From: an uncultured Pseudomonadota bacterium
GTDB lineage: Bacteria; Pseudomonadota; Alphaproteobacteria; Rs-D84
Reading direction: 5' to 3'
Length of the DNA stretch: 64,000 nt
NCBI GenBank assembly: GCA_949292385.1
Contig: CASEZC010000010.1
Coordinates: 7,432 to 71,431 of the forward strand
In this document: piece by piece, positions 1 through 64,000 of the stretch
How the letters are laid out: every line of letters starts with the position of its first letter
Position numbering within the stretch: position 1 is the stretch's first letter
The notes under the pieces: generated by a model
Told to the model about the DNA's origin: nothing
Database searches by the model: none
The model's input: only the letters and a program-made list of their open reading frames with translations
Program-made: the position numbers and the translations under genes

Positions 1-1106
1 TAAACAGCCCGCCTGACTTTGCTCCATAATTAGATATAATCTTACCACGAACAGGCCAAGAAAATTTAGACGATGACCTAGCACTTATTTGAGGCAACTT
101 CTTAGTAGGATCAGAAGATATTTTCTGTTTTGGCTTAGCCGCAACGGTTTTATTTGCTTGTGTTGTATTCGTTTTTGTTTGAGTCTGATTTTTTGATGCT
201 GTTGATACGGTCGATGATTCCATAGAAGTTGAAGCAGCTCCTGCAACTTTTTTATCACCTGCCACACTAACCGTTTTTACTGGCGCATCACTTAAGTTAG
301 GAACTTTTATTTTTTGACCAACGGACAATACAAATGGCGCAGATAAATCATTCATAACGGCCAAGTCATTTACCGGAACAGAATATTTTCTTGATAAAGA
401 ATACAAAGTATCCCCTGCTCCAACGGTAATTTCTTTCAACTGAACCCTTGTTTTCGTTTGTTCAGGAACTTTCGTATATAACTTTTTTTCTGGAACTGTT
501 ATCGTTTGAACAACCGTTGTTTCTTTTTCTGATTTTATTTTCAGTTTTTGTCCAACAGATAACGCATACGGTTCTGACAATCCGTTTATTTTTGCGATAT
601 CTTCAACTGTCATATTATGTTCTTTTGCCAAAGAATATAATGTATCACCGGGCTTAACGATTATTTCTGATTCTGTAACAACAGTCTTTGTTCCTCCATA
701 CATAGGAACCTGTAAATATTCTTCACCCACATAATCTTCAGCAATATCAGTTTGCGCAATTATAGGTTCACCAGAATCAACACTGGTATCAGCGTAAGGT
801 TCATCTCCATACAAAACAGAGTTTTCATATTGTGGCGGAACAATATAGTCATCAACACTTGCATATTCAACATAATCCGAGCTTTCTACAGAACCATAAA
901 GATTTGGTGAAGCATACACCCCATAGTCAATTGCGGCAGAATTATAAATTTCTGGTTGCGTTTCCGGATCTGCCAACAAAGCAGGATAACGTGCAGATAT
1001 AAATTCACCGACAGAATCAGGCAAAGACACAATCTTAGGTTGCAAATCACATGCGACCAACATCAGCATAAATATACCTGCGAAATAACAACTAAATTTT
1101 TTCACA
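1..1106 (-). CDS. LysM-domain / M23 peptidase lipoprotein (NlpD-like). The 3' end runs off the window start.
   Basis: Minus-strand frame translates from GTG/ATG near 1106 as MKKFSCYFAGIFMLMLVAC (signal peptide plus LVAC lipobox). Two LysM-like repeats follow (GDTLYSLAKEH..., GDTLYSLSRKY...), then an M23 motif (FSWPVRGKIISNYG) at the window edge with no stop before position 1. Absent from the ORF track because it is incomplete. Confidence 0.7.
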
Positions 1107-1160
1107 CGAAAATTATACCATAAAAAACGATATAAATAAACTATCGAGGCATTGAAAAAA

Positions 1161-1868
1161 TCAATCTTTTTTCATAAATAAAATGCTTAACTCAAATAAC
1201 AGCCACATAGGCACAGCCAATAATATTTGCGAAACGACATCAGGTGGCGTTAAGACTGCAGCAACAACTACTATTAAAACGATTGCATAGCGTCTCATTT
1301 TAATTGCGCTATCTTTCGGCAAAATTCCAATTCTATTCAACAAAACCAAAATCAACGGCAACTGGAAAGCCAGACCAAAAACTTTTAATAAACCTATTGC
1401 AAAGCTTAAGTAATCCTTCGCAACGGGTAAAAGCACAGCCGGCACAGGTGCGTTTTGATTAAGCTCTATAAAAAAATTAAAAACAAACGGCAACAAGATA
1501 TAAAAAGCAAACCCTGCCCCCAATAAGAACAAAACAGGCGAACATATTAATATCGGCCATATAAAATTCTTTTCGTTTTTATGCAATCCTGGTGCGATAT
1601 ACGCCCACAACTGCCACAAAGCAAATGGCGTGGTTACGAATAAAGAAAAAAGAATAGATAAAGAAAACCGAATCATCAATCCATCTGTTAGACCACTATA
1701 AAGGAAACTTCCATCCTGCCAGATATTTAATAAAGGTTCTGTTAAAAAAGATTGCAACACAGGAGATATGTACCAGCCCAAGCAAACAGCACAAACGAAA
1801 ACAAACAACACCCACAGAATTCTGCGTCTAAGTTCTACAAAATGCTGTCCCAGTGTCATTTTTCTCAT
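1161..1868 (-). CDS. tatC: Twin-arginine translocase subunit TatC
   Basis: 235 aa, multi-pass membrane protein with a TatC-like N-terminus (HFVELRRRILWVLFVF...). Confidence 0.9.
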   Translation of the reverse strand: MRKMTLGQHFVELRRRILWVLFVFVCAVCLGWYISPVLQSFLTEPLLNIWQDGSFLYSGLTDGLMIRFSLSILFSLFVTTPFALWQLWAYIAPGLHKNEKNFIWPILICSPVLFLLGAGFAFYILLPFVFNFFIELNQNAPVPAVLLPVAKDYLSFAIGLLKVFGLAFQLPLILVLLNRIGILPKDSAIKMRRYAIVLIVVVAAVLTPPDVVSQILLAVPMWLLFELSILFMKKD

Positions 1869-2188
1869 TTTTTATTTTTCTTATTTTTACCCAGTTTTTT
1901 ACTGTTTGAATTTTTCTTTTTGTTTTCTTTTTTTATTTTTTTCAGTGGCGTAGAAAAGTCTGCCAACACATCGTCTGTTGTTGTTCTTATTAAATCATCA
2001 ATAGGTTTTTCTAAATCTATCTGTTGCTTTATATTTTCCGAAGCGTCAGAAATTTTCCATATAATCTTACGGACAAAATTTATTACCTGCGCCAAAAATC
2101 TTGCGACATCTGGCCACATTCTTGCCGGAATTACAACAACCCCGACCAACAATATCACTAAAAATTCTGCCCAACTTATTCCAAACAT
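1865..2188 (-). CDS. tatB: Tat translocase TatA/B-family protein, likely TatB. Start taken at the internal MFGISW.
   Basis: MFGISWAEFLVILLVGVVVIP (TatA/B N-terminal TM plus amphipathic helix), Lys-rich tail, immediately upstream of and overlapping tatC. Confidence 0.65.
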   Translation of the reverse strand: MFGISWAEFLVILLVGVVVIPARMWPDVARFLAQVINFVRKIIWKISDASENIKQQIDLEKPIDDLIRTTTDDVLADFSTPLKKIKKENKKKNSNSKKLGKNKKNKK

Positions 2189-2189
2189 A

Positions 2190-2804
2190 TTAATCGTAGA
2201 ATGAATCCCCGCCACTTGTGCTTACGGTTTTGTGTCTTTGAATTTGGAAGAAATCTTTTCCAAAATTTGTTTTAGTTTTTAAATCATTAAATGCTACATC
2301 CGTCGTTGCACCTGTTGCATCAACAACCGTCCAAGAATTCAGCTTTACAGGTTTCTTATCAAAAACCACCGTCATATTTCCTAAACCTTCTTGACCACGC
2401 AAATTCATTTTTAACGCAAATGTACTTTTACCATTCTGCGTTTCATATACGTTTATATCAGCATTTTTTAAATCTATATTCTTTCTTATCAAAATTCCAG
2501 CCGGAGTACTTGTCAATGGAACAGTTGTAATCTGATCCAAAGAACTATCAAAGAAATACAAATCCTTTCCGTCAGAAATCAACTGTATCGGCATATTATC
2601 ATAATCTAATCTAACTCTTCCTGGGCGCAGCATTGAAAAAACACCTTGTTCACTTTTTCCATTTGCAGTTTGCACGAACCCACCAGTTAATCCGGTAATA
2701 GAGTTTAAATATTTTTCAGCAGAATTAACCAAAGTTTCATCAACAGCTGCATAAGCAAAGCTGTTAAATAACAAAGCAAAAAATGCTATAAAAAACTTTT
2801 TCAT
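2190..2804 (-). CDS. lolA: Outer-membrane lipoprotein carrier protein LolA
   Basis: 204 aa with signal peptide; LolA-like core (GGFVQ...GVFSMLRPGRVRLDYD...QLISDGKDLYFFD). Confidence 0.8.
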   Translation of the reverse strand: MKKFFIAFFALLFNSFAYAAVDETLVNSAEKYLNSITGLTGGFVQTANGKSEQGVFSMLRPGRVRLDYDNMPIQLISDGKDLYFFDSSLDQITTVPLTSTPAGILIRKNIDLKNADINVYETQNGKSTFALKMNLRGQEGLGNMTVVFDKKPVKLNSWTVVDATGATTDVAFNDLKTKTNFGKDFFQIQRHKTVSTSGGDSFYD

Positions 2805-3754
2805 TTCTCCCCCTTAAATAACTCTAAAACTTTTTCACGTACGTTTTCTAATTTATCATAAACGACCGCCCCAGCAGCACATGGATGACCACCGCCCCCC
2901 AGCGCAGCAGCAATATGTTCTATTGGTTTTAATTTACTGCGTAATGATACACCAGTCTTATTTTCCTGCTGTCTTTTCAACAGTACTATATACTCCACAC
3001 CCTTTATTTGTCCCAGCAGATTTAAAATGATATCACCACGTCCATCCAAGTTTTTATAATCATTTTCATCAACAACAGCCAAAGCCAATCTATCATGATA
3101 GAAAAATTCCGTTTTAGCCGTAACCGCCGCCTCTGTCATAACAGTTTTTTTAGGCTTATTATTAAGTGAATTAGATATATTTTCTATATTCACCCCCATA
3201 TCGACCAGCGTGGCCATGATTCTTAAAACTTTACCACTACGCGCATATTTAAAATTACCAGTATCCGTAAGAATTGATACAGTCAATAAATCAAGCACAT
3301 CAGAATCTGTTTTCCACTTTAACTTATTTATAAATCTGTAAATAATTTCACCAACAGAAGACGCCTTTTCATCATTCAAGCATAAATCAGCAACAGTCTT
3401 TTCATTTTTATGATGATCAACCTCTACAACGAAATCAGACCTTTCCAATATATGTTTAAAACCACCGATATTATTTTCTGCCCCATAATCCAATAAAATT
3501 GCCAAATCAAATTTCTTGTTTAAATCTACACGTTGGAAATAAGTCATTTCTTTTCTATGCGGAACATTATCTAAAAAATCCGGTATATTACCATCGTATA
3601 CACAAATTGCCTTTTTATTAAAATTTAACTCTATCAAACGGGCAAGCGCCAGCACAGACGCCAAAGAATCACCATCTGGATTTTTATGTCCAGCAACAGC
3701 AATAGACTTTGCTTTTTTTATTTTTTCTATAAAAACATTCAATTTATCATTCAT
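2801..3754 (-). CDS. DHH/DHHA1 phosphoesterase (NrnA-like oligoribonuclease / pAp phosphatase)
   Basis: AVAGHKNPDGDSLAS and DHH motifs, C-terminal GGGH (DHHA1). Confidence 0.75.
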   Translation of the reverse strand: MNDKLNVFIEKIKKAKSIAVAGHKNPDGDSLASVLALARLIELNFNKKAICVYDGNIPDFLDNVPHRKEMTYFQRVDLNKKFDLAILLDYGAENNIGGFKHILERSDFVVEVDHHKNEKTVADLCLNDEKASSVGEIIYRFINKLKWKTDSDVLDLLTVSILTDTGNFKYARSGKVLRIMATLVDMGVNIENISNSLNNKPKKTVMTEAAVTAKTEFFYHDRLALAVVDENDYKNLDGRGDIILNLLGQIKGVEYIVLLKRQQENKTGVSLRSKLKPIEHIAAALGGGGHPCAAGAVVYDKLENVREKVLELFKGEK

Positions 3755-3765
3755 AATAAAGCCGT

Positions 3766-5529
3766 TTATATTGCAATATCTTCCAAGAAGAACTGTGCGC
3801 TTACGCGTCCGTTATATTCGTTTTCTTTTAATTTACCCAACATCATTATTTTAGTGTTTACATTGGCATCGTCCAGCAAAAAATCCCCCACTGGTGTGCC
3901 AACCAAGTTAAATCCTACGAAGGATAATTGATTTCCATTACTTGTTGTAACCACACCACGCAAATGATTTCCCTTTCCCATTACACTTGCATATTTTAAA
4001 ACCCCACCATATAAAACAAGCGTCGGTTCTGGATTCCCCTGCCCGAACGGTTCCAACGCAGACATTTTGTTAACAAGTTTCATATCTGCACTGCCGGCAT
4101 CTATTTCAGCATCAACCAAAACCTCTTGATGAGGCATTTCACCATTCAGCTGAGCTTTCACAGCCTGTTCTAAAAACGCACAAAAATCTTTTTCTTTTTC
4201 TGCCGGCAAAGAAAATCCTGCAGCCGCGGCATGCCCGCCACCTTCTGTAATAACGCCTGCAGCCAAAGCGTCATGAATTATCTTACCTAAATCAACACCA
4301 GGTATAGATCTTCCAGACCCATTAATAACACCATCACTTCTTGTTGCAACACATGATGGTAAATTATATTTATCTTTCAATCTTCCGGCTATAATTCCCA
4401 TTACGCCGCCATGCCAATTATCACCACAAACGAACAAACTGCAATGCCCACTGTCACAACACTTTTGAGCCAAATCAACGGCATTTATCATAATTGCATT
4501 CTGAATATCAATTCTTTCTTGATTCATCGTATGCAAACGTTGCGCTAAATCATTTGCAATCAAAGGATTATCTGTCAGTAATAAATCTAATGCTGGTGCC
4601 GCAGAATCAAGCCTGCCAGCCGCATTCAAACGAGGTCCCAACGCAAACCCCGCTGCATATACAGAAGGTTTCTTAATTCCAGCCACCTGCATTAATACAC
4701 GCAAGCCCAAATTATTACGCAACCCTAAAACCTTAAGTCCCGTTGCAACGAAAGCCCTGTTCAATCCAATCAAAGGCATAGTATCGCATATAGTCCCCAG
4801 CGCAACCAAATCTAAGAAGTTCATCAGGTTTGTATTTTCCAAACGCTCTTGCAAATCAGGATTTAAGTCACGATTTTTTAATTCTCTTCTTAACCCGACC
4901 AAAGTCAAAAAAGCAACACCAACACCTGCCATATAATTTAATTCAGAAGTATCATCGGCTCTCTTTGGATTTATAACCGCATCAGCATCAGGCAAAATAT
5001 TGTCAGGAGAATGATGATCTGTAACAACAACCTTTATTCCCAAAGCCCTTGCATGCTCAACTTCTTTTATACCGCTTATACCACAATCAACAGTGATTAA
5101 AAGTTTTGCACCAGATGCCGCTATTTCGTCTATTGCTGATACATTTAAACCATAACCCTCACCTTCACGGGTTGGCAAATGCCATATAACATCGACACCC
5201 AAAGCTTTTAAATATTTAACAAATACAGCAGTTGCGGTAATTCCGTCTACATCATAATCACCATAAACAGCAATTTTCTGTCCTGCCAAAATAGCATCAG
5301 CTATTATCGAAACGGCTTTATCTAAATCAGTTAAAACAGATGGATCAGGCATATAATCTTTTATACTTGGATTCAAAAACTTCTCTGCCATCGCCTTATC
5401 TGATATTCCGCGACTTGCGAGAATTCTTTCTAAAAAATTATCTGTCTGGCATAAACTATCTTCTTCACCTGTATACGTCGCCACCGTCCATGTTTTACCC
5501 AACATGGACTTATCTACAATATTTCTCAC
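3766..5529 (-). CDS. recJ: Single-stranded-DNA-specific exonuclease RecJ
   Basis: 587 aa; DHH (VVVTDHHSP) and DHHA1 (GGGHAAAAG) motifs, RecJ length and architecture. Confidence 0.9.
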   Translation of the reverse strand: MRNIVDKSMLGKTWTVATYTGEEDSLCQTDNFLERILASRGISDKAMAEKFLNPSIKDYMPDPSVLTDLDKAVSIIADAILAGQKIAVYGDYDVDGITATAVFVKYLKALGVDVIWHLPTREGEGYGLNVSAIDEIAASGAKLLITVDCGISGIKEVEHARALGIKVVVTDHHSPDNILPDADAVINPKRADDTSELNYMAGVGVAFLTLVGLRRELKNRDLNPDLQERLENTNLMNFLDLVALGTICDTMPLIGLNRAFVATGLKVLGLRNNLGLRVLMQVAGIKKPSVYAAGFALGPRLNAAGRLDSAAPALDLLLTDNPLIANDLAQRLHTMNQERIDIQNAIMINAVDLAQKCCDSGHCSLFVCGDNWHGGVMGIIAGRLKDKYNLPSCVATRSDGVINGSGRSIPGVDLGKIIHDALAAGVITEGGGHAAAAGFSLPAEKEKDFCAFLEQAVKAQLNGEMPHQEVLVDAEIDAGSADMKLVNKMSALEPFGQGNPEPTLVLYGGVLKYASVMGKGNHLRGVVTTSNGNQLSFVGFNLVGTPVGDFLLDDANVNTKIMMLGKLKENEYNGRVSAQFFLEDIAI

Positions 5530-5571
5530 GCTTTACTCTTTTTTATTATCGTAGATAATTATAATCGAAAA

Positions 5572-7197
5572 TCATTCAAATAGCAACGGCAGTATACTAT
5601 CAAGAATTTTTCCCGCAGTAGGAACGGCATTCCATGCAGCTGTTCTAAGACCAAAAGACTCTTTCGTTCCCTTTGGTTCATCTAAAATAACAAGTATTGT
5701 ATACTGTGGTGCGGCAACTGGGAAGATACCCGCAAACGCCGTTAAATTTTTTCTGTGGTCAACTCGTCCATTTACATATTTCTCTGCAGTTGCAGTTTTT
5801 CCACCGATTTGTATACCTGCGATTCGAGCCTTTTTACCGCTGGTTTCTTCAGCAATTCTTAACATAACACCACGCAAACGTTCTGAAATCTCATCTGACA
5901 GAACACGTTCACCGCGTACAACGCCGACGTTACGTTTTTGTATTGTAGGATATATATATATTCCGCCATTAGTCATAGAATTCACTGCCAATAACAGATG
6001 CATAGGAGTAACAGATATACCATGTCCGAAAGATACAGTAGCTCTCTCAACAGGTCCCCATTTAATCGGCATAAGTGGCTTTTCTGTTTTACCAAAATCT
6101 AATTTTAACGATTCGTCTAAATGTATTCTGTGAAAGAACTCTTGCTGCGTACCATCAGGTAAATCTAATGCAATCTGTGCACTTCCAGCATTACATGAAT
6201 GCAACATAATTTCTTCAACAGTAAGATTAGGACGCGGTGGTTTAAAGCTGCTAACGTCACCTATTCTTGCAGCAGTTCTTCCAAACTTGTCAGGTATTTT
6301 AAAAGCTTCAGCTATATAATATTCTTTATTTATACCATTTTCCATAGCCATGGCAGTATTAAATACTTTAAATATAGACCCCATTTCAAACACACCGCGT
6401 AACGGCTTAAACAAACGATTCGACGCAGGATCCAGGCTTAGATTTTCTGGATCAAAATCTGGCAAAGAAACCATAGCAATCATTTCACCGGTTCTTGAAT
6501 TCATCAATAAACCCATGGCAGATTTTGCTTGGTATTTCTGCATAGCAAAAGATAACTGCTCATAAAACACAGACTGTATTCTTGCATCTAACGACAACTG
6601 CAACGGATCTCTGTTTTCTGTAAGATAATCATCATAAATACGCTCTACCCCTTCCAAACCGTGTCCATCATTTCCAACGAACCCGACAATATGAGAAAAT
6701 AATCTACGCTTTGGATATCTTCTTGTCTGCACAGGTTCAATTTCTAACCCCTGCAGTTTTGCTTTTGTAACAATTTCACGTTGTGCATCACTTGCATACT
6801 TCTTTATGTATATAAACTTTCTAGAAGAATTAACCAATTTCAACGCGTCATTCAAAGAATATTGATAAGGCAACGCTTGATGTATTACAGCCGCGACTTT
6901 ATCTCTGTCCTTTACATAAGGAGGTCTTAAAGTTATATGCCCAGACATAACATTTTTAGCCAAGATATCACCATTTCTATCAATAATATCCGCACGTTGC
7001 GCAGTCCAAGCACCATCTGCACCTGCCAACCTAGACCTGTCTGTTCCTTGTATACCCAACCACAAGGTTCTAACTATAAAAATAAGGAAAGCAATAACGA
7101 ACAAAGAATAAACAAAGCGCAATCTACGACGTGCAGAAACATCTGCAACTACGCCATTAAAACCATGTTTAAAAATATCCTTTCCTACTTCAAACAT
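5572..7197 (-). CDS. ftsI: Peptidoglycan D,D-transpeptidase, class B PBP (FtsI-like)
   Basis: N-terminal TM, PBP dimerisation and transpeptidase domains (SIFK, KTAT motifs). Sits directly downstream of an ftsL-like gene. Confidence 0.8.
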   Translation of the reverse strand: MFEVGKDIFKHGFNGVVADVSARRRLRFVYSLFVIAFLIFIVRTLWLGIQGTDRSRLAGADGAWTAQRADIIDRNGDILAKNVMSGHITLRPPYVKDRDKVAAVIHQALPYQYSLNDALKLVNSSRKFIYIKKYASDAQREIVTKAKLQGLEIEPVQTRRYPKRRLFSHIVGFVGNDGHGLEGVERIYDDYLTENRDPLQLSLDARIQSVFYEQLSFAMQKYQAKSAMGLLMNSRTGEMIAMVSLPDFDPENLSLDPASNRLFKPLRGVFEMGSIFKVFNTAMAMENGINKEYYIAEAFKIPDKFGRTAARIGDVSSFKPPRPNLTVEEIMLHSCNAGSAQIALDLPDGTQQEFFHRIHLDESLKLDFGKTEKPLMPIKWGPVERATVSFGHGISVTPMHLLLAVNSMTNGGIYIYPTIQKRNVGVVRGERVLSDEISERLRGVMLRIAEETSGKKARIAGIQIGGKTATAEKYVNGRVDHRKNLTAFAGIFPVAAPQYTILVILDEPKGTKESFGLRTAAWNAVPTAGKILDSILPLLFE

Positions 7198-7497
7198 TTA
7201 TTGTTTTTCTTCTTCTCTATCAGGCAAATCGTTTATGGACACAGATTTATGAAAGCTAATTACTTCTGATTTTGGTGCGACACTTACCACAAGATTTCTT
7301 AATATTTCGGGTCTTACATAAGAAGCAAAATTAGCCTGAGCAACCGCGATTTCTTGTTGAGTACGAACTATTTCTGAACGAATTCTATTTCTGGCGCGAT
7401 TTTGCGTTCTATAACAAACCTGTAAAACGGCCGCCAATACCGAGACCAAAACGCATGCCCATAAACCTATTTGAAACATTTTTTCGTCTTCGCTCAT
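7198..7497 (-). CDS. ftsL: Cell division protein FtsL-like (bitopic membrane protein)
   Basis: 99 aa, single TM plus coiled-coil region, immediately 5' of ftsI with abutting stop and start. Confidence 0.5.
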   Translation of the reverse strand: MSEDEKMFQIGLWACVLVSVLAAVLQVCYRTQNRARNRIRSEIVRTQQEIAVAQANFASYVRPEILRNLVVSVAPKSEVISFHKSVSINDLPDREEEKQ

Positions 7498-7534
7498 ATC
7501 CGCTCCACCTATAAGAAACTTTTACTAAAGTTTA

Positions 7535-7906
7535 TCATAAATTTTTCAAAAAACGAATCATAGAATTTACACCCCCAAGCCTTCCTGTTCCAAGGTTAAG
7601 TTTTAAAGACGCAAATTCTGAATCTAAGTCCATTTTTTTTATTTCATCAGCTGTTTTTCCATCAACCATTGCTGTTATTATGGCAACGATTCCACGAACC
7701 AAAGCCGAATCGGCACGCCCATAAAAATTATTACCACTTATGCAAATTTCAGCGTACGAAGAACAACCTAAAATTTCATGACAAACAGCAGCATCTGGAA
7801 CACTTGGTAAAAGCCTTCCAAAGTCCATAACCAATTCTAATTTATCAACGGGGTCAGACACAACATCCAATGCACTTTTCATTTCTGCATAGTTCATAAT
7901 TACCAC
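7535..7906 (-). CDS. sufE: Cysteine desulfuration protein SufE
   Basis: 123 aa; SufE-like with the conserved Cys region (AAVCHEILGCSS). Confidence 0.7.
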   Translation of the reverse strand: MVIMNYAEMKSALDVVSDPVDKLELVMDFGRLLPSVPDAAVCHEILGCSSYAEICISGNNFYGRADSALVRGIVAIITAMVDGKTADEIKKMDLDSEFASLKLNLGTGRLGGVNSMIRFLKNL

Positions 7907-8214
7907 CCCTGCTCTGTTAAATCCAAGTCCAACCTAGCTGCCTCAGACATCCTAGATAAATCCCAAGGGGGGTCCCAAACAAGTTCAACTTTCACAATTC
8001 TTCCATTAGCAATCATTTCTACATTAGAACGTACCTGTTCCAACAAATCCTCCATCATAGGACAAGTTGGGCTTGTAAAAGTCATTGATATTAAAATTTC
8101 TTTATCATTTATAGAAATATTATAAATCAGCCCCAAGTCCCATATATTAACTGGAATTTCAGGGTCATATATATTTTTTAAAACAGCGATAATATCTTCT
8201 TTATTTGGTTCCAT
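7900..8214 (-). CDS. sufT: Fe-S assembly protein SufT / DUF59 (MIP18 family)
   Basis: 104 aa; DUF59 signature (IYDPEIPVNIWDLGLIY...TSPTCPM). Confidence 0.65.
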   Translation of the reverse strand: MEPNKEDIIAVLKNIYDPEIPVNIWDLGLIYNISINDKEILISMTFTSPTCPMMEDLLEQVRSNVEMIANGRIVKVELVWDPPWDLSRMSEAARLDLDLTEQGW

Positions 8215-8215
8215 C

Positions 8216-9325
8216 TTATTTCACTATACTTTCTATTATATCAGCAACAGCGACCATTTCATCCATAGTATTCCAAGAACCAACAGATATTCTGATTGAC
8301 CCCTGCATTCCCAGCAATTTATGAATCCAAGTAGCACACATATTACCAACACGCAAACAAACCCCTTTTGCACCAATCAATGCTCCAAAATCAATAACAT
8401 GCATATCTTTGACAATAAAAGTCAGCAAAGAAGAATCTCTTGGAGATATAATTTTTATTTTCGGATTTTTTGACAACCTATCATATAAATATTTTATTAA
8501 GTTCAAATCAGGTCTATTACTTTCTAAATAATCAATTGCGGACTCGATTCCAGAAATTTGAGTTAACGGCAAAGTTCCCGCTTCAAATTTATAAGGAGAA
8601 TCATTTAACAATAATTCCTTCTCTGGCAAAACTTTGCTTACCATTCCGCCACCAAGTTTATCCGGCATAAAATCATCGGAATTTTTAATGTACATTACCC
8701 CAAGGCCAGTATCTGTTCCTATTTTGTGTCCTGAAAAACATATAAAATCAGCACCCCAATCTGTCGCATCAATCTTCTGATGAACCACATACTGCGCCGC
8801 ATCAACAATGGTTATTGCCCCAGGATTTTTTTGCTTAGCAATTTTAATTATCTCTTTAACATCTTCTGGCATACCAATTACATTAGACATAGCAGTTATA
8901 ACAAATATATCCGCATAAGGTATCCTAGATAAATCAAAATTCATATTCTGATTTAAAGGCATCGTAATTAAATTTACGTCAGGAACATTATACCAAGGTA
9001 ATCTAGCACTATGGTGATCTAAATCAGAAACTGCAACAACAGTCCCATTTTTTATTTTCCCATTAATTCTTAATAAGTTAACAATTCTATTTAAACCATC
9101 AGTTGTACCAGAAGTAAAAATTATTTGTTCTGCTTTTTCTGCAGATATGAAATCGGCAACCCTTTTTCGTGCATTTTTTAAGATGCCATCAACATCGGCA
9201 GCCCTTGCACAAATGCCACGTCCAGCATTTGCATACTTGTTTTTCAAAAAATCTAATTGCGCGTTTATAACAGAATCTGGCTTTAAAGCACTCGCAGCTG
9301 CATCTAAGTATATGATTTTATTCAT
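8216..9325 (-). CDS. sufS: Cysteine desulfurase (SufS/CsdA class V aminotransferase). Start taken at MNKIIYLD.
   Basis: PLP lysine region (FSGHKIGTDTGLG) and class-V aminotransferase fold. The N-terminal 38 codons of the tracked ORF look like read-through of the upstream region. Confidence 0.75.
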   Translation of the reverse strand: MNKIIYLDAAASALKPDSVINAQLDFLKNKYANAGRGICARAADVDGILKNARKRVADFISAEKAEQIIFTSGTTDGLNRIVNLLRINGKIKNGTVVAVSDLDHHSARLPWYNVPDVNLITMPLNQNMNFDLSRIPYADIFVITAMSNVIGMPEDVKEIIKIAKQKNPGAITIVDAAQYVVHQKIDATDWGADFICFSGHKIGTDTGLGVMYIKNSDDFMPDKLGGGMVSKVLPEKELLLNDSPYKFEAGTLPLTQISGIESAIDYLESNRPDLNLIKYLYDRLSKNPKIKIISPRDSSLLTFIVKDMHVIDFGALIGAKGVCLRVGNMCATWIHKLLGMQGSIRISVGSWNTMDEMVAVADIIESIVK

Positions 9326-9399
9326 TTTATGTTTTCTCTTGCATTTTGGTCTGATTATAATACACTCGTGTGAAATATCAATAAAAGAAGGAGAAAAAG

Positions 9400-9717
9400 A
9401 TGGCTTTAGAACATGCAAATGATGCAAACTTTGAATCATTCATTGGTACAGGCATAACATTGGTAGATTTCTGGGCATCTTGGTGCGGTCCATGCAGAAT
9501 GTTTGGCCCTATATTCGAGTCTGCCTCAGATAAACTTACTGACGTAAAATTTGTAAAATTCGAAATTGATGAAACAAATAGAAGAACTCCTGCAAAATAC
9601 GGCATTCGCAGCATTCCAAGTGTTTTAGCATTTCGTAACGGAGAATTAATCGAAGCTCGTACAGGGTTAATGGACGAAGAAACATTAACACAGTGGGTTA
9701 ATGAATTGAAGGGTTAA
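9400..9717 (+). CDS. trxA: Thioredoxin
   Basis: 105 aa with WCGPC active site; AGGAG Shine-Dalgarno upstream. Confidence 0.9.
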   Translation: MALEHANDANFESFIGTGITLVDFWASWCGPCRMFGPIFESASDKLTDVKFVKFEIDETNRRTPAKYGIRSIPSVLAFRNGELIEARTGLMDEETLTQWVNELKG

Positions 9718-9721
9718 AAAG

Positions 9722-10150
9722 ATGTCAGATAAAAATTATAAAAATATAGAATTACCACCAAAATACGTTCCAAAGAAATCAGAACCTTATATGTGTCCGG
9801 AACAGTTGGCATATTTTTATCAATTATTAAATGCACAAAAAGAAGAATTGACTCATGACAGCGATTCTGTTCTTAACGCTGTAAGACTGGCAGACAAAAC
9901 AGAAAGCGCTGGTGTTGGTGATGATTCAGACAACGCAGTATTTGAACAAGAAATCACTATGAATTTACGTATGTCCGAACGTGACAATAATTTATTAAAA
10001 AAGATAAATAGTGCGTTGGAAAGAATAGAAAATGGTACATATGGTTACAGTGTAGTATCTGGCGAAGAAATTGGTTTATCTCGTATGCTTGCCAGACCAC
10101 TTGCAACAATGACTGTTGAAGAACAAGAAGAATACGAAAAAAGAAAATAA
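9722..10150 (+). CDS. dksA: DksA/TraR-family RNA-polymerase-binding protein (cysteine-less variant)
   Basis: 142 aa; coiled-coil with acidic tip (DDSD), DksA-like C-terminus (GTYGYSVVSGEEIGLSRMLARPLATMTVEEQ) in which the four zinc-finger Cys are replaced. Confidence 0.55.
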   Translation: MSDKNYKNIELPPKYVPKKSEPYMCPEQLAYFYQLLNAQKEELTHDSDSVLNAVRLADKTESAGVGDDSDNAVFEQEITMNLRMSERDNNLLKKINSALERIENGTYGYSVVSGEEIGLSRMLARPLATMTVEEQEEYEKRK

Positions 10151-10162
10151 AATATGAAAAAT

Positions 10163-10190
10163 AAAAAACGCCTAAAAAGGCGTTTTTTTA
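10163..10190. terminator. Bidirectional rho-independent terminator between dksA (+) and tatA (-)
   Basis: aaaaaACGCCtaaaaaGGCGTttttttt: GC stem flanked by an A-run and a T-run. Confidence 0.8.
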
Positions 10191-10203
10191 TTTAACTGTT
10201 TTT

Positions 10204-10428
10204 TTAGCTTTTACTTTTTTTTACAGACTTCTTAGTCTTAGCATCGGACTTCTTAACATTTTTTTCAGTCTGTTTTTTCTGACCATCAACGTTCTTAATT
10301 TCTTTCTTAAAAACGTTTATCCCATCCGCCAAATTTTTCATCATACCTGGTATTTTATTATGTCCAAACAGAATCAATACCAATACGACAATGACTAATA
10401 TTTCTGCCCAACCAAAACGTCCAAACAT
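10204..10428 (-). CDS. tatA: Twin-arginine translocase TatA/E
   Basis: MFGRFGWAEILVIVVLVLILFG...: TatA TM plus amphipathic helix, 74 aa from the internal Met. Confidence 0.75.
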   Translation of the reverse strand: MFGRFGWAEILVIVVLVLILFGHNKIPGMMKNLADGINVFKKEIKNVDGQKKQTEKNVKKSDAKTKKSVKKSKS

Positions 10429-10451
10429 ATCATAACTCCACAATATTTACA

Positions 10452-11273
10452 TTATTTTGCTACATAACAATCCAAACCATCTGACTTTGCGTTACGGCAA
10501 AAACCATTTGCTTCGTTTGAAGAATCAAACGCTATACGAAGTCTGTATGTAGTTGTTCCATTTGGTAAAACGGCTGCCAATATAACAAACTGCTTTCCAG
10601 CGAACAAATTCTTGTGTGCAGATTGAATTTGACTTTGAGCTTTTTCTGCGGCAGCTCTCGTGCTATAAGAACCAAACTGAACATACCAATTTGCCTTTTT
10701 AGCAATGTTCTGTGATTTTTTCACACTGGTCTTTTTTGTAACCTTCGCCTGTTGCGTAGTCGCACTTTTTGTTACTTTTTTAGGTGCTTCCGTTTTTACA
10801 ACTGGTTTTTCAGGATTAAAAGTAACGTCTTTTCTGTCTTCAACGACACGAACAGGCGTACCAAGCTTTTCCTGGACAGGTTCTTTCTTAACAACAGGAG
10901 CTTGCTTTTCAACAACTTTTACAGGTTGCTTTTCTACAACAGGAACTTTTACCGGCTGTGGTTTCTGTTGTGGCACCTCAACAACATTTACAGGCATACT
11001 TTCAGCACCAACGTTTACCGGTACCTCTGCCCCTTCACCATCAACAATTACAGCAGGCGCATCCAAATCTACTTCCATAGAAGAAGAAGAATCACCACCA
11101 ATTGCGCGAATAATGATGTAAGTTGCCAAAACTATGACCAACAATCCCAAACCCAACAAAAGCCATGGTTTCTTAGGACGAGGCGCCGCAAAAGGTGCAG
11201 CATCTGGTAAATTATCCATAGATTCTGTATCGTCGTTTAAATCTAATAAATCCAAATTATCATCATTATTCAT
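10452..11273 (-). CDS. SPOR-domain septal peptidoglycan-binding protein with Pro/Val/Lys-rich repeats
   Basis: N-terminal TM, repetitive PVKVPVVEKQPVKVVEK linker, C-terminal SPOR-like domain (WYVQFGSYSTRAAAEKAQSQI...YRLRI). Confidence 0.65.
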   Translation of the reverse strand: MNNDDNLDLLDLNDDTESMDNLPDAAPFAAPRPKKPWLLLGLGLLVIVLATYIIIRAIGGDSSSSMEVDLDAPAVIVDGEGAEVPVNVGAESMPVNVVEVPQQKPQPVKVPVVEKQPVKVVEKQAPVVKKEPVQEKLGTPVRVVEDRKDVTFNPEKPVVKTEAPKKVTKSATTQQAKVTKKTSVKKSQNIAKKANWYVQFGSYSTRAAAEKAQSQIQSAHKNLFAGKQFVILAAVLPNGTTTYRLRIAFDSSNEANGFCRNAKSDGLDCYVAK

Positions 11274-11352
11274 CAGGATTCTCCCATTGTTATTTTGTCA
11301 TATTATACCATAAAAAAGTCATATAACAAAGAATATCTAACAAAAAAATCCG

Positions 11353-11496
11353 TTTATTTAGGCATTTGCCCAAAATTTGGAGGAACTATTAATTTATGAT
11401 TTTGTTCAACAATAGGTTCTGTTTCGCATTTTTTAGCACATGCAGACAACACAACCGGAACAACAGCAATTAATAATAAAAGAAAAACCTTTTTCA
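11353..11496 (-). CDS. Small lipoprotein (47 aa), below the ORF-track length cutoff
   Basis: Hand translation: MKKVFLLLLIAVVPVVLSACAKKCETEPIVEQNHKLIVPPNFGQMPK. Lipobox LSAC; AAAGGA Shine-Dalgarno about 9 nt upstream. Confidence 0.45.
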
Positions 11497-11524
11497 TAAA
11501 CTCTTTCCTTTCTTATTCATTCAA

Positions 11525-11546
11525 GGCGCATAAAAACTTATGCGCC
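11525..11546. other. 9-bp perfect stem-loop between thrS 3' end and the small lipoprotein gene
   Basis: GGCGCATAAaaacTTATGCGCC. No clear U-run on the thrS sense strand, so it may be a terminator, attenuator or processing site. Confidence 0.35.
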
Positions 11547-11558
11547 CTGAGTTTGTTA

Positions 11559-13292
11559 TTATTTAGGCATTTTTACAGAGTTTTTCATCTGTTCTACAAA
11601 GTCAGCCAACGGCATAACTTCTTGTTTTTCTACGCCCAGTTTACGAAGCGTAACTGTTTTTTCTGCCGCTTCCTTTTCACCGACAACTGCAATGATAGGC
11701 GTTTTTGCCAAAGACAATTCACGAATCTTATAGTTAACTTTTTCATCGCGTAAATCTGCACGACAATAAACACCCGCATCACGCAATTCATCAACTATTT
11801 CTAACGCATAGTCTTTATACTTTTCAGAAATTGGCGTTACAACCACCGGTTCTGGAGACAGCCATAAAGGCAGATTTCCACCCGTTGATCCTAACAGAAT
11901 TCCCATAAAGCGTTCTATAGAACCAAGCATTGCGCGATGCAACATAATTGGACGATGTTTTTCACCATCTTCACCAATGTATGACAAGTCAAAACGTTCT
12001 GGCAAGTTCATGTCTAATTGAACCGTACCACACTGCCAAGTGCGTCCCAAAGCATCTTTCAAATAGTTATCAATTTTTGGTCCATAGAATGCAGCATCAC
12101 CTTCTGCAATTTCATATTCTATACCGTTCGCATCCAATGCATGTTTCAAAGCGCCTTCGGCCTTGTCCCAAATTTCATCTGACCCGATACGGAATTCAGA
12201 TTCTTTACGCGTTGCAAGTTTCATAGAAATTTTATCGAAACCAAACTTGCCATAAATATCTTTAATAAAGCGCAGAATCTTAACAACTTCTTCTTCCAAC
12301 TGTTCTTCCGTGCAGAAAATGTGAGCATCGTCTTGCGTAAATTCACGAACGCGCATCAACCCAGACAAACCACCTGCTGCTTCATAACGATTTACCTTAC
12401 CAAATTCTGCCAAATACATAGGCAAATCTTTGTAAGACTTAATACCCTGCCCGAACACCAGCATTCCACCAGGACAAGACATCGGCTTTACGCAGAAAGT
12501 TTTACCGTCTTGCGTTTTACCAGAATAATTATGTTCACCATATTTTGCCCAGTGACCACTGCGTTCCCACAAAGAACGGTCCATAACGGAAGGCGTAGAA
12601 ATTTCTAAATAACCTGCCTTTTCTTGACGACTACGTATATAATCTATCAATCTGCGATAAATTTTATATCCCTTATCGTGCCAAAAGACAGCCCCAGGTG
12701 CATAATCAGGTTCAAAATGGAACAAATCCATTTCTTTACCAAGTTTACGATTATCACGCAATGCGGCCTCTTCCTGCATTTTCAAGAATTCATCTAACTC
12801 TTCCTTGCTTGCAAACGCATCTACATAAATACGCTGCAACATTTTATTCTTAGAATCACCCTTCCAATAAGCCCCTGCGACATTACGGATTTTAAATCCG
12901 TCACGTGGCAAATCTTTAGAACTTTCAACGTGAGGTCCACGACATAAATCAACAAAATCGCGGAATTTATAAACAGACAAAGCCTCGCCTGCGGCATCAT
13001 AGTCGTTCAACCATTCCATTTTATAAGGTTGCTCTGCAAAAATTTCTTTTGCTTCATTTAAATCTACATAGCGCTGTTCAAACTTTCCATTAGATTTTAT
13101 TAAATCGCGCATTTCTTTTTCTATTTTTGCAAAATCTTCTTCTGAGAAACGGTGTTCTGTATCAAAATCATAATAGAACCCGTTTTCAATTGCGGGACCA
13201 CCTGCAAATTTAACATCTGGATACAATTTCTGTACGGCAGCAGCCATAACGTGTGCCAAAGAATGACGAATCGTTTCAATTGGATAAGACAT
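11559..13292 (-). CDS. thrS: Threonine--tRNA ligase (lacks the N-terminal TGS domain)
   Basis: 577 aa beginning at the editing domain (IRHSLAHVMAAAV...GFYYDFD); class II catalytic core and anticodon-binding domain present. Confidence 0.9.
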   Translation of the reverse strand: MSYPIETIRHSLAHVMAAAVQKLYPDVKFAGGPAIENGFYYDFDTEHRFSEEDFAKIEKEMRDLIKSNGKFEQRYVDLNEAKEIFAEQPYKMEWLNDYDAAGEALSVYKFRDFVDLCRGPHVESSKDLPRDGFKIRNVAGAYWKGDSKNKMLQRIYVDAFASKEELDEFLKMQEEAALRDNRKLGKEMDLFHFEPDYAPGAVFWHDKGYKIYRRLIDYIRSRQEKAGYLEISTPSVMDRSLWERSGHWAKYGEHNYSGKTQDGKTFCVKPMSCPGGMLVFGQGIKSYKDLPMYLAEFGKVNRYEAAGGLSGLMRVREFTQDDAHIFCTEEQLEEEVVKILRFIKDIYGKFGFDKISMKLATRKESEFRIGSDEIWDKAEGALKHALDANGIEYEIAEGDAAFYGPKIDNYLKDALGRTWQCGTVQLDMNLPERFDLSYIGEDGEKHRPIMLHRAMLGSIERFMGILLGSTGGNLPLWLSPEPVVVTPISEKYKDYALEIVDELRDAGVYCRADLRDEKVNYKIRELSLAKTPIIAVVGEKEAAEKTVTLRKLGVEKQEVMPLADFVEQMKNSVKMPK

Positions 13293-13476
13293 AATAAAAA
13301 CCTTTAATTTTATATAATTTTACTTTATTGAATATTTAGATTGATTATTACACTGCGCGGTCAAAACCGCAAATAGAATCTACACCCCCAAAGGGGTTGT
13401 TGTTGTAGTTGTAAAAGTAATAAAATATTTAATCATCTTGGCAATTATAGTACTTTTTATATAAAAAAGTCAAATT

Positions 13477-14235
13477 TTATATAACTGGTACATAATCTAA
13501 AATACAACCGAACAACACAGCGAAAAAGAAACACACACTGCCACCTATAACGAACAAGTGCCATACAACATGAGAGTACTTCATTTTTCTCCAAACATAA
13601 AATATAACCCCAACAGAATAAGACAAACCACCAGCCAAAATGAACCACAACCCTCTTTCAGGTATATTGCGTAACATAGCTGGCAATATAAACAATAAAG
13701 TCCATCCCATAATTAAATACAAAACAACCATCCATTTAGGTTGTTGTTTTGGGCTGCGCATTTTCATAACAGAGCCAAAAATAACAACTGCCCAAAGGAT
13801 TCCGAATACAGTCCACCCCAGCGCCCCCCTCAAATTAACCAGCAAAAAAGGTGTATACGTACCAGCTATCAAGGCATATATAGCAACACTGTCCCATACT
13901 TCAAAAAAACATTCACTTTTTTTACCAATTGTCGCATGGCACATAGTAGAACCAAAATACAACGTAAACATTGTTACGCCAAAGATTGCACATGAAACAA
14001 CAGACCAAGCATTTCCATAAATTGCCGCAAAAACAACCAACAAAGTCAACCCAGCAATCGCAAGCCCTATTCCGATACCATGAGTCAGAATATTCAGCAC
14101 TTCTTCTGATTTCGTGCTTGGACGTTCCCAGCGGAACAAACCTGTTGCACGCAAAATTCTCAACAATCGATTACTTCTTGGATTGTGTTTTACTTCTTTA
14201 AGCTTTCTACGAACTGCTTTTCCTGTTTTAGTCAT
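13477..14235 (-). CDS. Hemolysin III / PAQR-family membrane protein
   Basis: 7-TM protein with HGIG and Hly-III-like motifs; 4-nt overlap with the gltX stop. Confidence 0.75.
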   Translation of the reverse strand: MTKTGKAVRRKLKEVKHNPRSNRLLRILRATGLFRWERPSTKSEEVLNILTHGIGIGLAIAGLTLLVVFAAIYGNAWSVVSCAIFGVTMFTLYFGSTMCHATIGKKSECFFEVWDSVAIYALIAGTYTPFLLVNLRGALGWTVFGILWAVVIFGSVMKMRSPKQQPKWMVVLYLIMGWTLLFILPAMLRNIPERGLWFILAGGLSYSVGVIFYVWRKMKYSHVVWHLFVIGGSVCFFFAVLFGCILDYVPVI

Positions 14236-15809
14236 TTTAACACATCCTTTACACGTCCTATTACTTTATCTCCGCCCATAACCTGCATAATAGAATACAA
14301 ATCAGGTGTATTCGTTCTGCCTGTTAATGCGACGCGTAAATTCATAGCAACTTCGCCATTTTTTATACCTTTATCTGTGGCAACGGAAACAATTTTATTC
14401 CACCAAGAATCCTTATCATCACAAACATCAAAAGAATCTAAGAAAGCAGCCAAAGCATCTTTATTAAATTCATATTCCTTATTAGGAACGAACAAGTCAT
14501 CCCAAAAATAAGATACTTCCTGTAATGTTTGTTTCCAAGTTATAAAGTCTTTACGAATGCGCTTTGGATTATCACGTTCTATCGCCAAAATATTTTTTAA
14601 ATACTCTGGATTATCAGCGATTCGTGCTGTCCACTGTACATCATACTCTTCCGCCCAATTACGTACACGCTTTACTAATTCATCAACAGACAAAGACGCA
14701 ATAAATTCTTTCGCCCACCATTCCAATTTCTTCATATCAAACAACGCACCGGACATAGGTATTTTCTTCGGTTTCATTTCATAATCCCAAATAGATTTTA
14801 CCTGCCCTTTAGACTTTGCTTCTTCATAACCAGATGCAGCGATATTACCAAGATATTCTAATACAGCCTCAGTTGGCCAACCGTCTTGCAAGAAGAAAGC
14901 AACGTTCGCTTCTGGATCATGACGCTTTGAAAGTTTTCTTTGTTTTCCAGTTTCAGCGTCTATTTTATCTATTGTTGAAGTATGAATATACATTGGTGGC
15001 ATCCAGCCCATCATACGGAACAATTGTATATGCAGCGGAAATGATGGCAACCATTCTTCACCACGAACAACATGTGTTGTACGCATAAAATGGTCGTCAC
15101 ACAAATGCGCAAAATGATATGTAGGCAAACCATCGTTTGATTTTATCAAAACAATATCTTCATTATTTTCTGGGAATCCGATTGAACCACGAACAGCATC
15201 TTTACAAAAGATTCTATTTTCTGGATTACCAGTTGAATACAAACGAATTGAAGGCACTTCACCATTATCAAGGCGTGTAATAATTTCTTCTTCCGTTAAA
15301 TCTCTATCACGCGCAAACTCACCATAAATTCCAGTTGCGAAACCAGCAGCTTTTTGATTTTCACGAATTTTTTCCATGTCATCTGCCGTCAAAAAGCAAG
15401 GATATGCCAAACCACGCGCCAACAAATCAGCCACAACACTATGATAAATATCTTTACGTTTAGACTGATAATAAGGGCCGTATTTTTCATCATTATTATA
15501 TTTCAAGCCAAATCTGTGCATAGAATCTTCGATAATTTTTACGGCATCTGCGACTTCGCGCTTGGTATCAGTATCTTCTATACGCAACATAAAAACGCCG
15601 CCTGATTGTTGAGCCAACTTACAATCAACCAAGGCTTGATATAAACCACCAATGTGCATATACCCCGTAGGGCTTGGTGCAAATCGCGTAACGAATGCCC
15701 CATCCGGCAAAGAACGAGCTGGATATTTTTCTTCCAACTCTGCCAAAGTATATTTAGGTTGCGCACCAAGTATACGCGCTATTAAATCTTTACTTAAACC
15801 ATTACGCAT
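14232..15809 (-). CDS. gltX: Glutamate--tRNA ligase (class I), with an N-terminal extension of about 40 aa
   Basis: HIGG (YMHIGG) and KLSKR motifs; GluRS catalytic fold. Confidence 0.8.
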   Translation of the reverse strand: MRNGLSKDLIARILGAQPKYTLAELEEKYPARSLPDGAFVTRFAPSPTGYMHIGGLYQALVDCKLAQQSGGVFMLRIEDTDTKREVADAVKIIEDSMHRFGLKYNNDEKYGPYYQSKRKDIYHSVVADLLARGLAYPCFLTADDMEKIRENQKAAGFATGIYGEFARDRDLTEEEIITRLDNGEVPSIRLYSTGNPENRIFCKDAVRGSIGFPENNEDIVLIKSNDGLPTYHFAHLCDDHFMRTTHVVRGEEWLPSFPLHIQLFRMMGWMPPMYIHTSTIDKIDAETGKQRKLSKRHDPEANVAFFLQDGWPTEAVLEYLGNIAASGYEEAKSKGQVKSIWDYEMKPKKIPMSGALFDMKKLEWWAKEFIASLSVDELVKRVRNWAEEYDVQWTARIADNPEYLKNILAIERDNPKRIRKDFITWKQTLQEVSYFWDDLFVPNKEYEFNKDALAAFLDSFDVCDDKDSWWNKIVSVATDKGIKNGEVAMNLRVALTGRTNTPDLYSIMQVMGGDKVIGRVKDVLK

Positions 15810-15810
15810 T

Positions 15811-16350
15811 TTACAAACCCTTTCTAAATTTCACAAAAACTATATTGTCACGAGACTGACCATGCAGTATAAAAGAATGCTTTGCAACACTTTCTTTTTC
15901 AAAGCCTGCCCTTTCTGCGACAGCCTGTGACGCAAGATTCTCTGTATCCACAAGAATTTCTATTCTATCAAATTTTAACACATCAAAAGCAAAATCACTT
16001 AATGCCTTAACCGCCTTGGTCATAATACCACGACCTGTATAATCTTTAGACAACCAATAGCCAATTTCTGCTATTTTATGTGTTTCTGATATAATTCCAA
16101 GTCCTACACTACCAATAATTTCGCCGTTAATTACGATATAATAGCTGCCATTATTAGTTTTAGACGCTTTATTTAAATGGTCATACATATCTTCTGGCTT
16201 TTTTGATGCTTCTACCCATATAAGCCATTTTCCCAAATAATCACGCTGTGCATTAATTATTCCAAACAAATGTTTTGCAACATCAAACGAAGGTTCCACC
16301 TTTTCAAGATTAAAACCGTCACAATTAATTATTTTTGGAAACTCTACCAT
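15811..16350 (-). CDS. GNAT-family N-acetyltransferase (RimJ/RimL-like)
   Basis: 179 aa, GNAT fold motifs (IGYWLSKDYTGRGIMTKA). Confidence 0.75.
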   Translation of the reverse strand: MVEFPKIINCDGFNLEKVEPSFDVAKHLFGIINAQRDYLGKWLIWVEASKKPEDMYDHLNKASKTNNGSYYIVINGEIIGSVGLGIISETHKIAEIGYWLSKDYTGRGIMTKAVKALSDFAFDVLKFDRIEILVDTENLASQAVAERAGFEKESVAKHSFILHGQSRDNIVFVKFRKGL

Positions 16351-16395
16351 TTATATTTCCTTGTTTTCTTATTTTTCAAATTTTATACTAAATAT

Positions 16396-17031
16396 ATGGA
16401 AAAACAAGAAATAAGAACATTTGGTCGCCGACACGGCAAAAAGATATCTGCACGCCAACAATGGCTGATTGATAATATTTTACCCAAAATATCCCCGTTA
16501 AACGAATCGGATAACACGGTAAAAATACTTGAAATAGGCTTTGGCAGTGGCGAGCATTTAAGAGAACTTGCAAATCAAAACCCAGAAAAAATTATAGTTG
16601 GTGCAGAGCCTTTTATGAATGGCGTCGCGTCTTTATTGTCTGCAATTACAAACATAACAACCAACGAAGTTCTATCAGAATATAAAAACATCAGGATTTT
16701 TGCAGACGACGTTCGTGACTTATTACGTAACACCGATTCGAAATTCGAACAAATTTGGGTTCTTCACCCTGACCCATGGCCAAAGGCAAAGCACGAAAAA
16801 CGTAGACTTTTAAATGCAGAATTTTTAAAACTTTTATCTAACCACTTGACCAATTCGGGCGAGATAATAATCGGCACAGACCATTGGGAATATTTTGATT
16901 GGATTCAACAAGAGCTGCAAAAGACGAACTTAAAATTTAGCACGCCAGACATTGCGACTATTCATACCAGATACCAAGAAAAGAACAAAGCTGGAACAAT
17001 CGCGCCAAAGTATTTAGTTATAAAAAATTAA
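16396..17031 (+). CDS. trmB: tRNA (guanine46-N7)-methyltransferase TrmB. Start taken at the internal MEKQEI.
   Basis: SAM-binding LEIGFGSGEHL and TrmB core. The upstream 42 codons of the tracked ORF are low-complexity read-through. Confidence 0.85.
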   Translation: MEKQEIRTFGRRHGKKISARQQWLIDNILPKISPLNESDNTVKILEIGFGSGEHLRELANQNPEKIIVGAEPFMNGVASLLSAITNITTNEVLSEYKNIRIFADDVRDLLRNTDSKFEQIWVLHPDPWPKAKHEKRRLLNAEFLKLLSNHLTNSGEIIIGTDHWEYFDWIQQELQKTNLKFSTPDIATIHTRYQEKNKAGTIAPKYLVIKN

Positions 17032-17702
17032 ACATTCACAAAAAATTTTATTTTATCTAATAACTTTGGCCGCATAGTTTCGACCAATCTATACGCCTGT
17101 TCTATTCTTAAAAAATTTCTTCCAAAAGCAAAATGCAAATCACAATCAAGCTCAGGATTCCATGCATCAAGCGCCGCATATAGTCTTCCTATAAAATCAG
17201 ATTTATCACCCTTGTCTACTGGTAAAGCCAGCAACAAACCAGACGCACGAATTTTACGCAAAGCATCAAAAACATTTTTCCAATCGAATGCGTCCACATC
17301 TGAAATATCTAAGCCAATATACAAACTTTTATTAAAAAACAAATCATCTCTAATAATATATAACTTAGAAACAAAATTACTTAAATCAGATAACCTGATA
17401 AAAATTTGTACCCCATCAGCACCCTGTTTAAAAACATAATTTATATTTGATGTTAATTCAGATATTACATCATCAGATTTTGACTTTTCGCTTAAATAAA
17501 ACCTAGAAAATATATCTACACATTTACCTTCCAGCCAAGGCCATAATACAGAAACAGCCGACGAAACGACAGACACCGCATCAAAATGTTCTGTTACAGC
17601 TTGATTTGCAACATAAGCCAAATCAGTTGAATCCGATTCGGCATTACACCACAATGCCAGCTTATAAGAGTTTTCATCAAGAATATTATCCACGTTTATC
17701 AT
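17028..17702 (-). CDS. Hypothetical protein with divergent DeoC/LacD-aldolase-like (TIM-barrel) features
   Basis: 224 aa. Segments can be aligned by eye to deoxyribose-phosphate aldolase (HFDAVSVVSSAVSV...GKCVDIFSRF ~ FASVCVNP...GVDVCTVIGF; GADGVQIFIRLSDL ~ GATEVDMVINIAAL), but the FVKTSTGF Schiff-base lysine motif is not conserved. Confidence 0.3.
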   Translation of the reverse strand: MINVDNILDENSYKLALWCNAESDSTDLAYVANQAVTEHFDAVSVVSSAVSVLWPWLEGKCVDIFSRFYLSEKSKSDDVISELTSNINYVFKQGADGVQIFIRLSDLSNFVSKLYIIRDDLFFNKSLYIGLDISDVDAFDWKNVFDALRKIRASGLLLALPVDKGDKSDFIGRLYAALDAWNPELDCDLHFAFGRNFLRIEQAYRLVETMRPKLLDKIKFFVNV

Positions 17703-17745
17703 AACTCTTTTTACTTTATCATAAATATGATATAATCAAAGACAA

Positions 17746-18672
17746 ATGAAAATAAGAATTGATAACATATTACTTGGAACCTTATGGTTACTAGCTGTAA
17801 CGCTGGGGGCAAGCTTTTGGTTTAACACAATATTTGGTTTTAATATATTATCCGTAAAACACTGGGAATACGTTTCTTATTTGCAGGCAGCAAAAACACC
17901 TATAAATTCTATGTTTTATGTATCTTTTGTAATAACGGTATTTGTTGCAATCCTAGGCTTATACGTTCTTATACGTCCAAGATTAAGAAAAATTAGACTA
18001 CCAATAGTACGAATATCAAACAATAAACCTGTTCAAACATCACAACCAGAAAAAAACACACAAACAGACGCATCTACACTGGATGTAACTAAAAGCGCTG
18101 AAATACAAAAAACAGTCCCAACCGCCCCAAGTGTTCCACAGCATATAACAGTCAGACCACCTAGGTTAAATTTACCGATAGCAAGCAATATGTCGACACC
18201 TGTAATCAACAAACAACCGACAAACAACACTTTTAACAACCAACCAAAACCAGTAGCCAAGGAATATCCAGAAATACAAGAAATATTTGCATCTGCTGGC
18301 TATACAGTAAAAAAGAACCCTATAATAAACGGCATAAAAACCGCATTACTGGCAATTGGTTCTGACGAAGTGCTCTGGATTGGGGCCGTTGGAATAAAAA
18401 CGACAGAATTAAGAGCAATGATAGATAAACTATCACAAGTATTTTCTGACACGTTGGATGATATATACATAAATATAAATGGTTTTGTTCTTTTTGCACC
18501 AGATGAAGCAACGGCAGAATTTCAAAACATATTAATGTTTAATTCTATAACGCAGTTAAAAGAATACATGGAAACGCGAAAGAATCCAACGCTGCCAGAA
18601 GAAGAGAAAGATAATTTTGATGCATATTCAGAATATATTGATACAGTAATAAACTATATAGGTAAAATTTGA
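17746..18672 (+). CDS. Membrane protein of unknown function: two N-terminal TM helices, Pro/Gln/Thr-rich linker, about 130-aa C-terminal globular domain
   Basis: 308 aa; TM1 LLGTLWLLAVTLGASFWF, TM2 FYVSFVITVFVAILGLYVLI. The C-terminal domain (GYTVKKNPIINGIKTALLAIGSDEVLWIGAVGIKT...) loosely resembles a NERD/YraN restriction-endonuclease-like core. First gene of a four-gene operon. Confidence 0.5.
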   Translation: MKIRIDNILLGTLWLLAVTLGASFWFNTIFGFNILSVKHWEYVSYLQAAKTPINSMFYVSFVITVFVAILGLYVLIRPRLRKIRLPIVRISNNKPVQTSQPEKNTQTDASTLDVTKSAEIQKTVPTAPSVPQHITVRPPRLNLPIASNMSTPVINKQPTNNTFNNQPKPVAKEYPEIQEIFASAGYTVKKNPIINGIKTALLAIGSDEVLWIGAVGIKTTELRAMIDKLSQVFSDTLDDIYININGFVLFAPDEATAEFQNILMFNSITQLKEYMETRKNPTLPEEEKDNFDAYSEYIDTVINYIGKI

Positions 18673-19178
18673 TGCAATTAACAAAAGAAGCAGCTGAGCA
18701 AAAATTATCTGAATTAAAAATGGACGATTTGCCATTAATAAACATAACGCCCCAAAAAGCCAGCTTGTCTTCTGATTGGTTTATAAAATATAAAAAAGCA
18801 TGTCATGAATTCGCCTTATCTTTAACAGATTCAATAGAAGAACTTGCTTTTATGAATTTGTCTCAAGACGACTTTATGAATTTAATTATGGGCAAAAAGA
18901 TACCTACAAACTTGTCAATAAGATTTAGAATACCTTTACTTTATGGTGGCGAAATAAGTCCAGATAATATGTTTATGTGTTGGACATTTCCTAATTCTTA
19001 CAGATTAGACAAATTTATTGCGGACCAAGCAGGCAGTCAAACAATATGGTTACCTAACCCTACAAAAAAGATATATATTTCTGCACACACAGCATCTGGC
19101 GGGGATGGTGGTAACGCAACGTCTGACAGACTGTCCCAGCTGGCCGCACAACTTTCACAAAATCGTGGCATGGAATAA
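18669..19178 (+). CDS. Hypothetical protein (169 aa), no signal peptide
   Basis: ATGA start/stop overlap with the upstream gene. No family recognised by eye; C-terminal Gly/Ser-rich segment (HTASGGDGGNATS). Confidence 0.45.
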   Translation: MMQLTKEAAEQKLSELKMDDLPLINITPQKASLSSDWFIKYKKACHEFALSLTDSIEELAFMNLSQDDFMNLIMGKKIPTNLSIRFRIPLLYGGEISPDNMFMCWTFPNSYRLDKFIADQAGSQTIWLPNPTKKIYISAHTASGGDGGNATSDRLSQLAAQLSQNRGME

Positions 19179-19189
19179 GAGAAACAAAA

Positions 19190-19618
19190 ATGACCCAAGA
19201 AGAATTCTTACTTGAAATGAAAAAAAACGGTGCAACTTTTGCCCCTGCTTCATCTGGTCAATCAATAAATTTAGCAAACACCAAATTGCAACAAAATCAA
19301 TCTGCAATGCTGCCTGAATTTATGATAAATTTATATCAAAAAACAGGCGGAATAAATCTTGGTAACGGTTATATATTTGGTCCAAGCGAATTTTCTGTAG
19401 ACGGTAAATTCCCTGTTCCAGATTTATTAAAAGTAAACAAAGATTTTAATAAAAACATGCGTGGAAAAACGATATTCGGTCGCAACGATTTATTCTTTTT
19501 TGCGTTTGATTGCTTTGGCACATGTTTTATGCTGAACAATCTGACATTAAACCCATTAAAAAAGTATGATGATTGTTACAGAGCATTAACAGATTGTTTA
19601 ATTGCAGGAAAAAACTAA
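19190..19618 (+). CDS. SUKH-1 / SMI1-KNR4-like protein (immunity-protein-type fold)
   Basis: INLANTKLQQNQSAMLPEFMINLYQKTGG matches the SMI1/KNR4 consensus (I.e.e.kLg..LPedykefl.kyNGG); distal aromatic/Asp motif (RNDLFFFAFDCFGTCFMLN). Confidence 0.5.
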   Translation: MTQEEFLLEMKKNGATFAPASSGQSINLANTKLQQNQSAMLPEFMINLYQKTGGINLGNGYIFGPSEFSVDGKFPVPDLLKVNKDFNKNMRGKTIFGRNDLFFFAFDCFGTCFMLNNLTLNPLKKYDDCYRALTDCLIAGKN

Positions 19619-19620
19619 AC

Positions 19621-19839
19621 ATGAAAAAACTATCAGTATCTTTATCTGGCCATCAAACAAGTATATCATTAGAAAAAGAATTCATAGATTGCCTGCATGA
19701 ACTTGCGAACGAAAAGAAATGTTCTGTTGCATCAATAATATCAGAAATAGATTCTGCACGTAACCCAGACACAAATTTATCATCTGCAATACGTATATGG
19801 ATTTTAAAAGAAATACAAAATAAAAAAACCGCTATATAG
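19621..19839 (+). CDS. Small ribbon-helix-helix DNA-binding protein (alphaproteobacterial RHH_4-like family)
   Basis: MKKLSVSLSGHQTSISLEKEFIDCLHELANEKKCSVASIISEIDSARNPDTNLSSAIRIWILKEI matches the conserved S.SLSGH.TSISLE..F...L...A...G.S...LI..ID..R...NLSSA.R pattern. AGGA Shine-Dalgarno upstream; last gene of the operon. Confidence 0.6.
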   Translation: MKKLSVSLSGHQTSISLEKEFIDCLHELANEKKCSVASIISEIDSARNPDTNLSSAIRIWILKEIQNKKTAI

Positions 19840-19845
19840 CGGTTT
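19828..19845. terminator. Bidirectional rho-independent terminator (palindrome AACCGCTATATAGCGGTT)
   Basis: Perfect 18-nt palindrome flanked by an A-run (19822-19827) and TTTT (19846-19849). Lies between the RHH gene (+) stop and the ybeY-lnt (-) stop. Confidence 0.8.
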
Positions 19846-19852
19846 TCTGGTA

Positions 19853-21862
19853 TTATTTTAACTTATTAAACTTTCCCAAAGGCACACATAAAAATATAGA
19901 AAACAATAAAATTATAATCATCCACCCATCACGTCCGATAGTCCTATATACAGTATTATGCGCCCCCCAGACAAATCCATCCAAACAACCAGCCTGTCCA
20001 ACAGATAAGTAAGATATAATTTCCCCGTCAGACGAAATAAAAGCACTTATACCTGAATAATTGGCCCGCACAATCGGCATACCTGATTCTATTGCATATC
20101 TGCGAACCATATCAAGATGCTGATAAGTTCCAGGTGTATTACCAAACCAAGTATCATTAGTTATATTTATAATCATATCTGGGTTCCGCTGACTTGGAAT
20201 CAAGGAATCAGAAAAAATAATTTCATAACAAATGGCCGGTGCAAAAGCGAACGAACCTGTATTTAAATTTAAGCTCATAAGTTCCGCCCCTGCCCCCTTA
20301 GACAGTTGCCCAGGTGTCGGGATAATATCACCTAACGGTCTGTATTCGCCAAAAGGTACTAAATGCGATTTACTGTAAATCTTATTTATTTTTCCTGAAT
20401 CATCAGCAATAACCATAGAGTTAAACATCTTACCAGCAGAATAATATTGCGCCCCTATTATAACAGGTTTATTCAGGTATTCCGCAATCGGCATACTATC
20501 GCCATCTAAAACAACAAAAGGATATGATGTTTCTGGAAATACCAACAAATCAAAATCACCTGGTGCAGATGCAAGTTCAACCAAGTTTCTTATATTAATT
20601 TCAGCATTTCTCAAAGCCTCTTGTCTTGAATGAGTAGCTTTCTGTACGGCGCTTTCTGCCGGCTGCACGATACGAATAACATAATTATTATCTGATTGTA
20701 AATGCGCAGCTTGGATATTTTTATAACCAACAAACGCACCCAAAGCAAATAAGAAACAGAAGATAAAGAACACCGCCCAAGAAAGTTTTGACTTATAATT
20801 AGTCAGCAATTCTACGACGGCCGCCACTAATCCTATTGTTATAAAAGAAAGCCCCAATGCCCCCCACAACGACATAGAATTTGCAATTACTGGAAACGGC
20901 ATAAAAATATTAGCCACAGGGTTCCAAGGGAATCCCGTCAAAAACCATTCTCTCAACCACAAAACAAACGTCCAAAACGAAGCAAATAAAATCGGTCTAC
21001 ATGGCGGAAACGTGCACATACGTGAAATTAACACAAAAGGAATTGCGAATATAACCCCACCTAAAATTCCTATACCAAACAGTGCTGGAACAGTCCATAT
21101 TGCAAACTCAGCTGCAAGTTCTGGAACCACATATATAGAGTTTAAGACCCACCAAAACATCGCCATTGAATACGCAACACTAAAAGGCAAAATTCTTAAA
21201 AAAGATTTTATCCAACTTACCTTATTAGCACGCACAACAAATTTATAAGCAGCAGCAACAGCTATTAATGTTGCCCACCACATATTAAAAGGCGCAAATC
21301 CCAAAGAAGCTACAGCACCTAAAGCGAACAAAATAATATTTTGAAAAAGTCCATCTTCTTTTATTTTTATCTTTTTAAAAAATGATAAAAACTTACTTCC
21401 AGGACAACAAGAAGAATCGCTGCATATAGGCAAATCCGGCATATATGGATTTTTTATACCAAGTTTTTTTAATATTTTTATTTCTGTTTTTTCCATTACT
21501 TCTGCTTCGTCATCTTTTATATGATCATAACCTAATAGATGTAATATCCCATGAACAACCATATGTGCAGTATGTTCTTCAACAGAAATATTTAAATCTT
21601 TTGCTTCACGTTTTACTGTATCCAAAGAAATAAAAATATCACCCAACAAAATATCATCTTGCAATTCAAACGATAATACATTCGTAGCTTTATCAATACT
21701 ACGATAATCTTTATTCAGCTTATGAATTTCTTTATCATCAATTAACGTTATAGAAACTTCAGAGTTTTTATAATTCCTACCAACAACTGCATTTGCAATT
21801 TTTTCAAAATCAATTTTATACTTCTTCCAACGAGAATCTTGATAATTAATATAAACTTTCAT
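19853..21862 (-). CDS. ybeY-lnt: In-frame fusion (or same-frame overlap) of endoribonuclease YbeY (N-terminal, about 140 aa) with apolipoprotein N-acyltransferase Lnt (C-terminal, about 528 aa)
   Basis: Residues 1-140 carry the YbeY H..HG.LHL.GYDH motif (HMVVHGILHLLGYDH). From Met141 (coords 21442-21440, MPDLPI...) onward it is a multi-TM Lnt with a CN-hydrolase domain (E...K...C catalytic region, AICYEIIF). No stop codon separates the two parts. Confidence 0.75.
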   Translation of the reverse strand: MKVYINYQDSRWKKYKIDFEKIANAVVGRNYKNSEVSITLIDDKEIHKLNKDYRSIDKATNVLSFELQDDILLGDIFISLDTVKREAKDLNISVEEHTAHMVVHGILHLLGYDHIKDDEAEVMEKTEIKILKKLGIKNPYMPDLPICSDSSCCPGSKFLSFFKKIKIKEDGLFQNIILFALGAVASLGFAPFNMWWATLIAVAAAYKFVVRANKVSWIKSFLRILPFSVAYSMAMFWWVLNSIYVVPELAAEFAIWTVPALFGIGILGGVIFAIPFVLISRMCTFPPCRPILFASFWTFVLWLREWFLTGFPWNPVANIFMPFPVIANSMSLWGALGLSFITIGLVAAVVELLTNYKSKLSWAVFFIFCFLFALGAFVGYKNIQAAHLQSDNNYVIRIVQPAESAVQKATHSRQEALRNAEINIRNLVELASAPGDFDLLVFPETSYPFVVLDGDSMPIAEYLNKPVIIGAQYYSAGKMFNSMVIADDSGKINKIYSKSHLVPFGEYRPLGDIIPTPGQLSKGAGAELMSLNLNTGSFAFAPAICYEIIFSDSLIPSQRNPDMIINITNDTWFGNTPGTYQHLDMVRRYAIESGMPIVRANYSGISAFISSDGEIISYLSVGQAGCLDGFVWGAHNTVYRTIGRDGWMIIILLFSIFLCVPLGKFNKLK

Positions 21863-21873
21863 TTTTTATTTTC

Positions 21874-23784
21874 CTATATATCTTTAACGTTGTTCTTTAA
21901 CAAATTAACGATATCTTTTTCATTAGATTTTTTATTAACAATTTCCATTGCATCACTAAAAGACAAAGTTTTAGATTTCATTTTTTCTTTAAGTCTTTCT
22001 ACATCTTTTTTTACATTAAGATTTCCATTTGCAACAGACAATTCATAATTCTTTAAAGCCTTTTCCAAATCTCCGATTTGTTCGTATGCAAAACCAGCAT
22101 TATACTGAGCAGCCGCATACTGGCTTTTATCGCCAATTCTATGAAGAATTTCTTTAGCTTGATTTATAGCCTCTTGATACATACCAAGTTTATTATAAGT
22201 TGCAGCCAAGTCATTATATAATAACGCATTGTCTTTATGAACAGATATAAGTTCTTTATACTTGATTTCTGCCTTTTTATAATCTCCACTTTTATAACAA
22301 TTTAAAGCCTCTTCATATGCATCGGCATATTCTAGGGTGTAAGTACTTTTTTCTATTTTTTCTTGTTTTTTTGTTTGTCTGACTAAAGCTTTACCACTAA
22401 ACTCGCATTCCCCCATTTCACAATATGCCAAAACATCGGCTGGCAAATAATCTTTAACACATTTCCAATGTTTTATAGGACGACCATTCTTATCAATAGG
22501 ATTATTCAGCCACATTTTAAATTTTGCATAAGTATCCTTGTTAACTTTTCTATCACCGGATTTTCCAGTAAAGAAAGCTTCTTCTTTCTGTCCCATATAG
22601 CAAAAGAATTCATACATTCCATTTACCGGACAATTTAATAACATATCTGGTGTTATATCACCAGACAGCACTCCTGCCTCTAGCCAACGGCGCCAATATA
22701 GCCCCTTGCCACCGGCCAAGAAACCACCCAACTTATCCGACACGTCTGATTTTTTATCATACCCGAGCCACACCTTACCAAAACTAGTTGGCTTAACTAT
22801 CGGATATTTTTGAAACAACTTTATTACTAAATCATCAGGTACTGCATATCCATATTCTTTGTATATCCTTCTTAATTCAGTGAAACGATTCTTGACGTTT
22901 TTATCTTGTTTATTTTCTATCAATTTAGAATATGAATTATATATAATAGACCCCATTCCCAGGGCTTCTTTAGTATCATTCACATCTACATAATCACTTG
23001 CAACATCATAACAATATAAAACGAAATAAGTTTCACCCTCCTCTAAATGCCAACGTGCCAACTCATAGGCTTCTTCCGTAGTGATAGGTTTTGTTTTCAT
23101 AGTTACCCTTGAACCATCTTTTAGCATGGTAGAGCCAAAACCTATTGTAGGAATCCCCTTTGAATCAAGATAAGGTACATGCAGCCCAGTTTCAGGGTCC
23201 ACTTTAACGCCCTCTTTTGCAATTAAATCAGCAATAAGATAAGGTGTTATAGGACGCATTTTTTTCAAGAATTCCGCATATGTACCCTTTATTCGTTTAT
23301 TTTCTTCTCTGTCTTTTCGCCACTCTTTATAAGCATCTACTGCCAAAGGCCCTTTTTCAACGGCTGCCTTTCCTCCAAACCCTAAAACCCCTAACAGCAT
23401 ATACCACGATACATACGCAGATAAATTAGGATTACTTTTAGAAAAGCGTCTTAAAGTCTGAGATTGAAATTTTTTCTTTTCGTTTAAATTTATTTTCTTA
23501 TTTTTTTCTTCAAGCTTTCTTAAAAAGACATTATCCAAAGCCAACCATCTGGCCATAGTTAGTAAAAACTGCGCACCGCCAGCAGTCAACCAAGCTGCCC
23601 CTTTTGCAGTTTCCAAACCTACCAACATTGCTGAATCTTTATAAGCAGCATATTTTTCGTCATCGCCCTTTTTCTGTCGTCTTTTTTTTACAAAATCTCG
23701 CGGGCTTTGCTTTTCTATAAGTTTACGTAATTTTTCTGCAAGTTGTTCAGGTTTAGCAACAGCCTTTCTAAAAGAATCTTTCAT
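21874..23784 (-). CDS. Membrane-anchored GH24 (T4-lysozyme-like) muramidase with a C-terminal TPR-repeat region
   Basis: 636 aa. Charged N-terminal segment of about 110 aa, one TM (YVSWYMLLGVLGFGG), then PETGLHVPYLDSKGIPTIGFGST, which aligns residue-for-residue with the T4 lysozyme E11-x8-D20-x5-T26 catalytic region ([21 protein letters not shown]). Cys-containing middle region; at least 3 TPR repeats near the C-terminus (YNKLGMYQEAINQAKEIL, AQYNAGFAYEQIGDLEKALKNYELS). AAGGA Shine-Dalgarno 8 nt upstream. Confidence 0.6.
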   Translation of the reverse strand: MKDSFRKAVAKPEQLAEKLRKLIEKQSPRDFVKKRRQKKGDDEKYAAYKDSAMLVGLETAKGAAWLTAGGAQFLLTMARWLALDNVFLRKLEEKNKKINLNEKKKFQSQTLRRFSKSNPNLSAYVSWYMLLGVLGFGGKAAVEKGPLAVDAYKEWRKDREENKRIKGTYAEFLKKMRPITPYLIADLIAKEGVKVDPETGLHVPYLDSKGIPTIGFGSTMLKDGSRVTMKTKPITTEEAYELARWHLEEGETYFVLYCYDVASDYVDVNDTKEALGMGSIIYNSYSKLIENKQDKNVKNRFTELRRIYKEYGYAVPDDLVIKLFQKYPIVKPTSFGKVWLGYDKKSDVSDKLGGFLAGGKGLYWRRWLEAGVLSGDITPDMLLNCPVNGMYEFFCYMGQKEEAFFTGKSGDRKVNKDTYAKFKMWLNNPIDKNGRPIKHWKCVKDYLPADVLAYCEMGECEFSGKALVRQTKKQEKIEKSTYTLEYADAYEEALNCYKSGDYKKAEIKYKELISVHKDNALLYNDLAATYNKLGMYQEAINQAKEILHRIGDKSQYAAAQYNAGFAYEQIGDLEKALKNYELSVANGNLNVKKDVERLKEKMKSKTLSFSDAMEIVNKKSNEKDIVNLLKNNVKDI

Positions 23785-23793
23785 GTTCGTTCC

Positions 23794-24156
23794 TTACTTT
23801 TTCCCAAGACCTGTTTTCTTAGCTATTTTTGATCTGCGTTCAGAATATTTAGGTGCAACAAAGGGATAATCATCTGGCAGTCCCCATTTTTCTCGATATT
23901 GCTCTGGTGTCATATTAAACTTTCTTTTCAAATACCGGCGCAACATAATGTGCCAAGTACCATCTTCCAAGCATTGAATTTTATCTGGTTGTACAGAATT
24001 TGCGATTTTTTGTGGGCTGATTGTTGTGCCACGCAAGCTTTCCCTGGCCTCTTTAACTGCTGCCTGCATAGAAAGCTTGGGATTATTAGCCATAGCTGCT
24101 GCTGCCAAGTTTGCAACAGCCAATGCAAACTCTGAATTTTTATTTTCACTTACCAA
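23794..24156 (-). CDS. mucR: Ros/MucR-family transcriptional regulator with a non-canonical (Cys-poor) zinc-finger region
   Basis: C-terminal TPEQYREKWGLPDDYPFVAPKYSERRSKIAKKTGLG is the Ros/MucR signature. The finger reads IQCLEDGTWHIMLRRYLKRK instead of CLECG...KRHL..HH, so the second Cys and two His positions are substituted. Confidence 0.7.
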   Translation of the reverse strand: MVSENKNSEFALAVANLAAAAMANNPKLSMQAAVKEARESLRGTTISPQKIANSVQPDKIQCLEDGTWHIMLRRYLKRKFNMTPEQYREKWGLPDDYPFVAPKYSERRSKIAKKTGLGKK

Positions 24157-24233
24157 TTGATAAACCTTTGTTTATTTAATACAATCAATTATATCACAAA
24201 TAAGTTATAAATAAAATCAAAGTAAAATCTAAT

Positions 24234-25514
24234 ATGAAAAACGAGAACAGACCTCTTGCCGACTTAATGCGCCCTTCAGTAATAGAAGACGTAGTCGGAC
24301 AAACACAATTACTTGGTGAAAACGGTCTTGTTCGTCGCATGGTAGATAACCATAAATTATCAAATCTTATATTATGGGGACCTCCAGGATGCGGAAAAAC
24401 TACCATTGCGCGCGCCCTTGCAAAATCCGTTGACATGGACTTCGTTCCAATGTCCGCTGTATTTTCCGGCACGTCAGATATAAAGAAAGCAATGGAAGCA
24501 GCAAAAATGAATCGCGAAATCGGCAGAAACACTTTGCTGTTCATAGATGAAATACACAGATTTAATAAAACACAACAAGACACATTGTTGCCATATCTGG
24601 AAGACGGCACGGTTGTTTTTATGGGTGCAACGACAGAAAACCCAAGTTTTAATTTAAACAACGCGTTGCTTTCCCGCTGTCACGTTGGCGTATTACAACC
24701 ATTATCAACAGAAGATTTATTAACGTTAACACAACGTGCAGAAAAATTTTTAGATAAAAAATTACCACTGGATGATTCCGCAAGAATACACCTTGCAAAG
24801 ATGGCAGACGGCGATGCCCGCTTCTTATTAAATACAATAGAATATTTATTATCAGCAAATTTTAAAAAAGATTTAAGCCCAGACAAATTAGATGAAGCAA
24901 TACAAAAGCGTTCACCCCTATCTGACAAACATGGTGACGAACACTATAATCTAATATCAGCCGTGCATAAATCACTTCGCGCCAGCGATACGGATGCAGC
25001 TTTATATTGGACTGCCAGAATGATGACATCTGGTCAAGACCCAATGTATTTATTTCGCAGACTCAGTAGATTTGCAATGGAAGACATAGGACTTGCAGAC
25101 CCAAACGCTATGCAAATGGCATTAACTGCATGGCAGCTTTATGAAAGAATGGGCAGCCCCGAAGGCGACCTTGCGCTGACAGAACTTGTAATATACCTTG
25201 GCACCGCACCGAAAAGCACAGCTAATTATCGCGCACAAAAAGCTGCATATCAAGCAGCCCAAGAAACAGGTAGCTTAATGCCACCAAAGAACATATTAAA
25301 CGCCCCAACAAAAATGATGAAAGAATTAGGCTATGGCGCAGGATACATTTACGAACCAGATACAAAATCCGGTTTCAGCGGTCAAAACTGCTTTCCAGAA
25401 AAAATGGAAAGACAGACGTTTTACCAACCAATAGAACGTGGCTTTGAACGAGAAATAAAAAAGCGCCTAGAATACTGGAATTCGTTAAGAAAAAAATTGA
25501 ACAAAAATAATTAA
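24234..25514 (+). CDS. rarA: Replication-associated recombination protein A (RarA/MgsA AAA+ ATPase)
   Basis: Walker A GPPGCGKTT, AAA+ and MgsA C-terminal domains. Confidence 0.9.
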   Translation: MKNENRPLADLMRPSVIEDVVGQTQLLGENGLVRRMVDNHKLSNLILWGPPGCGKTTIARALAKSVDMDFVPMSAVFSGTSDIKKAMEAAKMNREIGRNTLLFIDEIHRFNKTQQDTLLPYLEDGTVVFMGATTENPSFNLNNALLSRCHVGVLQPLSTEDLLTLTQRAEKFLDKKLPLDDSARIHLAKMADGDARFLLNTIEYLLSANFKKDLSPDKLDEAIQKRSPLSDKHGDEHYNLISAVHKSLRASDTDAALYWTARMMTSGQDPMYLFRRLSRFAMEDIGLADPNAMQMALTAWQLYERMGSPEGDLALTELVIYLGTAPKSTANYRAQKAAYQAAQETGSLMPPKNILNAPTKMMKELGYGAGYIYEPDTKSGFSGQNCFPEKMERQTFYQPIERGFEREIKKRLEYWNSLRKKLNKNN

Positions 25515-26476
25515 CGTACTTTTGCTGAATTCAATTCATTCAACATATTTGTTACGTTTTTCAAATTGTCCGTAACCCCAGCAACACAACCAACATTAGC
25601 CCTATTAATCAAACCAGTTAAAACTTTTCCAGGTCCCAACTCATAGGCTTTCGTTATATTATATTCTGGAAATTTTTTCATTATTTCATACCAGCGAACA
25701 CCGTGCGTCATTTGATTTGCTAACGCATCTTTTACGTCTTGAGGATTATTCATAACGTTTGCTGTTTGGTTAGAAAACCAGTTTGTTTTAGGAGATTCTA
25801 CATTTATCGTTTCCAAACGTTTTCTTAATAAAATCTCTGCGTTCTGCATCAAAGCACAATGTGCAGGTATAGCGACATTTAAGCGTTTTGCAATCTTTGC
25901 GCCCTTCTCTTTTGCACGCGCGACAACGGCATCTAACGCTTCGTTCTGTCCACTGATAATAAATTGGTCAGCAGCATTATGATTAGAAATTGCGGCATAC
26001 CCATGACCCGTTGCAGCAAACAAAGTCTTTTCTACTTCTTCTTTTGGCAAGCCAACTACGCAAGCCATTCCACCACCCATTTGATTTGTCATAGACATAT
26101 AAGAAGAACGTGCTGACAGTAAATGTACTGAATCTTCAACAGACAAACTACCCGCACAACACAATGCAGAATATTGTCCCATAGAATGCCCAGCAATTGC
26201 ATAGCCAAGATCATACAAAGGCTTGTTATATTCATATTCTATGATTCTTGCGATAGAAACAGAATGCGCAAAAGTTCCCAGCGAAGTATATTCTGGTTTA
26301 TTCAATAAATCCTTTGGACCGTTAAAACAAGCATCAGCAATATCTTTATGAGAAATATCTGAAACTTGCTGGAAAGTATGTCTAACTACAGCAAAATTAT
26401 CAAATAAATCTTTTCCCATTCCAACGTACTGTGCCCCTTGTCCAGGGAAAACAAAAGCAATTTTTTCATTAAACAT
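25511..26476 (-). CDS. fabD: Malonyl-CoA:ACP transacylase
   Basis: FPGQGAQYVGMG and GHSMGQYSAL active-site serine motif. Confidence 0.9.
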   Translation of the reverse strand: MFNEKIAFVFPGQGAQYVGMGKDLFDNFAVVRHTFQQVSDISHKDIADACFNGPKDLLNKPEYTSLGTFAHSVSIARIIEYEYNKPLYDLGYAIAGHSMGQYSALCCAGSLSVEDSVHLLSARSSYMSMTNQMGGGMACVVGLPKEEVEKTLFAATGHGYAAISNHNAADQFIISGQNEALDAVVARAKEKGAKIAKRLNVAIPAHCALMQNAEILLRKRLETINVESPKTNWFSNQTANVMNNPQDVKDALANQMTHGVRWYEIMKKFPEYNITKAYELGPGKVLTGLINRANVGCVAGVTDNLKNVTNMLNELNSAKVR

Positions 26477-26520
26477 AGCTCGAAAACACTAACACAAAAA
26501 GTAAAAATGTCAACACAAAA

Positions 26521-26550
26521 AACTGCCTATTTAATAATAAATAAGCAGTT
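26521..26550. terminator. Terminator-like imperfect hairpin downstream of the OMP gene at 26568-27281
   Basis: AACTGCCTATTTA-ataa-TAAATAAGCAGTT (13-bp arms with 1 mismatch), flanked by A-run and T-run. Confidence 0.5.
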
Positions 26551-26567
26551 ATATTTTTAATTACTAA

Positions 26568-27281
26568 TTAGAACAAAATGTTTACTTTTGCACCAATTTG
26601 GAAATTATCACTTTCGAACTCATAGTCAAGATGACCGATATATTGAGTACGTCCGTATTGACGAATTACCTTTCCACCCAACCATTCTTGGTTATATTTT
26701 GGATTTGTGGCTTTACGTATCATAAAAGAAGTCCCCAGACGCCAATCTTGACTGACACGGAAATAAGCCTCTGGTTCAAAATCTATATAAGCCATTCCAC
26801 GAACGTCATCAAAAATCCAGCTAGATTTTATTGTTGCCGCCAACGTAAGCCCTGCCCACTGACGACCAAACCTATAACCAGCATAATAAGTAGAATCTGC
26901 AAAATAAGGTGTTCTTACATGAGAACTGCCACCAAACTTTAAACCGAACAAAACATCTGAAATGATTCTTGCACTGTTACCATCAGCTGTACTTACACGA
27001 TAAACACCGCCCAAATCTATACTAGAAAAACCATCTTCCGTACCATCAAAATCTTGCTGAAAATGAACGTTTGCAGCAATGGTTAATCTGTTATTTAATC
27101 CATAAGACACTGTCTGTCCAAGGCGCAAAATACTATCCCAATAAGTAAGAGATGTTTCTGATAAAAAATCTTCAAATCCTAACATATACAAAGGATCCGA
27201 AGTATCCCTATCTAAGACGTTAGCAAGCGCCCCATTGCAAAAAAAACAAGAAATTAAAAATACAGAAAAAAATTTGCGCAT
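26568..27281 (-). CDS. Outer-membrane beta-barrel protein, smaller paralog (signal peptide, C-terminal Phe)
   Basis: Start taken at MRKFFSVFLISCFFCNGALA (signal peptide); alternating amphipathic beta-strand pattern; ends ...GAKVNILF (aromatic C-terminus typical of BAM substrates). Confidence 0.6.
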   Translation of the reverse strand: MRKFFSVFLISCFFCNGALANVLDRDTSDPLYMLGFEDFLSETSLTYWDSILRLGQTVSYGLNNRLTIAANVHFQQDFDGTEDGFSSIDLGGVYRVSTADGNSARIISDVLFGLKFGGSSHVRTPYFADSTYYAGYRFGRQWAGLTLAATIKSSWIFDDVRGMAYIDFEPEAYFRVSQDWRLGTSFMIRKATNPKYNQEWLGGKVIRQYGRTQYIGHLDYEFESDNFQIGAKVNILF

Positions 27282-27317
27282 AATCCCTCTCCAACAAACC
27301 AAAGCACTAAAACATAT

Positions 27318-27343
27318 TAGAACTCTTGCCAACAAGAGTTCTA
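27318..27343. other. Perfect 11-bp-stem hairpin between the two tandem OMP genes
   Basis: TAGAACTCTTG-ccaa-CAAGAGTTCTA. No strong U-run on the OMP-sense strand, so it may be a partial terminator or attenuator between paralogs. Confidence 0.5.
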
Positions 27344-27357
27344 ATATTCGTATTCAA

Positions 27358-28554
27358 TTAAAACAAGAACGTTGCTTGCAATCCAACAGAAGTTTCAGAG
27401 TAATTATCTAAATCTGCTGTACCCATTTTAACAAAGTTTCCTGTATCAATATCCGTTCCCCAGAAAGTCAAATTCTTTCCGTCTGCAGAATCATAAACAG
27501 CTGTTTTTGCATACAAGTTCAAAGCAACCCAATCATTTGGCTGCCAACCAATTGCAGCTTTCAAACTCGCTTGGTTATGCCAATCATAGTTACCTATTAC
27601 GCCTTCGAAATTCAGCGTCCAATCTTCATCTAATACGCTGAATATACCAAGACCGCCTTCTACATAAAATACGCTGCTTACATCCGTATTATATGCCAAG
27701 AATATTGTTGACTTTGCACCATCTTCTGTAACGCCTTCTATACCATTACCATAAGAATTTCCATCAAAATCAACATACCAACCACGGGCTAATCCATATA
27801 TTGTAGAAGAACCTACTTTATAACCGCCCTTTAAATCCAACAAAATATTGTTAGAAATATCTTTCTGATACTGATAGTAACCAGACAAAGTAGCAATCCA
27901 CTTGTCGTTATCTACGAAGCGCCACTGAGCACCAACACCGAACAAGTTCAAACCGTTATCGTCCATAGTATCATCTGGTGCAGTTGACCAATCAAATTCA
28001 TAACTTGAAATATCATATTTCAACATTGCCAAAACTGCGATACGGTCTGTAATACCATAACTGAAGTCTTCTTTGATAGAAAACTGGTCCATATTCCATT
28101 TTCCGTTTACATCTGAAACAGTACCTGTCGGCAACAGTTTAATATCATAAGAATTCATTGTATAAGACAAATCTGTAACAGAGCCAAACTTACCTTTCAA
28201 AGGTTGGAAGAAAGGATGCGCCAAGAAATACTTACGCTTTAATTCACTGCTGTATGTTTCAGCGCGTGTTGTACGAACAGTTGTAGAATTATTACCCGCA
28301 TATTGCTTATACAACTGACTGCGGTTAGCAGGCTGAGTGTAATACAAATTTTTTGCATCTTTTTCATCATATGTTTTCGTAGAAGTACGAGTTTCATATT
28401 TCTGATAATTAACCTGCGTACGTTCACGAACAGCAGGCTGTCCAGTTAAGTCAACGCTTGATGCGGCACGAGTGCCAGAATTTGTTGCAGCAAACGCAGG
28501 CAACACACCGAACAAAGCAAGTCCACACATAAACAAAGAAACTTTATTTTTCAT
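27358..28554 (-). CDS. Outer-membrane beta-barrel protein, larger paralog
   Basis: Start taken at MKNKVSLFMCGLALFGVLPAFA (signal peptide); ends ...VGLQATFLF; beta-strand periodicity throughout. Confidence 0.6.
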   Translation of the reverse strand: MKNKVSLFMCGLALFGVLPAFAATNSGTRAASSVDLTGQPAVRERTQVNYQKYETRTSTKTYDEKDAKNLYYTQPANRSQLYKQYAGNNSTTVRTTRAETYSSELKRKYFLAHPFFQPLKGKFGSVTDLSYTMNSYDIKLLPTGTVSDVNGKWNMDQFSIKEDFSYGITDRIAVLAMLKYDISSYEFDWSTAPDDTMDDNGLNLFGVGAQWRFVDNDKWIATLSGYYQYQKDISNNILLDLKGGYKVGSSTIYGLARGWYVDFDGNSYGNGIEGVTEDGAKSTIFLAYNTDVSSVFYVEGGLGIFSVLDEDWTLNFEGVIGNYDWHNQASLKAAIGWQPNDWVALNLYAKTAVYDSADGKNLTFWGTDIDTGNFVKMGTADLDNYSETSVGLQATFLF

Positions 28555-28657
28555 ATTAAATTCTCCTTTGACGAGAATTATACCACAAAAAGCACCCATA
28601 AAAAAGGAATTAATAAAAAAATCCCTATAAAACCAATATATAGGGATTTTTACTTAT

Positions 28658-30910
28658 TTATAATATATGACGTTTATTATTGGCGTCTGGCGGACTAACG
28701 ATACCCTCTTCTTCCATACGTTCCATAAATCCAGCAGCCTTATTATACCCAACGCCCAATCTTCTCTGTATATAAGAAATAGTCGGTTTTTTATCGCGTA
28801 AAACATATTCTTTTGCCTGCGTATAAAGGTCTGCGTCCTTATCCGACTTAGAAGGCGCCATTCCAGGTATTGCCGCACCTGCCCCAGCAAAAGAGCTGTC
28901 TTCAGACTCTGATATACCCGCAACATATTCTGGTTCGCCCTGTTCACGCAAGAAATCGGCAACGCGATTTATTTCCGTATTTTCTATGAACGCACCATGT
29001 ATACGTACCGGCACACGTCCCGCCTCACTAAACAACATATCTCCACACGCCAACAGTTGTTCTGCCCCCTTTTCACCAAGTGTAGTCATAGAGTCTATAG
29101 CACTTCGTGCCTGGAAAGAAATACGCGTTGGGAAGTTAGCCTTAATAACACCAGTTATAACAGATGTATCAGGTCGTTGCGTTGCGGCAACAAGGTGTAT
29201 ACCAGCAGCACGCGCTTTTTGTGCCAAACGCTGAACGCACGCTTCAACTTCTTTACGTGCAACAGACATAAGGTCTGCTACCTCGTCTATTATGATTACC
29301 AAATAAGGCATATCAGACAAATCAACTTCTTGCGTTTCAAATTCTAATTCGCCAGTTTCTGGATCTGTACCGACAGCAACTTGCCTTGTTAATTTTTCAC
29401 CGTTTGCACGTTTTTTACCAACCGCTTCATTATAACCTTCTATATTCTGTACCCCCAACAGCTGCAAACGTTTATATCTTTCTTCCATTTCACGAACGGA
29501 CCACTTCAACGCATTCACAGAAGCATTCGCATCAGTTAAGACAGGCGTTATTAAATGAGGTATATTATCCCACAGCGTAAAATCAACCCCCTTTGGGTCG
29601 ACAATCATAAGCTTGCATCTGTCAGGTGTAAAATGATACAAAATTGACATTATTATAGACTGAACGAAAACAGACTTACCAGACCCTGTACGACCAGCAA
29701 TCAAAACGTGTGGCATCTTAGCCAAATCAAAATACATTGGATTTCCACCAATATCCACGCCCAGCGCGAGCGGTATTCTGTATTTAGAATTAATAAATGT
29801 CTCGTTATCGACAAGCGACTGATATCGTACCATCTGACGATTCAAATTAACCATTTCAACGCCAATTAATTGTGTACTTGGTATATGAGCAATACGTATA
29901 TTTTCCGTAGCCATCGCACGCGTCATATCCTTTACAGTCTTGTTAATATCAACCATACGCACGCCGCTTTCTGGCATAAATTCATACAACGTAACAATTG
30001 GTCCAGGTCTTATACCAACAACACGACCACGAACGCCATATTCTGCAAAATGAATCTCCATTGCAGAAGCATTTCTTTTCAATTCAGGAGTAACAACATT
30101 CTTTCCAAAGCTAGAACGTTCTAGGAAAGCCGGATCTGGCAATTCATATTCATGTTCACCAGTTTCAACAACTGGAGCCTTAACGGATTTTACTTTTTTC
30201 TTTTTAGAAGCTTGCTTTTTTACTACTTTTTGAGGTTCTTCTTCCTCTTCTTCAACAACTTCCTCATCATATTCTGGTTCTTCTTCATACTCTGTCGCAG
30301 AATAATTTGCCCCACCTCCTAAATGGAAAATAGACATCAACCATCTAAAAGACTTTTTAATAAAACTTATCAAGTTTTTAACATGTTCCCACTTTATATG
30401 TAGCAGCTTTGCAGACAAAACAAGAAACAGCCCGACGAAAACAATTCCTAAAACAAGCCCCCAAGACCCGATAATGGAAGAAACGTCTTCTGCAACCAAG
30501 AATCCCATAAAACCACCGAAGTTAGCACTTGGCATAATTAATCCCATACCAGCCGCACCAACGCACAACGTTACAAATCCACGCAAGAAATTATATTCCG
30601 GGGCAAATTCTTCTTCCCAACCAACCAGCCAAGTCAATCCCAGACGAGCAACACAAAAGAACACAAACATTGCAGGAATAAAACCAACTGCATACTTAAA
30701 GAAACCTGCCACCTGCCCCATTATAGACTGATTACCAAAACTACTTGCCGTAGAAAATCCGTCTAAATAAGGATTATAAAAAATCAACGCCAAGAAAGCC
30801 CACAGTCCTAATAAAACCAGCACCCCACCCGAGATGCGTTTTATCATACTCTTCAAAGCACCAGAAACCCTGTCTGGTAAAAATTTAGATTGTTTTTCCA
30901 TGCCAAGCAT
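28658..30910 (-). CDS. ftsK: DNA translocase FtsK
   Basis: N-terminal 4-TM domain, acidic EEEEE linker, C-terminal motor with Walker A (GRTGSGKS) and gamma domain. Confidence 0.9.
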   Translation of the reverse strand: MLGMEKQSKFLPDRVSGALKSMIKRISGGVLVLLGLWAFLALIFYNPYLDGFSTASSFGNQSIMGQVAGFFKYAVGFIPAMFVFFCVARLGLTWLVGWEEEFAPEYNFLRGFVTLCVGAAGMGLIMPSANFGGFMGFLVAEDVSSIIGSWGLVLGIVFVGLFLVLSAKLLHIKWEHVKNLISFIKKSFRWLMSIFHLGGGANYSATEYEEEPEYDEEVVEEEEEEPQKVVKKQASKKKKVKSVKAPVVETGEHEYELPDPAFLERSSFGKNVVTPELKRNASAMEIHFAEYGVRGRVVGIRPGPIVTLYEFMPESGVRMVDINKTVKDMTRAMATENIRIAHIPSTQLIGVEMVNLNRQMVRYQSLVDNETFINSKYRIPLALGVDIGGNPMYFDLAKMPHVLIAGRTGSGKSVFVQSIIMSILYHFTPDRCKLMIVDPKGVDFTLWDNIPHLITPVLTDANASVNALKWSVREMEERYKRLQLLGVQNIEGYNEAVGKKRANGEKLTRQVAVGTDPETGELEFETQEVDLSDMPYLVIIIDEVADLMSVARKEVEACVQRLAQKARAAGIHLVAATQRPDTSVITGVIKANFPTRISFQARSAIDSMTTLGEKGAEQLLACGDMLFSEAGRVPVRIHGAFIENTEINRVADFLREQGEPEYVAGISESEDSSFAGAGAAIPGMAPSKSDKDADLYTQAKEYVLRDKKPTISYIQRRLGVGYNKAAGFMERMEEEGIVSPPDANNKRHIL

Positions 30911-30955
30911 TTTATCACAAAAAAGGTAAAAATGTTAGTAATGGTTAAAAATTTA

Positions 30956-31654
30956 TTATCTATCAAAATCCAAAGATTTTGACTTCAATGCAGCCTTTAC
31001 TAAATCAGCCATTGCCATACCAATAAACGCACCAAAGATTACGTCTGTTGGCCAATGTGCACCATAAAACACGCGTGATGCTCCGATTACTATTGCCAAA
31101 AACCATGTAAACCATTTTACCTTTGGCGCCAACAGTCCCAACATAACTAGTCCTGCAAAAGATGCAATCGTATGACCTGACGGCATAGAATTAAATGCCC
31201 ATTCTGTAGAAAAAGGGAAAAATCCCGTCATATCCAACGCCTCGTAAAAAATAGGTCTTGCACGTCCAATTATTATTTTCAGAACTTTACCGACAATGCT
31301 TGCCGCTAAAACAGAACAAAATACATAAAAAGCATAGCTATTACGAACTTTGTGCAAAGTATCTTTAAAAAGAACAATGAAACTAAACTTATGTTTTTCG
31401 TTTTTAAAAACAGTTTTTTCTTTTAAAGCTTTCTTTATATAAAAGAATAACATTACAACGGCAGATGCAATCAACCACATTTTTGCATCAAAAATTACAT
31501 CAAAGTATCTCCACAAACCTAAATCATAATTTCTCATAAACAAGTACAACGGCTTGTCGAACCAAAAGATTCCAAGAAACACTAACCCCAACGTCAGCAA
31601 TACACCATAACCCAAAACATTCCATTTTATTTTATTATCTTTTGTTAAAAACAT
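30956..31654 (-). CDS. PAP2-family phosphatase (PgpB-like membrane phosphatase)
   Basis: PAP2 motifs KxxxxxxRP (KIIIGRARP), PSGH and SRxxxxxHxxxD (SRVFYGAHWPTD). Confidence 0.75.
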   Translation of the reverse strand: MFLTKDNKIKWNVLGYGVLLTLGLVFLGIFWFDKPLYLFMRNYDLGLWRYFDVIFDAKMWLIASAVVMLFFYIKKALKEKTVFKNEKHKFSFIVLFKDTLHKVRNSYAFYVFCSVLAASIVGKVLKIIIGRARPIFYEALDMTGFFPFSTEWAFNSMPSGHTIASFAGLVMLGLLAPKVKWFTWFLAIVIGASRVFYGAHWPTDVIFGAFIGMAMADLVKAALKSKSLDFDR

Positions 31655-31673
31655 TTTTTCCCCGTTATACTTT

Positions 31674-33179
31674 TTATTCTGCGATTAACTTGTTATATAC
31701 CTTTTTATCCGTAAGAATTTTTACAGAAACTGCTGCCGACAAAGCATCTTCGTCATTTCCATTTGTTATAACAGGACACCCACGTCTTATATCAGCGGCA
31801 TCAATATCTTCATTTTTATTAAAATCTTGTGCGTTAAAATCATTGTTTATAACGTTCAGGAAAAAAGCATTCTGCTGCGATGAGGAACGTATATTAGACA
31901 AACAAACTATTGGAAAAACTCCGCGCCCATCTATTCTTCTGCCATTACCTGTTTTTATAGATTTATTCAGCAGTTCCAACGCACCGCCATTATCTAAATT
32001 CACCCGTGTTGCAATACGAGCATTTCCAGCAGTTGGCGTACCAACTAAAACGCCTCGCTGATTTTCATAAAACGCCGCAGCAATTGCTTCAGCAGTACCA
32101 CGTGTCATATTAGACATTAAAACCACAACCGGAACATCAGTAACAGCGTCACCACCAGGCAAAACTTCTACTTCATCACGAGCAGTTTCAACTATACGCA
32201 AAACAGGAGTTTTTCCTATAAACAGCCCCGCAAGTTTTGCAGCTGCTTTTTCATCGTCACCATTTGCAGCGCGCAAATCTAAAATAATTCCTGAAACATC
32301 AGTATATTTACTCAAAGCATCGTTTATTATAGCAACTGAACTATCTGAAACTTTATGTATTATAATTTCTAAAATACCACCGTTTTCCGCATCACTGCGA
32401 TGAACAACATCAGCATCAGCTAAAACTATCGTTGCACGTCTTAAAACAACATCTTTATTACCAGCCGGCGTCAGCAAACGTAATTTAACTGTTCCAGAAT
32501 TAAACCCAGACATAGTATTTGCTAAATCAGCATCTGATATTTTTTTAACAGCCATACCATTAATATCTGATATCAAATCGCCTTCTTTGATACCTGCTAT
32601 ATCTGCCGGAGAATCTTTATAAACACCACTTACTCTATAATTTCCACGCTTATCACGCATCCCCTCTAAACCAACACTAGTTAAAATTCTGCCATCTTCT
32701 GTAATTTCTGCCTGTCTAGAATAAATATATCTGCCATTTTCATCAATTCCACGCATCAAACTATCAACGACCATTTGATACATTTCACTTTCTGTCGCAT
32801 TCTGCAAAGAAGAATCATTTGCACGTAATTTTAAAACCAAAGCAGTTGTTATTTCACCAAACCCTTTCCAATCTTTAGGTTCTGGTCTTGGATAATTAGC
32901 AATTATAGCATCTTTCCAAACTAAAACGACGCGTTCATCAGTCGCAGCGATATGAGCATTTTTATTTAAGTTTTCCAAACTTTCAATTGCAATATTTATA
33001 TTTTTACCGCCCCAGCTGACGCTGTCCAACTTTTCATATATATCCGCAAAAGTTTCAGAAACTTCAAAAACATTTAAGCCGTCTTGCACAGGCTCATCTT
33101 CAAAGAATAAACTTTCTGCATGTAGTGGCAAAATACCAAAGGATAAAAAAGCACAGAAAAAGAATTTTATAATTCTCAT
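31674..33179 (-). CDS. ctpA: S41 carboxyl-terminal processing peptidase (CtpA-like) with PDZ domain. Start taken at MRIIKFF.
   Basis: Signal peptide, PDZ domain (GDLISDINGMAV), S41 catalytic region (GIILDLRAANGDDEKAAAKLAGLFIG). Confidence 0.75.
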   Translation of the reverse strand: MRIIKFFFCAFLSFGILPLHAESLFFEDEPVQDGLNVFEVSETFADIYEKLDSVSWGGKNINIAIESLENLNKNAHIAATDERVVLVWKDAIIANYPRPEPKDWKGFGEITTALVLKLRANDSSLQNATESEMYQMVVDSLMRGIDENGRYIYSRQAEITEDGRILTSVGLEGMRDKRGNYRVSGVYKDSPADIAGIKEGDLISDINGMAVKKISDADLANTMSGFNSGTVKLRLLTPAGNKDVVLRRATIVLADADVVHRSDAENGGILEIIIHKVSDSSVAIINDALSKYTDVSGIILDLRAANGDDEKAAAKLAGLFIGKTPVLRIVETARDEVEVLPGGDAVTDVPVVVLMSNMTRGTAEAIAAAFYENQRGVLVGTPTAGNARIATRVNLDNGGALELLNKSIKTGNGRRIDGRGVFPIVCLSNIRSSSQQNAFFLNVINNDFNAQDFNKNEDIDAADIRRGCPVITNGNDEDALSAAVSVKILTDKKVYNKLIAE

Positions 33180-33223
33180 TTTAACCTTCCTTCTTTTTGA
33201 ACCAATGGCATTTGCCAACAAAT

Positions 33224-34087
33224 TTATTTATCTTCATCCCTTAAATTAAAGTGATACAAGATAACGTTTGAAATATAAATACTTGTCAATGTTCCCATTA
33301 CGACCGAGAAAGTCATAGCCAATGAAAATTCTTGCAACATTGTACCGCCAAACAAATACAACGCAACCATAGCCAAAATAGTTGATAAACCTGTCATGAT
33401 AGTTCTGCGCAACATTTCGTTAACAGACAAATCAATTAAATCGTTCATTGGCATCTTATGATACTTATTTATATTTTCTTCTATTCTATCATAATTTACA
33501 ACTTTATCATTTATAGAATAACCAACCCCCATCAAAATTACAGCAATTGCTGTCTGATTAAATTCTAATCCTGTTACAGAGAAGAATCCGAACATTATTA
33601 TAAAATCCAAAATCAAAGACAAAAATGCACCAATAGCATATCCCCCACGATAGCGAACCCAAACATATACAGCCATCAAAACGAACGAGAACAACACAGC
33701 TAAAATACCGCCACGTACAAGTTCGCCCCCAATTTTAGGTCCAACTATCTGTACCTGAGAATATTCTACATTATCGCCCAAGATATTTTTTATCTCTGCA
33801 ACTCTTTGATTTTGTTGCGCATCTGTTGCGCCTTTTGGTAATCCCACACGAACCAAAATAGACTTGTTATCAACAGATTGTAATTCTGGACTAAATTCCG
33901 CCAACGCATGACGCATTTTATCAATAGTATAATCAGCTGTTACAGGTGTAACTTCCATAGAAATACCACCTGCAAAATCAATACCATAATTCAGTCCGCG
34001 CGTAAGCAAAGACAATATAGATAACCCAACCAATAATCCGGATATCCAATATGATAATTTACGATATTTCATAAATTTTAATTTCAT
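33224..34087 (-). CDS. secF: Protein-export membrane protein SecF
   Basis: 6-TM SecF fold, adjacent to secD. Confidence 0.85.
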   Translation of the reverse strand: MKLKFMKYRKLSYWISGLLVGLSILSLLTRGLNYGIDFAGGISMEVTPVTADYTIDKMRHALAEFSPELQSVDNKSILVRVGLPKGATDAQQNQRVAEIKNILGDNVEYSQVQIVGPKIGGELVRGGILAVLFSFVLMAVYVWVRYRGGYAIGAFLSLILDFIIMFGFFSVTGLEFNQTAIAVILMGVGYSINDKVVNYDRIEENINKYHKMPMNDLIDLSVNEMLRRTIMTGLSTILAMVALYLFGGTMLQEFSLAMTFSVVMGTLTSIYISNVILYHFNLRDEDK

Positions 34088-34103
34088 AACACTATCCCTT
34101 TAA

Positions 34104-35660
34104 TTAATTTCTTACATATCCGATTTTTTTATTTTTTCCATTCATATACCAATCGATGATAACTTTTGACAAAGACACACAAGTGAACAATGTTGTCAAA
34201 ACACCGACAGATAAAGTTACAGCAAATCCACGAATAGGACCTGCACCGAACTGGAATAGAACTAACGAACAAATTAAATTAGTTAAGTTTCCGTCTAACA
34301 CAGCTTTCATAGAGCGATGGAAACCAGCCTCTACCGCACGTAATGGCGTTGCCCCTGCTCTGATTTCATCGCGAATACGTTCGAATGGCAAAATATTTGC
34401 GTCCACTGCCATACCAAGCGTTAAAACGATACCTGCGATACCTGGCAAAGTCAACGTTGCCCCCAGCAAAGCAGACACACCTATAATCATAGCAAGATTG
34501 ACAACCAAAACGATACTTGCAATTACACCAAAACCACGATAGCAAACAATCATAAATATCATTATGAAAATCATTCCTGCCAAAGATGCTATCTTACCGG
34601 CTTCAATAGTATCAGCACCAAGTCCAGCACCAACAGTACGTTCTTCGATTACCTGTAAAGGTGCAGGCAACGCACCGCTGCGCAACAACACAGCCAAATC
34701 TTTTGCACCCTGCAATGTAAATCCACCAGAAATCTGACCGCGTCCCCCAGGAATAGGTTCACGAATTGTCGGTGCAGACAAAACCTTTCCATCTAACACA
34801 ATGGCAAAACGTTCATTTACATGTTCTGTTGTTAATTTAGCAAACTTACGTGCACCGGTTGCATCAAACGTAGTTGTAACAACTGGTAAATTATGCTGGT
34901 CAAAATCTGCCTGAGAATCCTTTAACGATTCCCCAGAAACTTCTACACGAGAATAAACTGGAATCTTTTGTTCAGGCGCATCCATAAAAGGCAAAAATTC
35001 TGTTCCCTTTGGTGCACGACCAGATTGCATTTGTTCCTGTGTGACATTTTCATTTACCAAATGAAAAGTCATTTTTGCTGTTTGACCAATAAGTTCTTTG
35101 ATACGTTCTGGATTATCAACACCAGGCAACTGAACCAATATATATTTACCACCTTGACTTTGGATAGAAGGTTCTTTTGTACCCAGCGCATCGATACGAC
35201 GACGAACGATTTCTATACTGCGAGACAAAGCATCTTGAACCATTTCTGTCTTAGCTTTTTCTGAATAAGAAACACTTATATTTTTTCCATCAGAAGAAAT
35301 ATCTACTACACTACCCAAGACACTTTTCAAACGTCCTTTTGCATCTGAAACCTGATTTTCATCACGAACAACAAAAGAAACAACGCCATCAGAATTACGT
35401 AAATTAGAAAAACGTATAACGCCTTTATCACGATCAATCAAAGTACTGCGCACGTCGTCATATAACTGAGCAGACTTTTCATGAAGCATAGTATCCGTAT
35501 CTACTTCCAACAACAGTTGTGCCCCACCCTTTAAATCCAAACCAAGTGGAATTGGCTGAATCCAAGAAGGAAAATACGGTGCCAATTTTGGAGACAACGT
35601 CGGTACAGCCAACAAAACTCCAAAAACAGCAACAAAAATTATTGCCAGCTTTTTAAACAT
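34104..35660 (-). CDS. secD: Protein-export membrane protein SecD
   Basis: 518 aa, SecD periplasmic and TM domains. Confidence 0.9.
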   Translation of the reverse strand: MFKKLAIIFVAVFGVLLAVPTLSPKLAPYFPSWIQPIPLGLDLKGGAQLLLEVDTDTMLHEKSAQLYDDVRSTLIDRDKGVIRFSNLRNSDGVVSFVVRDENQVSDAKGRLKSVLGSVVDISSDGKNISVSYSEKAKTEMVQDALSRSIEIVRRRIDALGTKEPSIQSQGGKYILVQLPGVDNPERIKELIGQTAKMTFHLVNENVTQEQMQSGRAPKGTEFLPFMDAPEQKIPVYSRVEVSGESLKDSQADFDQHNLPVVTTTFDATGARKFAKLTTEHVNERFAIVLDGKVLSAPTIREPIPGGRGQISGGFTLQGAKDLAVLLRSGALPAPLQVIEERTVGAGLGADTIEAGKIASLAGMIFIMIFMIVCYRGFGVIASIVLVVNLAMIIGVSALLGATLTLPGIAGIVLTLGMAVDANILPFERIRDEIRAGATPLRAVEAGFHRSMKAVLDGNLTNLICSLVLFQFGAGPIRGFAVTLSVGVLTTLFTCVSLSKVIIDWYMNGKNKKIGYVRN

Positions 35661-35672
35661 AACCCAACCTCT

Positions 35673-35975
35673 TTACTCTACACTTGCAACAGCGTTTTTG
35701 CTGACTTCTACAACAACACCTTTTGCAATTTCTATTTCCAATGTATTTTCATTAACCTTCTTTATAGTACCATAAATACCAGCGGCCAGAACACGATTAC
35801 CAACCTTTAAAGAGTCTATCATTTTCTGATATTCTGCCATACGCTTTTTATTTGGGCGCACCATAAAGATATAAATAATTGCGAAAACAACCACACAGTA
35901 CAACAACAGCCCCATCCAATCTCCCCCAGCAGGTGCAGTTTGTGCAACGTTATCTATAACAGCTGTTTCTTCCAT
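35673..35975 (-). CDS. yajC: Preprotein translocase subunit YajC
   Basis: 100 aa, single TM plus YajC motif (MVRPNKKRMAEYQKMIDSLKVGNRVLAAGIYG). Confidence 0.85.
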   Translation of the reverse strand: MEETAVIDNVAQTAPAGGDWMGLLLYCVVVFAIIYIFMVRPNKKRMAEYQKMIDSLKVGNRVLAAGIYGTIKKVNENTLEIEIAKGVVVEVSKNAVASVE

Positions 35976-36056
35976 AGTTTTCTCCTTATATTAATGTCAT
36001 CAGAATAGTAAAAAAAGCCAATTATGTAAAGAGAATAGTTATAAAAAGCAGATAAA

Positions 36057-37814
36057 TCAAATACGTTCAAACCAAGTATCTATTTCTGTCAAAGGAATGA
36101 TTTTATAAACGGGTCTGCCGTGATTACATTCACCGCCACGTGTAGTTTTTTCAATATCTCGCAACAAGGCATCCATCTGGTTTAAATCTAACTTTTGTCC
36201 AGCCCTTACACTGTGATGGCAGGCATAGTTAGCCAATTTTAAATGCAGCCTTTCACCAAGTTGAGAAGAATGCCCATACTCTCTTACTTCATCTGCGACA
36301 CAATGGAATAAATCCGCCCAATTCAAATCCCAGTCTGCCGGCTTTTCAAAGATAGCAATTGCATCATCACCAAAAGCATCTATATGTAATCCAGACTTTT
36401 TCATATCGTCTGCCACAGAAAGAACAGCCACAACATCTTCTTCCCGCATACTTATAACTATTGGTGTCAATAAAGGTTGAGTTTTTATATCATGCAATCT
36501 CAGTTTTTCATAAGTAATACGTTCATGAGCAGCATGCTGGTCAACAACAACCAAATTATCACCACTTTGTGCCAAAATATATTTATTAGCAACCTGCCCT
36601 ATAACCCTACCCAACGGAAATTCATTTTCTTCTGAATCCGTTTGTTTTATTTCTTCTTGCGGTTTATCGAAATTTAAAATGACTTCTTCTTTTTTAGGAA
36701 ACATAAAGGCAATATCAGGCGCCTTGTGATTTAAACTTGGCGAAGCCACATATGAACGCAATCCAAAATCTAATTTCTGACCAACTGGCGAAGAAGTATT
36801 TTTCACAGGAAATTCAGGAACAACAACATCTACCTTTTCAGTTAAGGTCTGAGCCAGAACCTTTCTTAAATTTTTTATTATGAAGCTACGTATATGAGAA
36901 GGCTCTAAAAAATGCACTTCTGTTTTTGCCGGCGATACGTTAACGTCAACATTACGAGGATTTAAATTAAGATACAACGCACACAACGGGAACTCTCTGG
37001 CATGCATTACATCCATATAAGCCGCGCGCAATGCACCAACCAGAACCTTATCTTTAACAGGTCTGCCATTAACGAATAAATATTGATCAACAGACGAAGC
37101 CCTTCTTAATGTTGGTTCTGAAATAAAACCAGTCAGCATTAAATCATTACTGGATTCTGATATCGCATTTACTTCCAACATTCTGTCACGAACATCATCG
37201 CCCATAACAGCAACTATACGACTTCCCATTTCTTGATTTTTCGGAAAGCGCCACTTGTTGTTTAAAACAAAACCTACATCAGGTCGCGCCATTGCAAGTC
37301 TTTTAATAACATCCAAAACAGAAATCATTTCTGCCCTGTCTGCACGTAAAAATTTTAAGCGCGCAGGCGTTTTAGAAAAAAGATTTTTAACACGAATTCT
37401 TGTGCCAGCTTCCCAATCAGACGGTTTTATTTCACCTGTTTCACAATTTAAAGTCCAACCGTTTTCATCCGTACCGTTACAAGTATCTATTGTCATATCA
37501 GAAACAGAAGCAATAGAAGGCAACGCCTCGCCTCTGAATCCCATAAAATTAATATTTAATAAATCGTCATCTGGTAATTTTGACGTAGCATGGCGCGTAA
37601 CACTTTTTGCCAGATCTTCTTTTGACATACCAGACCCGTTATCGACAACAGATATAAGCGTACGCCCACCATCAACAACATCTACCATAATTTGGTCGGC
37701 CCCAGCATCCAGCGCATTTTCGACCAATTCTTTAACAACACTTGCGGGACGCTCTACAACCTCACCGGCGGCAATTTGATTAATTAAAAAATCAGGCAAT
37801 ACGCGAACCGGCAT
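36057..37814 (-). CDS. mutL: DNA mismatch repair protein MutL
   Basis: GHKL ATPase N-terminus (VVKELVENALDAGA...DNGSGM) and MutL C-terminal dimerisation domain. Confidence 0.9.
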   Translation of the reverse strand: MPVRVLPDFLINQIAAGEVVERPASVVKELVENALDAGADQIMVDVVDGGRTLISVVDNGSGMSKEDLAKSVTRHATSKLPDDDLLNINFMGFRGEALPSIASVSDMTIDTCNGTDENGWTLNCETGEIKPSDWEAGTRIRVKNLFSKTPARLKFLRADRAEMISVLDVIKRLAMARPDVGFVLNNKWRFPKNQEMGSRIVAVMGDDVRDRMLEVNAISESSNDLMLTGFISEPTLRRASSVDQYLFVNGRPVKDKVLVGALRAAYMDVMHAREFPLCALYLNLNPRNVDVNVSPAKTEVHFLEPSHIRSFIIKNLRKVLAQTLTEKVDVVVPEFPVKNTSSPVGQKLDFGLRSYVASPSLNHKAPDIAFMFPKKEEVILNFDKPQEEIKQTDSEENEFPLGRVIGQVANKYILAQSGDNLVVVDQHAAHERITYEKLRLHDIKTQPLLTPIVISMREEDVVAVLSVADDMKKSGLHIDAFGDDAIAIFEKPADWDLNWADLFHCVADEVREYGHSSQLGERLHLKLANYACHHSVRAGQKLDLNQMDALLRDIEKTTRGGECNHGRPVYKIIPLTEIDTWFERI

Positions 37815-37823
37815 TATGCACAC

Positions 37824-38294
37824 CTAGTCTTTAAACTTTACTTCCAATATTTCATATTCTTTTTCGCCACTAGGCAGCTTAACGATACAAGTATCACCAA
37901 CGCATCGACCAATCAACGCACGTCCAACTGGCGACGTACAAGAAATAACCTGCTTACCATCTGATTCTATATCAGACAATATACGACATTGCATTCTATT
38001 ACCGTCTTCGTCTTCTGCGACTACGCGCGCACCGAAAACGACTCTATCCCCTGATAAAGAGTCTATATCTATGATAGCTGCGTTATTTATAACTTCTTCT
38101 ATAAACTGTATACGCTTATCAATTTGACGTTGTTTTTCTTTTGCAGCACTGTAATCAGCATTTTCAGACAAATCACCCAAAGAACGCGCCCATTGAACTG
38201 TTTTTAATATTTCTGGTCTTTGAACTTCTTTCAAATCTTTCAATTCTTTTATCAAGCTGTCAAAACCAGCCCTTGAAATTGGCCTTTTTTCCAT
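37824..38294 (-). CDS. greA: Transcription elongation factor GreA. Start taken at MEKRPIS.
   Basis: GreA coiled-coil plus FKBP-like C-terminal domain, 156 aa. Confidence 0.85.
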   Translation of the reverse strand: MEKRPISRAGFDSLIKELKDLKEVQRPEILKTVQWARSLGDLSENADYSAAKEKQRQIDKRIQFIEEVINNAAIIDIDSLSGDRVVFGARVVAEDEDGNRMQCRILSDIESDGKQVISCTSPVGRALIGRCVGDTCIVKLPSGEKEYEILEVKFKD

Positions 38295-38399
38295 AGTATA
38301 ACCCTCATAATTTTTATGGAAATTATAAGCATTCATTTTAATTTTGCAATTGTGAATTGAACAAGGTATACTTTTTAAGTTAATATATGGAATATATAC

Positions 38400-39458
38400 A
38401 TGTTTAGACTTAATATAATAAACAGATTTTTAATGCGCCGCTTTTTTTCCGGTTTCGGCTTGGTGATGCTTGTAGTTTGCGGAATAATACTTGCGGTAAC
38501 ATTTGTAGAAAGATTGCCATCTAACCCTACTGTTATGGCAGCACTATCGGAATCTTGGGTTAGACTCCTAGAATACGTTCCTCTATTTTTGCCGGTTGCT
38601 GTGTTTATGGGAACCCTGCTCTCGTCTTATAATTTAACGAAGTCCAGCGAAAAAATAATTATTGCCAGTGCTGGCCTATCTCCGTACCAAATGGCTAGGC
38701 CCTTTTTAATCGGTGCGGCACTGATTGGTATAATCGCAACAACTTTAATTAATCCGTACTCGGTAAAACTAAGCGAACAAAATATCACGCCTGACCACCT
38801 TGTATTAATAGACAATACCATATGGTTACGTGAATCATCTGATAATGGTTATATAACAATGAATGCAAAAAACATGCATAAATCTGGAAATATATTGTTA
38901 TTCGAAAACGCAACTGTATACATTCAAAACCAGCAATTCAAATTAATAGAACGCGTAGAAACAGACACTTTAACTCTTTCTGACGCAGGTTTAGACGCAA
39001 CAAAGGCAGAGACTTGGGATGAAAATGGGGTACGCAAAATAACAAGCTGGCACGCAGACACATTGTTAAGCCCGCAAACTGTATTGGACAGATATCTGCA
39101 ACCAGATCAAATATCTTTCTGGAACTTACCAAGCTTTATAAAAAAGATGCAAGAAATTGGTGCCCCGATTCGCGGTCATCTTGTTCAGTTCTGGACATTA
39201 CTGTTTTTACCACTTTCTATGATAGCAATGGCAACGCTTGGAGTCGCATTTTCGCAAACACGTCAACGTCGAAATTACAGCTTCGGTTTAAAATTCAGTG
39301 CTGGGATAATAACATGCTTTGCGGTATATTTTCTGACTAACCTTTTTAATGCACTTGGCTCAACGGGCACACTGCCACCATTACTTGCAATCATTGCACC
39401 ACCTTTAATAATTATTGCTGCAGCTGGCGCATTTATAGCAAGCTTTGACACAATATAA
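38400..39458 (+). CDS. LPS export ABC permease, LptF/LptG (YjgP/YjgQ) family
   Basis: 352 aa, 6 TM with a large periplasmic loop, YjgP/YjgQ topology. Confidence 0.7.
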   Translation: MFRLNIINRFLMRRFFSGFGLVMLVVCGIILAVTFVERLPSNPTVMAALSESWVRLLEYVPLFLPVAVFMGTLLSSYNLTKSSEKIIIASAGLSPYQMARPFLIGAALIGIIATTLINPYSVKLSEQNITPDHLVLIDNTIWLRESSDNGYITMNAKNMHKSGNILLFENATVYIQNQQFKLIERVETDTLTLSDAGLDATKAETWDENGVRKITSWHADTLLSPQTVLDRYLQPDQISFWNLPSFIKKMQEIGAPIRGHLVQFWTLLFLPLSMIAMATLGVAFSQTRQRRNYSFGLKFSAGIITCFAVYFLTNLFNALGSTGTLPPLLAIIAPPLIIIAAAGAFIASFDTI

Positions 39459-39471
39459 AAAAGGAAAAAAT

Positions 39472-39603
39472 ATGCCAATAAAGAAAAAAAACACAACCAG
39501 AAATAAAATAATAATATGGGCAATTGTTATTATATTGCTGGTATTAATGATAGTATCCTTCCCTGCTGCGCAGAACGTTACAGAAATAGTATTGTATCCA
39601 TGA
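39472..39603 (+). CDS. Tiny membrane protein (43 aa), translationally coupled to xerD
   Basis: MPIKKKNTTRNKIIIWAIVIILLVLMIVSFPAAQNVTEIVLYP. AAGGA Shine-Dalgarno 7 nt upstream; stop TGA overlaps the xerD ATG (ATGA). Confidence 0.4.
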   Translation: MPIKKKNTTRNKIIIWAIVIILLVLMIVSFPAAQNVTEIVLYP

Positions 39604-40466
39604 ACTATATAGATGTTTTTTTAGAAGCACTATCCGCAGAAAAGGGACGCAGCAAAAAAACACTGGAAAGCTATTCCAGCGACTTGCATCATGCTGATGA
39701 AAGTATATCTGGTGGCTTGATGAACGCTACATATGAAGATATACAAAACTATCTATCACAATTATCTGAAAAACCATCTTCTATTGCCAGAAAAGCAAGT
39801 GCTTTGCGCGGTTTTTATAAGTTTTTGATGCTGGAAAAAATAATAAAAGAAAACCCAATAGCAAATATTGAACTGCCAAAAAGAACACGTAACTTGCCTA
39901 AATTTTTATCAGTTGAAGAAATAGAATTATTAATATCTTCCGCAGGTGATATAAAAAATTCCGTACGTTTGCGCGCTATGATAGAGCTTCTGTATGCATC
40001 TGGACTACGCGTATCTGAATTATGCGAATTGCCAATGACAGCAATACTTGGCAACAAACTGTTAATTCATGGCAAAGGCGCAAAAGAACGAATCGTCCCA
40101 ATGCACGAACGTGCAATAGAAGCACTTGAAAAATGGATAAGTTTACGTGGTGATGAAAAATCTAAATACGTATTTCCATCAAACGGAAAAGATGGGCATA
40201 TAACAAGAGATGGATTTTTTAAAATTCTAAAAAAATGTGCAGTTCTTTCTGGCATAGAACCAAATCGTGTAAGTCCGCACGTATTAAGACATTCATTTGC
40301 TTCGCACCTTCTTGCAGGTGGCGCAAATTTACGTGCAATACAAACGATGCTTGGCCACGAAGATATATCAACAACGCAAATATACACACATGTACTGCCA
40401 GAAAAACTTCGTGAAACAGTACAAATGCATCATCCGTTAGGTTATAAAAAGGATTCCGAAATATGA
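39600..40466 (+). CDS. xerD: Tyrosine recombinase XerD (start taken at MNYIDVF)
   Basis: XerD N-terminal core-binding domain and catalytic R...HxxR...Y (HVLRHSFASHLL...TQIYTHV). Confidence 0.8.
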   Translation: MNYIDVFLEALSAEKGRSKKTLESYSSDLHHADESISGGLMNATYEDIQNYLSQLSEKPSSIARKASALRGFYKFLMLEKIIKENPIANIELPKRTRNLPKFLSVEEIELLISSAGDIKNSVRLRAMIELLYASGLRVSELCELPMTAILGNKLLIHGKGAKERIVPMHERAIEALEKWISLRGDEKSKYVFPSNGKDGHITRDGFFKILKKCAVLSGIEPNRVSPHVLRHSFASHLLAGGANLRAIQTMLGHEDISTTQIYTHVLPEKLRETVQMHHPLGYKKDSEI

Positions 40467-40966
40467 TAAAAAAATGTGATCACCCTGGTTGCACCAAGGC
40501 GGGGACTTGTCGTGCCCCCAAAACCCGAGAATTAAAAGACTATTGGTTTTTCTGTAAAGAGCACGCTGCCGAATACAATAAAAACTGGAATTATTACGCA
40601 GATATGACGCCAGACGAAATAGAAGCAGACTGGGAAAGACAAACCTTTGGTGCGCCCCTAAAAGATAAAGCCGCCGCAAATTCGGATGAACAAGATTATA
40701 TAAACTTTTTAAATGATTTTATAATGGGGCGCAGCACATTTGATAAGACTCCTCCAAAAAGCAAAATGCCAGGTAATGTAATATCTGCATTAAAAACATT
40801 CGATTTACCACTAAGCGCATCTTGGCGTGAAATTTCTGCAAAATATCGTGCACTGGCAAAAAAGTATCACCCAGATACAGCACAAAACAAGGATATTGCA
40901 ACCGCAGAATTTACAAAAGTTTCTACTGCATATGAAATATTAAAGAAACATTTTGGTAAAAAATAA
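40463..40966 (+). CDS. J-domain protein with N-terminal Cys-rich (zinc-ribbon-like) segment
   Basis: CDHPGC...CRAP...CKEH at the N-terminus; C-terminal J domain (YRALAKKYHPD). ATGA overlap with the xerD stop. Confidence 0.6.
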   Translation: MIKKCDHPGCTKAGTCRAPKTRELKDYWFFCKEHAAEYNKNWNYYADMTPDEIEADWERQTFGAPLKDKAAANSDEQDYINFLNDFIMGRSTFDKTPPKSKMPGNVISALKTFDLPLSASWREISAKYRALAKKYHPDTAQNKDIATAEFTKVSTAYEILKKHFGKK

Positions 40967-40969
40967 AAA

Positions 40970-40987
40970 GCTCTGAAAACAGAGCTT
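40970..40987. terminator. Bidirectional rho-independent terminator between the J-domain gene (+) and trxB (-)
   Basis: aaaaAGCTCTGaaaaCAGAGCTtttt. Confidence 0.8.
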
Positions 40988-40993
40988 TTTATT

Positions 40994-41905
40994 TTACCCC
41001 CTAGAATTTAAATACGCAATTGCATCCATTGCCGAACTGCACCCCGTACCAACGGCTGTTGCAATTTGCATTTTTAGTTCTGACTGAACATCGCCTGCGA
41101 CAAACATGCCTTCTGGCAACTCGGACGGAATTAATCTCCCCATATTATCACGGCGAATATCTTCTGATAAATAATCAGTATTTGCTTCATGACCGATAGC
41201 CACAAACAAACCATCACAAACAATTTCCGCATCATCCGTAGTTGTTACAACCAATCTATCAGAATCTGGTAACTGTGCGATTTTTTTCAAATCTGTGTTA
41301 AATAGACATTCTATATTTTCGCGTTCTGCAACACGGTTACGTAAAACAGCCTCTGCACGAGTAAAGGCACCTTTACGATAAACAATTTTAACGCTTTTTG
41401 CGATATCAGCTAAATACAATGCATCATTTAAAGCGGAATTACCGCCACCCATAACGATTACATCTTTATAAGCATAGAAGAAACCATCACAAGTCGCACA
41501 ATAAGAAACGCCCTTACCGAATAATTCACGTGCTCCTTCTATTTCTAACTTTCGTGGAGAAGCGCCCGTTGCAATAATAACAGTCTTTCCAACGTATCTT
41601 TTACCATCTGTTGCGGAAATATTAAAAGCACTTTCTGCATCACCAGATATATTTTTCGCAGATGTGAAAATTATTTCTGCTCCAAAAGTTTCAGCTTGCT
41701 TTTTCATAAATTCAGCAAGTTCTTGTCCACTGCCTTGCCATCCTGGATAATTTTCCAACACAGCAATTCCTGCGGTCTGCCCCCCTAACCTGTCACCGCC
41801 AAGAACCAAAGTCTTCTTACCTGCACGCGCACAATACAATGCGGCCGTCAGTCCTGCAGGACCAGAACCCAAAATAATAACATCATGCATAATGATATCG
41901 TTCAT
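40994..41905 (-). CDS. trxB: Thioredoxin-disulfide reductase
   Basis: FAD site GSGPAG, redox-active CATC, NADPH site GGGNSA. Confidence 0.9.
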   Translation of the reverse strand: MNDIIMHDVIILGSGPAGLTAALYCARAGKKTLVLGGDRLGGQTAGIAVLENYPGWQGSGQELAEFMKKQAETFGAEIIFTSAKNISGDAESAFNISATDGKRYVGKTVIIATGASPRKLEIEGARELFGKGVSYCATCDGFFYAYKDVIVMGGGNSALNDALYLADIAKSVKIVYRKGAFTRAEAVLRNRVAERENIECLFNTDLKKIAQLPDSDRLVVTTTDDAEIVCDGLFVAIGHEANTDYLSEDIRRDNMGRLIPSELPEGMFVAGDVQSELKMQIATAVGTGCSSAMDAIAYLNSRG

Positions 41906-42181
41906 AAGAATCTCCTCGTTATCTTTTCTGGCTCAGCATATCACAACAAGTATATGTTCGCAAATCATTTTGTATTCAGCATATCTACCCTAAAAAATTT
42001 GATTTTTTTAATCATCTTATATATAATTATCAACATGATGTTGTTGAATATAAACTTTTTCAAAAAATCTTCATCCCCTGTGTGGGGGCTAATTTAATTA
42101 TAAAAAGTATATAAAAGTTGCGAAAACATTCGCTTACTATTAAAATCAACAAAAACAATCAATTATAAAAGGACATAAATC

Positions 42182-43462
42182 ATGTTGGACATCAGATTTA
42201 TTCGTGAAAATCCTGACGTAGTAAAAAACGCCTGCAAAGTAAAAGGTTTTGAAGACCACGTAGACGAAATACTTAACTTAGATTCCAGGGTACGCGAATT
42301 AAAAACAATCACGCAGAATATGACAGCGGAAAAGAACAAAGTAACGCGCGAAATACCAACTGCTGCGGATAAAGCACCTTTGATAGCTCGTTCAAAACAA
42401 ATCAGCGAAGAAATTGCCGCAGATATGGCAGAACTTGCAGAAAAAGAATCTTTATTAAATGATTTGTTACACCGCGTTCCACAGATTCCAAGTCCTGACG
42501 CGCCAATCGGTCCAGACGACAGTGCGAACGTAGAAGTTCGCCGCGTTGGAACACCACGCACGTTTGATTTTACGCCACGCGCACAGTGGGATTTATTAGA
42601 TATGAACAATTGGTGGGCACCAGAAAAGATTGCTAAAATTTGTGGGACTCGTACATATTGCTTAATGGGCGAAGCTGCCGAATTGCAACTTGCAATTGAA
42701 ACATATGTAATACAGAAACTAATTTCAAAAGGATTTACTTTTGTAGAATGCCCTTCTATTACAAAACCACAAACTATTTTTGACGCAGGTCATTTTATGG
42801 GTGCTGACTTATCTATAATGAACAATGATGTTTTCATGCTTACGGATACAGACAGATGCTTGGCAGGTACTGCAGAAATCGTTTTAAATTCGCTACACAG
42901 CGGTGAAATATTATCAGAAAACGCTTTGCCTATAAAATACGCAGGTTTTTCTCCATGCTTCCGCAAAGAAGCTGGTGCTGCAGGCCGTGACACCAGAGGT
43001 TTAGCAAGATTCCATCAATTTAATAAAGTAGAACAATACATATATTGCAAACCAGAACAGTCTGACGAAATGCATGAACACATATTGAATAACTTGTGCG
43101 AAATAATGGAAGACCTAGAATTACCATACCGTGTAATAGCAAATTCTACTGGTGACATGGGATTTAACAAAGTTAAAATGAACGATGTAGAAGCATGGGT
43201 TCCAAGTGAAAACTCGTATAAAGAACTTGGCAGCTGTTCATCAATTGGTACATTCCAAGCCCGCAGAACAAACACCAGATACCGTGAAAATGCAACCGGT
43301 GATGTAAAATATGTTGCGACATTAAACAACACAGGTATCGCAGTTCCACGTGCTCTGGTTCCAGTTCTTGAAAATCACCAGAATGCAGACGGTTCTGTAA
43401 ACATACCTAAAAAGTTACAACCATTAATGGGTGGCAGAACAAAAATTGGTGGAAAACATTAA
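42182..43462 (+). CDS. serS: Serine--tRNA ligase
   Basis: N-terminal coiled coil (MLDIRFIREN...), class II catalytic core; 426 aa. Confidence 0.9.
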   Translation: MLDIRFIRENPDVVKNACKVKGFEDHVDEILNLDSRVRELKTITQNMTAEKNKVTREIPTAADKAPLIARSKQISEEIAADMAELAEKESLLNDLLHRVPQIPSPDAPIGPDDSANVEVRRVGTPRTFDFTPRAQWDLLDMNNWWAPEKIAKICGTRTYCLMGEAAELQLAIETYVIQKLISKGFTFVECPSITKPQTIFDAGHFMGADLSIMNNDVFMLTDTDRCLAGTAEIVLNSLHSGEILSENALPIKYAGFSPCFRKEAGAAGRDTRGLARFHQFNKVEQYIYCKPEQSDEMHEHILNNLCEIMEDLELPYRVIANSTGDMGFNKVKMNDVEAWVPSENSYKELGSCSSIGTFQARRTNTRYRENATGDVKYVATLNNTGIAVPRALVPVLENHQNADGSVNIPKKLQPLMGGRTKIGGKH

Positions 43463-43468
43463 AAAAAA

Positions 43469-43488
43469 AACGGGGATTACCCCGTTTT
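43469..43488. terminator. Bidirectional rho-independent terminator after serS
   Basis: aaaaaaaaaACGGGGattaCCCCGTttttttt. Confidence 0.85.
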
Positions 43489-43489
43489 T

Positions 43490-43966
43490 TTAATATTGTT
43501 TGTTTCTAATAGATTCCAAAGAAACCTTTGTTGCAAAAGCTTTTTCTGATTTAAATGAAAATACAATATCTTTAAAGAACGAAGTCGATTTTGCATAATT
43601 CCATTTCTTTATTGCCAACAACAAATGTTCTTCCTTATCAAAAATAGTATTACCATTGTAATATTCATCTATGGCGTGCAAAACCTGAGAGAATGCCAAC
43701 CATACAGAATTATCGACTACAATCCCCTTTGCATTTTTTTTGCAAAAGACTTCCGCATCAGGCTCTAAATTTTGATTTATGCGAGTCCCATAATCAGACA
43801 ATCTTTTAGGGTCTTGCGCAATTTTATTGATAACATCAATATTTTTAATGATAGCTTCGTATTCTTTTTTATCTTTTGCTTTTTCTGTTCTTTTTTTCAA
43901 AAACTCGTTAACAGATGTAAAAAAATCTTTTATTGTTAAATCATAGTCAATAATAGTTTTTTTCAT
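43490..43966 (-). CDS. Hypothetical protein (158 aa), Lys-rich, no signal peptide or TM
   Basis: Clean ORF between two strong terminators and promoter regions; no family recognised by eye. Confidence 0.4.
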   Translation of the reverse strand: MKKTIIDYDLTIKDFFTSVNEFLKKRTEKAKDKKEYEAIIKNIDVINKIAQDPKRLSDYGTRINQNLEPDAEVFCKKNAKGIVVDNSVWLAFSQVLHAIDEYYNGNTIFDKEEHLLLAIKKWNYAKSTSFFKDIVFSFKSEKAFATKVSLESIRNKQY

Positions 43967-44123
43967 TTTTTCCCTCTTTTTATTATCTCACGAATAATTA
44001 TAGTACAAAAACACAATATGTCAATAAAAATATTAAAATATTTAAAATGTATATTTCTTGAAAATCGGAATTTATGTTATAATCTATAAAATACGAAAAA
44101 TTAGTAACTTATAGGGTAAAAAT

Positions 44124-45956
44124 ATGAAAATTCGCAATATAGCAATAATTGCACACGTTGACCATGGAAAGACAACATTGGTTGACAACATGTTAAAACA
44201 AGCAGGAACATTTCGTGAAAATGAAAAAGTTGCAGAACGCGTTATGGACAGCGGTGATATTGAACGCGAACGCGGTATTACGATATCCGCAAAGCCTACA
44301 TCTATTTTATGGAACGGTTATAAGATAAACATTGTGGACACACCGGGGCACGCAGACTTTGGTGGTGAAGTAGAACGTATTTTATCAATGGTAGACGGTG
44401 TTGTTTTATTAGTTGATTCTGCCGAAGGTCCATTACCACAAACAAAGTTCGTTTTATCAAAGGCATTAAAACTTGGCTTGCGTCCTATTGTTTGCATAAA
44501 CAAAGTAGACCGTGCTGACGCAAGACCAGAAGAAGTATTAACAGAAACATTTGATTTATTTGATAAATTGGGCGCAACTGATTCTCAGCTGGATTTCCCA
44601 TATTTATATTCTGTTGGTCGTGACGGTTGGGCTGTACGCGATTTAAATGACGAACACAAAGATTTAACACCTTTGTTTCAATTAATCGTAGACCATGTTC
44701 CTGCCCCAGATTGCAATGGAACGCGTTGTCAATTAGATGCCCCATTTAAAATGTTGGCAACAACATTGGAAGCAGACCCTTACGTTGGCAGAATTTTAAC
44801 TGGCAAGATTGAATCTGGAACTGTAAAAGTTGGTCAATCCGTAAAAGCTATCAACATGAAAGGCGAATTCATAGAAAACGCAAAAATAACAAAGATTATT
44901 GAACACCGTGGTGTTGAGAAAGTATCTTTAGATTCCGCATCTGCTGGTGACATTGTTGTTATTGCAGGTTTTTCAAAAGCAACTGTGGCTGATACGCTTT
45001 GCGCACCAGAAGTAACAGAACCGATACCGGCAATGCCAATTGATCCACCTACCCTAACGATGACATTCTTTGTAAACACATCACCACTTGCAGGAAAATC
45101 TGGAAAGAAGTTAACATCTCGCATGATAGGTGAAAGATTGTTTAAAGAAGCAGAAACAAACATTGCTTTAAAAGTCACACAAAGTGAAAATAACGAAGCA
45201 TTTGAAGTATCTGGTCGTGGCGAATTACAGCTGGGTATTTTAATTGAAACAATGCGTCGTGAAGGTTTTGAATTATCTGTATCACGTCCACGCGTTGTTA
45301 TGCACGACGGTCCAAACGGTGAAAAGTTGGAACCAATTGAAGAAGTTGTTATTGACGTAGATGATGAATTCAGTGGTGTTGTTATTGAAAAAATGACTAA
45401 ACGTAAAGCAACAATAACCGAAATGAAATCATCAGGTGCAGGCAAAACAAGAATTGTATTTTCTGCGCCATCACGTGGTCTTATCGGTTATTTATCAGAA
45501 TTCAGAACAGATACCAGAGGAACAGGTATAATGAACCGCGTCTTTTCAGGTTACGAACCATACCGCGGTCCAATACAGCAGTACAGACCGGGTGTACTTG
45601 TATCTATGGAAAACGGTTCTGCTGCAACATATGCATTGTTCAACCTGCAACCACGTGGAACTCTATTCATAGGGCCACAAACAGAAGTATATTCTGGGAT
45701 GATTATCGGTGAACACAGCAAAGAAAATGATTTGGAAGTAAATCCAATAAAAGGTAAAGAACTTACCAACATACGTTCTGTTACGGCTGATGAAAAATTG
45801 TTCTTGGCACCACCTCGTAAAATGTCTTTGGAAGAAGCACTTTCTTACATACAAGACGACGAATTGGTTGAGGTAACACCTGCAACAATACGCTTACGTA
45901 AAAAAGAATTGGACAGCAACGTACGTAAAAAGACCAGAAAGAATACCGAAATTTAA
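44124..45956 (+). CDS. typA: Translational GTPase TypA/BipA
   Basis: G-domain (AHVDHGKTTL, DTPGH, NKVD) and BipA C-terminal domain; 610 aa. Confidence 0.9.
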   Translation: MKIRNIAIIAHVDHGKTTLVDNMLKQAGTFRENEKVAERVMDSGDIERERGITISAKPTSILWNGYKINIVDTPGHADFGGEVERILSMVDGVVLLVDSAEGPLPQTKFVLSKALKLGLRPIVCINKVDRADARPEEVLTETFDLFDKLGATDSQLDFPYLYSVGRDGWAVRDLNDEHKDLTPLFQLIVDHVPAPDCNGTRCQLDAPFKMLATTLEADPYVGRILTGKIESGTVKVGQSVKAINMKGEFIENAKITKIIEHRGVEKVSLDSASAGDIVVIAGFSKATVADTLCAPEVTEPIPAMPIDPPTLTMTFFVNTSPLAGKSGKKLTSRMIGERLFKEAETNIALKVTQSENNEAFEVSGRGELQLGILIETMRREGFELSVSRPRVVMHDGPNGEKLEPIEEVVIDVDDEFSGVVIEKMTKRKATITEMKSSGAGKTRIVFSAPSRGLIGYLSEFRTDTRGTGIMNRVFSGYEPYRGPIQQYRPGVLVSMENGSAATYALFNLQPRGTLFIGPQTEVYSGMIIGEHSKENDLEVNPIKGKELTNIRSVTADEKLFLAPPRKMSLEEALSYIQDDELVEVTPATIRLRKKELDSNVRKKTRKNTEI

Positions 45957-45973
45957 ACCTATAAGGAAATGCC

Positions 45974-46912
45974 ATGAAACAAATCGACATTTCAAAAAAA
46001 GATTATTTTTGGCCTAAACTGCTAACTTGTTGGATTCCGTCAAGAATATATCGTCGTGCAATTCGTGGCATTTTAACAATCGGTGTAACCAATTATTTTA
46101 GAATTTTACGCGAAGACAAACGTAAAAAATTTGACTACGAGTTTGCAATTGGCGCAATTATGAAAAATGAAGGGCCATACTTAAAAGAATGGCTGGACTT
46201 TCATATACTTGTAGGCGTACAAAAATTCTATCTTTATGACAACGATTCCACAGACAATACAGAAGAAATACTTAAACCCTATATTAAATCTGGAATAGTT
46301 GAATATAAAAAAATTCACGGACGCGGCAAACAACGTGAAGTATATCTTGAAATAGTAAATAATCATCGCGATAAAATGCGTTGGCTTTGCTTACTTGATT
46401 TAGACGAATTTTTAGTTCCTGTTAAACACAAAACTGTACAAGAATTTTTACACACTCTTCCAACATTCAGTCAGTTAATTATTGGTTGGGTAATTTATGG
46501 TTCATCAGGTCATGAAGAAAAACCAGATGGGTTAGTAATAGAAAACTACAAAAAACATGCAAAAGTAAACTGGGGAATAAAATCAATTATAAACCCAAGA
46601 ATGATGGTATATTTAAGCAGTCCACACAGTAACTATGTTGCAGGATTTACCATTGATGAAACTGGCAGAAAGCGTGGTTTTGTTAACCAAGAAAAAGAAC
46701 CGACTACTCATGATTTTATAAGATGTAATCATTATATAACAAAATCACATGCTGAATATATCGCAAGATGTAATCTTGGCGATGCAGGCAGTGGTGAAAA
46801 AGTAAAAACATTTGGCAAAGACCCAGAAACGAATTTCAAAAAATTCGACAAAAGCGAAGTTTATGATTCAATAATGGATAAATATATTGAAGAATTAAAA
46901 AATGACAAATAA
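45974..46912 (+). CDS. Glycosyltransferase, GT92/DUF23-like (GT-A fold)
   Basis: AIMKNEGPYLKEWLDFHILVGVQKFYLYDNDSTD signature of Glyco_transf_92-like enzymes. Confidence 0.55.
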   Translation: MKQIDISKKDYFWPKLLTCWIPSRIYRRAIRGILTIGVTNYFRILREDKRKKFDYEFAIGAIMKNEGPYLKEWLDFHILVGVQKFYLYDNDSTDNTEEILKPYIKSGIVEYKKIHGRGKQREVYLEIVNNHRDKMRWLCLLDLDEFLVPVKHKTVQEFLHTLPTFSQLIIGWVIYGSSGHEEKPDGLVIENYKKHAKVNWGIKSIINPRMMVYLSSPHSNYVAGFTIDETGRKRGFVNQEKEPTTHDFIRCNHYITKSHAEYIARCNLGDAGSGEKVKTFGKDPETNFKKFDKSEVYDSIMDKYIEELKNDK

Positions 46913-47750
46913 AAGACTATTCTTAATTGCTGGCTATGATGCAAAAAAACAAATAGATGAATCTTTAATACATCTAGTTCGTTCTATGTCAAGACTTGGT
47001 GATACGGTTGTTTATATGGATAGTGACTGCAATGAACAACAAATATCAAAGCTTAGTAAATACACATTATATTGCGCTGCTTCACGTCATGAAGAATATG
47101 ATTTTGGTTCTTATAAGCTTGCATATATTTGGGCAAAAAATAATTTAAATTTATCTGACTATGATTTTTTATATTTACTAAATGATTCTGTATATGGACC
47201 TCTGCAAGACATAGAGCCGTTTTTAATAAAAATGGAATCACTATCTTCTGACGCATTTGGTCTGGTTTGCAATCCACATAAAAATCATCCTCATATTCAA
47301 TCTTGGTTTATCGGATGCAAACAATCTGTATTTCTAACAAACTGGTTTGACGATTTTATGACAAGCATAACCAAGGTTGCAGATAAAGGTTGTGTTACTA
47401 AATTATACGAGCAAGGTTTTTCCAATATGATAATAAATCATGGATTAAGCTGGGAGTGCCTGTATACCGTATCTGGCAGAAAGATATATAACGACGTAAA
47501 AAAGTTATACAAACGCAACCTGCCCTTTATAAAAAAAGCCGCCTTTATAAGACATAATGGAAGACTTGGCAAACAGATTTTATATGTATTAGATAATGTA
47601 AACAAAGAAATAAAAGACAGCATACTAATAAACGCCAAAAGAACTTGGGGCAAAGAATATATAAACTGGCTTTTAACAAAAAATCCGATTAAAATACTGT
47701 ACAGAAACATTACATACGTAATAAAAAAACTCTTTAAAGAGGGAATATGA
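46902..47750 (+). CDS. Putative glycosyltransferase (rhamnan-synthesis RgpF-like)
   Basis: 282 aa; overlaps the upstream GT by 11 nt; distant resemblance to the RgpF family (by eye, uncertain). Confidence 0.35.
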   Translation: MTNKRLFLIAGYDAKKQIDESLIHLVRSMSRLGDTVVYMDSDCNEQQISKLSKYTLYCAASRHEEYDFGSYKLAYIWAKNNLNLSDYDFLYLLNDSVYGPLQDIEPFLIKMESLSSDAFGLVCNPHKNHPHIQSWFIGCKQSVFLTNWFDDFMTSITKVADKGCVTKLYEQGFSNMIINHGLSWECLYTVSGRKIYNDVKKLYKRNLPFIKKAAFIRHNGRLGKQILYVLDNVNKEIKDSILINAKRTWGKEYINWLLTKNPIKILYRNITYVIKKLFKEGI

Positions 47751-48592
47751 CAAAAAAAACTTCACATACAAAAAAAATTGCTGCCATAACTATGGCCCGC
47801 AATGATGAGTTCTTTCTAAACCGTTGGATAAAATATTACGGTTCACAAATTGGCGAAGAAAATTTATATATATATTTAGATGGCCTTGATCAAAAGACTC
47901 CAGCAGGCGCAGTAAAATCAAACATAACAAAATTACCTCATAAAGAAGAACAAGTACAAAAAGGCGACAAAACCAGAATACTGTTATTATCTGATTTGGC
48001 CAAAAAATTATTTTCAAACGGTTATGATATTGTAATCGGTTGCGATTGTGACGAATTTTTAATTATTGACCCTGCCCTTAAAATATCTTTACCAGAATAT
48101 TTATCAAACATAAAAAATAGAACATCGGTTTCTGGTTTAGGTTTAGATATAGGCCAAGATTTAAATTCCGAAGCAACACTAAACCAAGCAAAACCATTTT
48201 TAACGCAAAGAAAATTTGCACTACTTTCTACCAGATATACAAAACCCATTGTGCTATTTAAACCGGCAATTTGGGGCAGCGGTTTTCACAGTGTAAAAGG
48301 TCATAATTTTCATATAGATAAAAATCTGTACTTATTACACTTTGGCAGCGTTGACTTTGACATGATAAAAAACAAAGTTGGCGACAGAAATCCTTCTTGG
48401 AAAAAGCACTTAAAAAAACGTGCCAGAACAATAGAATTGATAACAAAATCGAAAAAACGTAATCACTCAAAAACAGTTGCACGTTTTATGCAGACCTTGC
48501 TGCGCCCTATATACGACTTAAACAAACCAGCAATGCTTGGATTAAAATGGATTACAGAAATACCGGAACGTTTTAAAGAAACAGGTATATAA
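47747..48592 (+). CDS. Glycosyltransferase, GT92/GT2-like (GT-A fold)
   Basis: AAITMARNDEFFLNRWIKYYGSQIG...LYIYLDG and CDCDEF(L) DxD-like motif; ATGA overlap with the upstream gene. Confidence 0.5.
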   Translation: MTKKTSHTKKIAAITMARNDEFFLNRWIKYYGSQIGEENLYIYLDGLDQKTPAGAVKSNITKLPHKEEQVQKGDKTRILLLSDLAKKLFSNGYDIVIGCDCDEFLIIDPALKISLPEYLSNIKNRTSVSGLGLDIGQDLNSEATLNQAKPFLTQRKFALLSTRYTKPIVLFKPAIWGSGFHSVKGHNFHIDKNLYLLHFGSVDFDMIKNKVGDRNPSWKKHLKKRARTIELITKSKKRNHSKTVARFMQTLLRPIYDLNKPAMLGLKWITEIPERFKETGI

Positions 48593-49738
48593 TTATTTAT
48601 AACTTTTTATCAAATCAACTATTTGAAGTGACACATTTTCTGCATCAAATCTTTTTAAAGATTTTGATGCATTTTTTATCATCGTTTTTATATCTACCTG
48701 CCCGTTCCAAACAGCAGTCAAACAATCAGATAATTGTTCTGCGTTTCCAGGCTCAAATAATAATCCAGCTTTTCCATCAAGTAATATTTCACGTGGGCCA
48801 TTTCTGCAATCAGAAGAAATATTCAATACATCCAGAGCAGACGCCTCGGTTAAAACAGTTGGCAAACCTTCAGCCCTACTAGACAAAATATTTGCAATCG
48901 AATTTTTCATATATCCAAATGGATTTGACATAGCCCCTGTAAAAATAACATTGTTTTTTACGGGCAAACTTTCTGCATATTCTTTATATCTTCCAGCAAA
49001 ACTTCCGTCACCTATTATATATAAGTTAACTTTTGGCTTTTTATTTTTAAGCCAGAAATCATTAAAAGCTTTTATCAAAGTATTAATGTCTTTATCCGCA
49101 TACAATCTGGACAAACATACAAAATAATTTTTATCGTTTGGCACACTTGCCAAATCAGCTTTTTCCTTTATAGCAAGAATATCTACAGGATTATAAATTC
49201 TTATTAGTTTATTTTTATATTCAGGCCATTTTTCTGTTACCTCGTCCATAAAGCCATCAGTCAAAGCAACCAATCTATCATAATCTTTCATATATCTTAT
49301 ATAATTACCAGATAAAAAAACATCTACAGAAGAATGCCACCAAACTAATTTCGGTTTATCTATATTTTTCAATTCGTTATCAAAAGAAAAGTTATAATAA
49401 TCTACAAAAACATCTATATCTTTAAAGTATTTTTTATTCACAAATTTTCTTCTAAACCAACGATAAACATCGCGCAAAGAATGTTGAATTAATCTTGTTA
49501 AAAAGAAGTGCGCCAAATCAGTGCCAAGCCAACGACAAGGATACAAAACTTTTACCGTAACCTCTGGATGTTTATTAAACCAATCTGCATATAACGGTTC
49601 TTTAATTTTTACATATGAAATAAACTCGATATCTAAATCTTTACGCGATATAAGCTTTTCAAGCGTTCTTATAAAAACACTTTCGACCCCACCTATTTTC
49701 ATATCACGCAAACAAAACGCGACCTTAACTTTTTTCAT
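48593..49738 (-). CDS. Glycosyltransferase family 4 (GT-B, retaining)
   Basis: C-terminal EGLPTVLTEA (E-x7-E) motif of GT4 enzymes. Confidence 0.75.
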   Translation of the reverse strand: MKKVKVAFCLRDMKIGGVESVFIRTLEKLISRKDLDIEFISYVKIKEPLYADWFNKHPEVTVKVLYPCRWLGTDLAHFFLTRLIQHSLRDVYRWFRRKFVNKKYFKDIDVFVDYYNFSFDNELKNIDKPKLVWWHSSVDVFLSGNYIRYMKDYDRLVALTDGFMDEVTEKWPEYKNKLIRIYNPVDILAIKEKADLASVPNDKNYFVCLSRLYADKDINTLIKAFNDFWLKNKKPKVNLYIIGDGSFAGRYKEYAESLPVKNNVIFTGAMSNPFGYMKNSIANILSSRAEGLPTVLTEASALDVLNISSDCRNGPREILLDGKAGLLFEPGNAEQLSDCLTAVWNGQVDIKTMIKNASKSLKRFDAENVSLQIVDLIKSYK

Positions 49739-49756
49739 AAAAACACCTTAAAGCAT

Positions 49757-50776
49757 TTATTTGTTATTTATAAAACAAACGATATCGCAACGAATTTTCT
49801 TTGCCCACTTTGTGCAAGGATTGTCCAAAGCACCCATCTTTTCTAATTCACGAAAAGCCTGACGCGCGACTTCCATATCTTCGTTATTATCAATATATTT
49901 AACTTTTCTGTACGCCCACTTTATAAAATACCATTTGAACTTTTCAGACCATTGTTGCATTTGATAGCAGTTCGCTTTTTCTTTATACAGCAAGAAAGAA
50001 TTTTTTATTCCCACGCACAAACTCTGCAATATCTTTAATTGCTTTGCAGACAAAACAATTCCACCAAAATTAGGTATATAAAAATATAATGGTAAAGGAC
50101 AAATTGTAATCTTAGGATTTTTTAACATGACTTCGCTCCACCAAGGGAAGTCTTCAAACAAAATGCCTTTTATAAAAGGTACATCTTCTATCAAAGATTT
50201 TTTATACAAATTTTTCCAAACCTGACAATGTTTAATCAGCCATTTTCTTTTAGGATTAAACGGATTGTGGGCACTTTCCGTTGCATACTCAAAAACATTA
50301 TCTGTAACTAATGTCTTTACCTGGGCTGGATTATATCTTTTATTTATGCGTCCTGGCACAACATCATCTGTACTCAACCCCAGTTTATGACGAACCATTA
50401 ATTGAGGTCTGTAAATTCTGTCATAAGTAAAAGAGACTATATCAGACGCATCACGTTTAGCCAGAAACATTGATATTTCTAATGTCTGAGGATGTATAAA
50501 GTCATCACTATCAAGATATAAAACATATTCACCGGTTGCGACTTTCATCCCCGCATTACGCGCATCCGAAAGCCCTCCATTTTTCTTATCAACAATCTTA
50601 AACCTAGAATCTTTTGCACAGTATTCTTTAAGAATCTCCATACAATTATCAGGACTGCCATCATTAACGCAAATTGCTTCCCAATCTGAAAAAGTCTGAT
50701 TTAAAACGCTATCCAGACAACGACGCAAATATTTTTCAACGTTATATATAGGTATAATGATGGAAACAGCCGTCAT
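49757..50776 (-). CDS. Glycosyltransferase family 2
   Basis: SIIIPIYNVEKYLRRCLDSVLNQTF...VNDGSPD...LDSDD GT2 signature. Confidence 0.85.
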   Translation of the reverse strand: MTAVSIIIPIYNVEKYLRRCLDSVLNQTFSDWEAICVNDGSPDNCMEILKEYCAKDSRFKIVDKKNGGLSDARNAGMKVATGEYVLYLDSDDFIHPQTLEISMFLAKRDASDIVSFTYDRIYRPQLMVRHKLGLSTDDVVPGRINKRYNPAQVKTLVTDNVFEYATESAHNPFNPKRKWLIKHCQVWKNLYKKSLIEDVPFIKGILFEDFPWWSEVMLKNPKITICPLPLYFYIPNFGGIVLSAKQLKILQSLCVGIKNSFLLYKEKANCYQMQQWSEKFKWYFIKWAYRKVKYIDNNEDMEVARQAFRELEKMGALDNPCTKWAKKIRCDIVCFINNK

Positions 50777-50790
50777 GAATAATCCTTTTT

Positions 50791-51687
50791 TTACATTTTC
50801 AACATTTCATCAGCAAAAGAGCCTTTTATTGGATTTTTAGCTTGTTTATATGTAGTTTTTTGAAAGAACGCCCCAGATGTAACTTCATCAAAAACTTTTT
50901 TATCAAAAGGTTTATCCGCATACGCCCACCACAAAGCATGCGTTGGGTCCTGATCAACATGAGGCATTTTTGCGAAATATTTTTTAGCCCGTGGGTCATT
51001 CATTACCAACGTTCTAAATAATAATTGATGCATAAAATAATCAAAGCTGTGATTCTCATGCATCCAGTAATCCAAAATCATTGCGCGCCATGCGTCTAAT
51101 AAGTAAGCTCCCTTTCTAGCTCTTATAAAGCAATTTTGCATAAAGCTATATGGACTGCCCACTTTTTGTCCAGCCATATAAACAAAGAAGTCTTCATCAA
51201 CAATCCATTGTGGTATTGCGGACGTTGCAAAACCTGTTGAATCCAACCAAAAACCACCATGTTCATATAATAACTCTACCCTACAAATATCCGCAAAATG
51301 AGCATTTTTTATTTTACCCTGCTTGCGCTTTTCTATAATTTCATCAGGTAAAGTTATATAATCGAACAAAGTATTTTCATCTAACACAACTAATTCTTGC
51401 GAACAATGCTTGCGAATATTGCGAAAGCAAGCCTTTACCAATTCAGGTGCATTTTTTTCACCTTGCAACCAGATAGAAAAAATCTTTTCATTTTTATCAT
51501 CTTTTATTGGTTTTCTTTCTTTCACAGCTGCAGCCGCAGGCAAATATCTTTTAAAATATTTTGGTATAACATCCAAGATTACATCGCAACGTACAGCCCG
51601 TCTAACTTCCCTTGGACGCCAAAACCAATTTAAAACATGCCCACGAATGATAATTTCAGTCATCGCCCAGCATCTTGCAAGATTCAT
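50791..51687 (-). CDS. Glycosyltransferase with DXD sugar-binding region (capsular-polysaccharide-synthesis / GT32-like). Possible alternative start at 51663.
   Basis: ADICRVELLYEHGGFWLDST matches the Gly_transf_sug / Caps_synth motif. Confidence 0.6.
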   Translation of the reverse strand: MNLARCWAMTEIIIRGHVLNWFWRPREVRRAVRCDVILDVIPKYFKRYLPAAAAVKERKPIKDDKNEKIFSIWLQGEKNAPELVKACFRNIRKHCSQELVVLDENTLFDYITLPDEIIEKRKQGKIKNAHFADICRVELLYEHGGFWLDSTGFATSAIPQWIVDEDFFVYMAGQKVGSPYSFMQNCFIRARKGAYLLDAWRAMILDYWMHENHSFDYFMHQLLFRTLVMNDPRAKKYFAKMPHVDQDPTHALWWAYADKPFDKKVFDEVTSGAFFQKTTYKQAKNPIKGSFADEMLKM

Positions 51688-51701
51688 GATTTATCCTTTT
51701 T

Positions 51702-52787
51702 TTATTCTTCATCAGATAAAACTTCGACGGCACTTTCATCATCTACCGGCCCAGTTGTCATTTCTTCTGCGATACCTGATGACTTTGCCATAATTTTATC
51801 TAACAATTCTTGTTGTGCTTCTGGGTGGTCTTTCAACCATGCACGTGCATTCGCTTCACCCTGCCCCATACGTTCATTATTGTAAGAATAGAAACTTCCA
51901 GCCTTTTCAATAAAGTCATATTTAACGCCCATATCCAATATTTCACTAATTCTTGAAATACCTTCACCATACATAATTTTAAAATCAACTGTACGGAAAG
52001 GAGGCGCAACTTTATTTTTTACAATCTTTACGCGTGTTTCATTACCAACGATATTTTCTTTATCCTTAATTTGCCCTGTACGGCGAATATCAAGACGTAC
52101 AGACGCATAGAACTTTAACGCATTTCCACCCGACGTAGTTTCTGGGTTACCAAACATAACGCCAATTTTCATACGAATCTGATTAATAAATATCAATAAA
52201 GTATTACTGCGGGAAACACTTCCTGCCAATTTCTTTAAAGACTGGCTCATCAATCTTGCGGTTGTACCTACAAAAGAATCACCGATATTACCTTCTAATT
52301 CAGCCTTTGGTACCAAAGCAGCAACCGAATCGATTACCACAACATCAACAGCACCAGACTTAATAAGAGTATCTGCAATTTCCAACGCCTGTTCACCAGA
52401 ATCCGGCTGAGAAATAATTAAGTTAGCAACATCAACGCCTAACTTTTTAGCGTAAGACGGGTCCAATGCATTTTCAGCATCAATATAAGCGCAAGTACCG
52501 CCTTTTTTCTGAGCCTCTGCAACGGCATGCAACGCCAATGTAGTTTTACCAGAACTTTCCGGTCCATAAATTTCAACAATTCTTCCCCTAGGATAACCAC
52601 CGATACCAAGCGCGATATCAAGTCCCAAGGAACCTGATGAAATAGCTTCTATATTTTGCTGACTGCCATCACCCATTTTCATGATGGCTTCTTTACCGAA
52701 TTGCTTTTGAATTTGAGCCAGCGCAGATTCCAATGCAGGATTTTTTGCCGGTGCGCCATTTTCTTTTACTGCTTCTTTCTTTGCCAT
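51702..52787 (-). CDS. recA: Recombinase RecA
   Basis: GPESSGKTT Walker A and RecA core; short N-terminal extension and acidic C-terminal tail. Confidence 0.95.
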
Positions 52788-52876
52788 AAAATTTCCCCTT
52801 TTCTTTTTTAAAAATCATACAAGGAAAAACCAATTTACGCAACGAAAATAAAGCGCCCAACTAACAAGTATATTAT

Positions 52877-54061
52877 TTATTTTTTAGCCAATAAAACTAA
52901 TGCAGAAAAGACACCAATTACAGCCGTAACCAACCAAACAGCAGATGTTGTTCCAAATGCAGTTATACAAACAGCCCCCAATATTGGTGCAATAACATTC
53001 GGTAAATTAACACTGGTTCTAAACACACCATAAAATTTTGTTTGTTCTGATTTTTTTGTATTATCAAAGAACAATAAATCATGCACAGATTCCATCAACG
53101 CCCCTGATATTTGCCACATAACAAATATAGCAAGCAACGGGAATCCTGTTACAAACGTGGCTAAAGCAGAAAAAGCCGCAAAAGATAAGAATCCAATCAG
53201 CAACCACAACTTTTTACCATACTTTCTGACCAACTTCGCCATCATTTCGGATAAAATAAGATAAGGAATAATACCCAGCGTCAACACCCAACCAAGAGTA
53301 TCTTTCGAGAAGCCATTTTCTATAACAACGATTGGCACATAAAGATATCGCATTGCACGCAAAGAATAATAACCAAAATTCACGGCATACGCTCTTAACA
53401 TTCCAGCCTTAGAAAAAAATGCAATTGAATTTTTCCATAACGCCTTAAAAGTTCTTCTTGGGTCAACCGGGCTAATTTTTTTATCTTCTTGAACAACTTT
53501 AAACAATTTAAACGACATCCAACCCGCCAAATAAATTAATGCAGACGCAAAGAATGCCGCCCTATTAGTGAACTGACCAGCAATCGCCACAGCTATCATT
53601 GGAGCAAACAATGCACCAATATTAAGCCACAAATGGTACCTAGAATTAAGTTTAGCCATACCTATATTTTTTGAAAAGTCTGACATAAATAAAGGAATCA
53701 GTACTCCAACCAACGTTACGGCTATACCAGTTGTATAATCTAAAATAATAAAAGTGCTTGGACGAATAGAAAAGCTCATCATAGCATAACCTATTGCCAG
53801 CAACAACATTACCGAATAAAAAACTTTTACTTTAGAAAATCTGCGAAACAGCTCGTTTGCAAACAAGCCAACTATCATACAAAACGCCGCATATATAGCC
53901 ACATAAATACCAACGACGGCAGAACTTTGAAATATTTCTAACAAAACCAAAGAGTAAACAGCATTATAAATACCATCTGCAAAACCGGTAAACAAACCAA
54001 GATTTGCAAATGAAAAACCACTTATACCACTTTTTACAGAAATATATTTATCCTTAGCCAT
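52877..54061 (-). CDS. MFS transporter
   Basis: 394 aa, 12 predicted TM helices, MFS topology. Confidence 0.7.
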   Translation of the reverse strand: MAKDKYISVKSGISGFSFANLGLFTGFADGIYNAVYSLVLLEIFQSSAVVGIYVAIYAAFCMIVGLFANELFRRFSKVKVFYSVMLLLAIGYAMMSFSIRPSTFIILDYTTGIAVTLVGVLIPLFMSDFSKNIGMAKLNSRYHLWLNIGALFAPMIAVAIAGQFTNRAAFFASALIYLAGWMSFKLFKVVQEDKKISPVDPRRTFKALWKNSIAFFSKAGMLRAYAVNFGYYSLRAMRYLYVPIVVIENGFSKDTLGWVLTLGIIPYLILSEMMAKLVRKYGKKLWLLIGFLSFAAFSALATFVTGFPLLAIFVMWQISGALMESVHDLLFFDNTKKSEQTKFYGVFRTSVNLPNVIAPILGAVCITAFGTTSAVWLVTAVIGVFSALVLLAKK

Positions 54062-54137
54062 AGCCAGAATATTTTATCACAAAAAAGTAATATTTCAAAG
54101 TGCAACAAAAAACCTGCTTTCCAGCAGGTTTAGTTTT

Positions 54138-54572
54138 TTATTGTTTATTTTGATTTTGTCTATCTTCATAAAGTTTTGCAAAATCAACCGGCTGCATAAC
54201 AAAAGTTGGGAAACCGGATTCGCTTGTCAATCTTGCAATCAAAGCACGAACAGCTGGGAACAATAAAGTTGGAACATCTATTAACAAAGTACGTTTTTTA
54301 ACTTCTTCGTCTTTTTCTTCGCCCATCTGAACCAATCCAGAATAAGTAGATTCAATCAAGAAGATAGATTTATCCCCTGCTTCCAATTTCGAGTGAACTT
54401 TTGTAATCAAATCAACCATAAACAAATTGTTTTCTGCGCCTTTGATTTGAATATCAATATTGATTTCCAATTTAGCCTGACCATTATCTTGCTTAAAAAA
54501 CAATTCAGGAACATTTGGACTTTCAAAAGAAATATCCTTTAAGAACTGAGATATTATATTAAAATTAGCCAT
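54138..54572 (-). CDS. secB: Protein-export chaperone SecB (start taken at MANFNI)
   Basis: SecB core (LKDISFESPNVPELFF...). Confidence 0.8.
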   Translation of the reverse strand: MANFNIISQFLKDISFESPNVPELFFKQDNGQAKLEINIDIQIKGAENNLFMVDLITKVHSKLEAGDKSIFLIESTYSGLVQMGEEKDEEVKKRTLLIDVPTLLFPAVRALIARLTSESGFPTFVMQPVDFAKLYEDRQNQNKQ

Positions 54573-54679
54573 TATATTTACTCCTTTTTGGCGGGACAAA
54601 AAACCCATCTGGACTTAGCACCCCATTTTATGATAATATAGCATTATAAAAATATTTTACAAGTGGGGGAATAGAGATT

Positions 54680-55783
54680 ATGTCACACTGGTTTAAACAG
54701 TATATAAGTCATGTAATTATTGGCCTCTGTTGTGCTTTTACGCTTACATCTTGCGATTTATCAACTCCGACGCACAGCGGTGACAATTCAGTTATACCAT
54801 CTAATTTAAGAAAAGTTTCTTACAGTGAACTTCCTGGCTGGGATAATGACGATGTAAGATACGCTTTGCAAGCGTTTCGTAATTCTTGTAAGGCGAAAAT
54901 ACAATACACGGGTCGCGTAATACCAGACAAGGCTTTATTTGAAGAAAAATGCAGAATGTTACCAAGTGCCAGTGCTAACGTTGCAACAGTCCGTGCATGG
55001 TTTGAATCCAACTTTCAACCATACCAAGTATATAATGATGATGGCGGAAAACGCGGTACATACACAGGATACTATTCTCCTATAATTCCTGCTTGCAGAA
55101 CAAAAACCGCACAATGCAACGAACCATTAATGGGTGTACCAACAGACGGCAGAAAATATAAAGGCGTAGATAAAAAGACAATTGTAGAGAACAGAATTGG
55201 TCGCGTTTTATATTGGGCAAACATTGTTGATGTACAAAACATACAAATACAAGGCAGCGGTATGTTAGAACTGGAAGACGGTACTAATGTAAAATTAAAT
55301 TTTGCTGCTGTAAATGATATGCCATTTAAATCTATAGGGGAACAATTACGTAATCGTGGAATAAGGCCAGATGGCGGATATTCTGCTGACGCAGTATGGA
55401 AATACCTGAAGAAGAATCCATCTCTTGCAAAAGAAGTTATATACAGCAATCCGCGCTATGTATATTTCTATGAATCAGTTCCACCAGATGTAATCGGGAA
55501 GCTTGGCACACCACTATCAAAGATACGTTCAATTGCAATGGACGATGATATATATACACTTGGAATGCCGGTATATATAGATACAAACCTGTCCGACGGA
55601 CGCAGATTCAGTCGTCTTATGATTGCACAAGACACAGGCAGTGCTATACGTGGCTGGATACGTGCAGACATATTCTTTGGCAAAGGTGACGAAGCATATA
55701 AATTTGCACACGGTCAACATGCTCAAGGTCAGATGTTCATTTTGATGCCGAAAGAATATAGTTATGTCAAACCAACAAGATAA
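54680..55783 (+). CDS. mltA: Membrane-bound lytic murein transglycosylase A
   Basis: Lipoprotein signal (LTSCD), MltA and 3D domains (GSAIRGWIRADIFFGKG). Confidence 0.8.
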   Translation: MSHWFKQYISHVIIGLCCAFTLTSCDLSTPTHSGDNSVIPSNLRKVSYSELPGWDNDDVRYALQAFRNSCKAKIQYTGRVIPDKALFEEKCRMLPSASANVATVRAWFESNFQPYQVYNDDGGKRGTYTGYYSPIIPACRTKTAQCNEPLMGVPTDGRKYKGVDKKTIVENRIGRVLYWANIVDVQNIQIQGSGMLELEDGTNVKLNFAAVNDMPFKSIGEQLRNRGIRPDGGYSADAVWKYLKKNPSLAKEVIYSNPRYVYFYESVPPDVIGKLGTPLSKIRSIAMDDDIYTLGMPVYIDTNLSDGRRFSRLMIAQDTGSAIRGWIRADIFFGKGDEAYKFAHGQHAQGQMFILMPKEYSYVKPTR

Positions 55784-56093
55784 ATTTAATCATCGCTTAT
55801 CTCGTCCGCAAACAGTTGCGGGCGCGATGGGCGGGCTGTTAAAAATCTTTGGAATACGCGCATCAGATTCGGACTTAGTCGCCAGATGGCCAGAAATAAT
55901 GGGTTCTGATATTTCGCGCGTAGCAAACATAGTTGCAGTAAAAAAAACAAAAACAAATAAGTTCAATATTGTTTTACGTCCGACTAACCCTGCTCTAACA
56001 TTACAACTATCATATATGTCTGAAGAGATAAAACAGCGGATAAATAAATATTTTGGACGTGACGCTGTTGAAAAAATAAGTTTTAGAAAATAA
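55764..56093 (+). CDS. DUF721-family protein (alphaproteobacterial mltA-linked small protein)
   Basis: 109 aa; overlaps the mltA 3' end by 20 nt. This is the conserved alphaproteobacterial position of DUF721 genes downstream of mltA. Confidence 0.5.
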   Translation: MSNQQDKFNHRLSRPQTVAGAMGGLLKIFGIRASDSDLVARWPEIMGSDISRVANIVAVKKTKTNKFNIVLRPTNPALTLQLSYMSEEIKQRINKYFGRDAVEKISFRK

Positions 56094-56103
56094 CGAGAAA
56101 AAA

Positions 56104-56123
56104 ATACCGGTAAAAACCGGTAT
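56104..56123. terminator. Bidirectional rho-independent terminator
   Basis: aaaaATACCGGTaaaaACCGGTATtttt. Confidence 0.8.
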
Positions 56124-56128
56124 TTTTA

Positions 56129-56407
56129 TTATTTCAACATTTTTCTTTCCCACCACACAGCAAGTGCTGGAACCAAGAAAAATACAACCCCTGCCAACTT
56201 CCAAATAGCCAAGAAACTTATCGCGGAAACATATAAATACGGCAAAGAAATTCCTGTTATACGAACTGCAAAATACATAAACGCTGGCCATAAAGTTAAA
56301 AGCCAAACCAAAACGACCATTAATAAATTTATCAAGAAGGCCCTGAAATATACACGTTGTTTAGACAACAATTTAAGTTCTAACATTTCTTTATATTCTT
56401 TTTTCAT
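56129..56407 (-). CDS. Small hypothetical membrane protein (92 aa, 2-3 TM)
   Basis: Hydrophobic helices (FLINLLMVVLVWLLTLW, VSAISFLAIW, GVVFFLVPALAVWW). Confidence 0.4.
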   Translation of the reverse strand: MKKEYKEMLELKLLSKQRVYFRAFLINLLMVVLVWLLTLWPAFMYFAVRITGISLPYLYVSAISFLAIWKLAGVVFFLVPALAVWWERKMLK

Positions 56408-56458
56408 TAGTGCCCCCTTTGGCTTTTACATTCTAATTATAACATATCATAAACAAAG

Positions 56459-56938
56459 TTAGAAATTAAATTTGCTCATATTAGCATGCGCCAAAGCAAT
56501 TGCGATAGCATCACTCTCGTCTGGCGTTTTCGGTTGCGCTGCCGGCAACAACATTCGCACCATTTTATAAACTTGATCTTTATCAGCATGCCCAGCAGAA
56601 GTTAACGCTTTTTTTATTTTATTCGGTTCATATTCAAAAATAGGAATATTTTTATCGGCCACTGCAACAATTGCTGCTGCACGTGCATGCCCCAACGCCA
56701 ACGTAGTCTGAGGATTTTTATTAACAAACGTAATTTCTATACTACATTCATCTGGGCAAAACGTATCACAAAGTTTTGATACTTCACGAAAAATGAAAGC
56801 CAAACGATTTGGCAAATTTTCTGACCTTGGTGGCAAAACAACACCACTACTAATATACTTACGATTATTACCAACAGTTTCTATTATAGACCACCCAGTA
56901 TGCAAAAGTCCTGGATCTATACCAATTATGCGTGTCAT
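56459..56938 (-). CDS. ruvC: Holliday junction resolvase RuvC
   Basis: MTRIIGIDPGLLHTGWSIIE (catalytic D in the IGIDPG motif). Confidence 0.9.
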   Translation of the reverse strand: MTRIIGIDPGLLHTGWSIIETVGNNRKYISSGVVLPPRSENLPNRLAFIFREVSKLCDTFCPDECSIEITFVNKNPQTTLALGHARAAAIVAVADKNIPIFEYEPNKIKKALTSAGHADKDQVYKMVRMLLPAAQPKTPDESDAIAIALAHANMSKFNF

Positions 56939-56974
56939 AAACAATCCTTTCTACACAGATTATAAAATAAAAAA

Positions 56975-56990
56975 TGTCGCCAAAGCGACA
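56975..56990. terminator. Rho-independent terminator between yebC and ruvC (TGTCGC-caaa-GCGACA with flanking A/T runs)
   Basis: aaaaaaTGTCGCcaaaGCGACActttttattt. Confidence 0.7.
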
Positions 56991-57014
56991 CTTTTTATTT
57001 ATAAACGAATCTAT

Positions 57015-57731
57015 TTATGCAGCTGCCGTAAATACTTTCTGAACGTCATCATTATCATCCAAAGCATCTACTAACTTTTCTATTTTTGCATAAGTTTCAT
57101 CATCCAAGTCCATTGGCATATTTGGTATCCAAGTAAGCTCTGCGCTTTCTGGTTCACCAAGTTTATCACTAAGAACTTTCTGAACATTCATAAAATCGTC
57201 AGGTTTAGTAGTTATGATAAAGCCTTCTTCTGAAGTTTCTAAATTATCTGCATTTGCATCCATAATGATTTCCATCATTTCATCTTCGTTTTTACCAATA
57301 GAAGCTGGATAAAATATTTGACCTGCACGTGTAAACATAAATACAACGCTGCCCTCTTCGCCCATATTTCCGCCATTTTTAGCAAAGATATTACGAACTT
57401 CAGGAACTGTACGACGTGGATTATCAGTCAAAGCTTCAACGATAACAGGAACAGCCCCAGGGCCATAACCTTCGTAACGTACTGCAACATAGTTTTCTGT
57501 ATTAGAACCAGATGCCTTTTCGATTGCGCGCTTGATATTATCATTTGGCATAGAGTTTTTACGAGCATTCAAAACCGCCAAACGCAAACGAGGGTTATTA
57601 TCTGGATTTTTATCACCCAACTTTGCAGCCATTGTTATTTCACGTGCCAGCTTCGTAAACAAACCGCTACGAGCCGCGTCATTCGCACCCTTTTTGTGCT
57701 GAATATTATGCCATTTACTATGTCCGCTCAT
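57015..57731 (-). CDS. yebC: YebC/PmpR-family transcriptional regulator
   Basis: MSGHSKWHNIQHKKG... canonical YebC N-terminus, 238 aa. Confidence 0.9.
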   Translation of the reverse strand: MSGHSKWHNIQHKKGANDAARSGLFTKLAREITMAAKLGDKNPDNNPRLRLAVLNARKNSMPNDNIKRAIEKASGSNTENYVAVRYEGYGPGAVPVIVEALTDNPRRTVPEVRNIFAKNGGNMGEEGSVVFMFTRAGQIFYPASIGKNEDEMMEIIMDANADNLETSEEGFIITTKPDDFMNVQKVLSDKLGEPESAELTWIPNMPMDLDDETYAKIEKLVDALDDNDDVQKVFTAAA

Positions 57732-57781
57732 ATTTGACCTTTTACTTTTATTAGATTAAAATTACCTCAAAAGGATAACAA

Positions 57782-58366
57782 ATGATTGGAAAATTGCAAG
57801 GAGTTGTTGATTATATTGGTGATGGTTTTATTATCTTAATGACCGGTGGGGTTGGATATAAAGTTTTCACTCCGGAATACTTAACCCCTAAATCAACAGT
57901 ATCACTTTGGATAGAAACAGTTGTTCGCGAAGATTCGATACGTTTATTCGGCTTTTCAACAATCGCCAGTCAGACCTTATTTAATCAACTGACGGGCGTA
58001 TCTGGCGTTGGTCCAAAAGTAGCGTTGGCAATAATGGGCACAATAAAGACAGATACATTAATGTCTGCCATTGCAACCGGTGACGCAAAAACGATTGCCA
58101 CTGCACCTGGTGTTGGGAAAAAGATGGCCGAAAAAATAATTGTAGAATTAAAGAACAAAATTGGTGGGTCTTCATTTGATATATTCAATCAAGACAGTAC
58201 AAGCCAATCTTCTGCACTATCTGATTTGCTCTCTGCGCTTGAATCATTGGGATACAGAAGATTAGATATAATAGACATGGCACAAAAATTGGTATCAAAC
58301 AATCCAACAGCAGACGTTACAAAACTTGTACCAATGGCATTAAAAGAAATAAGTGGTAATAAATAA
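57782..58366 (+). CDS. ruvA: Holliday junction DNA helicase RuvA
   Basis: MIGKLQGVVDYIGDGFIILMTGGVGYKV and HhH motifs (GVGPKVALAI). Confidence 0.9.
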   Translation: MIGKLQGVVDYIGDGFIILMTGGVGYKVFTPEYLTPKSTVSLWIETVVREDSIRLFGFSTIASQTLFNQLTGVSGVGPKVALAIMGTIKTDTLMSAIATGDAKTIATAPGVGKKMAEKIIVELKNKIGGSSFDIFNQDSTSQSSALSDLLSALESLGYRRLDIIDMAQKLVSNNPTADVTKLVPMALKEISGNK

Positions 58367-58367
58367 A

Positions 58368-59675
58368 ATGAATAACGAAACTATTTTTGCATTATCAAGT
58401 GGTCATGGAAAATCCGGCGTTGCCGTTATAAGAATAAGCGGTATAAACCTTGGACAAACATTTTCTAAATTCATAAATAAAAAAGATTTTTTTCCGCGCC
58501 GTGCTTACTTTACGAATTTAAAAGATTCTGAAAATTATTTAATAGACCAAGTTATTTGTATTTATTTCCAAGCCCCCCACTCTTTCACAGGTGAAGACAT
58601 AATAGAAATTCATAGTCACGGTGCACCGGCTGTCATAGAAAAAATATTTTCTTATTTAACAGAACTTGGGTTTCGTATGGCAACTCCTGGTGAATTTTCA
58701 AAACGCGCATTTTATAACAATAAAATGGACCTTGCCGATATTGACGGTCTTGCTGCTCTGCTGGACGCCCAAACAGATAAGCAAAGAAAAAGTGCACTTA
58801 AATCTATGATTGGTACAGACAGCAAAAACTATGAAAACTGGCGCAGTCAAATGATTGAAATTTCTGCCTATGCTGCCGCGATATTAGACTATTCAGAAGA
58901 TGAATTACCACAAAACATCGAAGAAAAAATAAAAGAAAAAACAAAAATTTTATACCAAGAAATAAATGATACAATTTCGCGCTATACGGCGGTACGCGCT
59001 ATCCGCAGCGGTTTTAATATAGCATTAATTGGAGAAGTAAACGTTGGAAAATCATCTTTATTTAATACGCTTGTTGGTTCTTCTCGTGCAATAGTGTCAG
59101 ACGTTCCTGGTACAACCCGCGACGTTGTATCAGCTCAACTAGATGTTGATGGTTATCTTGTAAATCTTTCAGACACGGCTGGAATTAGAGACGCGACAGA
59201 CACCGTTGAAAAAATAGGTATAGAAAAAACAAAGACAGAAATTGAAAACGCAAATTTAATTCTACATGTTTTTGATGCAACAAAGACATTACCAACAGAT
59301 ATAAAAAAACAAGATAATGAAATTGTAATATTTAATAAATCAGATTTAATAAATTCTGTTCAATCCAAAAGTGCTATATACATATCTACAAAGACAGGAC
59401 AAGGCATTAAAGACTTGATGAACGCAATCAAGCACGAAATACACAAATTAACTGATAACGCAGAATCAAGCATAGCAGTAAATGCCAGAACGAAAAAATT
59501 ACTTACAGATTCAGCCTCAGAATTAAACAACGCGTTAAATGCGCCCACAGGACACTATGATATATTTTCCGAACACGTACGACGTGCAGCAGACAATATA
59601 GGAAAAATATTGGGGACAATAACAGCTGCCGAAGTAATGGACGCAACATTTTCTCAATTATGTCTTGGTAAATAG
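58368..59675 (+). CDS. mnmE: tRNA modification GTPase MnmE (TrmE)
   Basis: G-domain (GEVNVGKSSLFN, DTAG), C-terminal CxGK (CLGK). Confidence 0.9.
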   Translation: MNNETIFALSSGHGKSGVAVIRISGINLGQTFSKFINKKDFFPRRAYFTNLKDSENYLIDQVICIYFQAPHSFTGEDIIEIHSHGAPAVIEKIFSYLTELGFRMATPGEFSKRAFYNNKMDLADIDGLAALLDAQTDKQRKSALKSMIGTDSKNYENWRSQMIEISAYAAAILDYSEDELPQNIEEKIKEKTKILYQEINDTISRYTAVRAIRSGFNIALIGEVNVGKSSLFNTLVGSSRAIVSDVPGTTRDVVSAQLDVDGYLVNLSDTAGIRDATDTVEKIGIEKTKTEIENANLILHVFDATKTLPTDIKKQDNEIVIFNKSDLINSVQSKSAIYISTKTGQGIKDLMNAIKHEIHKLTDNAESSIAVNARTKKLLTDSASELNNALNAPTGHYDIFSEHVRRAADNIGKILGTITAAEVMDATFSQLCLGK

Positions 59676-59691
59676 CCCCATAAAAATGGGG
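59676..59691. terminator. Rho-independent terminator after mnmE
   Basis: CCCCATaaaaATGGGGttattt. Confidence 0.8.
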
Positions 59692-59695
59692 TTAT

Positions 59696-60286
59696 TTATT
59701 CCGATTTAGTACACCGAAAATATTCATTTCCGTTTACTTTCAATATATATTCAGCATCTTTATAAATATCTCCAACGCCCTTATCTTTAATTACAAAGCC
59801 AACCATAGCATCACCTGATAAAAACGAGTAGTTTGCCTGTGAATAAAAATCTCTATCCGTACCTAAAACATATTGAGTATCATTTATATTCAAAATTACC
59901 CGGTCATCACAAACTGTCGCAGTTACTAAATAATTCTTACAATCTAAACTCATTTTAGAAATAATATTTTCACATTTCGCCTCTAAATCAGTTTTACACC
60001 GATACCATATTTCTTCATTCATAGATTTATCTAATATCATATATTCTCCAGAATTTTGATTATAAGTAAATTCCCAGTTTTCATTAATCCAATAATCATT
60101 ATATATAGATTTCAATGTATTTTTCTGACCATTTATAACCAATTCCGCCACAGAATCATTAATACTAAAAATGCTTACATCATGATTAAAACAAGATAAA
60201 CTAACAGAATCTGCTTCACCGCAACCCAACAAAGAAACAGATAAAATAAAAAGCGAAATATATTTTATTTTGAAAAATTTTTTCAT
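59696..60286 (-). CDS. Cys-rich lipoprotein of unknown function with an internal duplication
   Basis: Signal peptide plus lipobox (LLGC); two similar segments (VAELVINGQKNTLKSIYNDYW... and RVILNINDTQYVLGTDRDFY...); 8 Cys. Confidence 0.5.
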   Translation of the reverse strand: MKKFFKIKYISLFILSVSLLGCGEADSVSLSCFNHDVSIFSINDSVAELVINGQKNTLKSIYNDYWINENWEFTYNQNSGEYMILDKSMNEEIWYRCKTDLEAKCENIISKMSLDCKNYLVTATVCDDRVILNINDTQYVLGTDRDFYSQANYSFLSGDAMVGFVIKDKGVGDIYKDAEYILKVNGNEYFRCTKSE

Positions 60287-60428
60287 TTTATATCCTTTTC
60301 TTACATATATGAATTATACCATACAATTAGAAGATTTAAAAAATCTGCATCATTTATCTATTTATATTAAAAGAAATTTTATACAAGCTAAGCCAAAAAG
60401 CTTTGGCCTCTTCTTATAATAAAAAAAC

Positions 60429-60446
60429 ACCCGCCAAAAGGCGGGT
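60429..60446. terminator. Rho-independent terminator downstream of the acyl-CoA synthetase gene
   Basis: aaaaaaacACCCGCCaaaaGGCGGGTtaat. Confidence 0.8.
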
Positions 60447-60467
60447 TAATAAATTACTTTGCAATAA

Positions 60468-62048
60468 TTATTCTTTTCTTATTGGGTATTTACCATCAAT
60501 TAAGTTTTGACGAACTACGTGATGTTTTACCTTTTGTGTACTTGTCATCGGCAAATCTTCCGTAGTCATTGCAAAGTGCGTTACCCACTTATAAGACGCA
60601 ACTTTCTTATTAGCCTGTGCAACTGCAGCTGCTAATTTTTCAAGTGTCATATCTGGTTCAACGCTAAATACACCATATGTTACTGTTTTATCTTTTACTT
60701 TATGTTCAAATACAGCAACATTTTTTACACCAGGTATAGTTATAAACAAGCCTTCCAATTCATCTGGATATACGTTCTTACCAGAATCAAGAACAATTAC
60801 CTGCTTTTTACGTCCAGCAAAATGCAATTCACCATTCTTATCCATAGATACCATATCACCAGTATTAAAGAAGCCACGTTCATCAAACGAATCTTCGTTT
60901 GCACCAGGATTATTTAAGTAACCACCAAAAACTTGGTGACCGCGTAACCATAATACGCCAACGCCATCTTCGTTTTTATCACGAATTTCACATTCATTAT
61001 TTGTTGTAGGTCCACCAAAAGCAAATGGCAAACGCTTTTTCGTTGGTTTAGAAATACAGATAGGTCCGACAGTTTCTGTCATACCGTAACCCTGTATAAA
61101 GGTCAAACCAAGGCGTTCATAGAAAGTTTCAACTTCTGGTTTTGTTGCGGCCCCACCTGCAATCAATAATCTTGCACGACCACCGAAGACAGCCAATACA
61201 GGTTCTTGAACTTTGCGAACCAAAGCGCCCAATCCGATTTTCTTCAAGAAGTTACCATACTTTAAAACGATAGAAGCCAACCACCATTTATGTTGAGACT
61301 TTATATTATCTATAATTTTATTTCTGAAAACTTCCCATAAACGCGGAACGGCCGGTATAACATGAGGTCTATACTGTTTAAAGTCAGCCAAAATTTCTTT
61401 TGGATTAACAGTTGGCTGCAACAACACGCCTGCCCCATAATGCAGCGTCGCCAATAATTCTACTGCGAACCCAAAGATATGATACATTGGTAAAAAGCCA
61501 TACATTATGAAACCAGGCTGAATCCATTCATGCATATCTTCCAAAGAATTAGAACATTCAATCAAGTTAAAGTGTGTCAAAGGTACGACCTTTGGAGTAC
61601 CTGTTGAACCAGATGTGAAAGACATCGTTGCAACATCCAAAGATTCTGTCTGTGCAGGTTTTAAGTTTGGATTTATTTTACCGTCTTTTTTAGTTATATC
61701 ATAAAACTCGAATTTATCTGTTTTATAAAAGAAAGACTTTTCTGCGCAAACCAAATGACAATCTGTTGTAGAAGTCATATTGTCATATTCAAACGGTGTC
61801 AAATTAGTATCTAATAATAAAGCAGTTCCGCCAAGATACCATATAGCGAACAAAGTTATAGGAAATTCAGGAATATTATGTGCCAAGACACCGACAATAT
61901 CCCCTTTCTTTACGCCATGAGCATGCAACGAAGCCGCACGAGCTTTAACTAAATCAACAAATCCTGTAAACGTAACATTTTCACGAACCAAGAATAAATT
62001 ATCCGGCCATGTATTTGCAGCACGTTCCAGTAACTGATACATATTCAT
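60468..62048 (-). CDS. AMP-dependent synthetase / long-chain fatty-acid--CoA ligase
   Basis: AMP-binding motif MSFTSGSTGTPKVV, adenylate-forming enzyme fold. Confidence 0.8.
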   Translation of the reverse strand: MNMYQLLERAANTWPDNLFLVRENVTFTGFVDLVKARAASLHAHGVKKGDIVGVLAHNIPEFPITLFAIWYLGGTALLLDTNLTPFEYDNMTSTTDCHLVCAEKSFFYKTDKFEFYDITKKDGKINPNLKPAQTESLDVATMSFTSGSTGTPKVVPLTHFNLIECSNSLEDMHEWIQPGFIMYGFLPMYHIFGFAVELLATLHYGAGVLLQPTVNPKEILADFKQYRPHVIPAVPRLWEVFRNKIIDNIKSQHKWWLASIVLKYGNFLKKIGLGALVRKVQEPVLAVFGGRARLLIAGGAATKPEVETFYERLGLTFIQGYGMTETVGPICISKPTKKRLPFAFGGPTTNNECEIRDKNEDGVGVLWLRGHQVFGGYLNNPGANEDSFDERGFFNTGDMVSMDKNGELHFAGRKKQVIVLDSGKNVYPDELEGLFITIPGVKNVAVFEHKVKDKTVTYGVFSVEPDMTLEKLAAAVAQANKKVASYKWVTHFAMTTEDLPMTSTQKVKHHVVRQNLIDGKYPIRKE

Positions 62049-62117
62049 AATAAAAAACCCTTGTTTTTTTTATATTGGACAGGAATCATTATACTCAGAA
62101 GGAGACAGATTGCAAAT

Positions 62118-62888
62118 ATGAAAATACTAACTCTAAACATTAACTCCATTCGTGCACACGCAGAAAGTTTTATAGACATTTTACGTGCTGGCGAATATGA
62201 CACTATCATGGTTCAAGAGCTGAAAGTTGAAACAGCCAGTTTCCCGCACAATTTATTTGACGAATACGGTTATAATATAAAGGTATTCGGCCAAAAAAGC
62301 TGGAATGGTGTGGCAACATTTTCAAAAAATTCTATTGAAGATGTTACTACAGGCTTGCCAACCTACCCTGATGTTAACTCTCGTTTCTTAGAGTGCGTCG
62401 TTGACGGTCGCATAAGACTAATAAACGTATACATGCCAAACGGAGATAATATCGAATCGCCAAAATTCCCATATAAATTGGAATGGATGAAATCTTTCAC
62501 GCAATACATTTCACAATATTTAAATTCTGAAGAACCTGTAATAATCGGTGGGGATTTTAACGTCGCGATAGAAGACAGAGACGTATGGAAACCACAAAAT
62601 TATGTAGGCATCGCAATTGCTGCACCAGAAGCGCGCGAGATTATGAATCAGTGGTTAAACGCCGGTTGGAAAGACGTTTGGCGTGAAATGCACCCTGATG
62701 CAGTTGACTTTACTTGGTACGGATATCGCGGTGGTGATACTGTTGGTAAAAAGCAAGGACTGCGTCTGGATTATTTCTTAGCAAACCCTGCTGCAATGCA
62801 GCTGATAAAAGATTGTCAGATAGACATCAAACCAAGACTTGCAAACAAACCAACCGACCATTGCGGTTTGGTTTTAGACTTGAATTAA
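62118..62888 (+). CDS. xth: Exodeoxyribonuclease III (AP endonuclease). Start taken at MKILTLNINS.
   Basis: EEP nuclease motifs (LNINSIR, QELK, GDFNV, ...TDHCG). Confidence 0.85.
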   Translation: MKILTLNINSIRAHAESFIDILRAGEYDTIMVQELKVETASFPHNLFDEYGYNIKVFGQKSWNGVATFSKNSIEDVTTGLPTYPDVNSRFLECVVDGRIRLINVYMPNGDNIESPKFPYKLEWMKSFTQYISQYLNSEEPVIIGGDFNVAIEDRDVWKPQNYVGIAIAAPEAREIMNQWLNAGWKDVWREMHPDAVDFTWYGYRGGDTVGKKQGLRLDYFLANPAAMQLIKDCQIDIKPRLANKPTDHCGLVLDLN

Positions 62889-64000
62889 TCATCGCATCTT
62901 GCCAAGTCATCATAGGCTTTATATTTTCTGTCGTTGGTTTCTCTATATTCATAAGGTGCGCCACCGGCAGAAAATATATTTACTAAATTTTCAGTTTTTT
63001 CTACTGCTGCCGCAATCATTTTAGAAGTCGTTTCCGCATCATACTCTATTGGTCTTACATCAGCATTTCTTAATTGCAAAAACAACATAACTGGCGTACG
63101 TGATTTTTCGGTTGTATAAAGCGGAAATCCGCCATTTTGTAAGATATATGCCTCTAACGGTAATTGTGGCATATTACCTTCTAAAAGTTGCTTTTCACTT
63201 GGGGCAGCACCTGTTTTTATATCCATTACCCCGCCATCCCAGATTCTGTCTGCTCGCGCACGAACATTGCGACCAGCTATATTAATAACACCGCCTATTT
63301 CTGCCTTGGAATTTTTTATATCTGAAAGAACATTTGCTACAACAGGGGCAATTTCAACAAAACGCTTATGCCAGAAATGGAATATCACACTACCCTCGCC
63401 TAAAATCTTACGTGCACGAGAATCCATTTCTTGAACAAGTATGTCTGGCGATAAATCTTTCGCGTTTTCTATAACTTCGTGTACAAGATTTCCAAACTGT
63501 CTTGCATCAGGTAACGCCCAATAGTCATCCATAGGATATAAGCGTAGTATATGACGTACATAAAAAGCATAAGGATTATGAATTAATAACTCTAGTTCCG
63601 TAACGTATACATCAGACCAATCAGCCGGAGGATTTGGTGCAGAATAATCAAGTGGATTATATTTCACATTATCTAAATCACGAACCGCACGCAATACATC
63701 TTCTGCAACTTTTTTATCGCCATTCCAACCACGCGCTGAAACACGAGACAAAAATCTAGATTCTATTGTTTGAACCCCGCCAGAAATTAAACTACGTAGC
63801 CAATAAACTTCTTTACCGCAAGATAAATTCATAAAATCCAATGCCTGCAAAGAAACTTTTCTATCAGGCGACGGCAGCCCTATTTTCGTTGCTAAATCAC
63901 GTGGCAGCCAAGAATTTTCGTATCCACGTGCAGGAAACATTCCTTCATTTAACCCTGTTAGTATAACAACGTCTGCTGTCTGCATTCTTGATTCTATTGT
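62885..64000 (-). CDS. addB: Double-strand-break repair protein AddB, C-terminal PD-(D/E)xK nuclease part. The 5' end runs off the window.
   Basis: Frame stays open upstream of the tracked Met to the window end (..TIESRMQTADVV..). C-terminal nuclease region with Fe-S-like Cys (..RCDD at the C-terminus). Confidence 0.65.
   Translation of the reverse strand, partial: TIESRMQTADVVILTGLNEGMFPARGYENSWLPRDLATKIGLPSPDRKVSLQALDFMNLSCGKEVYWLRSLISGGVQTIESRFLSRVSARGWNGDKKVAEDVLRAVRDLDNVKYNPLDYSAPNPPADWSDVYVTELELLIHNPYAFYVRHILRLYPMDDYWALPDARQFGNLVHEVIENAKDLSPDILVQEMDSRARKILGEGSVIFHFWHKRFVEIAPVVANVLSDIKNSKAEIGGVINIAGRNVRARADRIWDGGVMDIKTGAAPSEKQLLEGNMPQLPLEAYILQNGGFPLYTTEKSRTPVMLFLQLRNADVRPIEYDAETTSKMIAAAVEKTENLVNIFSAGGAPYEYRETNDRKYKAYDDLARCDD

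Follow-up and report, generated by a model that had tools for sequence, protein, structure and literature searches.

A candidate domesticated phage-type lysozyme, membrane-anchored and fused to TPR repeats, in a conserved gene block of Rs-D84/Candidatus Enterousia

The 64-kb window that we analysed (the whole stretch of DNA, 64,000 nucleotides) contains an ORF, here called X, whose product we read, with a probability of roughly 0.55, as a GH24 muramidase of phage type: an ancestor of Rs-D84/Candidatus Enterousia would have acquired the gene, which is now a core envelope gene. The membrane anchoring, the intact catalytic triad and the TPR tail together point, most likely, to an old phage lysin that now acts on the wall of its own cell. 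A protein identical to X is on record (P0001), and full-length homologs have 47–72% identity. The domain order is a basic N-terminal module, hydrophobic helices, the GH24 domain, an extension and TPR repeats (Table 1). The ORF is undamaged in all relatives and conservation spans its whole length: the GH24 core is the best-conserved part (72–75% identity versus 20–57% elsewhere) and the C-terminal tail (residues 604–636) is weakly conserved (20% identity across the family).

We infer both the muramidase activity of X and the physiological process that it serves. The capture would have taken place long ago, in the ancestor of Rs-D84/Candidatus Enterousia. Helix 121–142 would insert the protein in the inner membrane, with the basic N-terminal module in the cytoplasm and the rest of the chain, starting near residue 143, in the periplasm, and the GH24 domain would hydrolyse MurNAc-beta-1,4-GlcNAc bonds in the cell's own peptidoglycan, with E191 as the general acid and with D207 and T213 positioning the attacking water, like E11, D20 and T26 of T4 lysozyme. 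The short tether would confine cleavage to the vicinity of the inner membrane, and the extension (residues 376–470) together with the flexibly linked three-TPR module may restrict or direct the activity by binding a partner, perhaps a component of the machinery for wall synthesis or division. Co-transcription of X with mucR and a fused ybeY-lnt gene is predicted.

Table 1. Features of ORF X and its transcription unit (positions in the window; residues of X).
Feature	Position	Strand	Evidence or remark
ORF X	21874..23784	(-)	636 aa; stop codon 21874-21876
N-terminal basic module, residues 1-120	23425..23784	(-)	charge counts
First hydrophobic helix, residues 61-83, KGAAWLTAGGAQFLLTMARWLAL	23536..23604	(-)	KD peak, hydrophobic moment, AF2
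Membrane anchor, residues 121-142, LSAYVSWYMLLGVLGFGGKAAV	23359..23424	(-)	KD peak, hydrophobic moment, orthologs
Charged helical stalk/linker, residues 143-168	23281..23358	(-)	AF2 model
GH24 (P22/T4-type) lysozyme domain, residues 169-375	22660..23280	(-)	
Helical C-lobe insertion, family-specific, GH24 residues ~295-355	22720-22902	(-)	
E191 codon, predicted catalytic general acid (K-E-G, C-terminal end of helix alpha-1)	23212..23214	(-)	
E198 codon, in variable spacer hairpin (residues 193-200), non-catalytic	23191..23193	(-)	
D207 codon, equivalent of T4L D20	23164..23166	(-)	
T213 codon, equivalent of T4L T26	23146..23148	(-)	
Family-specific extension, residues 376-470	22375..22659	(-)	
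C455 and C460 codons (C-x4-C pair, extension)	22420-22422 + 22405-22407	(-)	
Three TPR repeats and capping helix, residues 485-603	21976..22332	(-)	profiles, PDB matches, AF2
C-terminal tail, residues 604-636	21877..21975	(-)	pLDDT <60
mucR (Ros/MucR family regulator)	23794..24156	(-)	PF05443 E=2.4e-28
Fused ybeY-lnt ORF, 669 aa	19853..21862	(-)	YbeY, LNT_N and CN_hydrolase domains in one ORF
Intrinsic-terminator-like hairpin, 11-bp stem then T-run	19823..19848	(-)	terminator scan

The GH24 lysozyme fold, first proposed from the sequence, is borne out by three lines of evidence: an hhalign comparison with a profile of small GH24 lysozymes (99.65%), a match to the phrog_7 endolysin family (1.5e-7) and an AF2 model of residues 160–480 alone (pLDDT 90.3, pTM 0.89); the T4/P22 lysozyme fold of X is complete, with both lobes. 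Pfam recognises the N-lobe alone and barely over threshold: PF00959 (Phage_lysozyme) reaches 22.8 bits, the gathering score being 22.3. Because it is partial (residues 203–252 of X correspond to profile positions 9–53 of 125), this match is marginal; many X homologs carry precomputed PF00959 matches. A Foldseek search of the whole chain against the PDB returned TPR proteins alone and was uninformative for the enzyme, and in a search of viral structures (BFVD) the GH24 core was the sole part to find matches, at TM-scores of ~0.3.

The sequence-only reading had aligned a PETG...D...T stretch of X position for position with T4L E11/D20/T26, which makes E198 the catalytic Glu. The spacings of 9 and 6 are numerically true, but coincidental: among 156 X-family sequences, over which we counted residue conservation, E198 falls in an insert column that is missing from 124 and variable in the remainder, and we therefore reject it as the catalytic residue. 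The true catalytic Glu is predicted from the alignments to be E191, which is Glu in 156/156 sequences, ends helix 169–191 in the models and is paired by hhalign, over an insertion of 6–7 residues, with E16, the catalytic Glu of the P22 enzyme. The same long spacer is found in the small lysozymes P0176, P0240, P0248, P0222 and P0188 (the common pattern is EG-(7-9 aa)-G[LM]HxPY), and three divergent X-family members (P0150, P0155 and P0161) are without it and have exact T4L spacing. HMMER alignments with PDB lysozymes start past the Glu, or pair the canonical EG with T199-G200; that X has lost its catalytic Glu is an idea overturned by the spacer-bearing small lysozymes, the spacer-less members and hhalign. 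The other two residues of the proposed triad stood: T213 is Thr in all 156 sequences and D207 is Asp in 151 (the exceptions are Cys, in two sequences, Ser, Ile and Asn), so that a conserved Glu/Asp/Thr triad is retained with E191 in place of E198. Two further GH24 signature blocks, Y282-N283 and R365-R366-x2-E369, are essentially invariant across the family. D20C/A variants of the T4L/P22 enzymes stay active (10.1101/418723). The corrected active site (E191, not E198) matters for any mutagenesis.

The closest known system is that of the P22/T4-type endolysins (PF00959; PDB 7m5i, 9kbs and 2anv; E. coli DLP12 RrrD, 4zpu). They have in common with X a Glu that ends helix alpha-1 followed by a Y-x-D...T-I-G-x-G hairpin, a YN block and a C-terminal G-x3-RR-x2-E block, at 22–34% identity; the long spacer between EG and hairpin is common to X and one subclass of small lysozymes. 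Phage GH24 enzymes, however, are soluble proteins of ~150–170 aa encoded in lysis cassettes, whereas X has 636 aa, is membrane-anchored and is the product of a chromosomal core gene; beyond the phage enzymes it has the C-lobe insertion of ~60 residues, the extension of ~95 residues and three TPRs.

The extension is modelled with the GH24 domain as one confident unit (residues 160–480, pLDDT ~90). In a scan of 1.84 billion proteins it was found only within the X family, residues 376–480 had no match in Pfam, PHROGs or NCBIfam, and BFVD held no viral counterpart of it. The Cys residues that had been noticed in the middle region are indeed present: C385 and the C455-x4-C460 pair, of which the latter two co-vary (133 sequences have both, 15 have none and 8 have a single one of the two). 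C455 and C460 probably form a putative disulfide that stabilises the extension.

The fusion to C-terminal TPRs, also proposed from the sequence, was recovered by profiles, PDB matches and AF2. TPR_12 matches X at 5.8e-8 (33.3 bits versus a cutoff of 30.1; other TPR models are under their own cutoffs), CTPR3 structures in the PDB match with E values of 2e-10 to 1e-4, Foldseek aligns the region with 1na0 at a TM-score of ~0.8, and the AF2 model has six paired helices plus a cap at residues 486–603. The region shows 57% identity across the family, and the linker between enzyme and TPR (residues 471–484) is modelled with low confidence. Profile and structure searches assigned the TPR to no specific family and found generic similarity only; NCBIfam gave a weak similarity to YbgF (E 7.6e-4, far under its cutoff). 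Short TPR arrays occur in the envelope also in NlpI, the LpoA N-domain, CpoB/YbgF and LbcA, where they bind wall synthases, hydrolases and proteases. By this functional parallel the TPR of X would direct its activity through protein binding; but those proteins are separate lipoproteins or soluble proteins that act in trans, whereas the TPR of X is fused in cis. Bitopic GH24-TPR proteins had been called an uncharacterised class, in agreement with our searches: Pfam and NCBIfam give only TPR and the marginal PF00959 match, with no named family, and a literature search found no paper on a GH24-TPR architecture.

Few cases are documented in which toxic phage lysins were turned into bacterial housekeeping genes. 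One is SpmX of the Caulobacterales (PDB 6h9d; 10.1101/418723), whose authors called theirs the first such case. Like X, SpmX joins a phage GH24 lysin to membrane segments and other domains, and is encoded by a vertically inherited, order-wide core gene of an alphaproteobacterial lineage; its architecture, however, with an N-terminal GH24 domain, a Pro-rich region and two C-terminal TMs (10.1101/418723), is not that of X. The two share 15% identity (X versus 6h9d), below the 22–25% between X and phage endolysins, and this value together with the different lineage (Rs-D84) argues for an independent capture. The X family would thus add an independent example in another alphaproteobacterial order, and one that ended differently: the triad survives, and membrane tethering and added domains apparently provide the control.

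The SpmX case also means that a conserved catalytic Glu is no guarantee of a lytic role. It is the precedent for an alternative that we consider possible but doubtful: X might be a peptidoglycan-anchored scaffold or landmark whose attenuated lysozyme domain would serve mainly for binding or marking a site in the sacculus, with the TPR and the cytoplasmic N-terminal module recruiting partners on either side of the membrane. In SpmX, a phage GH24 lysin is documented to have become a core alphaproteobacterial gene of attenuated activity, and its GH24 domain is used for localisation; X has two interaction-type modules (the TPR and the basic N-terminal module, which is conserved and contains a conserved hydrophobic helix) and, judging from the model, its C-lobe insertion and extension could narrow or block the cleft. 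X is also in one unit with mucR, with which co-transcription is predicted. MucR is a cell-cycle regulator in other alphaproteobacteria, and PodJ is a bitopic protein with periplasmic TPRs and a wall-binding domain. But SpmX has lost D20 (L or R) and the constraint on T26, whereas D207 is retained in 97% and T213 in 100% of the 156 X-family sequences, together with the other GH24 signature blocks. Constraint on X is strongest in its GH24 core, and X is nearer to phage endolysins than to SpmX. In addition, same-locus orthologs exist without the entire N-terminal module, so a two-sided scaffold cannot be the ancestral or general function.

The domesticated muramidase could also be taken further, in a version that we hold to be somewhat less probable than the scaffold. 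X would be the second independent case, after SpmX, of a phage lysin turned into an essential, order-wide core gene, but one that stays fully catalytic, its toxicity being tamed by tethering and by extension/TPR gating instead of by mutation of the cleft; in these partner-dependent bacteria such a gated enzyme could perhaps also breach the wall where cells touch.

The locus had been described as a same-strand arrangement with X between a MucR-family regulator and ybeY-lnt, and ORFs, domains and junction sequences confirm this: mucR is the first gene of the unit and ends 9 nt upstream of X, and ybeY-lnt follows 11 nt downstream. Shine-Dalgarno motifs are found at both junctions, an AAGGA overlapping the mucR stop codon. 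The terminator-like hairpin closes the mucR-X-ybeY::lnt unit and appears only after ybeY-lnt; the remaining matches in the terminator scan were short stems at chance frequency, none of them at gene junctions. We counted the arrangement in 79 species-level genomes of Rs-D84/Candidatus Enterousia that carry X. The proposed check of the mucR linkage in relatives gave mucR upstream of X in 63/79; ybeY::lnt is downstream in 68/79, the full arrangement is kept in 61/79, and the neighbours mucR, ybeY-lnt, rarA and ftsK are at the same locus in up to 69/79. The divergence of X correlates with that of rarA (rho 0.76) and lnt (rho 0.73), and X is the fastest-evolving gene of the block (median identity 48% versus 58–85% for its neighbours). 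X is thus a vertically inherited core gene of Rs-D84/Candidatus Enterousia.

Two other roles had been suggested for X, in a secretion machine and as a host-directed or antibacterial effector. Neither is favoured by the context: the 64-kb window has no secretion-system genes and nothing ties X to a secretion machine, no immunity gene is found in the window or its flanks, and the gene is in a housekeeping operon. A related and improbable reading is that X is a weapon or feeding tool directed at a partner cell, released by proteolysis or a SAR-like exit, or exposed at contact sites. It would suit Rs-D84 bacteria, which have reduced genomes of <1 Mb (PMC12306168) and for which obligate symbiosis with other cells, or parasitism on them, has been proposed, and there are bacteriocins and secretion-associated proteins in which phage lysozyme domains were put to new use (10.1101/418723); the anchor of X is weakly hydrophobic and Gly/Ala-rich, and X evolves fastest in its block. 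Against it are the lack of an adjacent immunity or inhibitor gene, the conserved synteny and vertical inheritance, and the inner-membrane anchor with its 120-residue cytoplasmic module, which needs a release step to cross the outer membrane. SAR endolysins have an extreme N-terminal helix that abuts the catalytic Glu, and their genes are beside pinholin and spanin genes. In X, unlike SAR endolysins (P1 Lyz, PDB 1xju; phage 21 R; also P0183), the helix follows 120 residues of N-terminal sequence and lies ~45 residues ahead of E191, lysis genes are absent, and the short-N-terminus orthologs have strongly hydrophobic anchors.

The sequence-only reading had given X a single TM. That the protein is membrane-anchored, with one TM-like helix, holds, but the N-terminal part contains two weakly hydrophobic helices, 61–83 and 121–142 (KD ~1.0–1.2). 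A TM-like profile of low hydrophobic moment is seen for the second alone (KD peak 1.18, mean hydrophobicity 0.57, moment 0.08); helix 61–83 is moderately amphipathic (KD peak ~1.0, moment 0.28–0.30), belongs to a longer helix 46–83 in the AF2 model and is the most conserved stretch of the N-terminus (59% identity to the query across the family). It may lie in the plane of the membrane or be a second TM. The anchor continues in the model as one helix (121–164, low-to-moderate confidence) into the poorly conserved stalk (33% identity across the family). The basic module (28 K/R outside the hydrophobic helix in residues 1–120) is confined to X proteins of the long-N-terminus class, and residues 1–159 have no match in Pfam, PHROGs or NCBIfam. 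Short-N-terminus orthologs lack this module and have instead one strong signal-anchor TM (KD 1.6–2.1) directly before the enzyme module. For example, the ortholog P0137, which is at the same locus (ftsK...rarA, X-ybeY::lnt), starts with nothing more than a short basic stretch, followed by a single strong TM (KD 2.14), and P0123, P0141, P0146, P0150 and P0164 share this layout. Since a same-locus ortholog has a single classical signal anchor, we place the enzyme module of X in the periplasm: the anchor would be oriented N-in/C-out, with residues 1–120 cytoplasmic and the GH24-TPR portion periplasmic.

We consider it very improbable that in the long-N-terminus class helices 61–83 and 121–142 form a two-TM hairpin (N-in, C-in) that leaves the enzyme module in the cytoplasm, for protein contacts or a cytoplasmic substrate. 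The two helices are of like strength, the first even being the stronger in P0136 (1.78 versus 1.28) and P0154 (1.62 versus 1.08), and the K/R richness past the second helix equals that of the loop before it. However, besides the single signal anchor of the same-locus orthologs, the loop 84–120 has 11 K/R and is hence disfavoured outside, helix 61–83 has an appreciable hydrophobic moment unlike 121–142, conservation extends to the catalytic triad and the signature blocks for wall binding, and C455 and C460 co-vary.

That X is a decaying piece of a lysis cassette, from a prophage or a SAR-type endolysin, is effectively refuted by context and architecture, even if its fold and nearest sequence relatives are those of phage endolysins: as the sequence-only reading had argued, no phage gene (and no holin, spanin or immunity gene) is present in the 64-kb window or its flanks, where the lone 'phage' Pfam match is a XerC/D-type recombinase, identity to the closest phage match is only 34% and covers 63% of the core, and an intact ORF, conserved from end to end, is kept at a shared locus with divergence that follows the neighbouring core genes.

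Candidatus Enterousia/Rs-D84 are widespread uncultured gut bacteria with minimal genomes; these are <1 Mb and without amino-acid, nucleotide and lipid biosynthesis, and the cells are inferred to obtain their metabolites from others (PMC12306168). Peptidoglycan is made in this lineage, for which RodA, MreB and MrdA are reported (PMC12306168). As a lineage-specific and experimentally tractable envelope enzyme, X is a candidate handle on growth, division or partner contact in these cells. The contig that carries X also encodes a PBP at 5572..7197, a SPOR protein at 10452..11273, a LysM-M23 protein and MltA (an MltA+3D protein, at 54680..55783 of the window). Further envelope proteins of this genome are an S41 protease and the products of two barrel-like ORFs at 26568..28599. 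MltA is an ordinary lytic transglycosylase, and its presence led us to reject X as the sole glycan-cleaving enzyme of a reduced genome; X instead adds to a wall-remodelling toolkit. MltG/YceG is a bitopic inner-membrane protein with a lysozyme-like domain near emerging glycan strands. It serves as a working analogy only, being of another catalytic family: Pfam finds no YceG signature in X, and lytic transglycosylase activity sets MltG apart from GH24 enzymes of the T4/P22 type, which are hydrolases.

The 636-aa ORF encoding the GH24-TPR protein was found exactly where the sequence-only reading had placed it, and its same-strand neighbors, a mucR homolog and ybeY-lnt, were both seen with the reported gaps of 9 and 11 nt. 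Immediately 5' of the GH24-TPR start stands an AAGGA that overlaps the stop codon of mucR, and an AGGA lies 5' of the ybeY-lnt start. The ybeY-lnt fusion (YbeY, an endoribonuclease, at residues 14-134, LNT_N at 182-345 and CN_hydrolase at 460-620) is retained in every relative examined (644-673 aa); we know of no described YbeY-Lnt fusion protein. At its zinc-binding region the MucR homolog reads C-L-E-D-G...R-R-Y-L-K-R-K-F, where Agrobacterium Ros reads C-L-E-C-G...K-R-H-L-T-T-H-H; by this comparison, most zinc-binding residues seem to have been lost, and the protein may be a zinc-free Ros/MucR variant. The four-gene block convergent to this operon, present in all relatives examined, encodes proteins of 308, 169, 142 and 88 aa; the first has N-terminal TM segments plus a P/T/Q-rich linker, the third matches SUKH/SMI1 weakly (E=0.038) and the last is an RHH_4 protein.

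Features of the window and its flank, in window positions unless marked otherwise
Feature	Position	Strand	Remark
Class B PBP	5572..7197	-	
SPOR-domain protein	10452..11273	-	
Four-gene block	17746..19839	+	convergent to the operon
Terminator-like hairpin	19848-19823	-	directly after ybeY-lnt; only convincing one found
ybeY-lnt fused ORF	19853..21862	-	669 aa; YbeY + apolipoprotein N-acyltransferase Lnt; downstream
GH24-TPR protein	21874..23784	-	636 aa
mucR (Ros/MucR regulator)	23794..24156	-	upstream; PF05443, E=2.4e-28
ORF	26568..27335	-	255 aa
ORF	27358..28599	-	413 aa
MltA+3D lytic transglycosylase	54680..55783	+	
LysM-LysM-M23 protein (DipM-like)	16129..17502 of locus L089		same contig, just outside window

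Fold, profile and catalytic residues all place the protein in GH24. Its sequence taken singly gives thin evidence for a lysozyme (PF00959 at 22.8 bits with a cutoff of 22.3 and one third of the profile covered; P22 lysozyme at E=0.029), but both lobes of the lysozyme fold are present. The sequence-only reading had matched E198 to E11 of T4 lysozyme (T4L): the spacing P-E198-T-G...D207...T213 agrees, yet E198 is not conserved, its column being an insert that is absent from 124 of the 156 family sequences and holds K, E, A, T or N in the others. K190-E191-G192 ends helix 169-191, the usual position of the Glu in the lysozyme superfamily, and E191 is present in all 156 sequences. When a central-domain profile was run against 1.84 billion representative proteins, ordinary lysozymes of 150-180 aa were recovered with a similarly long spacer (LEGNKKNSQGLHIPYL in P0240, SEGRVLNGQGMHKPYLD in P0248 and HEGIVLDDNGMAIPYL in P0176; the corresponding stretch here is KEGVKVDPETGLHVPYLD), and divergent family members that lack the spacer show the exact T4L spacing from the helix-end Glu (e.g. 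PEGFESSAYQDGRGIWTIGYGST in the homolog P0150). Comparison by hhalign of the family profile with a profile of these small lysozymes, which also included P22 and T4 lysozyme (99.65% probability), sets E191 opposite the catalytic Glu of P22, bridging an insertion of 6-7 residues. HMMER alignments to PDB lysozymes, which begin past the Glu or set the canonical 'EG' against T199-G200, suggested loss of the catalytic Glu, but this was overturned by the helix-end E191, the spacer comparisons and hhalign.

The earlier equivalents of T4L D20 and T26 hold: D207 is conserved in 151 of the 156 sequences and T213 in all of them. Two of the exceptions at D207 have Cys, with which activity is reported to be retained at the equivalent position in T4L/P22 (10.1101/418723). 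The other signature blocks of GH24, Y282-N283 and R365-R366-x2-E369, are likewise practically invariant, and conservation along the protein peaks in the GH24 core (identity to the query 72-75%; TPR 57%, extension 52%, N-terminus ∼38%, tail 20%). The triad, E191/D207/T213, is thus intact and strongly constrained.

Within its C-lobe the core carries a helical insertion of ∼60 residues (about 295-355), and C-terminal to the core comes an extension of ∼95 residues (376-470), modelled confidently within the same globule, for which we found no Pfam match, no viral counterpart in the structure search and no occurrence outside the family in the 1.84-billion-protein scan. This extension includes the pair C455 and C460 (C-x4-C), whose members are retained or lost jointly; 133 sequences have both, 15 neither and eight a single one, a pattern that fits a small disulfide loop. 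The C-terminal TPR module comprises three repeats and a cap helix (485-603), preceded by a linker modelled at low confidence and followed by a poorly conserved tail. Residues 1-120 (the N-module) are strongly basic and include a hydrophobic helix (61-83) that is conserved and moderately amphipathic, so the 'single TM' first described, for which helix 121-142 has a TM-like though weakly hydrophobic profile, overlooks one helix.

Two N-terminal designs occur in the family: the long one seen here and, in many members, a short basic N-terminus with one strongly hydrophobic helix (Kyte-Doolittle 1.6-2.1) leading directly into the GH24-extension(-TPR) module (these include P0123, P0129, P0137, P0140, P0141, P0146, P0150 and P0164). 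P0137 is an ortholog, encoded at the same locus (ftsK...rarA beside the GH24-TPR gene and ybeY::lnt). The helix of P0137-type members is predicted to be a classical signal anchor that sets the module outside the cytoplasm, and by homology to these orthologs the module of the long protein is probably also outside, with helix 121-142 serving as anchor and loop 84-120, which is basic, on the cytoplasmic side.

With one genome scanned per species, the gene was found in 79 species genomes (labelled Candidatus Enterousia, uncultured Alphaproteobacteria or 'Rickettsiales'; from guts of human, chicken, horse and ruminants), one of them a closed chromosome of 958,618 bp. The gene is followed by ybeY-lnt in 68 of the 79, has a divergent rarA upstream in 69, keeps its linkage to a 5' mucR in 63 and has all three neighbors in 61. 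The identity values of the protein against the query are correlated with those of its neighbors (Spearman 0.76 for rarA, 0.73 for lnt), which indicates that the gene descended vertically and is not mobile. It is the fastest-evolving gene of its block (median identity 48% versus 58-85%). The nearest phage proteins share about 34% identity over about 60% of the core, and the capture is therefore old. Where mucR is missing beside rarA (loci L053, L058, L066, L073, L081, L082, L085 and L087, set against the remainder of L007-L085), the protein is shortened as well: at seven of the eight loci counted with rarA and no mucR it lacks at least its first 110 residues, and P0137 at L087 begins with a single strong TM. 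It therefore seems that mucR and the N-module came or went together. Contigs with rarA-mucR-GH24-TPR-ybeY::lnt are also found in assemblies labelled Bacteroides fragilis, Muribaculaceae or Bacteroidia (L035, L044, L082, L084 and L085), probably by binning contamination in public MAGs.

The best-supported reading, with a probability of roughly 0.55, is a domesticated periplasmic GH24 muramidase, tethered to the inner membrane, with the sacculus of its own cell as substrate. E191 would act as acid while D207 and T213 handle water, cleavage would be restricted to the membrane-proximal wall, and the extension and cis-fused TPR module would direct or restrain activity, with a TPR partner most likely from the wall-synthesis or division machinery. 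The TPR repeats are generic, and may be functionally analogous to NlpI, LpoA, CpoB or LbcA-type adaptors. Rs-D84 genomes are below 1 Mb and lack amino acid, nucleotide and lipid biosynthesis, with RodA, MreB and MrdA present (PMC12306168); wall remodelling in this lineage is nevertheless not minimal, since the MltA+3D, SPOR, PBP and LysM-LysM-M23 proteins are kept on the same contig.

The alternative to be weighed first, a wall-anchored scaffold of SpmX/PodJ type with attenuated activity, is possible but clearly less probable, as the triad is intact and orthologs without the N-module exist. SpmX, a Caulobacterales protein with a domesticated phage GH24 domain, is alike in evolution (in both cases a phage lysin acquired membrane segments and became a core gene throughout an alphaproteobacterial order), but domain order, cleft substitutions, lineage and sequence affinity all differ and rule out membership of the SpmX family. 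We found no named family in Pfam or NCBIfam and no description of a GH24-TPR membrane protein in the literature search, in keeping with the uncharacterised class proposed earlier. The catalytic domain itself is ordinary; what is new is the architecture and the independent domestication of a familiar enzyme, which make the protein a second case of lysin domestication, clean and open to testing, and an envelope enzyme specific to this uncultured gut clade with minimal genomes.

A weapon or feeding tool directed at a partner is attractive in view of the partner-dependent lifestyle proposed for Rs-D84 (PMC12306168), but unlikely without an immunity gene, secretion context or release mechanism. Housekeeping genes make up the window and its flanks (secDF, yajC, mutL, greA, lptF/G, an XerC/D-type recombinase, tRNA synthetases, recA, secB, glycosyltransferases, an S41 protease and ftsK, besides the PBP, SPOR, MltA+3D and LysM-LysM-M23 genes of the table); no candidate immunity gene, secretion system, or phage structural or lysis gene was found in the 64-kb window and flanks. 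The observation of the sequence-only reading, a GH24-TPR membrane protein without phage genes around it, is largely confirmed, with the active site corrected to E191 and a more complex N-terminus; its interpretation is supported in part, the effector or secretion role not being borne out. A cytoplasmic module, placed there in long-class members by a hairpin of two helices, is improbable given the homology to the short-design orthologs. A prophage or SAR remnant is least credible of all: from the surrounding gene content the protein is not a prophage lysin, and it is not a SAR endolysin either. The same gene content, with its MltA+3D transglycosylase, rules out the muramidase as the cell's only glycan cleaver.

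The 255- and 413-aa ORFs, always between ftsK and rarA in the relatives examined, have no Pfam match; they are conserved, with signal-peptide-like N-termini and a C-terminal Phe, and may be outer-membrane barrels peculiar to this lineage. Nearly all 2-kb bins of the window (1..64000) have a negative GC skew (cumulative -5.45), and the minus strand carries most of the genes, consistent with one replichore with a strong gene-strand bias.

Follow-up and report, generated by a model that had tools for sequence, protein, structure and literature searches.

A fixed recA-typA locus with a species-variable set of glycosyltransferases in the gut lineage Candidatus Enterousia

Six glycosyltransferase genes between typA and recA

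The interval between typA and recA holds six intact open reading frames, all encoding glycosyltransferases (GTs), exactly where an initial annotation had placed them in the window, the whole 64-kb stretch of DNA analysed here (Table 1). The overlaps of 11 nt between GT_A and GT_B and of 4 nt between GT_B and GT_C (the latter an ATGA) are likewise as described there. The source organism groups with Candidatus Enterousia (order Rs-D84), an as yet uncultured lineage found widely in the guts of animals. These gut bacteria have extremely reduced genomes of about 0.75-1.0 Mb (PMC12306168). The literature we found on this lineage contains no statement on its cell surface.

Table 1. Features of the recA-typA locus and its surroundings; positions are those of the window.
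Feature	Position	Strand	Remarks
LptF/LptG-family LPS export permease	38400..39458	+	context evidence for LPS or LOS manufacture and export
Bidirectional terminator-like hairpin, serS / hypothetical gene	43464..43491	.	12-bp stem, T-runs on both sides; left limit of transcriptional neighbourhood
Promoter-like element upstream of typA	44058..44083	+	TTGAAA, 14 nt, extended -10 TGTTATAAT; by eye
typA/bipA translational GTPase	44124..45956	+	conserved flank; TIGR01394, 918 bits
GT_A	45974..46912	+	GT92-like/PF13704 GT-A enzyme; variable slot 2
GT_B	46902..47750	+	short (282 aa) RgpF-family enzyme, predicted GT-A fold; backbone
GT_C	47747..48592	+	PF13704 (Glyco_tranf_2_4) enzyme; backbone, always paired with GT_B
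Convergence point TAATTA	48590..48595	.	stops of GT_C (+) and GT_D (-) abut, zero spacer
GT_D	48593..49738	-	GT4 (Glycos_transf_1) GT-B enzyme; variable slot 1
GT_E	49757..50776	-	GT2 enzyme; backbone
GT_F	50791..51687	-	Caps_synth/Gly_transf_sug (GT32-type) enzyme; backbone, always first gene after recA
recA	51702..52787	-	conserved flank; TIGR02012, 538 bits
MFS transporter	52877..54061	-	~10 hydrophobic segments; beside recA in all relatives
Bidirectional terminator-like hairpin, secB / MFS gene	54110..54131	.	right limit of neighbourhood

Families were assigned where the whole-protein score exceeded the curated Pfam gathering threshold, and by this measure every call previously made by eye was upheld. 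GT_A matches Glyco_transf_92 (GT92/PF01697; 65.9 bits, threshold 23) and Glyco_tranf_2_4 (63.1 bits), the family to which GT_C also belongs (42.5 bits, threshold 27.5). GT_D matches Glycos_transf_1 (PF00534; 104.4 bits, threshold 26.4) and is GT-B by family, GT_E matches Glycos_transf_2 (PF00535; 131.2 bits, threshold 23.3), and GT_F matches Caps_synth (PF05704; 214 bits, threshold 24.5) together with Gly_transf_sug (24.5 bits). The RgpF match of GT_B (PF05045; 60.3 bits, threshold 25) is confined to N-terminal profile positions 2-221 of 503, so that the protein does not have the whole ~500-residue architecture of full-length RgpF. All 120 GT_B homologs among the matches listed are ~280 aa long, and in relatives the NCBI name is 'rhamnan synthesis F family protein'.

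Acidic DxD-type motifs are found in GT_A ('LLDLDEFL', residue 142), GT_C ('GCDCDEFL', residue 100) and GT_E ('LDSDD', residue 89), and the predicted structures of GT_B (pLDDT 95.4) and GT_F (pLDDT 89.3) adopt a GT-A fold. The top Foldseek matches of both models are all GT-A enzymes (GfsA, Och1, glycogenin, GT6). For GT_F the best of these is the fungal Och1 mannosyltransferase (GT32), while the likeness of GT_B to solved structures is at the generic GT-A level only, with a TM of 0.49 or lower. No transmembrane segment was found in any of the six. All are soluble or peripheral proteins, four or more of them of the GT-A type. NCBIfam matches of GT_D and GT_E to the LPS-core enzymes PRK09922 (88 bits, cutoff 385) and PRK10073 (135 bits, cutoff 423) lie far below threshold and reflect generic GT4/GT2 similarity.

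How might these genes be expressed? The plus-strand TAA at 48590-48592 touches the minus-strand stop at 48593-48595, and no terminator-like hairpin occurs at this junction; both observations agree with the initial annotation. Across the scanned region we counted 8 terminator-like sites, where shuffled sequence would lead one to expect 7.4. The convergent genes of relatives share 11-20 nt at their 3' ends. A gap of 17 nt, with no terminator, separates typA from GT_A, and the 14-nt gap between recA and GT_F has the same Shine-Dalgarno junction sequence as the GT_F-GT_E junction. Because of these short gaps, the lack of a terminator and the repeated junction, typA is probably the first gene of a unit typA-A-B-C, and recA probably that of a unit recA-F-E-D. 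Transcription from the typA and recA promoters would probably run on into the cluster, giving two convergent units that meet stop-to-stop. The 14-nt spacing of the typA promoter-like element lies outside the 16-18 nt criterion of our scanner.

A fixed site with a backbone and two slots

We compared 28 loci with both recA and typA flanks, representing 21 species-level lineages, and in addition the loci L148 and L152. In all 21 lineages recA and typA flank the same backbone, in the order Caps_synth/GT32, GT2, slot 1, PF13704-like, RgpF-like, slot 2. The conserved four-gene backbone corresponds to GT_F, GT_E, GT_C and GT_B; the slots are filled in the window by GT_D (slot 1) and GT_A (slot 2). 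The same six-gene order is present in a second species. Overall the 21 lineages display 18 architectures, with slot cassettes that include GT4, GT2, Stealth, GT92, GT61, GT8 and GT6. Slot 1 elsewhere holds a second GT2, a Stealth-family gene (six lineages), another GT2 or GT4-like gene, or is empty. GT_A is absent from L007, L093-95 and L105, and is replaced elsewhere by GT61, GT8, GT6, HtrL-like or GT2 cassettes, the GT6 cassette being that of L102. The cassettes of relatives, among them GT8 (109.8 bits), GT6, GT61, Stealth and a hexapeptide acyltransferase, are typical surface-glycan decorators.

Median identity to the window is 94% for RecA, 91% for TypA, 76% for GT_F, 65% for GT_E, 59% for GT_C, 50% for GT_B, 58% for GT_D and 54% for GT_A. 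Conservation therefore declines from the recA side to the typA side, GT_F being the most conserved and GT_B the fastest-evolving member of the backbone. The GT_C of L105 is an outlier (75% identity). L152 is a mosaic, with 98% identity in TypA and 93% in GT_A but only 74% in GT_B and 77% in GT_C, and its slot 1 carries a GT2 instead of a GT4, a pattern that suggests exchange of cassettes.

Conspecific contigs carry intact reading frames, with 21-23 synonymous against 8-9 non-synonymous SNPs: the GT genes are functional and under purifying selection. Differences in architecture were seen between species only, none within a species, and four conspecific contigs show no indels among them. Phase-variable tracts are absent from the cluster: no G/C stretch reaches 6 nt, and there are just two A8 runs, both in GT_C at its 5' end. 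The lack of such tracts and of within-species variants is unlike classical LOS loci and counts against an LOS model.

Could the cluster nevertheless be a recent horizontal acquisition, in line with the initial annotation, which saw a module inserted between two housekeeping genes at the kind of site used by lineage-specific glycan islands? Its centre has a GC content of 0.30-0.33, compared to 0.36-0.39 in the flanks, and cassettes A and D come and go by species in a mosaic that suggests cassette exchange. Yet the backbone occupies the same recA-typA site in every lineage sampled (the 21 as well as L148 and L152), and variation is confined to cassettes A and D. Composition does not point to acquisition either: GC z-scores of the six genes range from -0.3 to -2.0, with GT_F and GT_E normal and GT_A to GT_D 1.25-2.0 sd low, like other fast-evolving genes of the window, and their codon-usage distances (-1.0 to +1.5 sd) are not deviant. 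At the cluster borders we found no tRNA, no border or att-like repeats and no IS elements, and the spacers of 14-17 nt are too short to hold attachment sites; a single integrase-family gene lies 6 kb off and keeps its synteny in relatives. Site-wide conservation of the backbone largely refutes acquisition of the locus as a whole, and we consider this origin highly improbable. The locus is an old, fixed chromosomal site whose gene set differs by species. Nor are GT92-type enzymes unusual in alphaproteobacteria, as had been supposed: they are common in this clade, several of the 703 GT_A homologs are named 'glycosyltransferase family 92 protein [Alphaproteobacteria bacterium]', and in a Pseudorhodobacter sp. 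MAG two GT92-like genes adjoin typA.

A genome of less than ~1 Mb thus keeps 5-9 GTs, ~0.5-1% of its DNA, at one fixed site. Since the enzyme set changes with almost every species and is held under purifying selection, the surface glycan appears to matter for lifestyle. The locus is a ready marker for species typing in metagenomes, a concrete target for studying host, partner and phage interactions of reduced-genome gut bacteria, and a clean case of a variable glycan locus that lies inside housekeeping operons, not beside envelope genes.

Envelope context and the likely product

The cluster was described at the outset as a self-contained module of six GTs, and its gene content bears this out. 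Our survey of the organism's own genome covered the window and 10 kb past its left end (~74 kb), and in it Wzx, Wzy, Wzz, an ABC exporter, an initiating transferase and NDP-sugar genes are absent, as reported for the cluster's vicinity. No polytopic membrane protein was found among the unannotated reading frames of the window, nor among the 178 intervening proteins of the 28 loci (0/178; none with more than one hydrophobic segment), and these loci contain no unexplained gap >250 nt. The MFS protein beside recA is the sole polytopic membrane protein adjoining the cluster. It stays beside recA even where the flank is rearranged (L148); it is a generic transporter, with at most a putative part in the glycan pathway. 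LptF/G, LolA, Lnt and OMP-like proteins in the window point to a diderm envelope with LPS export.

Unlike an O-antigen or capsule cluster, then, the locus has no initiating phosphoglycosyltransferase with flippase, ABC transporter or polymerase, and no nucleotide-sugar genes. Like LOS and LPS-core loci it is composed of GTs only and combines conserved flanks with variable GT content; it lacks their linkage to inner-core or lipid A genes, as waaA, waaC/F, lpx and waaL occur neither in the window nor in the flanks of relatives. The initial annotation had asked whether relatives carry a canonical LPS-core cluster at this position: a cluster is indeed there, without the usual LPS-core partners nearby. 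Of the glycan-decoration module it envisaged, the surface-glycan role (LPS core, O-chain or similar) remains most plausible, while the insertion as an island does not stand.

We propose, with about even confidence, that the locus directs cytoplasmic-face assembly of a species-specific LOS-like surface glycan that leaves the cell by general lipid A export. [quoted passage not shown] Acceptor, order of action and donors are all putative; the likeliest acceptor would be lipid A-core, so that the product would be of the lipooligosaccharide type. Its outward transport would fall to the general lipid A flippase and the Lpt machinery, which would explain why no lineage has a dedicated flippase, polymerase, ligase or exporter at the locus. 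For lipid A-core as the point of attachment we argue from absence, since the locus has no linked Kdo transferase, heptosyltransferase, lipid A gene or O-antigen ligase. RgpF- and Stealth-family enzymes, moreover, are best known from synthesis of polymers (rhamnan, capsule), not of core oligosaccharides. Upper glycolysis is reportedly missing from Rs-D84 genomes (PMC12306168), which leaves the source of donor sugars unexplained and counts against the LOS model.

In the main rival reading, an O-antigen, capsule or exopolysaccharide grows on undecaprenyl phosphate, as a repeat unit or chain lengthened by the six enzymes, and other parts of the ~0.9-Mb genome would supply the initiating transferase, the flippase or ABC exporter, the polymerase and the ligase. 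It draws on the RgpF (rhamnan synthesis) family of GT_B, on the 'capsular polysaccharide synthesis' Pfam family of GT_F, on the capsule-typical Stealth sugar-1-phosphate transferases in slot 1 of six lineages, and on the fact that our survey spans ~74 kb of the genome. Such functions are usually grouped in polysaccharide loci, however, and 0/21 lineages have an exporter, polymerase, initiating enzyme or NDP-sugar gene in or beside the locus; extreme genome reduction also makes a second dedicated export locus less likely. We regard this route as possible, if unlikely. Protein glycosylation seems a good deal less probable, whether by direct cytoplasmic modification of a secreted adhesin, pilin, flagellin or outer-membrane protein or through a lipid-linked glycan for an oligosaccharyltransferase elsewhere. 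A GT-only make-up would fit direct modification, hypothetical membrane-bound proteins have been proposed to mediate contacts with other cells in Rs-D84 (PMC12306168), and PglJ and PglH are the second and third NCBIfam matches of GT_D, with SdgA besides. These matches, all far below cutoff (87.8 and 72.9 bits against 500-600), are generic GT4 similarity; the locus has no linked oligosaccharyltransferase, flippase or target-protein gene, and up to nine GTs per locus suggests a sizeable oligosaccharide, not a single-sugar modification.

LtaA is an MFS flippase for a glycosyl-diacylglycerol-type glycolipid in Staphylococcus. Might the adjacent MFS protein flip such a product here? It is the only polytopic membrane gene beside the cluster and keeps its place next to recA despite flank rearrangement, but it could be assigned to no specific family, is located upstream of recA, outside the run of GTs, and in L148 adjoins an AMP-binding enzyme, which suggests a putative lysophospholipid-recycling pair. 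Such pathways, furthermore, get by with one to three GTs and are not hypervariable, and we hold this explanation to be very doubtful.

A bolder version of the surface-glycan reading is speculative and rather improbable: in these ultra-reduced and probably partner-dependent gut alphaproteobacteria, the locus may encode the entire variable surface glycan, a species-level recognition code towards host or partner cells or against phage, with some species mimicking host histo-blood-group glycans through GT6 and with recA and typA, both conserved and essential, serving as recombination anchors when cassettes are exchanged. Through the distal position of the GTs in the recA and typA units, glycan output might then be coupled to DNA-damage and translational-stress responses.

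Likeness to known glycan loci

The LOS-like glycan we favour would be made by a mechanism already known, which the locus leaves unchanged. Like the LOS locus of Campylobacter jejuni/coli, the locus occupies a fixed site in a gut bacterium, with conserved end genes and a variable GT interior leading to different surface oligosaccharides, and host-glycan mimicry is hinted at by the GT6 cassette of L102. The Campylobacter locus is variable in gene content, and its product is built on the cytoplasmic side without a polymerase of its own (PMC7248181), as we propose here. It differs in containing waaC, waaF, a lipid A acyltransferase and often sialic-acid genes, where our locus has no inner-core or lipid A gene, and in varying between strains of one species, with homopolymer phase variation, where ours was seen to vary between species only and has no such tracts. 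The flanks here are recA and typA, and lipid A attachment is inferred.

Enterobacterial waa (rfa) clusters also employ soluble or peripheral GT4, GT8 and GT2 enzymes acting sequentially on a lipid-anchored acceptor without Wzx/Wzy, and a GT8 and an HtrL/YibB-like protein (a weak match, 22.8 bits) occur as cassettes in relatives of our locus. These clusters hold waaA, heptosyltransferases, kinases and the ligase waaL, none of which is present here, and the similarity of GT_D and GT_E to WaaB and PRK10073 lies far below equivalog cutoffs. With the streptococcal Rgp (rhamnose-glucose polysaccharide) cluster the locus shares the RgpF family of GT_B (60 bits); unlike that cluster, it has a GT_B of 282 aa that covers the first 221/503 profile positions, and no RgpC/D-type ABC transporter or rml dTDP-rhamnose genes nearby.

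GT-only islets that serve an O-polysaccharide exported by distant genes do exist, a point against the LOS model. In Brucella, the wboA/wboB islet and the scattered wad core genes are alphaproteobacterial LPS GTs encoded away from export and precursor genes; they comprise one or two genes, with no backbone-plus-slot organisation. Brucella wbo is regarded as an acquired island, whereas the recA-typA locus is ancestral to its genus.

Layout and enzyme families of the recA-typA locus

The stretch between recA and typA is a glycosyltransferase-only locus under purifying selection, conserved across the genus Enterousia, variable between species, and encoding soluble enzymes. ORF calling in the window placed its six glycosyltransferase (GT) genes, GT_A to GT_F, at coordinates identical to those of the initial annotation, whose by-eye family calls were likewise all supported by Pfam, with scores above the gathering thresholds. 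GT_A and GT_B overlap by 11 nt, GT_B and GT_C by 4 nt, and TAATTA at 48590-48595 comprises the inner stop codons of GT_C and GT_D, back to back. A hairpin scan of the region detected no terminator-like hairpin at this point of convergence; its only convincing bidirectional hairpins are at 43464-43491 and 54110-54131.

Genes of the recA-typA locus, with Pfam families and median amino acid identity of relatives to the window
Gene	Position	Strand	Length (aa)	Pfam family	Spacing	Median identity (%)
typA	44124-45956	+			17 nt between its end and GT_A	91
GT_A	45974-46912	+	312	GT92 and PF13704		54
GT_B	46902-47750	+	282	RgpF (N-terminal half of profile only)		50
GT_C	47747-48592	+	281	PF13704		59
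GT_D	48593-49738	-	381	GT4		58
GT_E	49757-50776	-	339	GT2		65
GT_F	50791-51687	-	298	Caps_synth and DXD sugar-binding region		76
recA	51702-52787	-			14 nt between its end and GT_F	94

None of the six enzymes carries a transmembrane segment, and DxD-type motifs are present in GT_A, GT_C, GT_E and GT_F. An NCBIfam search returned no equivalog for any of them; its matches of GT_D and GT_E to WaaB, PglJ and PRK10073 were rejected as clues to the acceptor, being far below cutoffs. The sequences of GT_A, GT_B, GT_C and GT_F gave no meaningful match against all PDB chains. The predicted structure of GT_B (pLDDT 95) adopts a GT-A fold with PDB neighbours at fold level only (best GfsA, TM 0.49), and the GT_F model (pLDDT 89) most resembles fungal Och1 (GT32), followed by retaining GT-A toxins and glycogenin. 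A recent paralogy of GT_A and GT_C was discarded, since their alignment is confined to the DxDEFL motif.

Are GT92-like enzymes unusual in alphaproteobacteria, as had been proposed? They are not: GT_A has 703 homologs, so that such proteins are plentiful in this clade, solitary GT92-like genes occur elsewhere in apparently related genomes, and a Pseudorhodobacter sp. metagenome-assembled genome (L062, 15052-16907) encodes two tandem GT92/PF13704 genes that begin 19 nt after typA, an adjacency like that in the window. The order recA-alaS-(0-3 genes)-typA is common to ten Rhodobacteraceae loci, and proximity of recA and typA is therefore not unique to Enterousia. That typA and GT92 are functionally linked was rejected because the adjacency is missing from the nine other Rhodobacteraceae loci; we treat the Pseudorhodobacter case as coincidence or lead. 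In L150 and L151, contigs of an apparently related reduced genome, a solitary GT92-like gene and the phage capsid-family genes Phage_T7_Capsid and Phage_capsid_2 (16.9-19.0 kb) are some 6 kb apart.

Backbone and slots among relatives

Among the matches listed in a RecA-based genome scan, there is one close relative and the others reach at most 72% identity. An isolated lineage was nevertheless rejected, as the homologs of GT_F number over 1,100, the best 120 at 74-100% identity. The homolog of Candidatus Enterousia excrementavium is 76% identical, and RecA at that locus is 94% identical to RecA of the window; the window sequence itself recurs in ENA metagenomes, on several scaffolds that reach 301 kb. 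Enterousia, of the GTDB order Rs-D84, comprises genomes of 0.75-1.0 Mb from farm-animal guts in which the TCA cycle, respiration and upper glycolysis are missing; dependence on a partner organism has been proposed for the lineage (PMC12306168). We found no paper on the envelope or on this locus in Enterousia or Rs-D84.

Loci were collected from the contexts of GT_F and GT_A homologs, a genome scan and a metagenome scan. The 28 loci with both recA and typA represent 21 species-level lineages, because the flank nucleotide identity of any two is either at least 99% or below 90%. All 28 share one gene order: recA, GT_F and GT_E on one strand, a variable position (slot 1), then GT_C and GT_B on the other strand, a second variable position (slot 2), and typA on the same strand as GT_C and GT_B. 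Slot 1 is empty in some lineages and in others occupied by GT4 (GT_D here), a Stealth-family gene, a second GT2 or other GT2/GT4-like genes. Slot 2 is either empty or contains up to four genes, drawn from GT92 (GT_A here), GT61, GT8, GT6, GT2, an RgpF paralog, a hexapeptide acyltransferase and a weakly matching HtrL/YibB-like gene. This yields 18 architectures, with recA-typA gaps of 4.8-8.7 kb; the six-gene order of the window is also found in a second species, whose right flank is rearranged. The 178 proteins encoded between the flanks of the 28 loci each have at most one hydrophobic segment, and every stretch above 250 nt is accounted for. Cassettes did not differ within species, the architecture being identical in all four lineages with multiple contigs, a small sample.

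In L101, L118, L124, L132, L134 and L137, six lineages, the Stealth-family gene of slot 1 lies on the opposite strand (CR2 127 bits); it is of the hexose-1-phosphate transferase type, which implies a phosphodiester-linked sugar in the predicted glycans of these lineages. In locus L102, slot 2 carries GT8, GT61 and hexapeptide acyltransferase genes alongside a GT6-family gene (87 bits), the family of the histo-blood-group A/B transferases, and this cassette may serve to mimic host glycans.

Ancestry of the locus

Could the six genes have been inserted between two housekeeping genes as a lineage-specific island, as the initial annotation suggested? The non-island genes of the window have a mean GC of 0.368 (sd 0.029); GT_F and GT_E are normal, and GT_A to GT_D are 1.25-2.0 sd low, as are other fast-evolving genes. 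Codon-usage distances of the GTs range from -1.0 to +1.5 sd. The repeat test revealed no border repeats, its one notable repeat being a Shine-Dalgarno junction sequence common to recA-GT_F and GT_F-GT_E, and the window contains no tRNA or Rfam match. With no positive test for composition, codon usage, tRNA or repeats, and the same site and backbone present in 21 lineages, insertion was rejected. L152, a contig of the nearest sister species, is mosaic relative to the window: TypA is 98% and GT_A 93% identical, GT_B 74% and GT_C 77%, and in slot 1 a GT2 replaces GT4, a pattern that indicates cassette-wise exchange. Shared site and order, mosaic cassettes, and the lack of foreign composition and of border repeats establish the locus as ancestral to the genus, with cassettes turning over. 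On the same contig, serS is broken into ORFs of 88 and 332 aa (4404-5634), which reflects a frameshift or else an assembly error.

Conspecific contigs are 99.5-100% identical without indels, and all ORFs are intact. GT SNPs among them are 21-23 synonymous versus 8-9 non-synonymous. Between the window and the conspecific contigs L002 and L003, GT_A holds 16 of 40 SNPs and GT_B 9 of 40, with none in GT_D or GT_F; every non-synonymous change in this comparison lies in GT_A or GT_B. The only homopolymers of at least 8 nt in the locus are two A8 runs in the first 30 nt of GT_C (47752-47777), and phase variation was not observed, homopolymers showing no length change among conspecific contigs.

Glycan assembly and genomic surroundings

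The window encodes Lpt, Lol and OMP components of a diderm organism. Transcription of the GT genes would probably start at the typA promoter (extended -10 at 44075-44083) on one side and at the recA or the upstream MFS promoter on the other, and read through into them as two convergent units that no terminator separates. The enzymes may work one after another on the cytoplasmic side of the membrane, assembling a short oligosaccharide particular to each species. A putative order of action, in which the inner steps are conserved and the outer ones variable, is compatible with the drop in conservation from GT_F through GT_E and GT_C to GT_B.

On what would the glycan be built? Wzx, Wzy, Wzz, an ABC exporter, an initiating transferase and nucleotide-sugar genes are all missing from the window and from 10 kb past its left end, so the absence of partner genes reported earlier holds for about 74 kb; nor do the unannotated ORFs of the window include a cryptic ligase, polymerase, flippase or any polytopic membrane protein. 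As none of the 21 lineages has a dedicated initiating enzyme, flippase, polymerase or exporter at the locus, and the genome is tiny, we favour assembly directly on lipid A-core and export by the general MsbA/Lpt route, as for lipooligosaccharide (LOS), and give this reading about an even chance. The RgpF and Stealth families lean towards an undecaprenyl-linked polysaccharide whose remaining genes are elsewhere in the genome, the main rival, which we consider rather unlikely. Less weight falls on two further alternatives, glycosylation of proteins and a glycolipid flipped by the MFS protein.

The Campylobacter LOS locus comes closest to this one: it is likewise a fixed site with conserved ends and a variable GT interior, whose product is assembled at the cytoplasmic face (PMC7248181). 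Unlike it, the recA-typA locus contains no inner-core or lipid A genes, is flanked by recA and typA and apparently embedded in their operons, was seen to vary only between species and has no phase-variable tracts. A test for linked core genes found none, and attachment to lipid A is putative; membership among LOS loci therefore cannot be claimed. We rate the cluster as belonging to a known kind, the variable surface-glycan GT locus, and its main interest lies in the reduced-genome setting and the clean backbone-plus-slots organisation.

The remainder of the window consists of housekeeping genes. Those for secretion and envelope encode TatC, LolA, a PBP, SecDF, SecB, MltA, an MFS transporter, one LptF/G permease and an apparent YbeY-Lnt fusion; those for DNA maintenance and transcription RecJ, FtsK, MutL, a Xer-type recombinase, DciA, RuvC, RuvA, DksA and GreA; and those for translation and metabolism SufS/E, ThrRS, GluRS, SerRS, DnaJ, a TrxB-like protein, YebC, MnmE and an AMP-binding enzyme. 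The fusion (19853-21862, minus strand; 669 aa) matches YbeY, LNT_N and CN_hydrolase in Pfam and would join the rRNA maturation nuclease YbeY with the apolipoprotein N-acyltransferase Lnt. Two OMP-like proteins are found among the unannotated ORFs; these adjacent minus-strand genes (27358-28599 and 26568-27335) have no Pfam match, and their products, with a signal-peptide-like N-terminus and a C-terminal Phe, look like outer-membrane beta-barrels.

Upstream of typA, a 158-aa hypothetical protein (43490-43966, minus strand; no Pfam match; GC 0.285, z -2.8) is encoded by the fastest-evolving gene of the neighbourhood, preceded by a 12/12 sigma-70 consensus promoter (44024-43997). It is 34% identical in locus L007 and absent from L152, and three small ORFs take its place in locus L148. 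Right of the locus, gene content differs between the conspecific contigs L001 and L002: a 196-aa hypothetical gene (59696-60286, minus strand), whose GC of 0.277 is the window minimum, is present in L001 and not in L002, where mnmE and ruvA are separated by a Peptidase_S8 gene instead. Flank rearrangement leaves the MFS gene (52877-54061, minus strand) next to recA; its neighbours in L148 include the gene for the AMP-binding enzyme, and the two recall the lysophospholipid recycling pair lplT-aas, of which they may be a counterpart.
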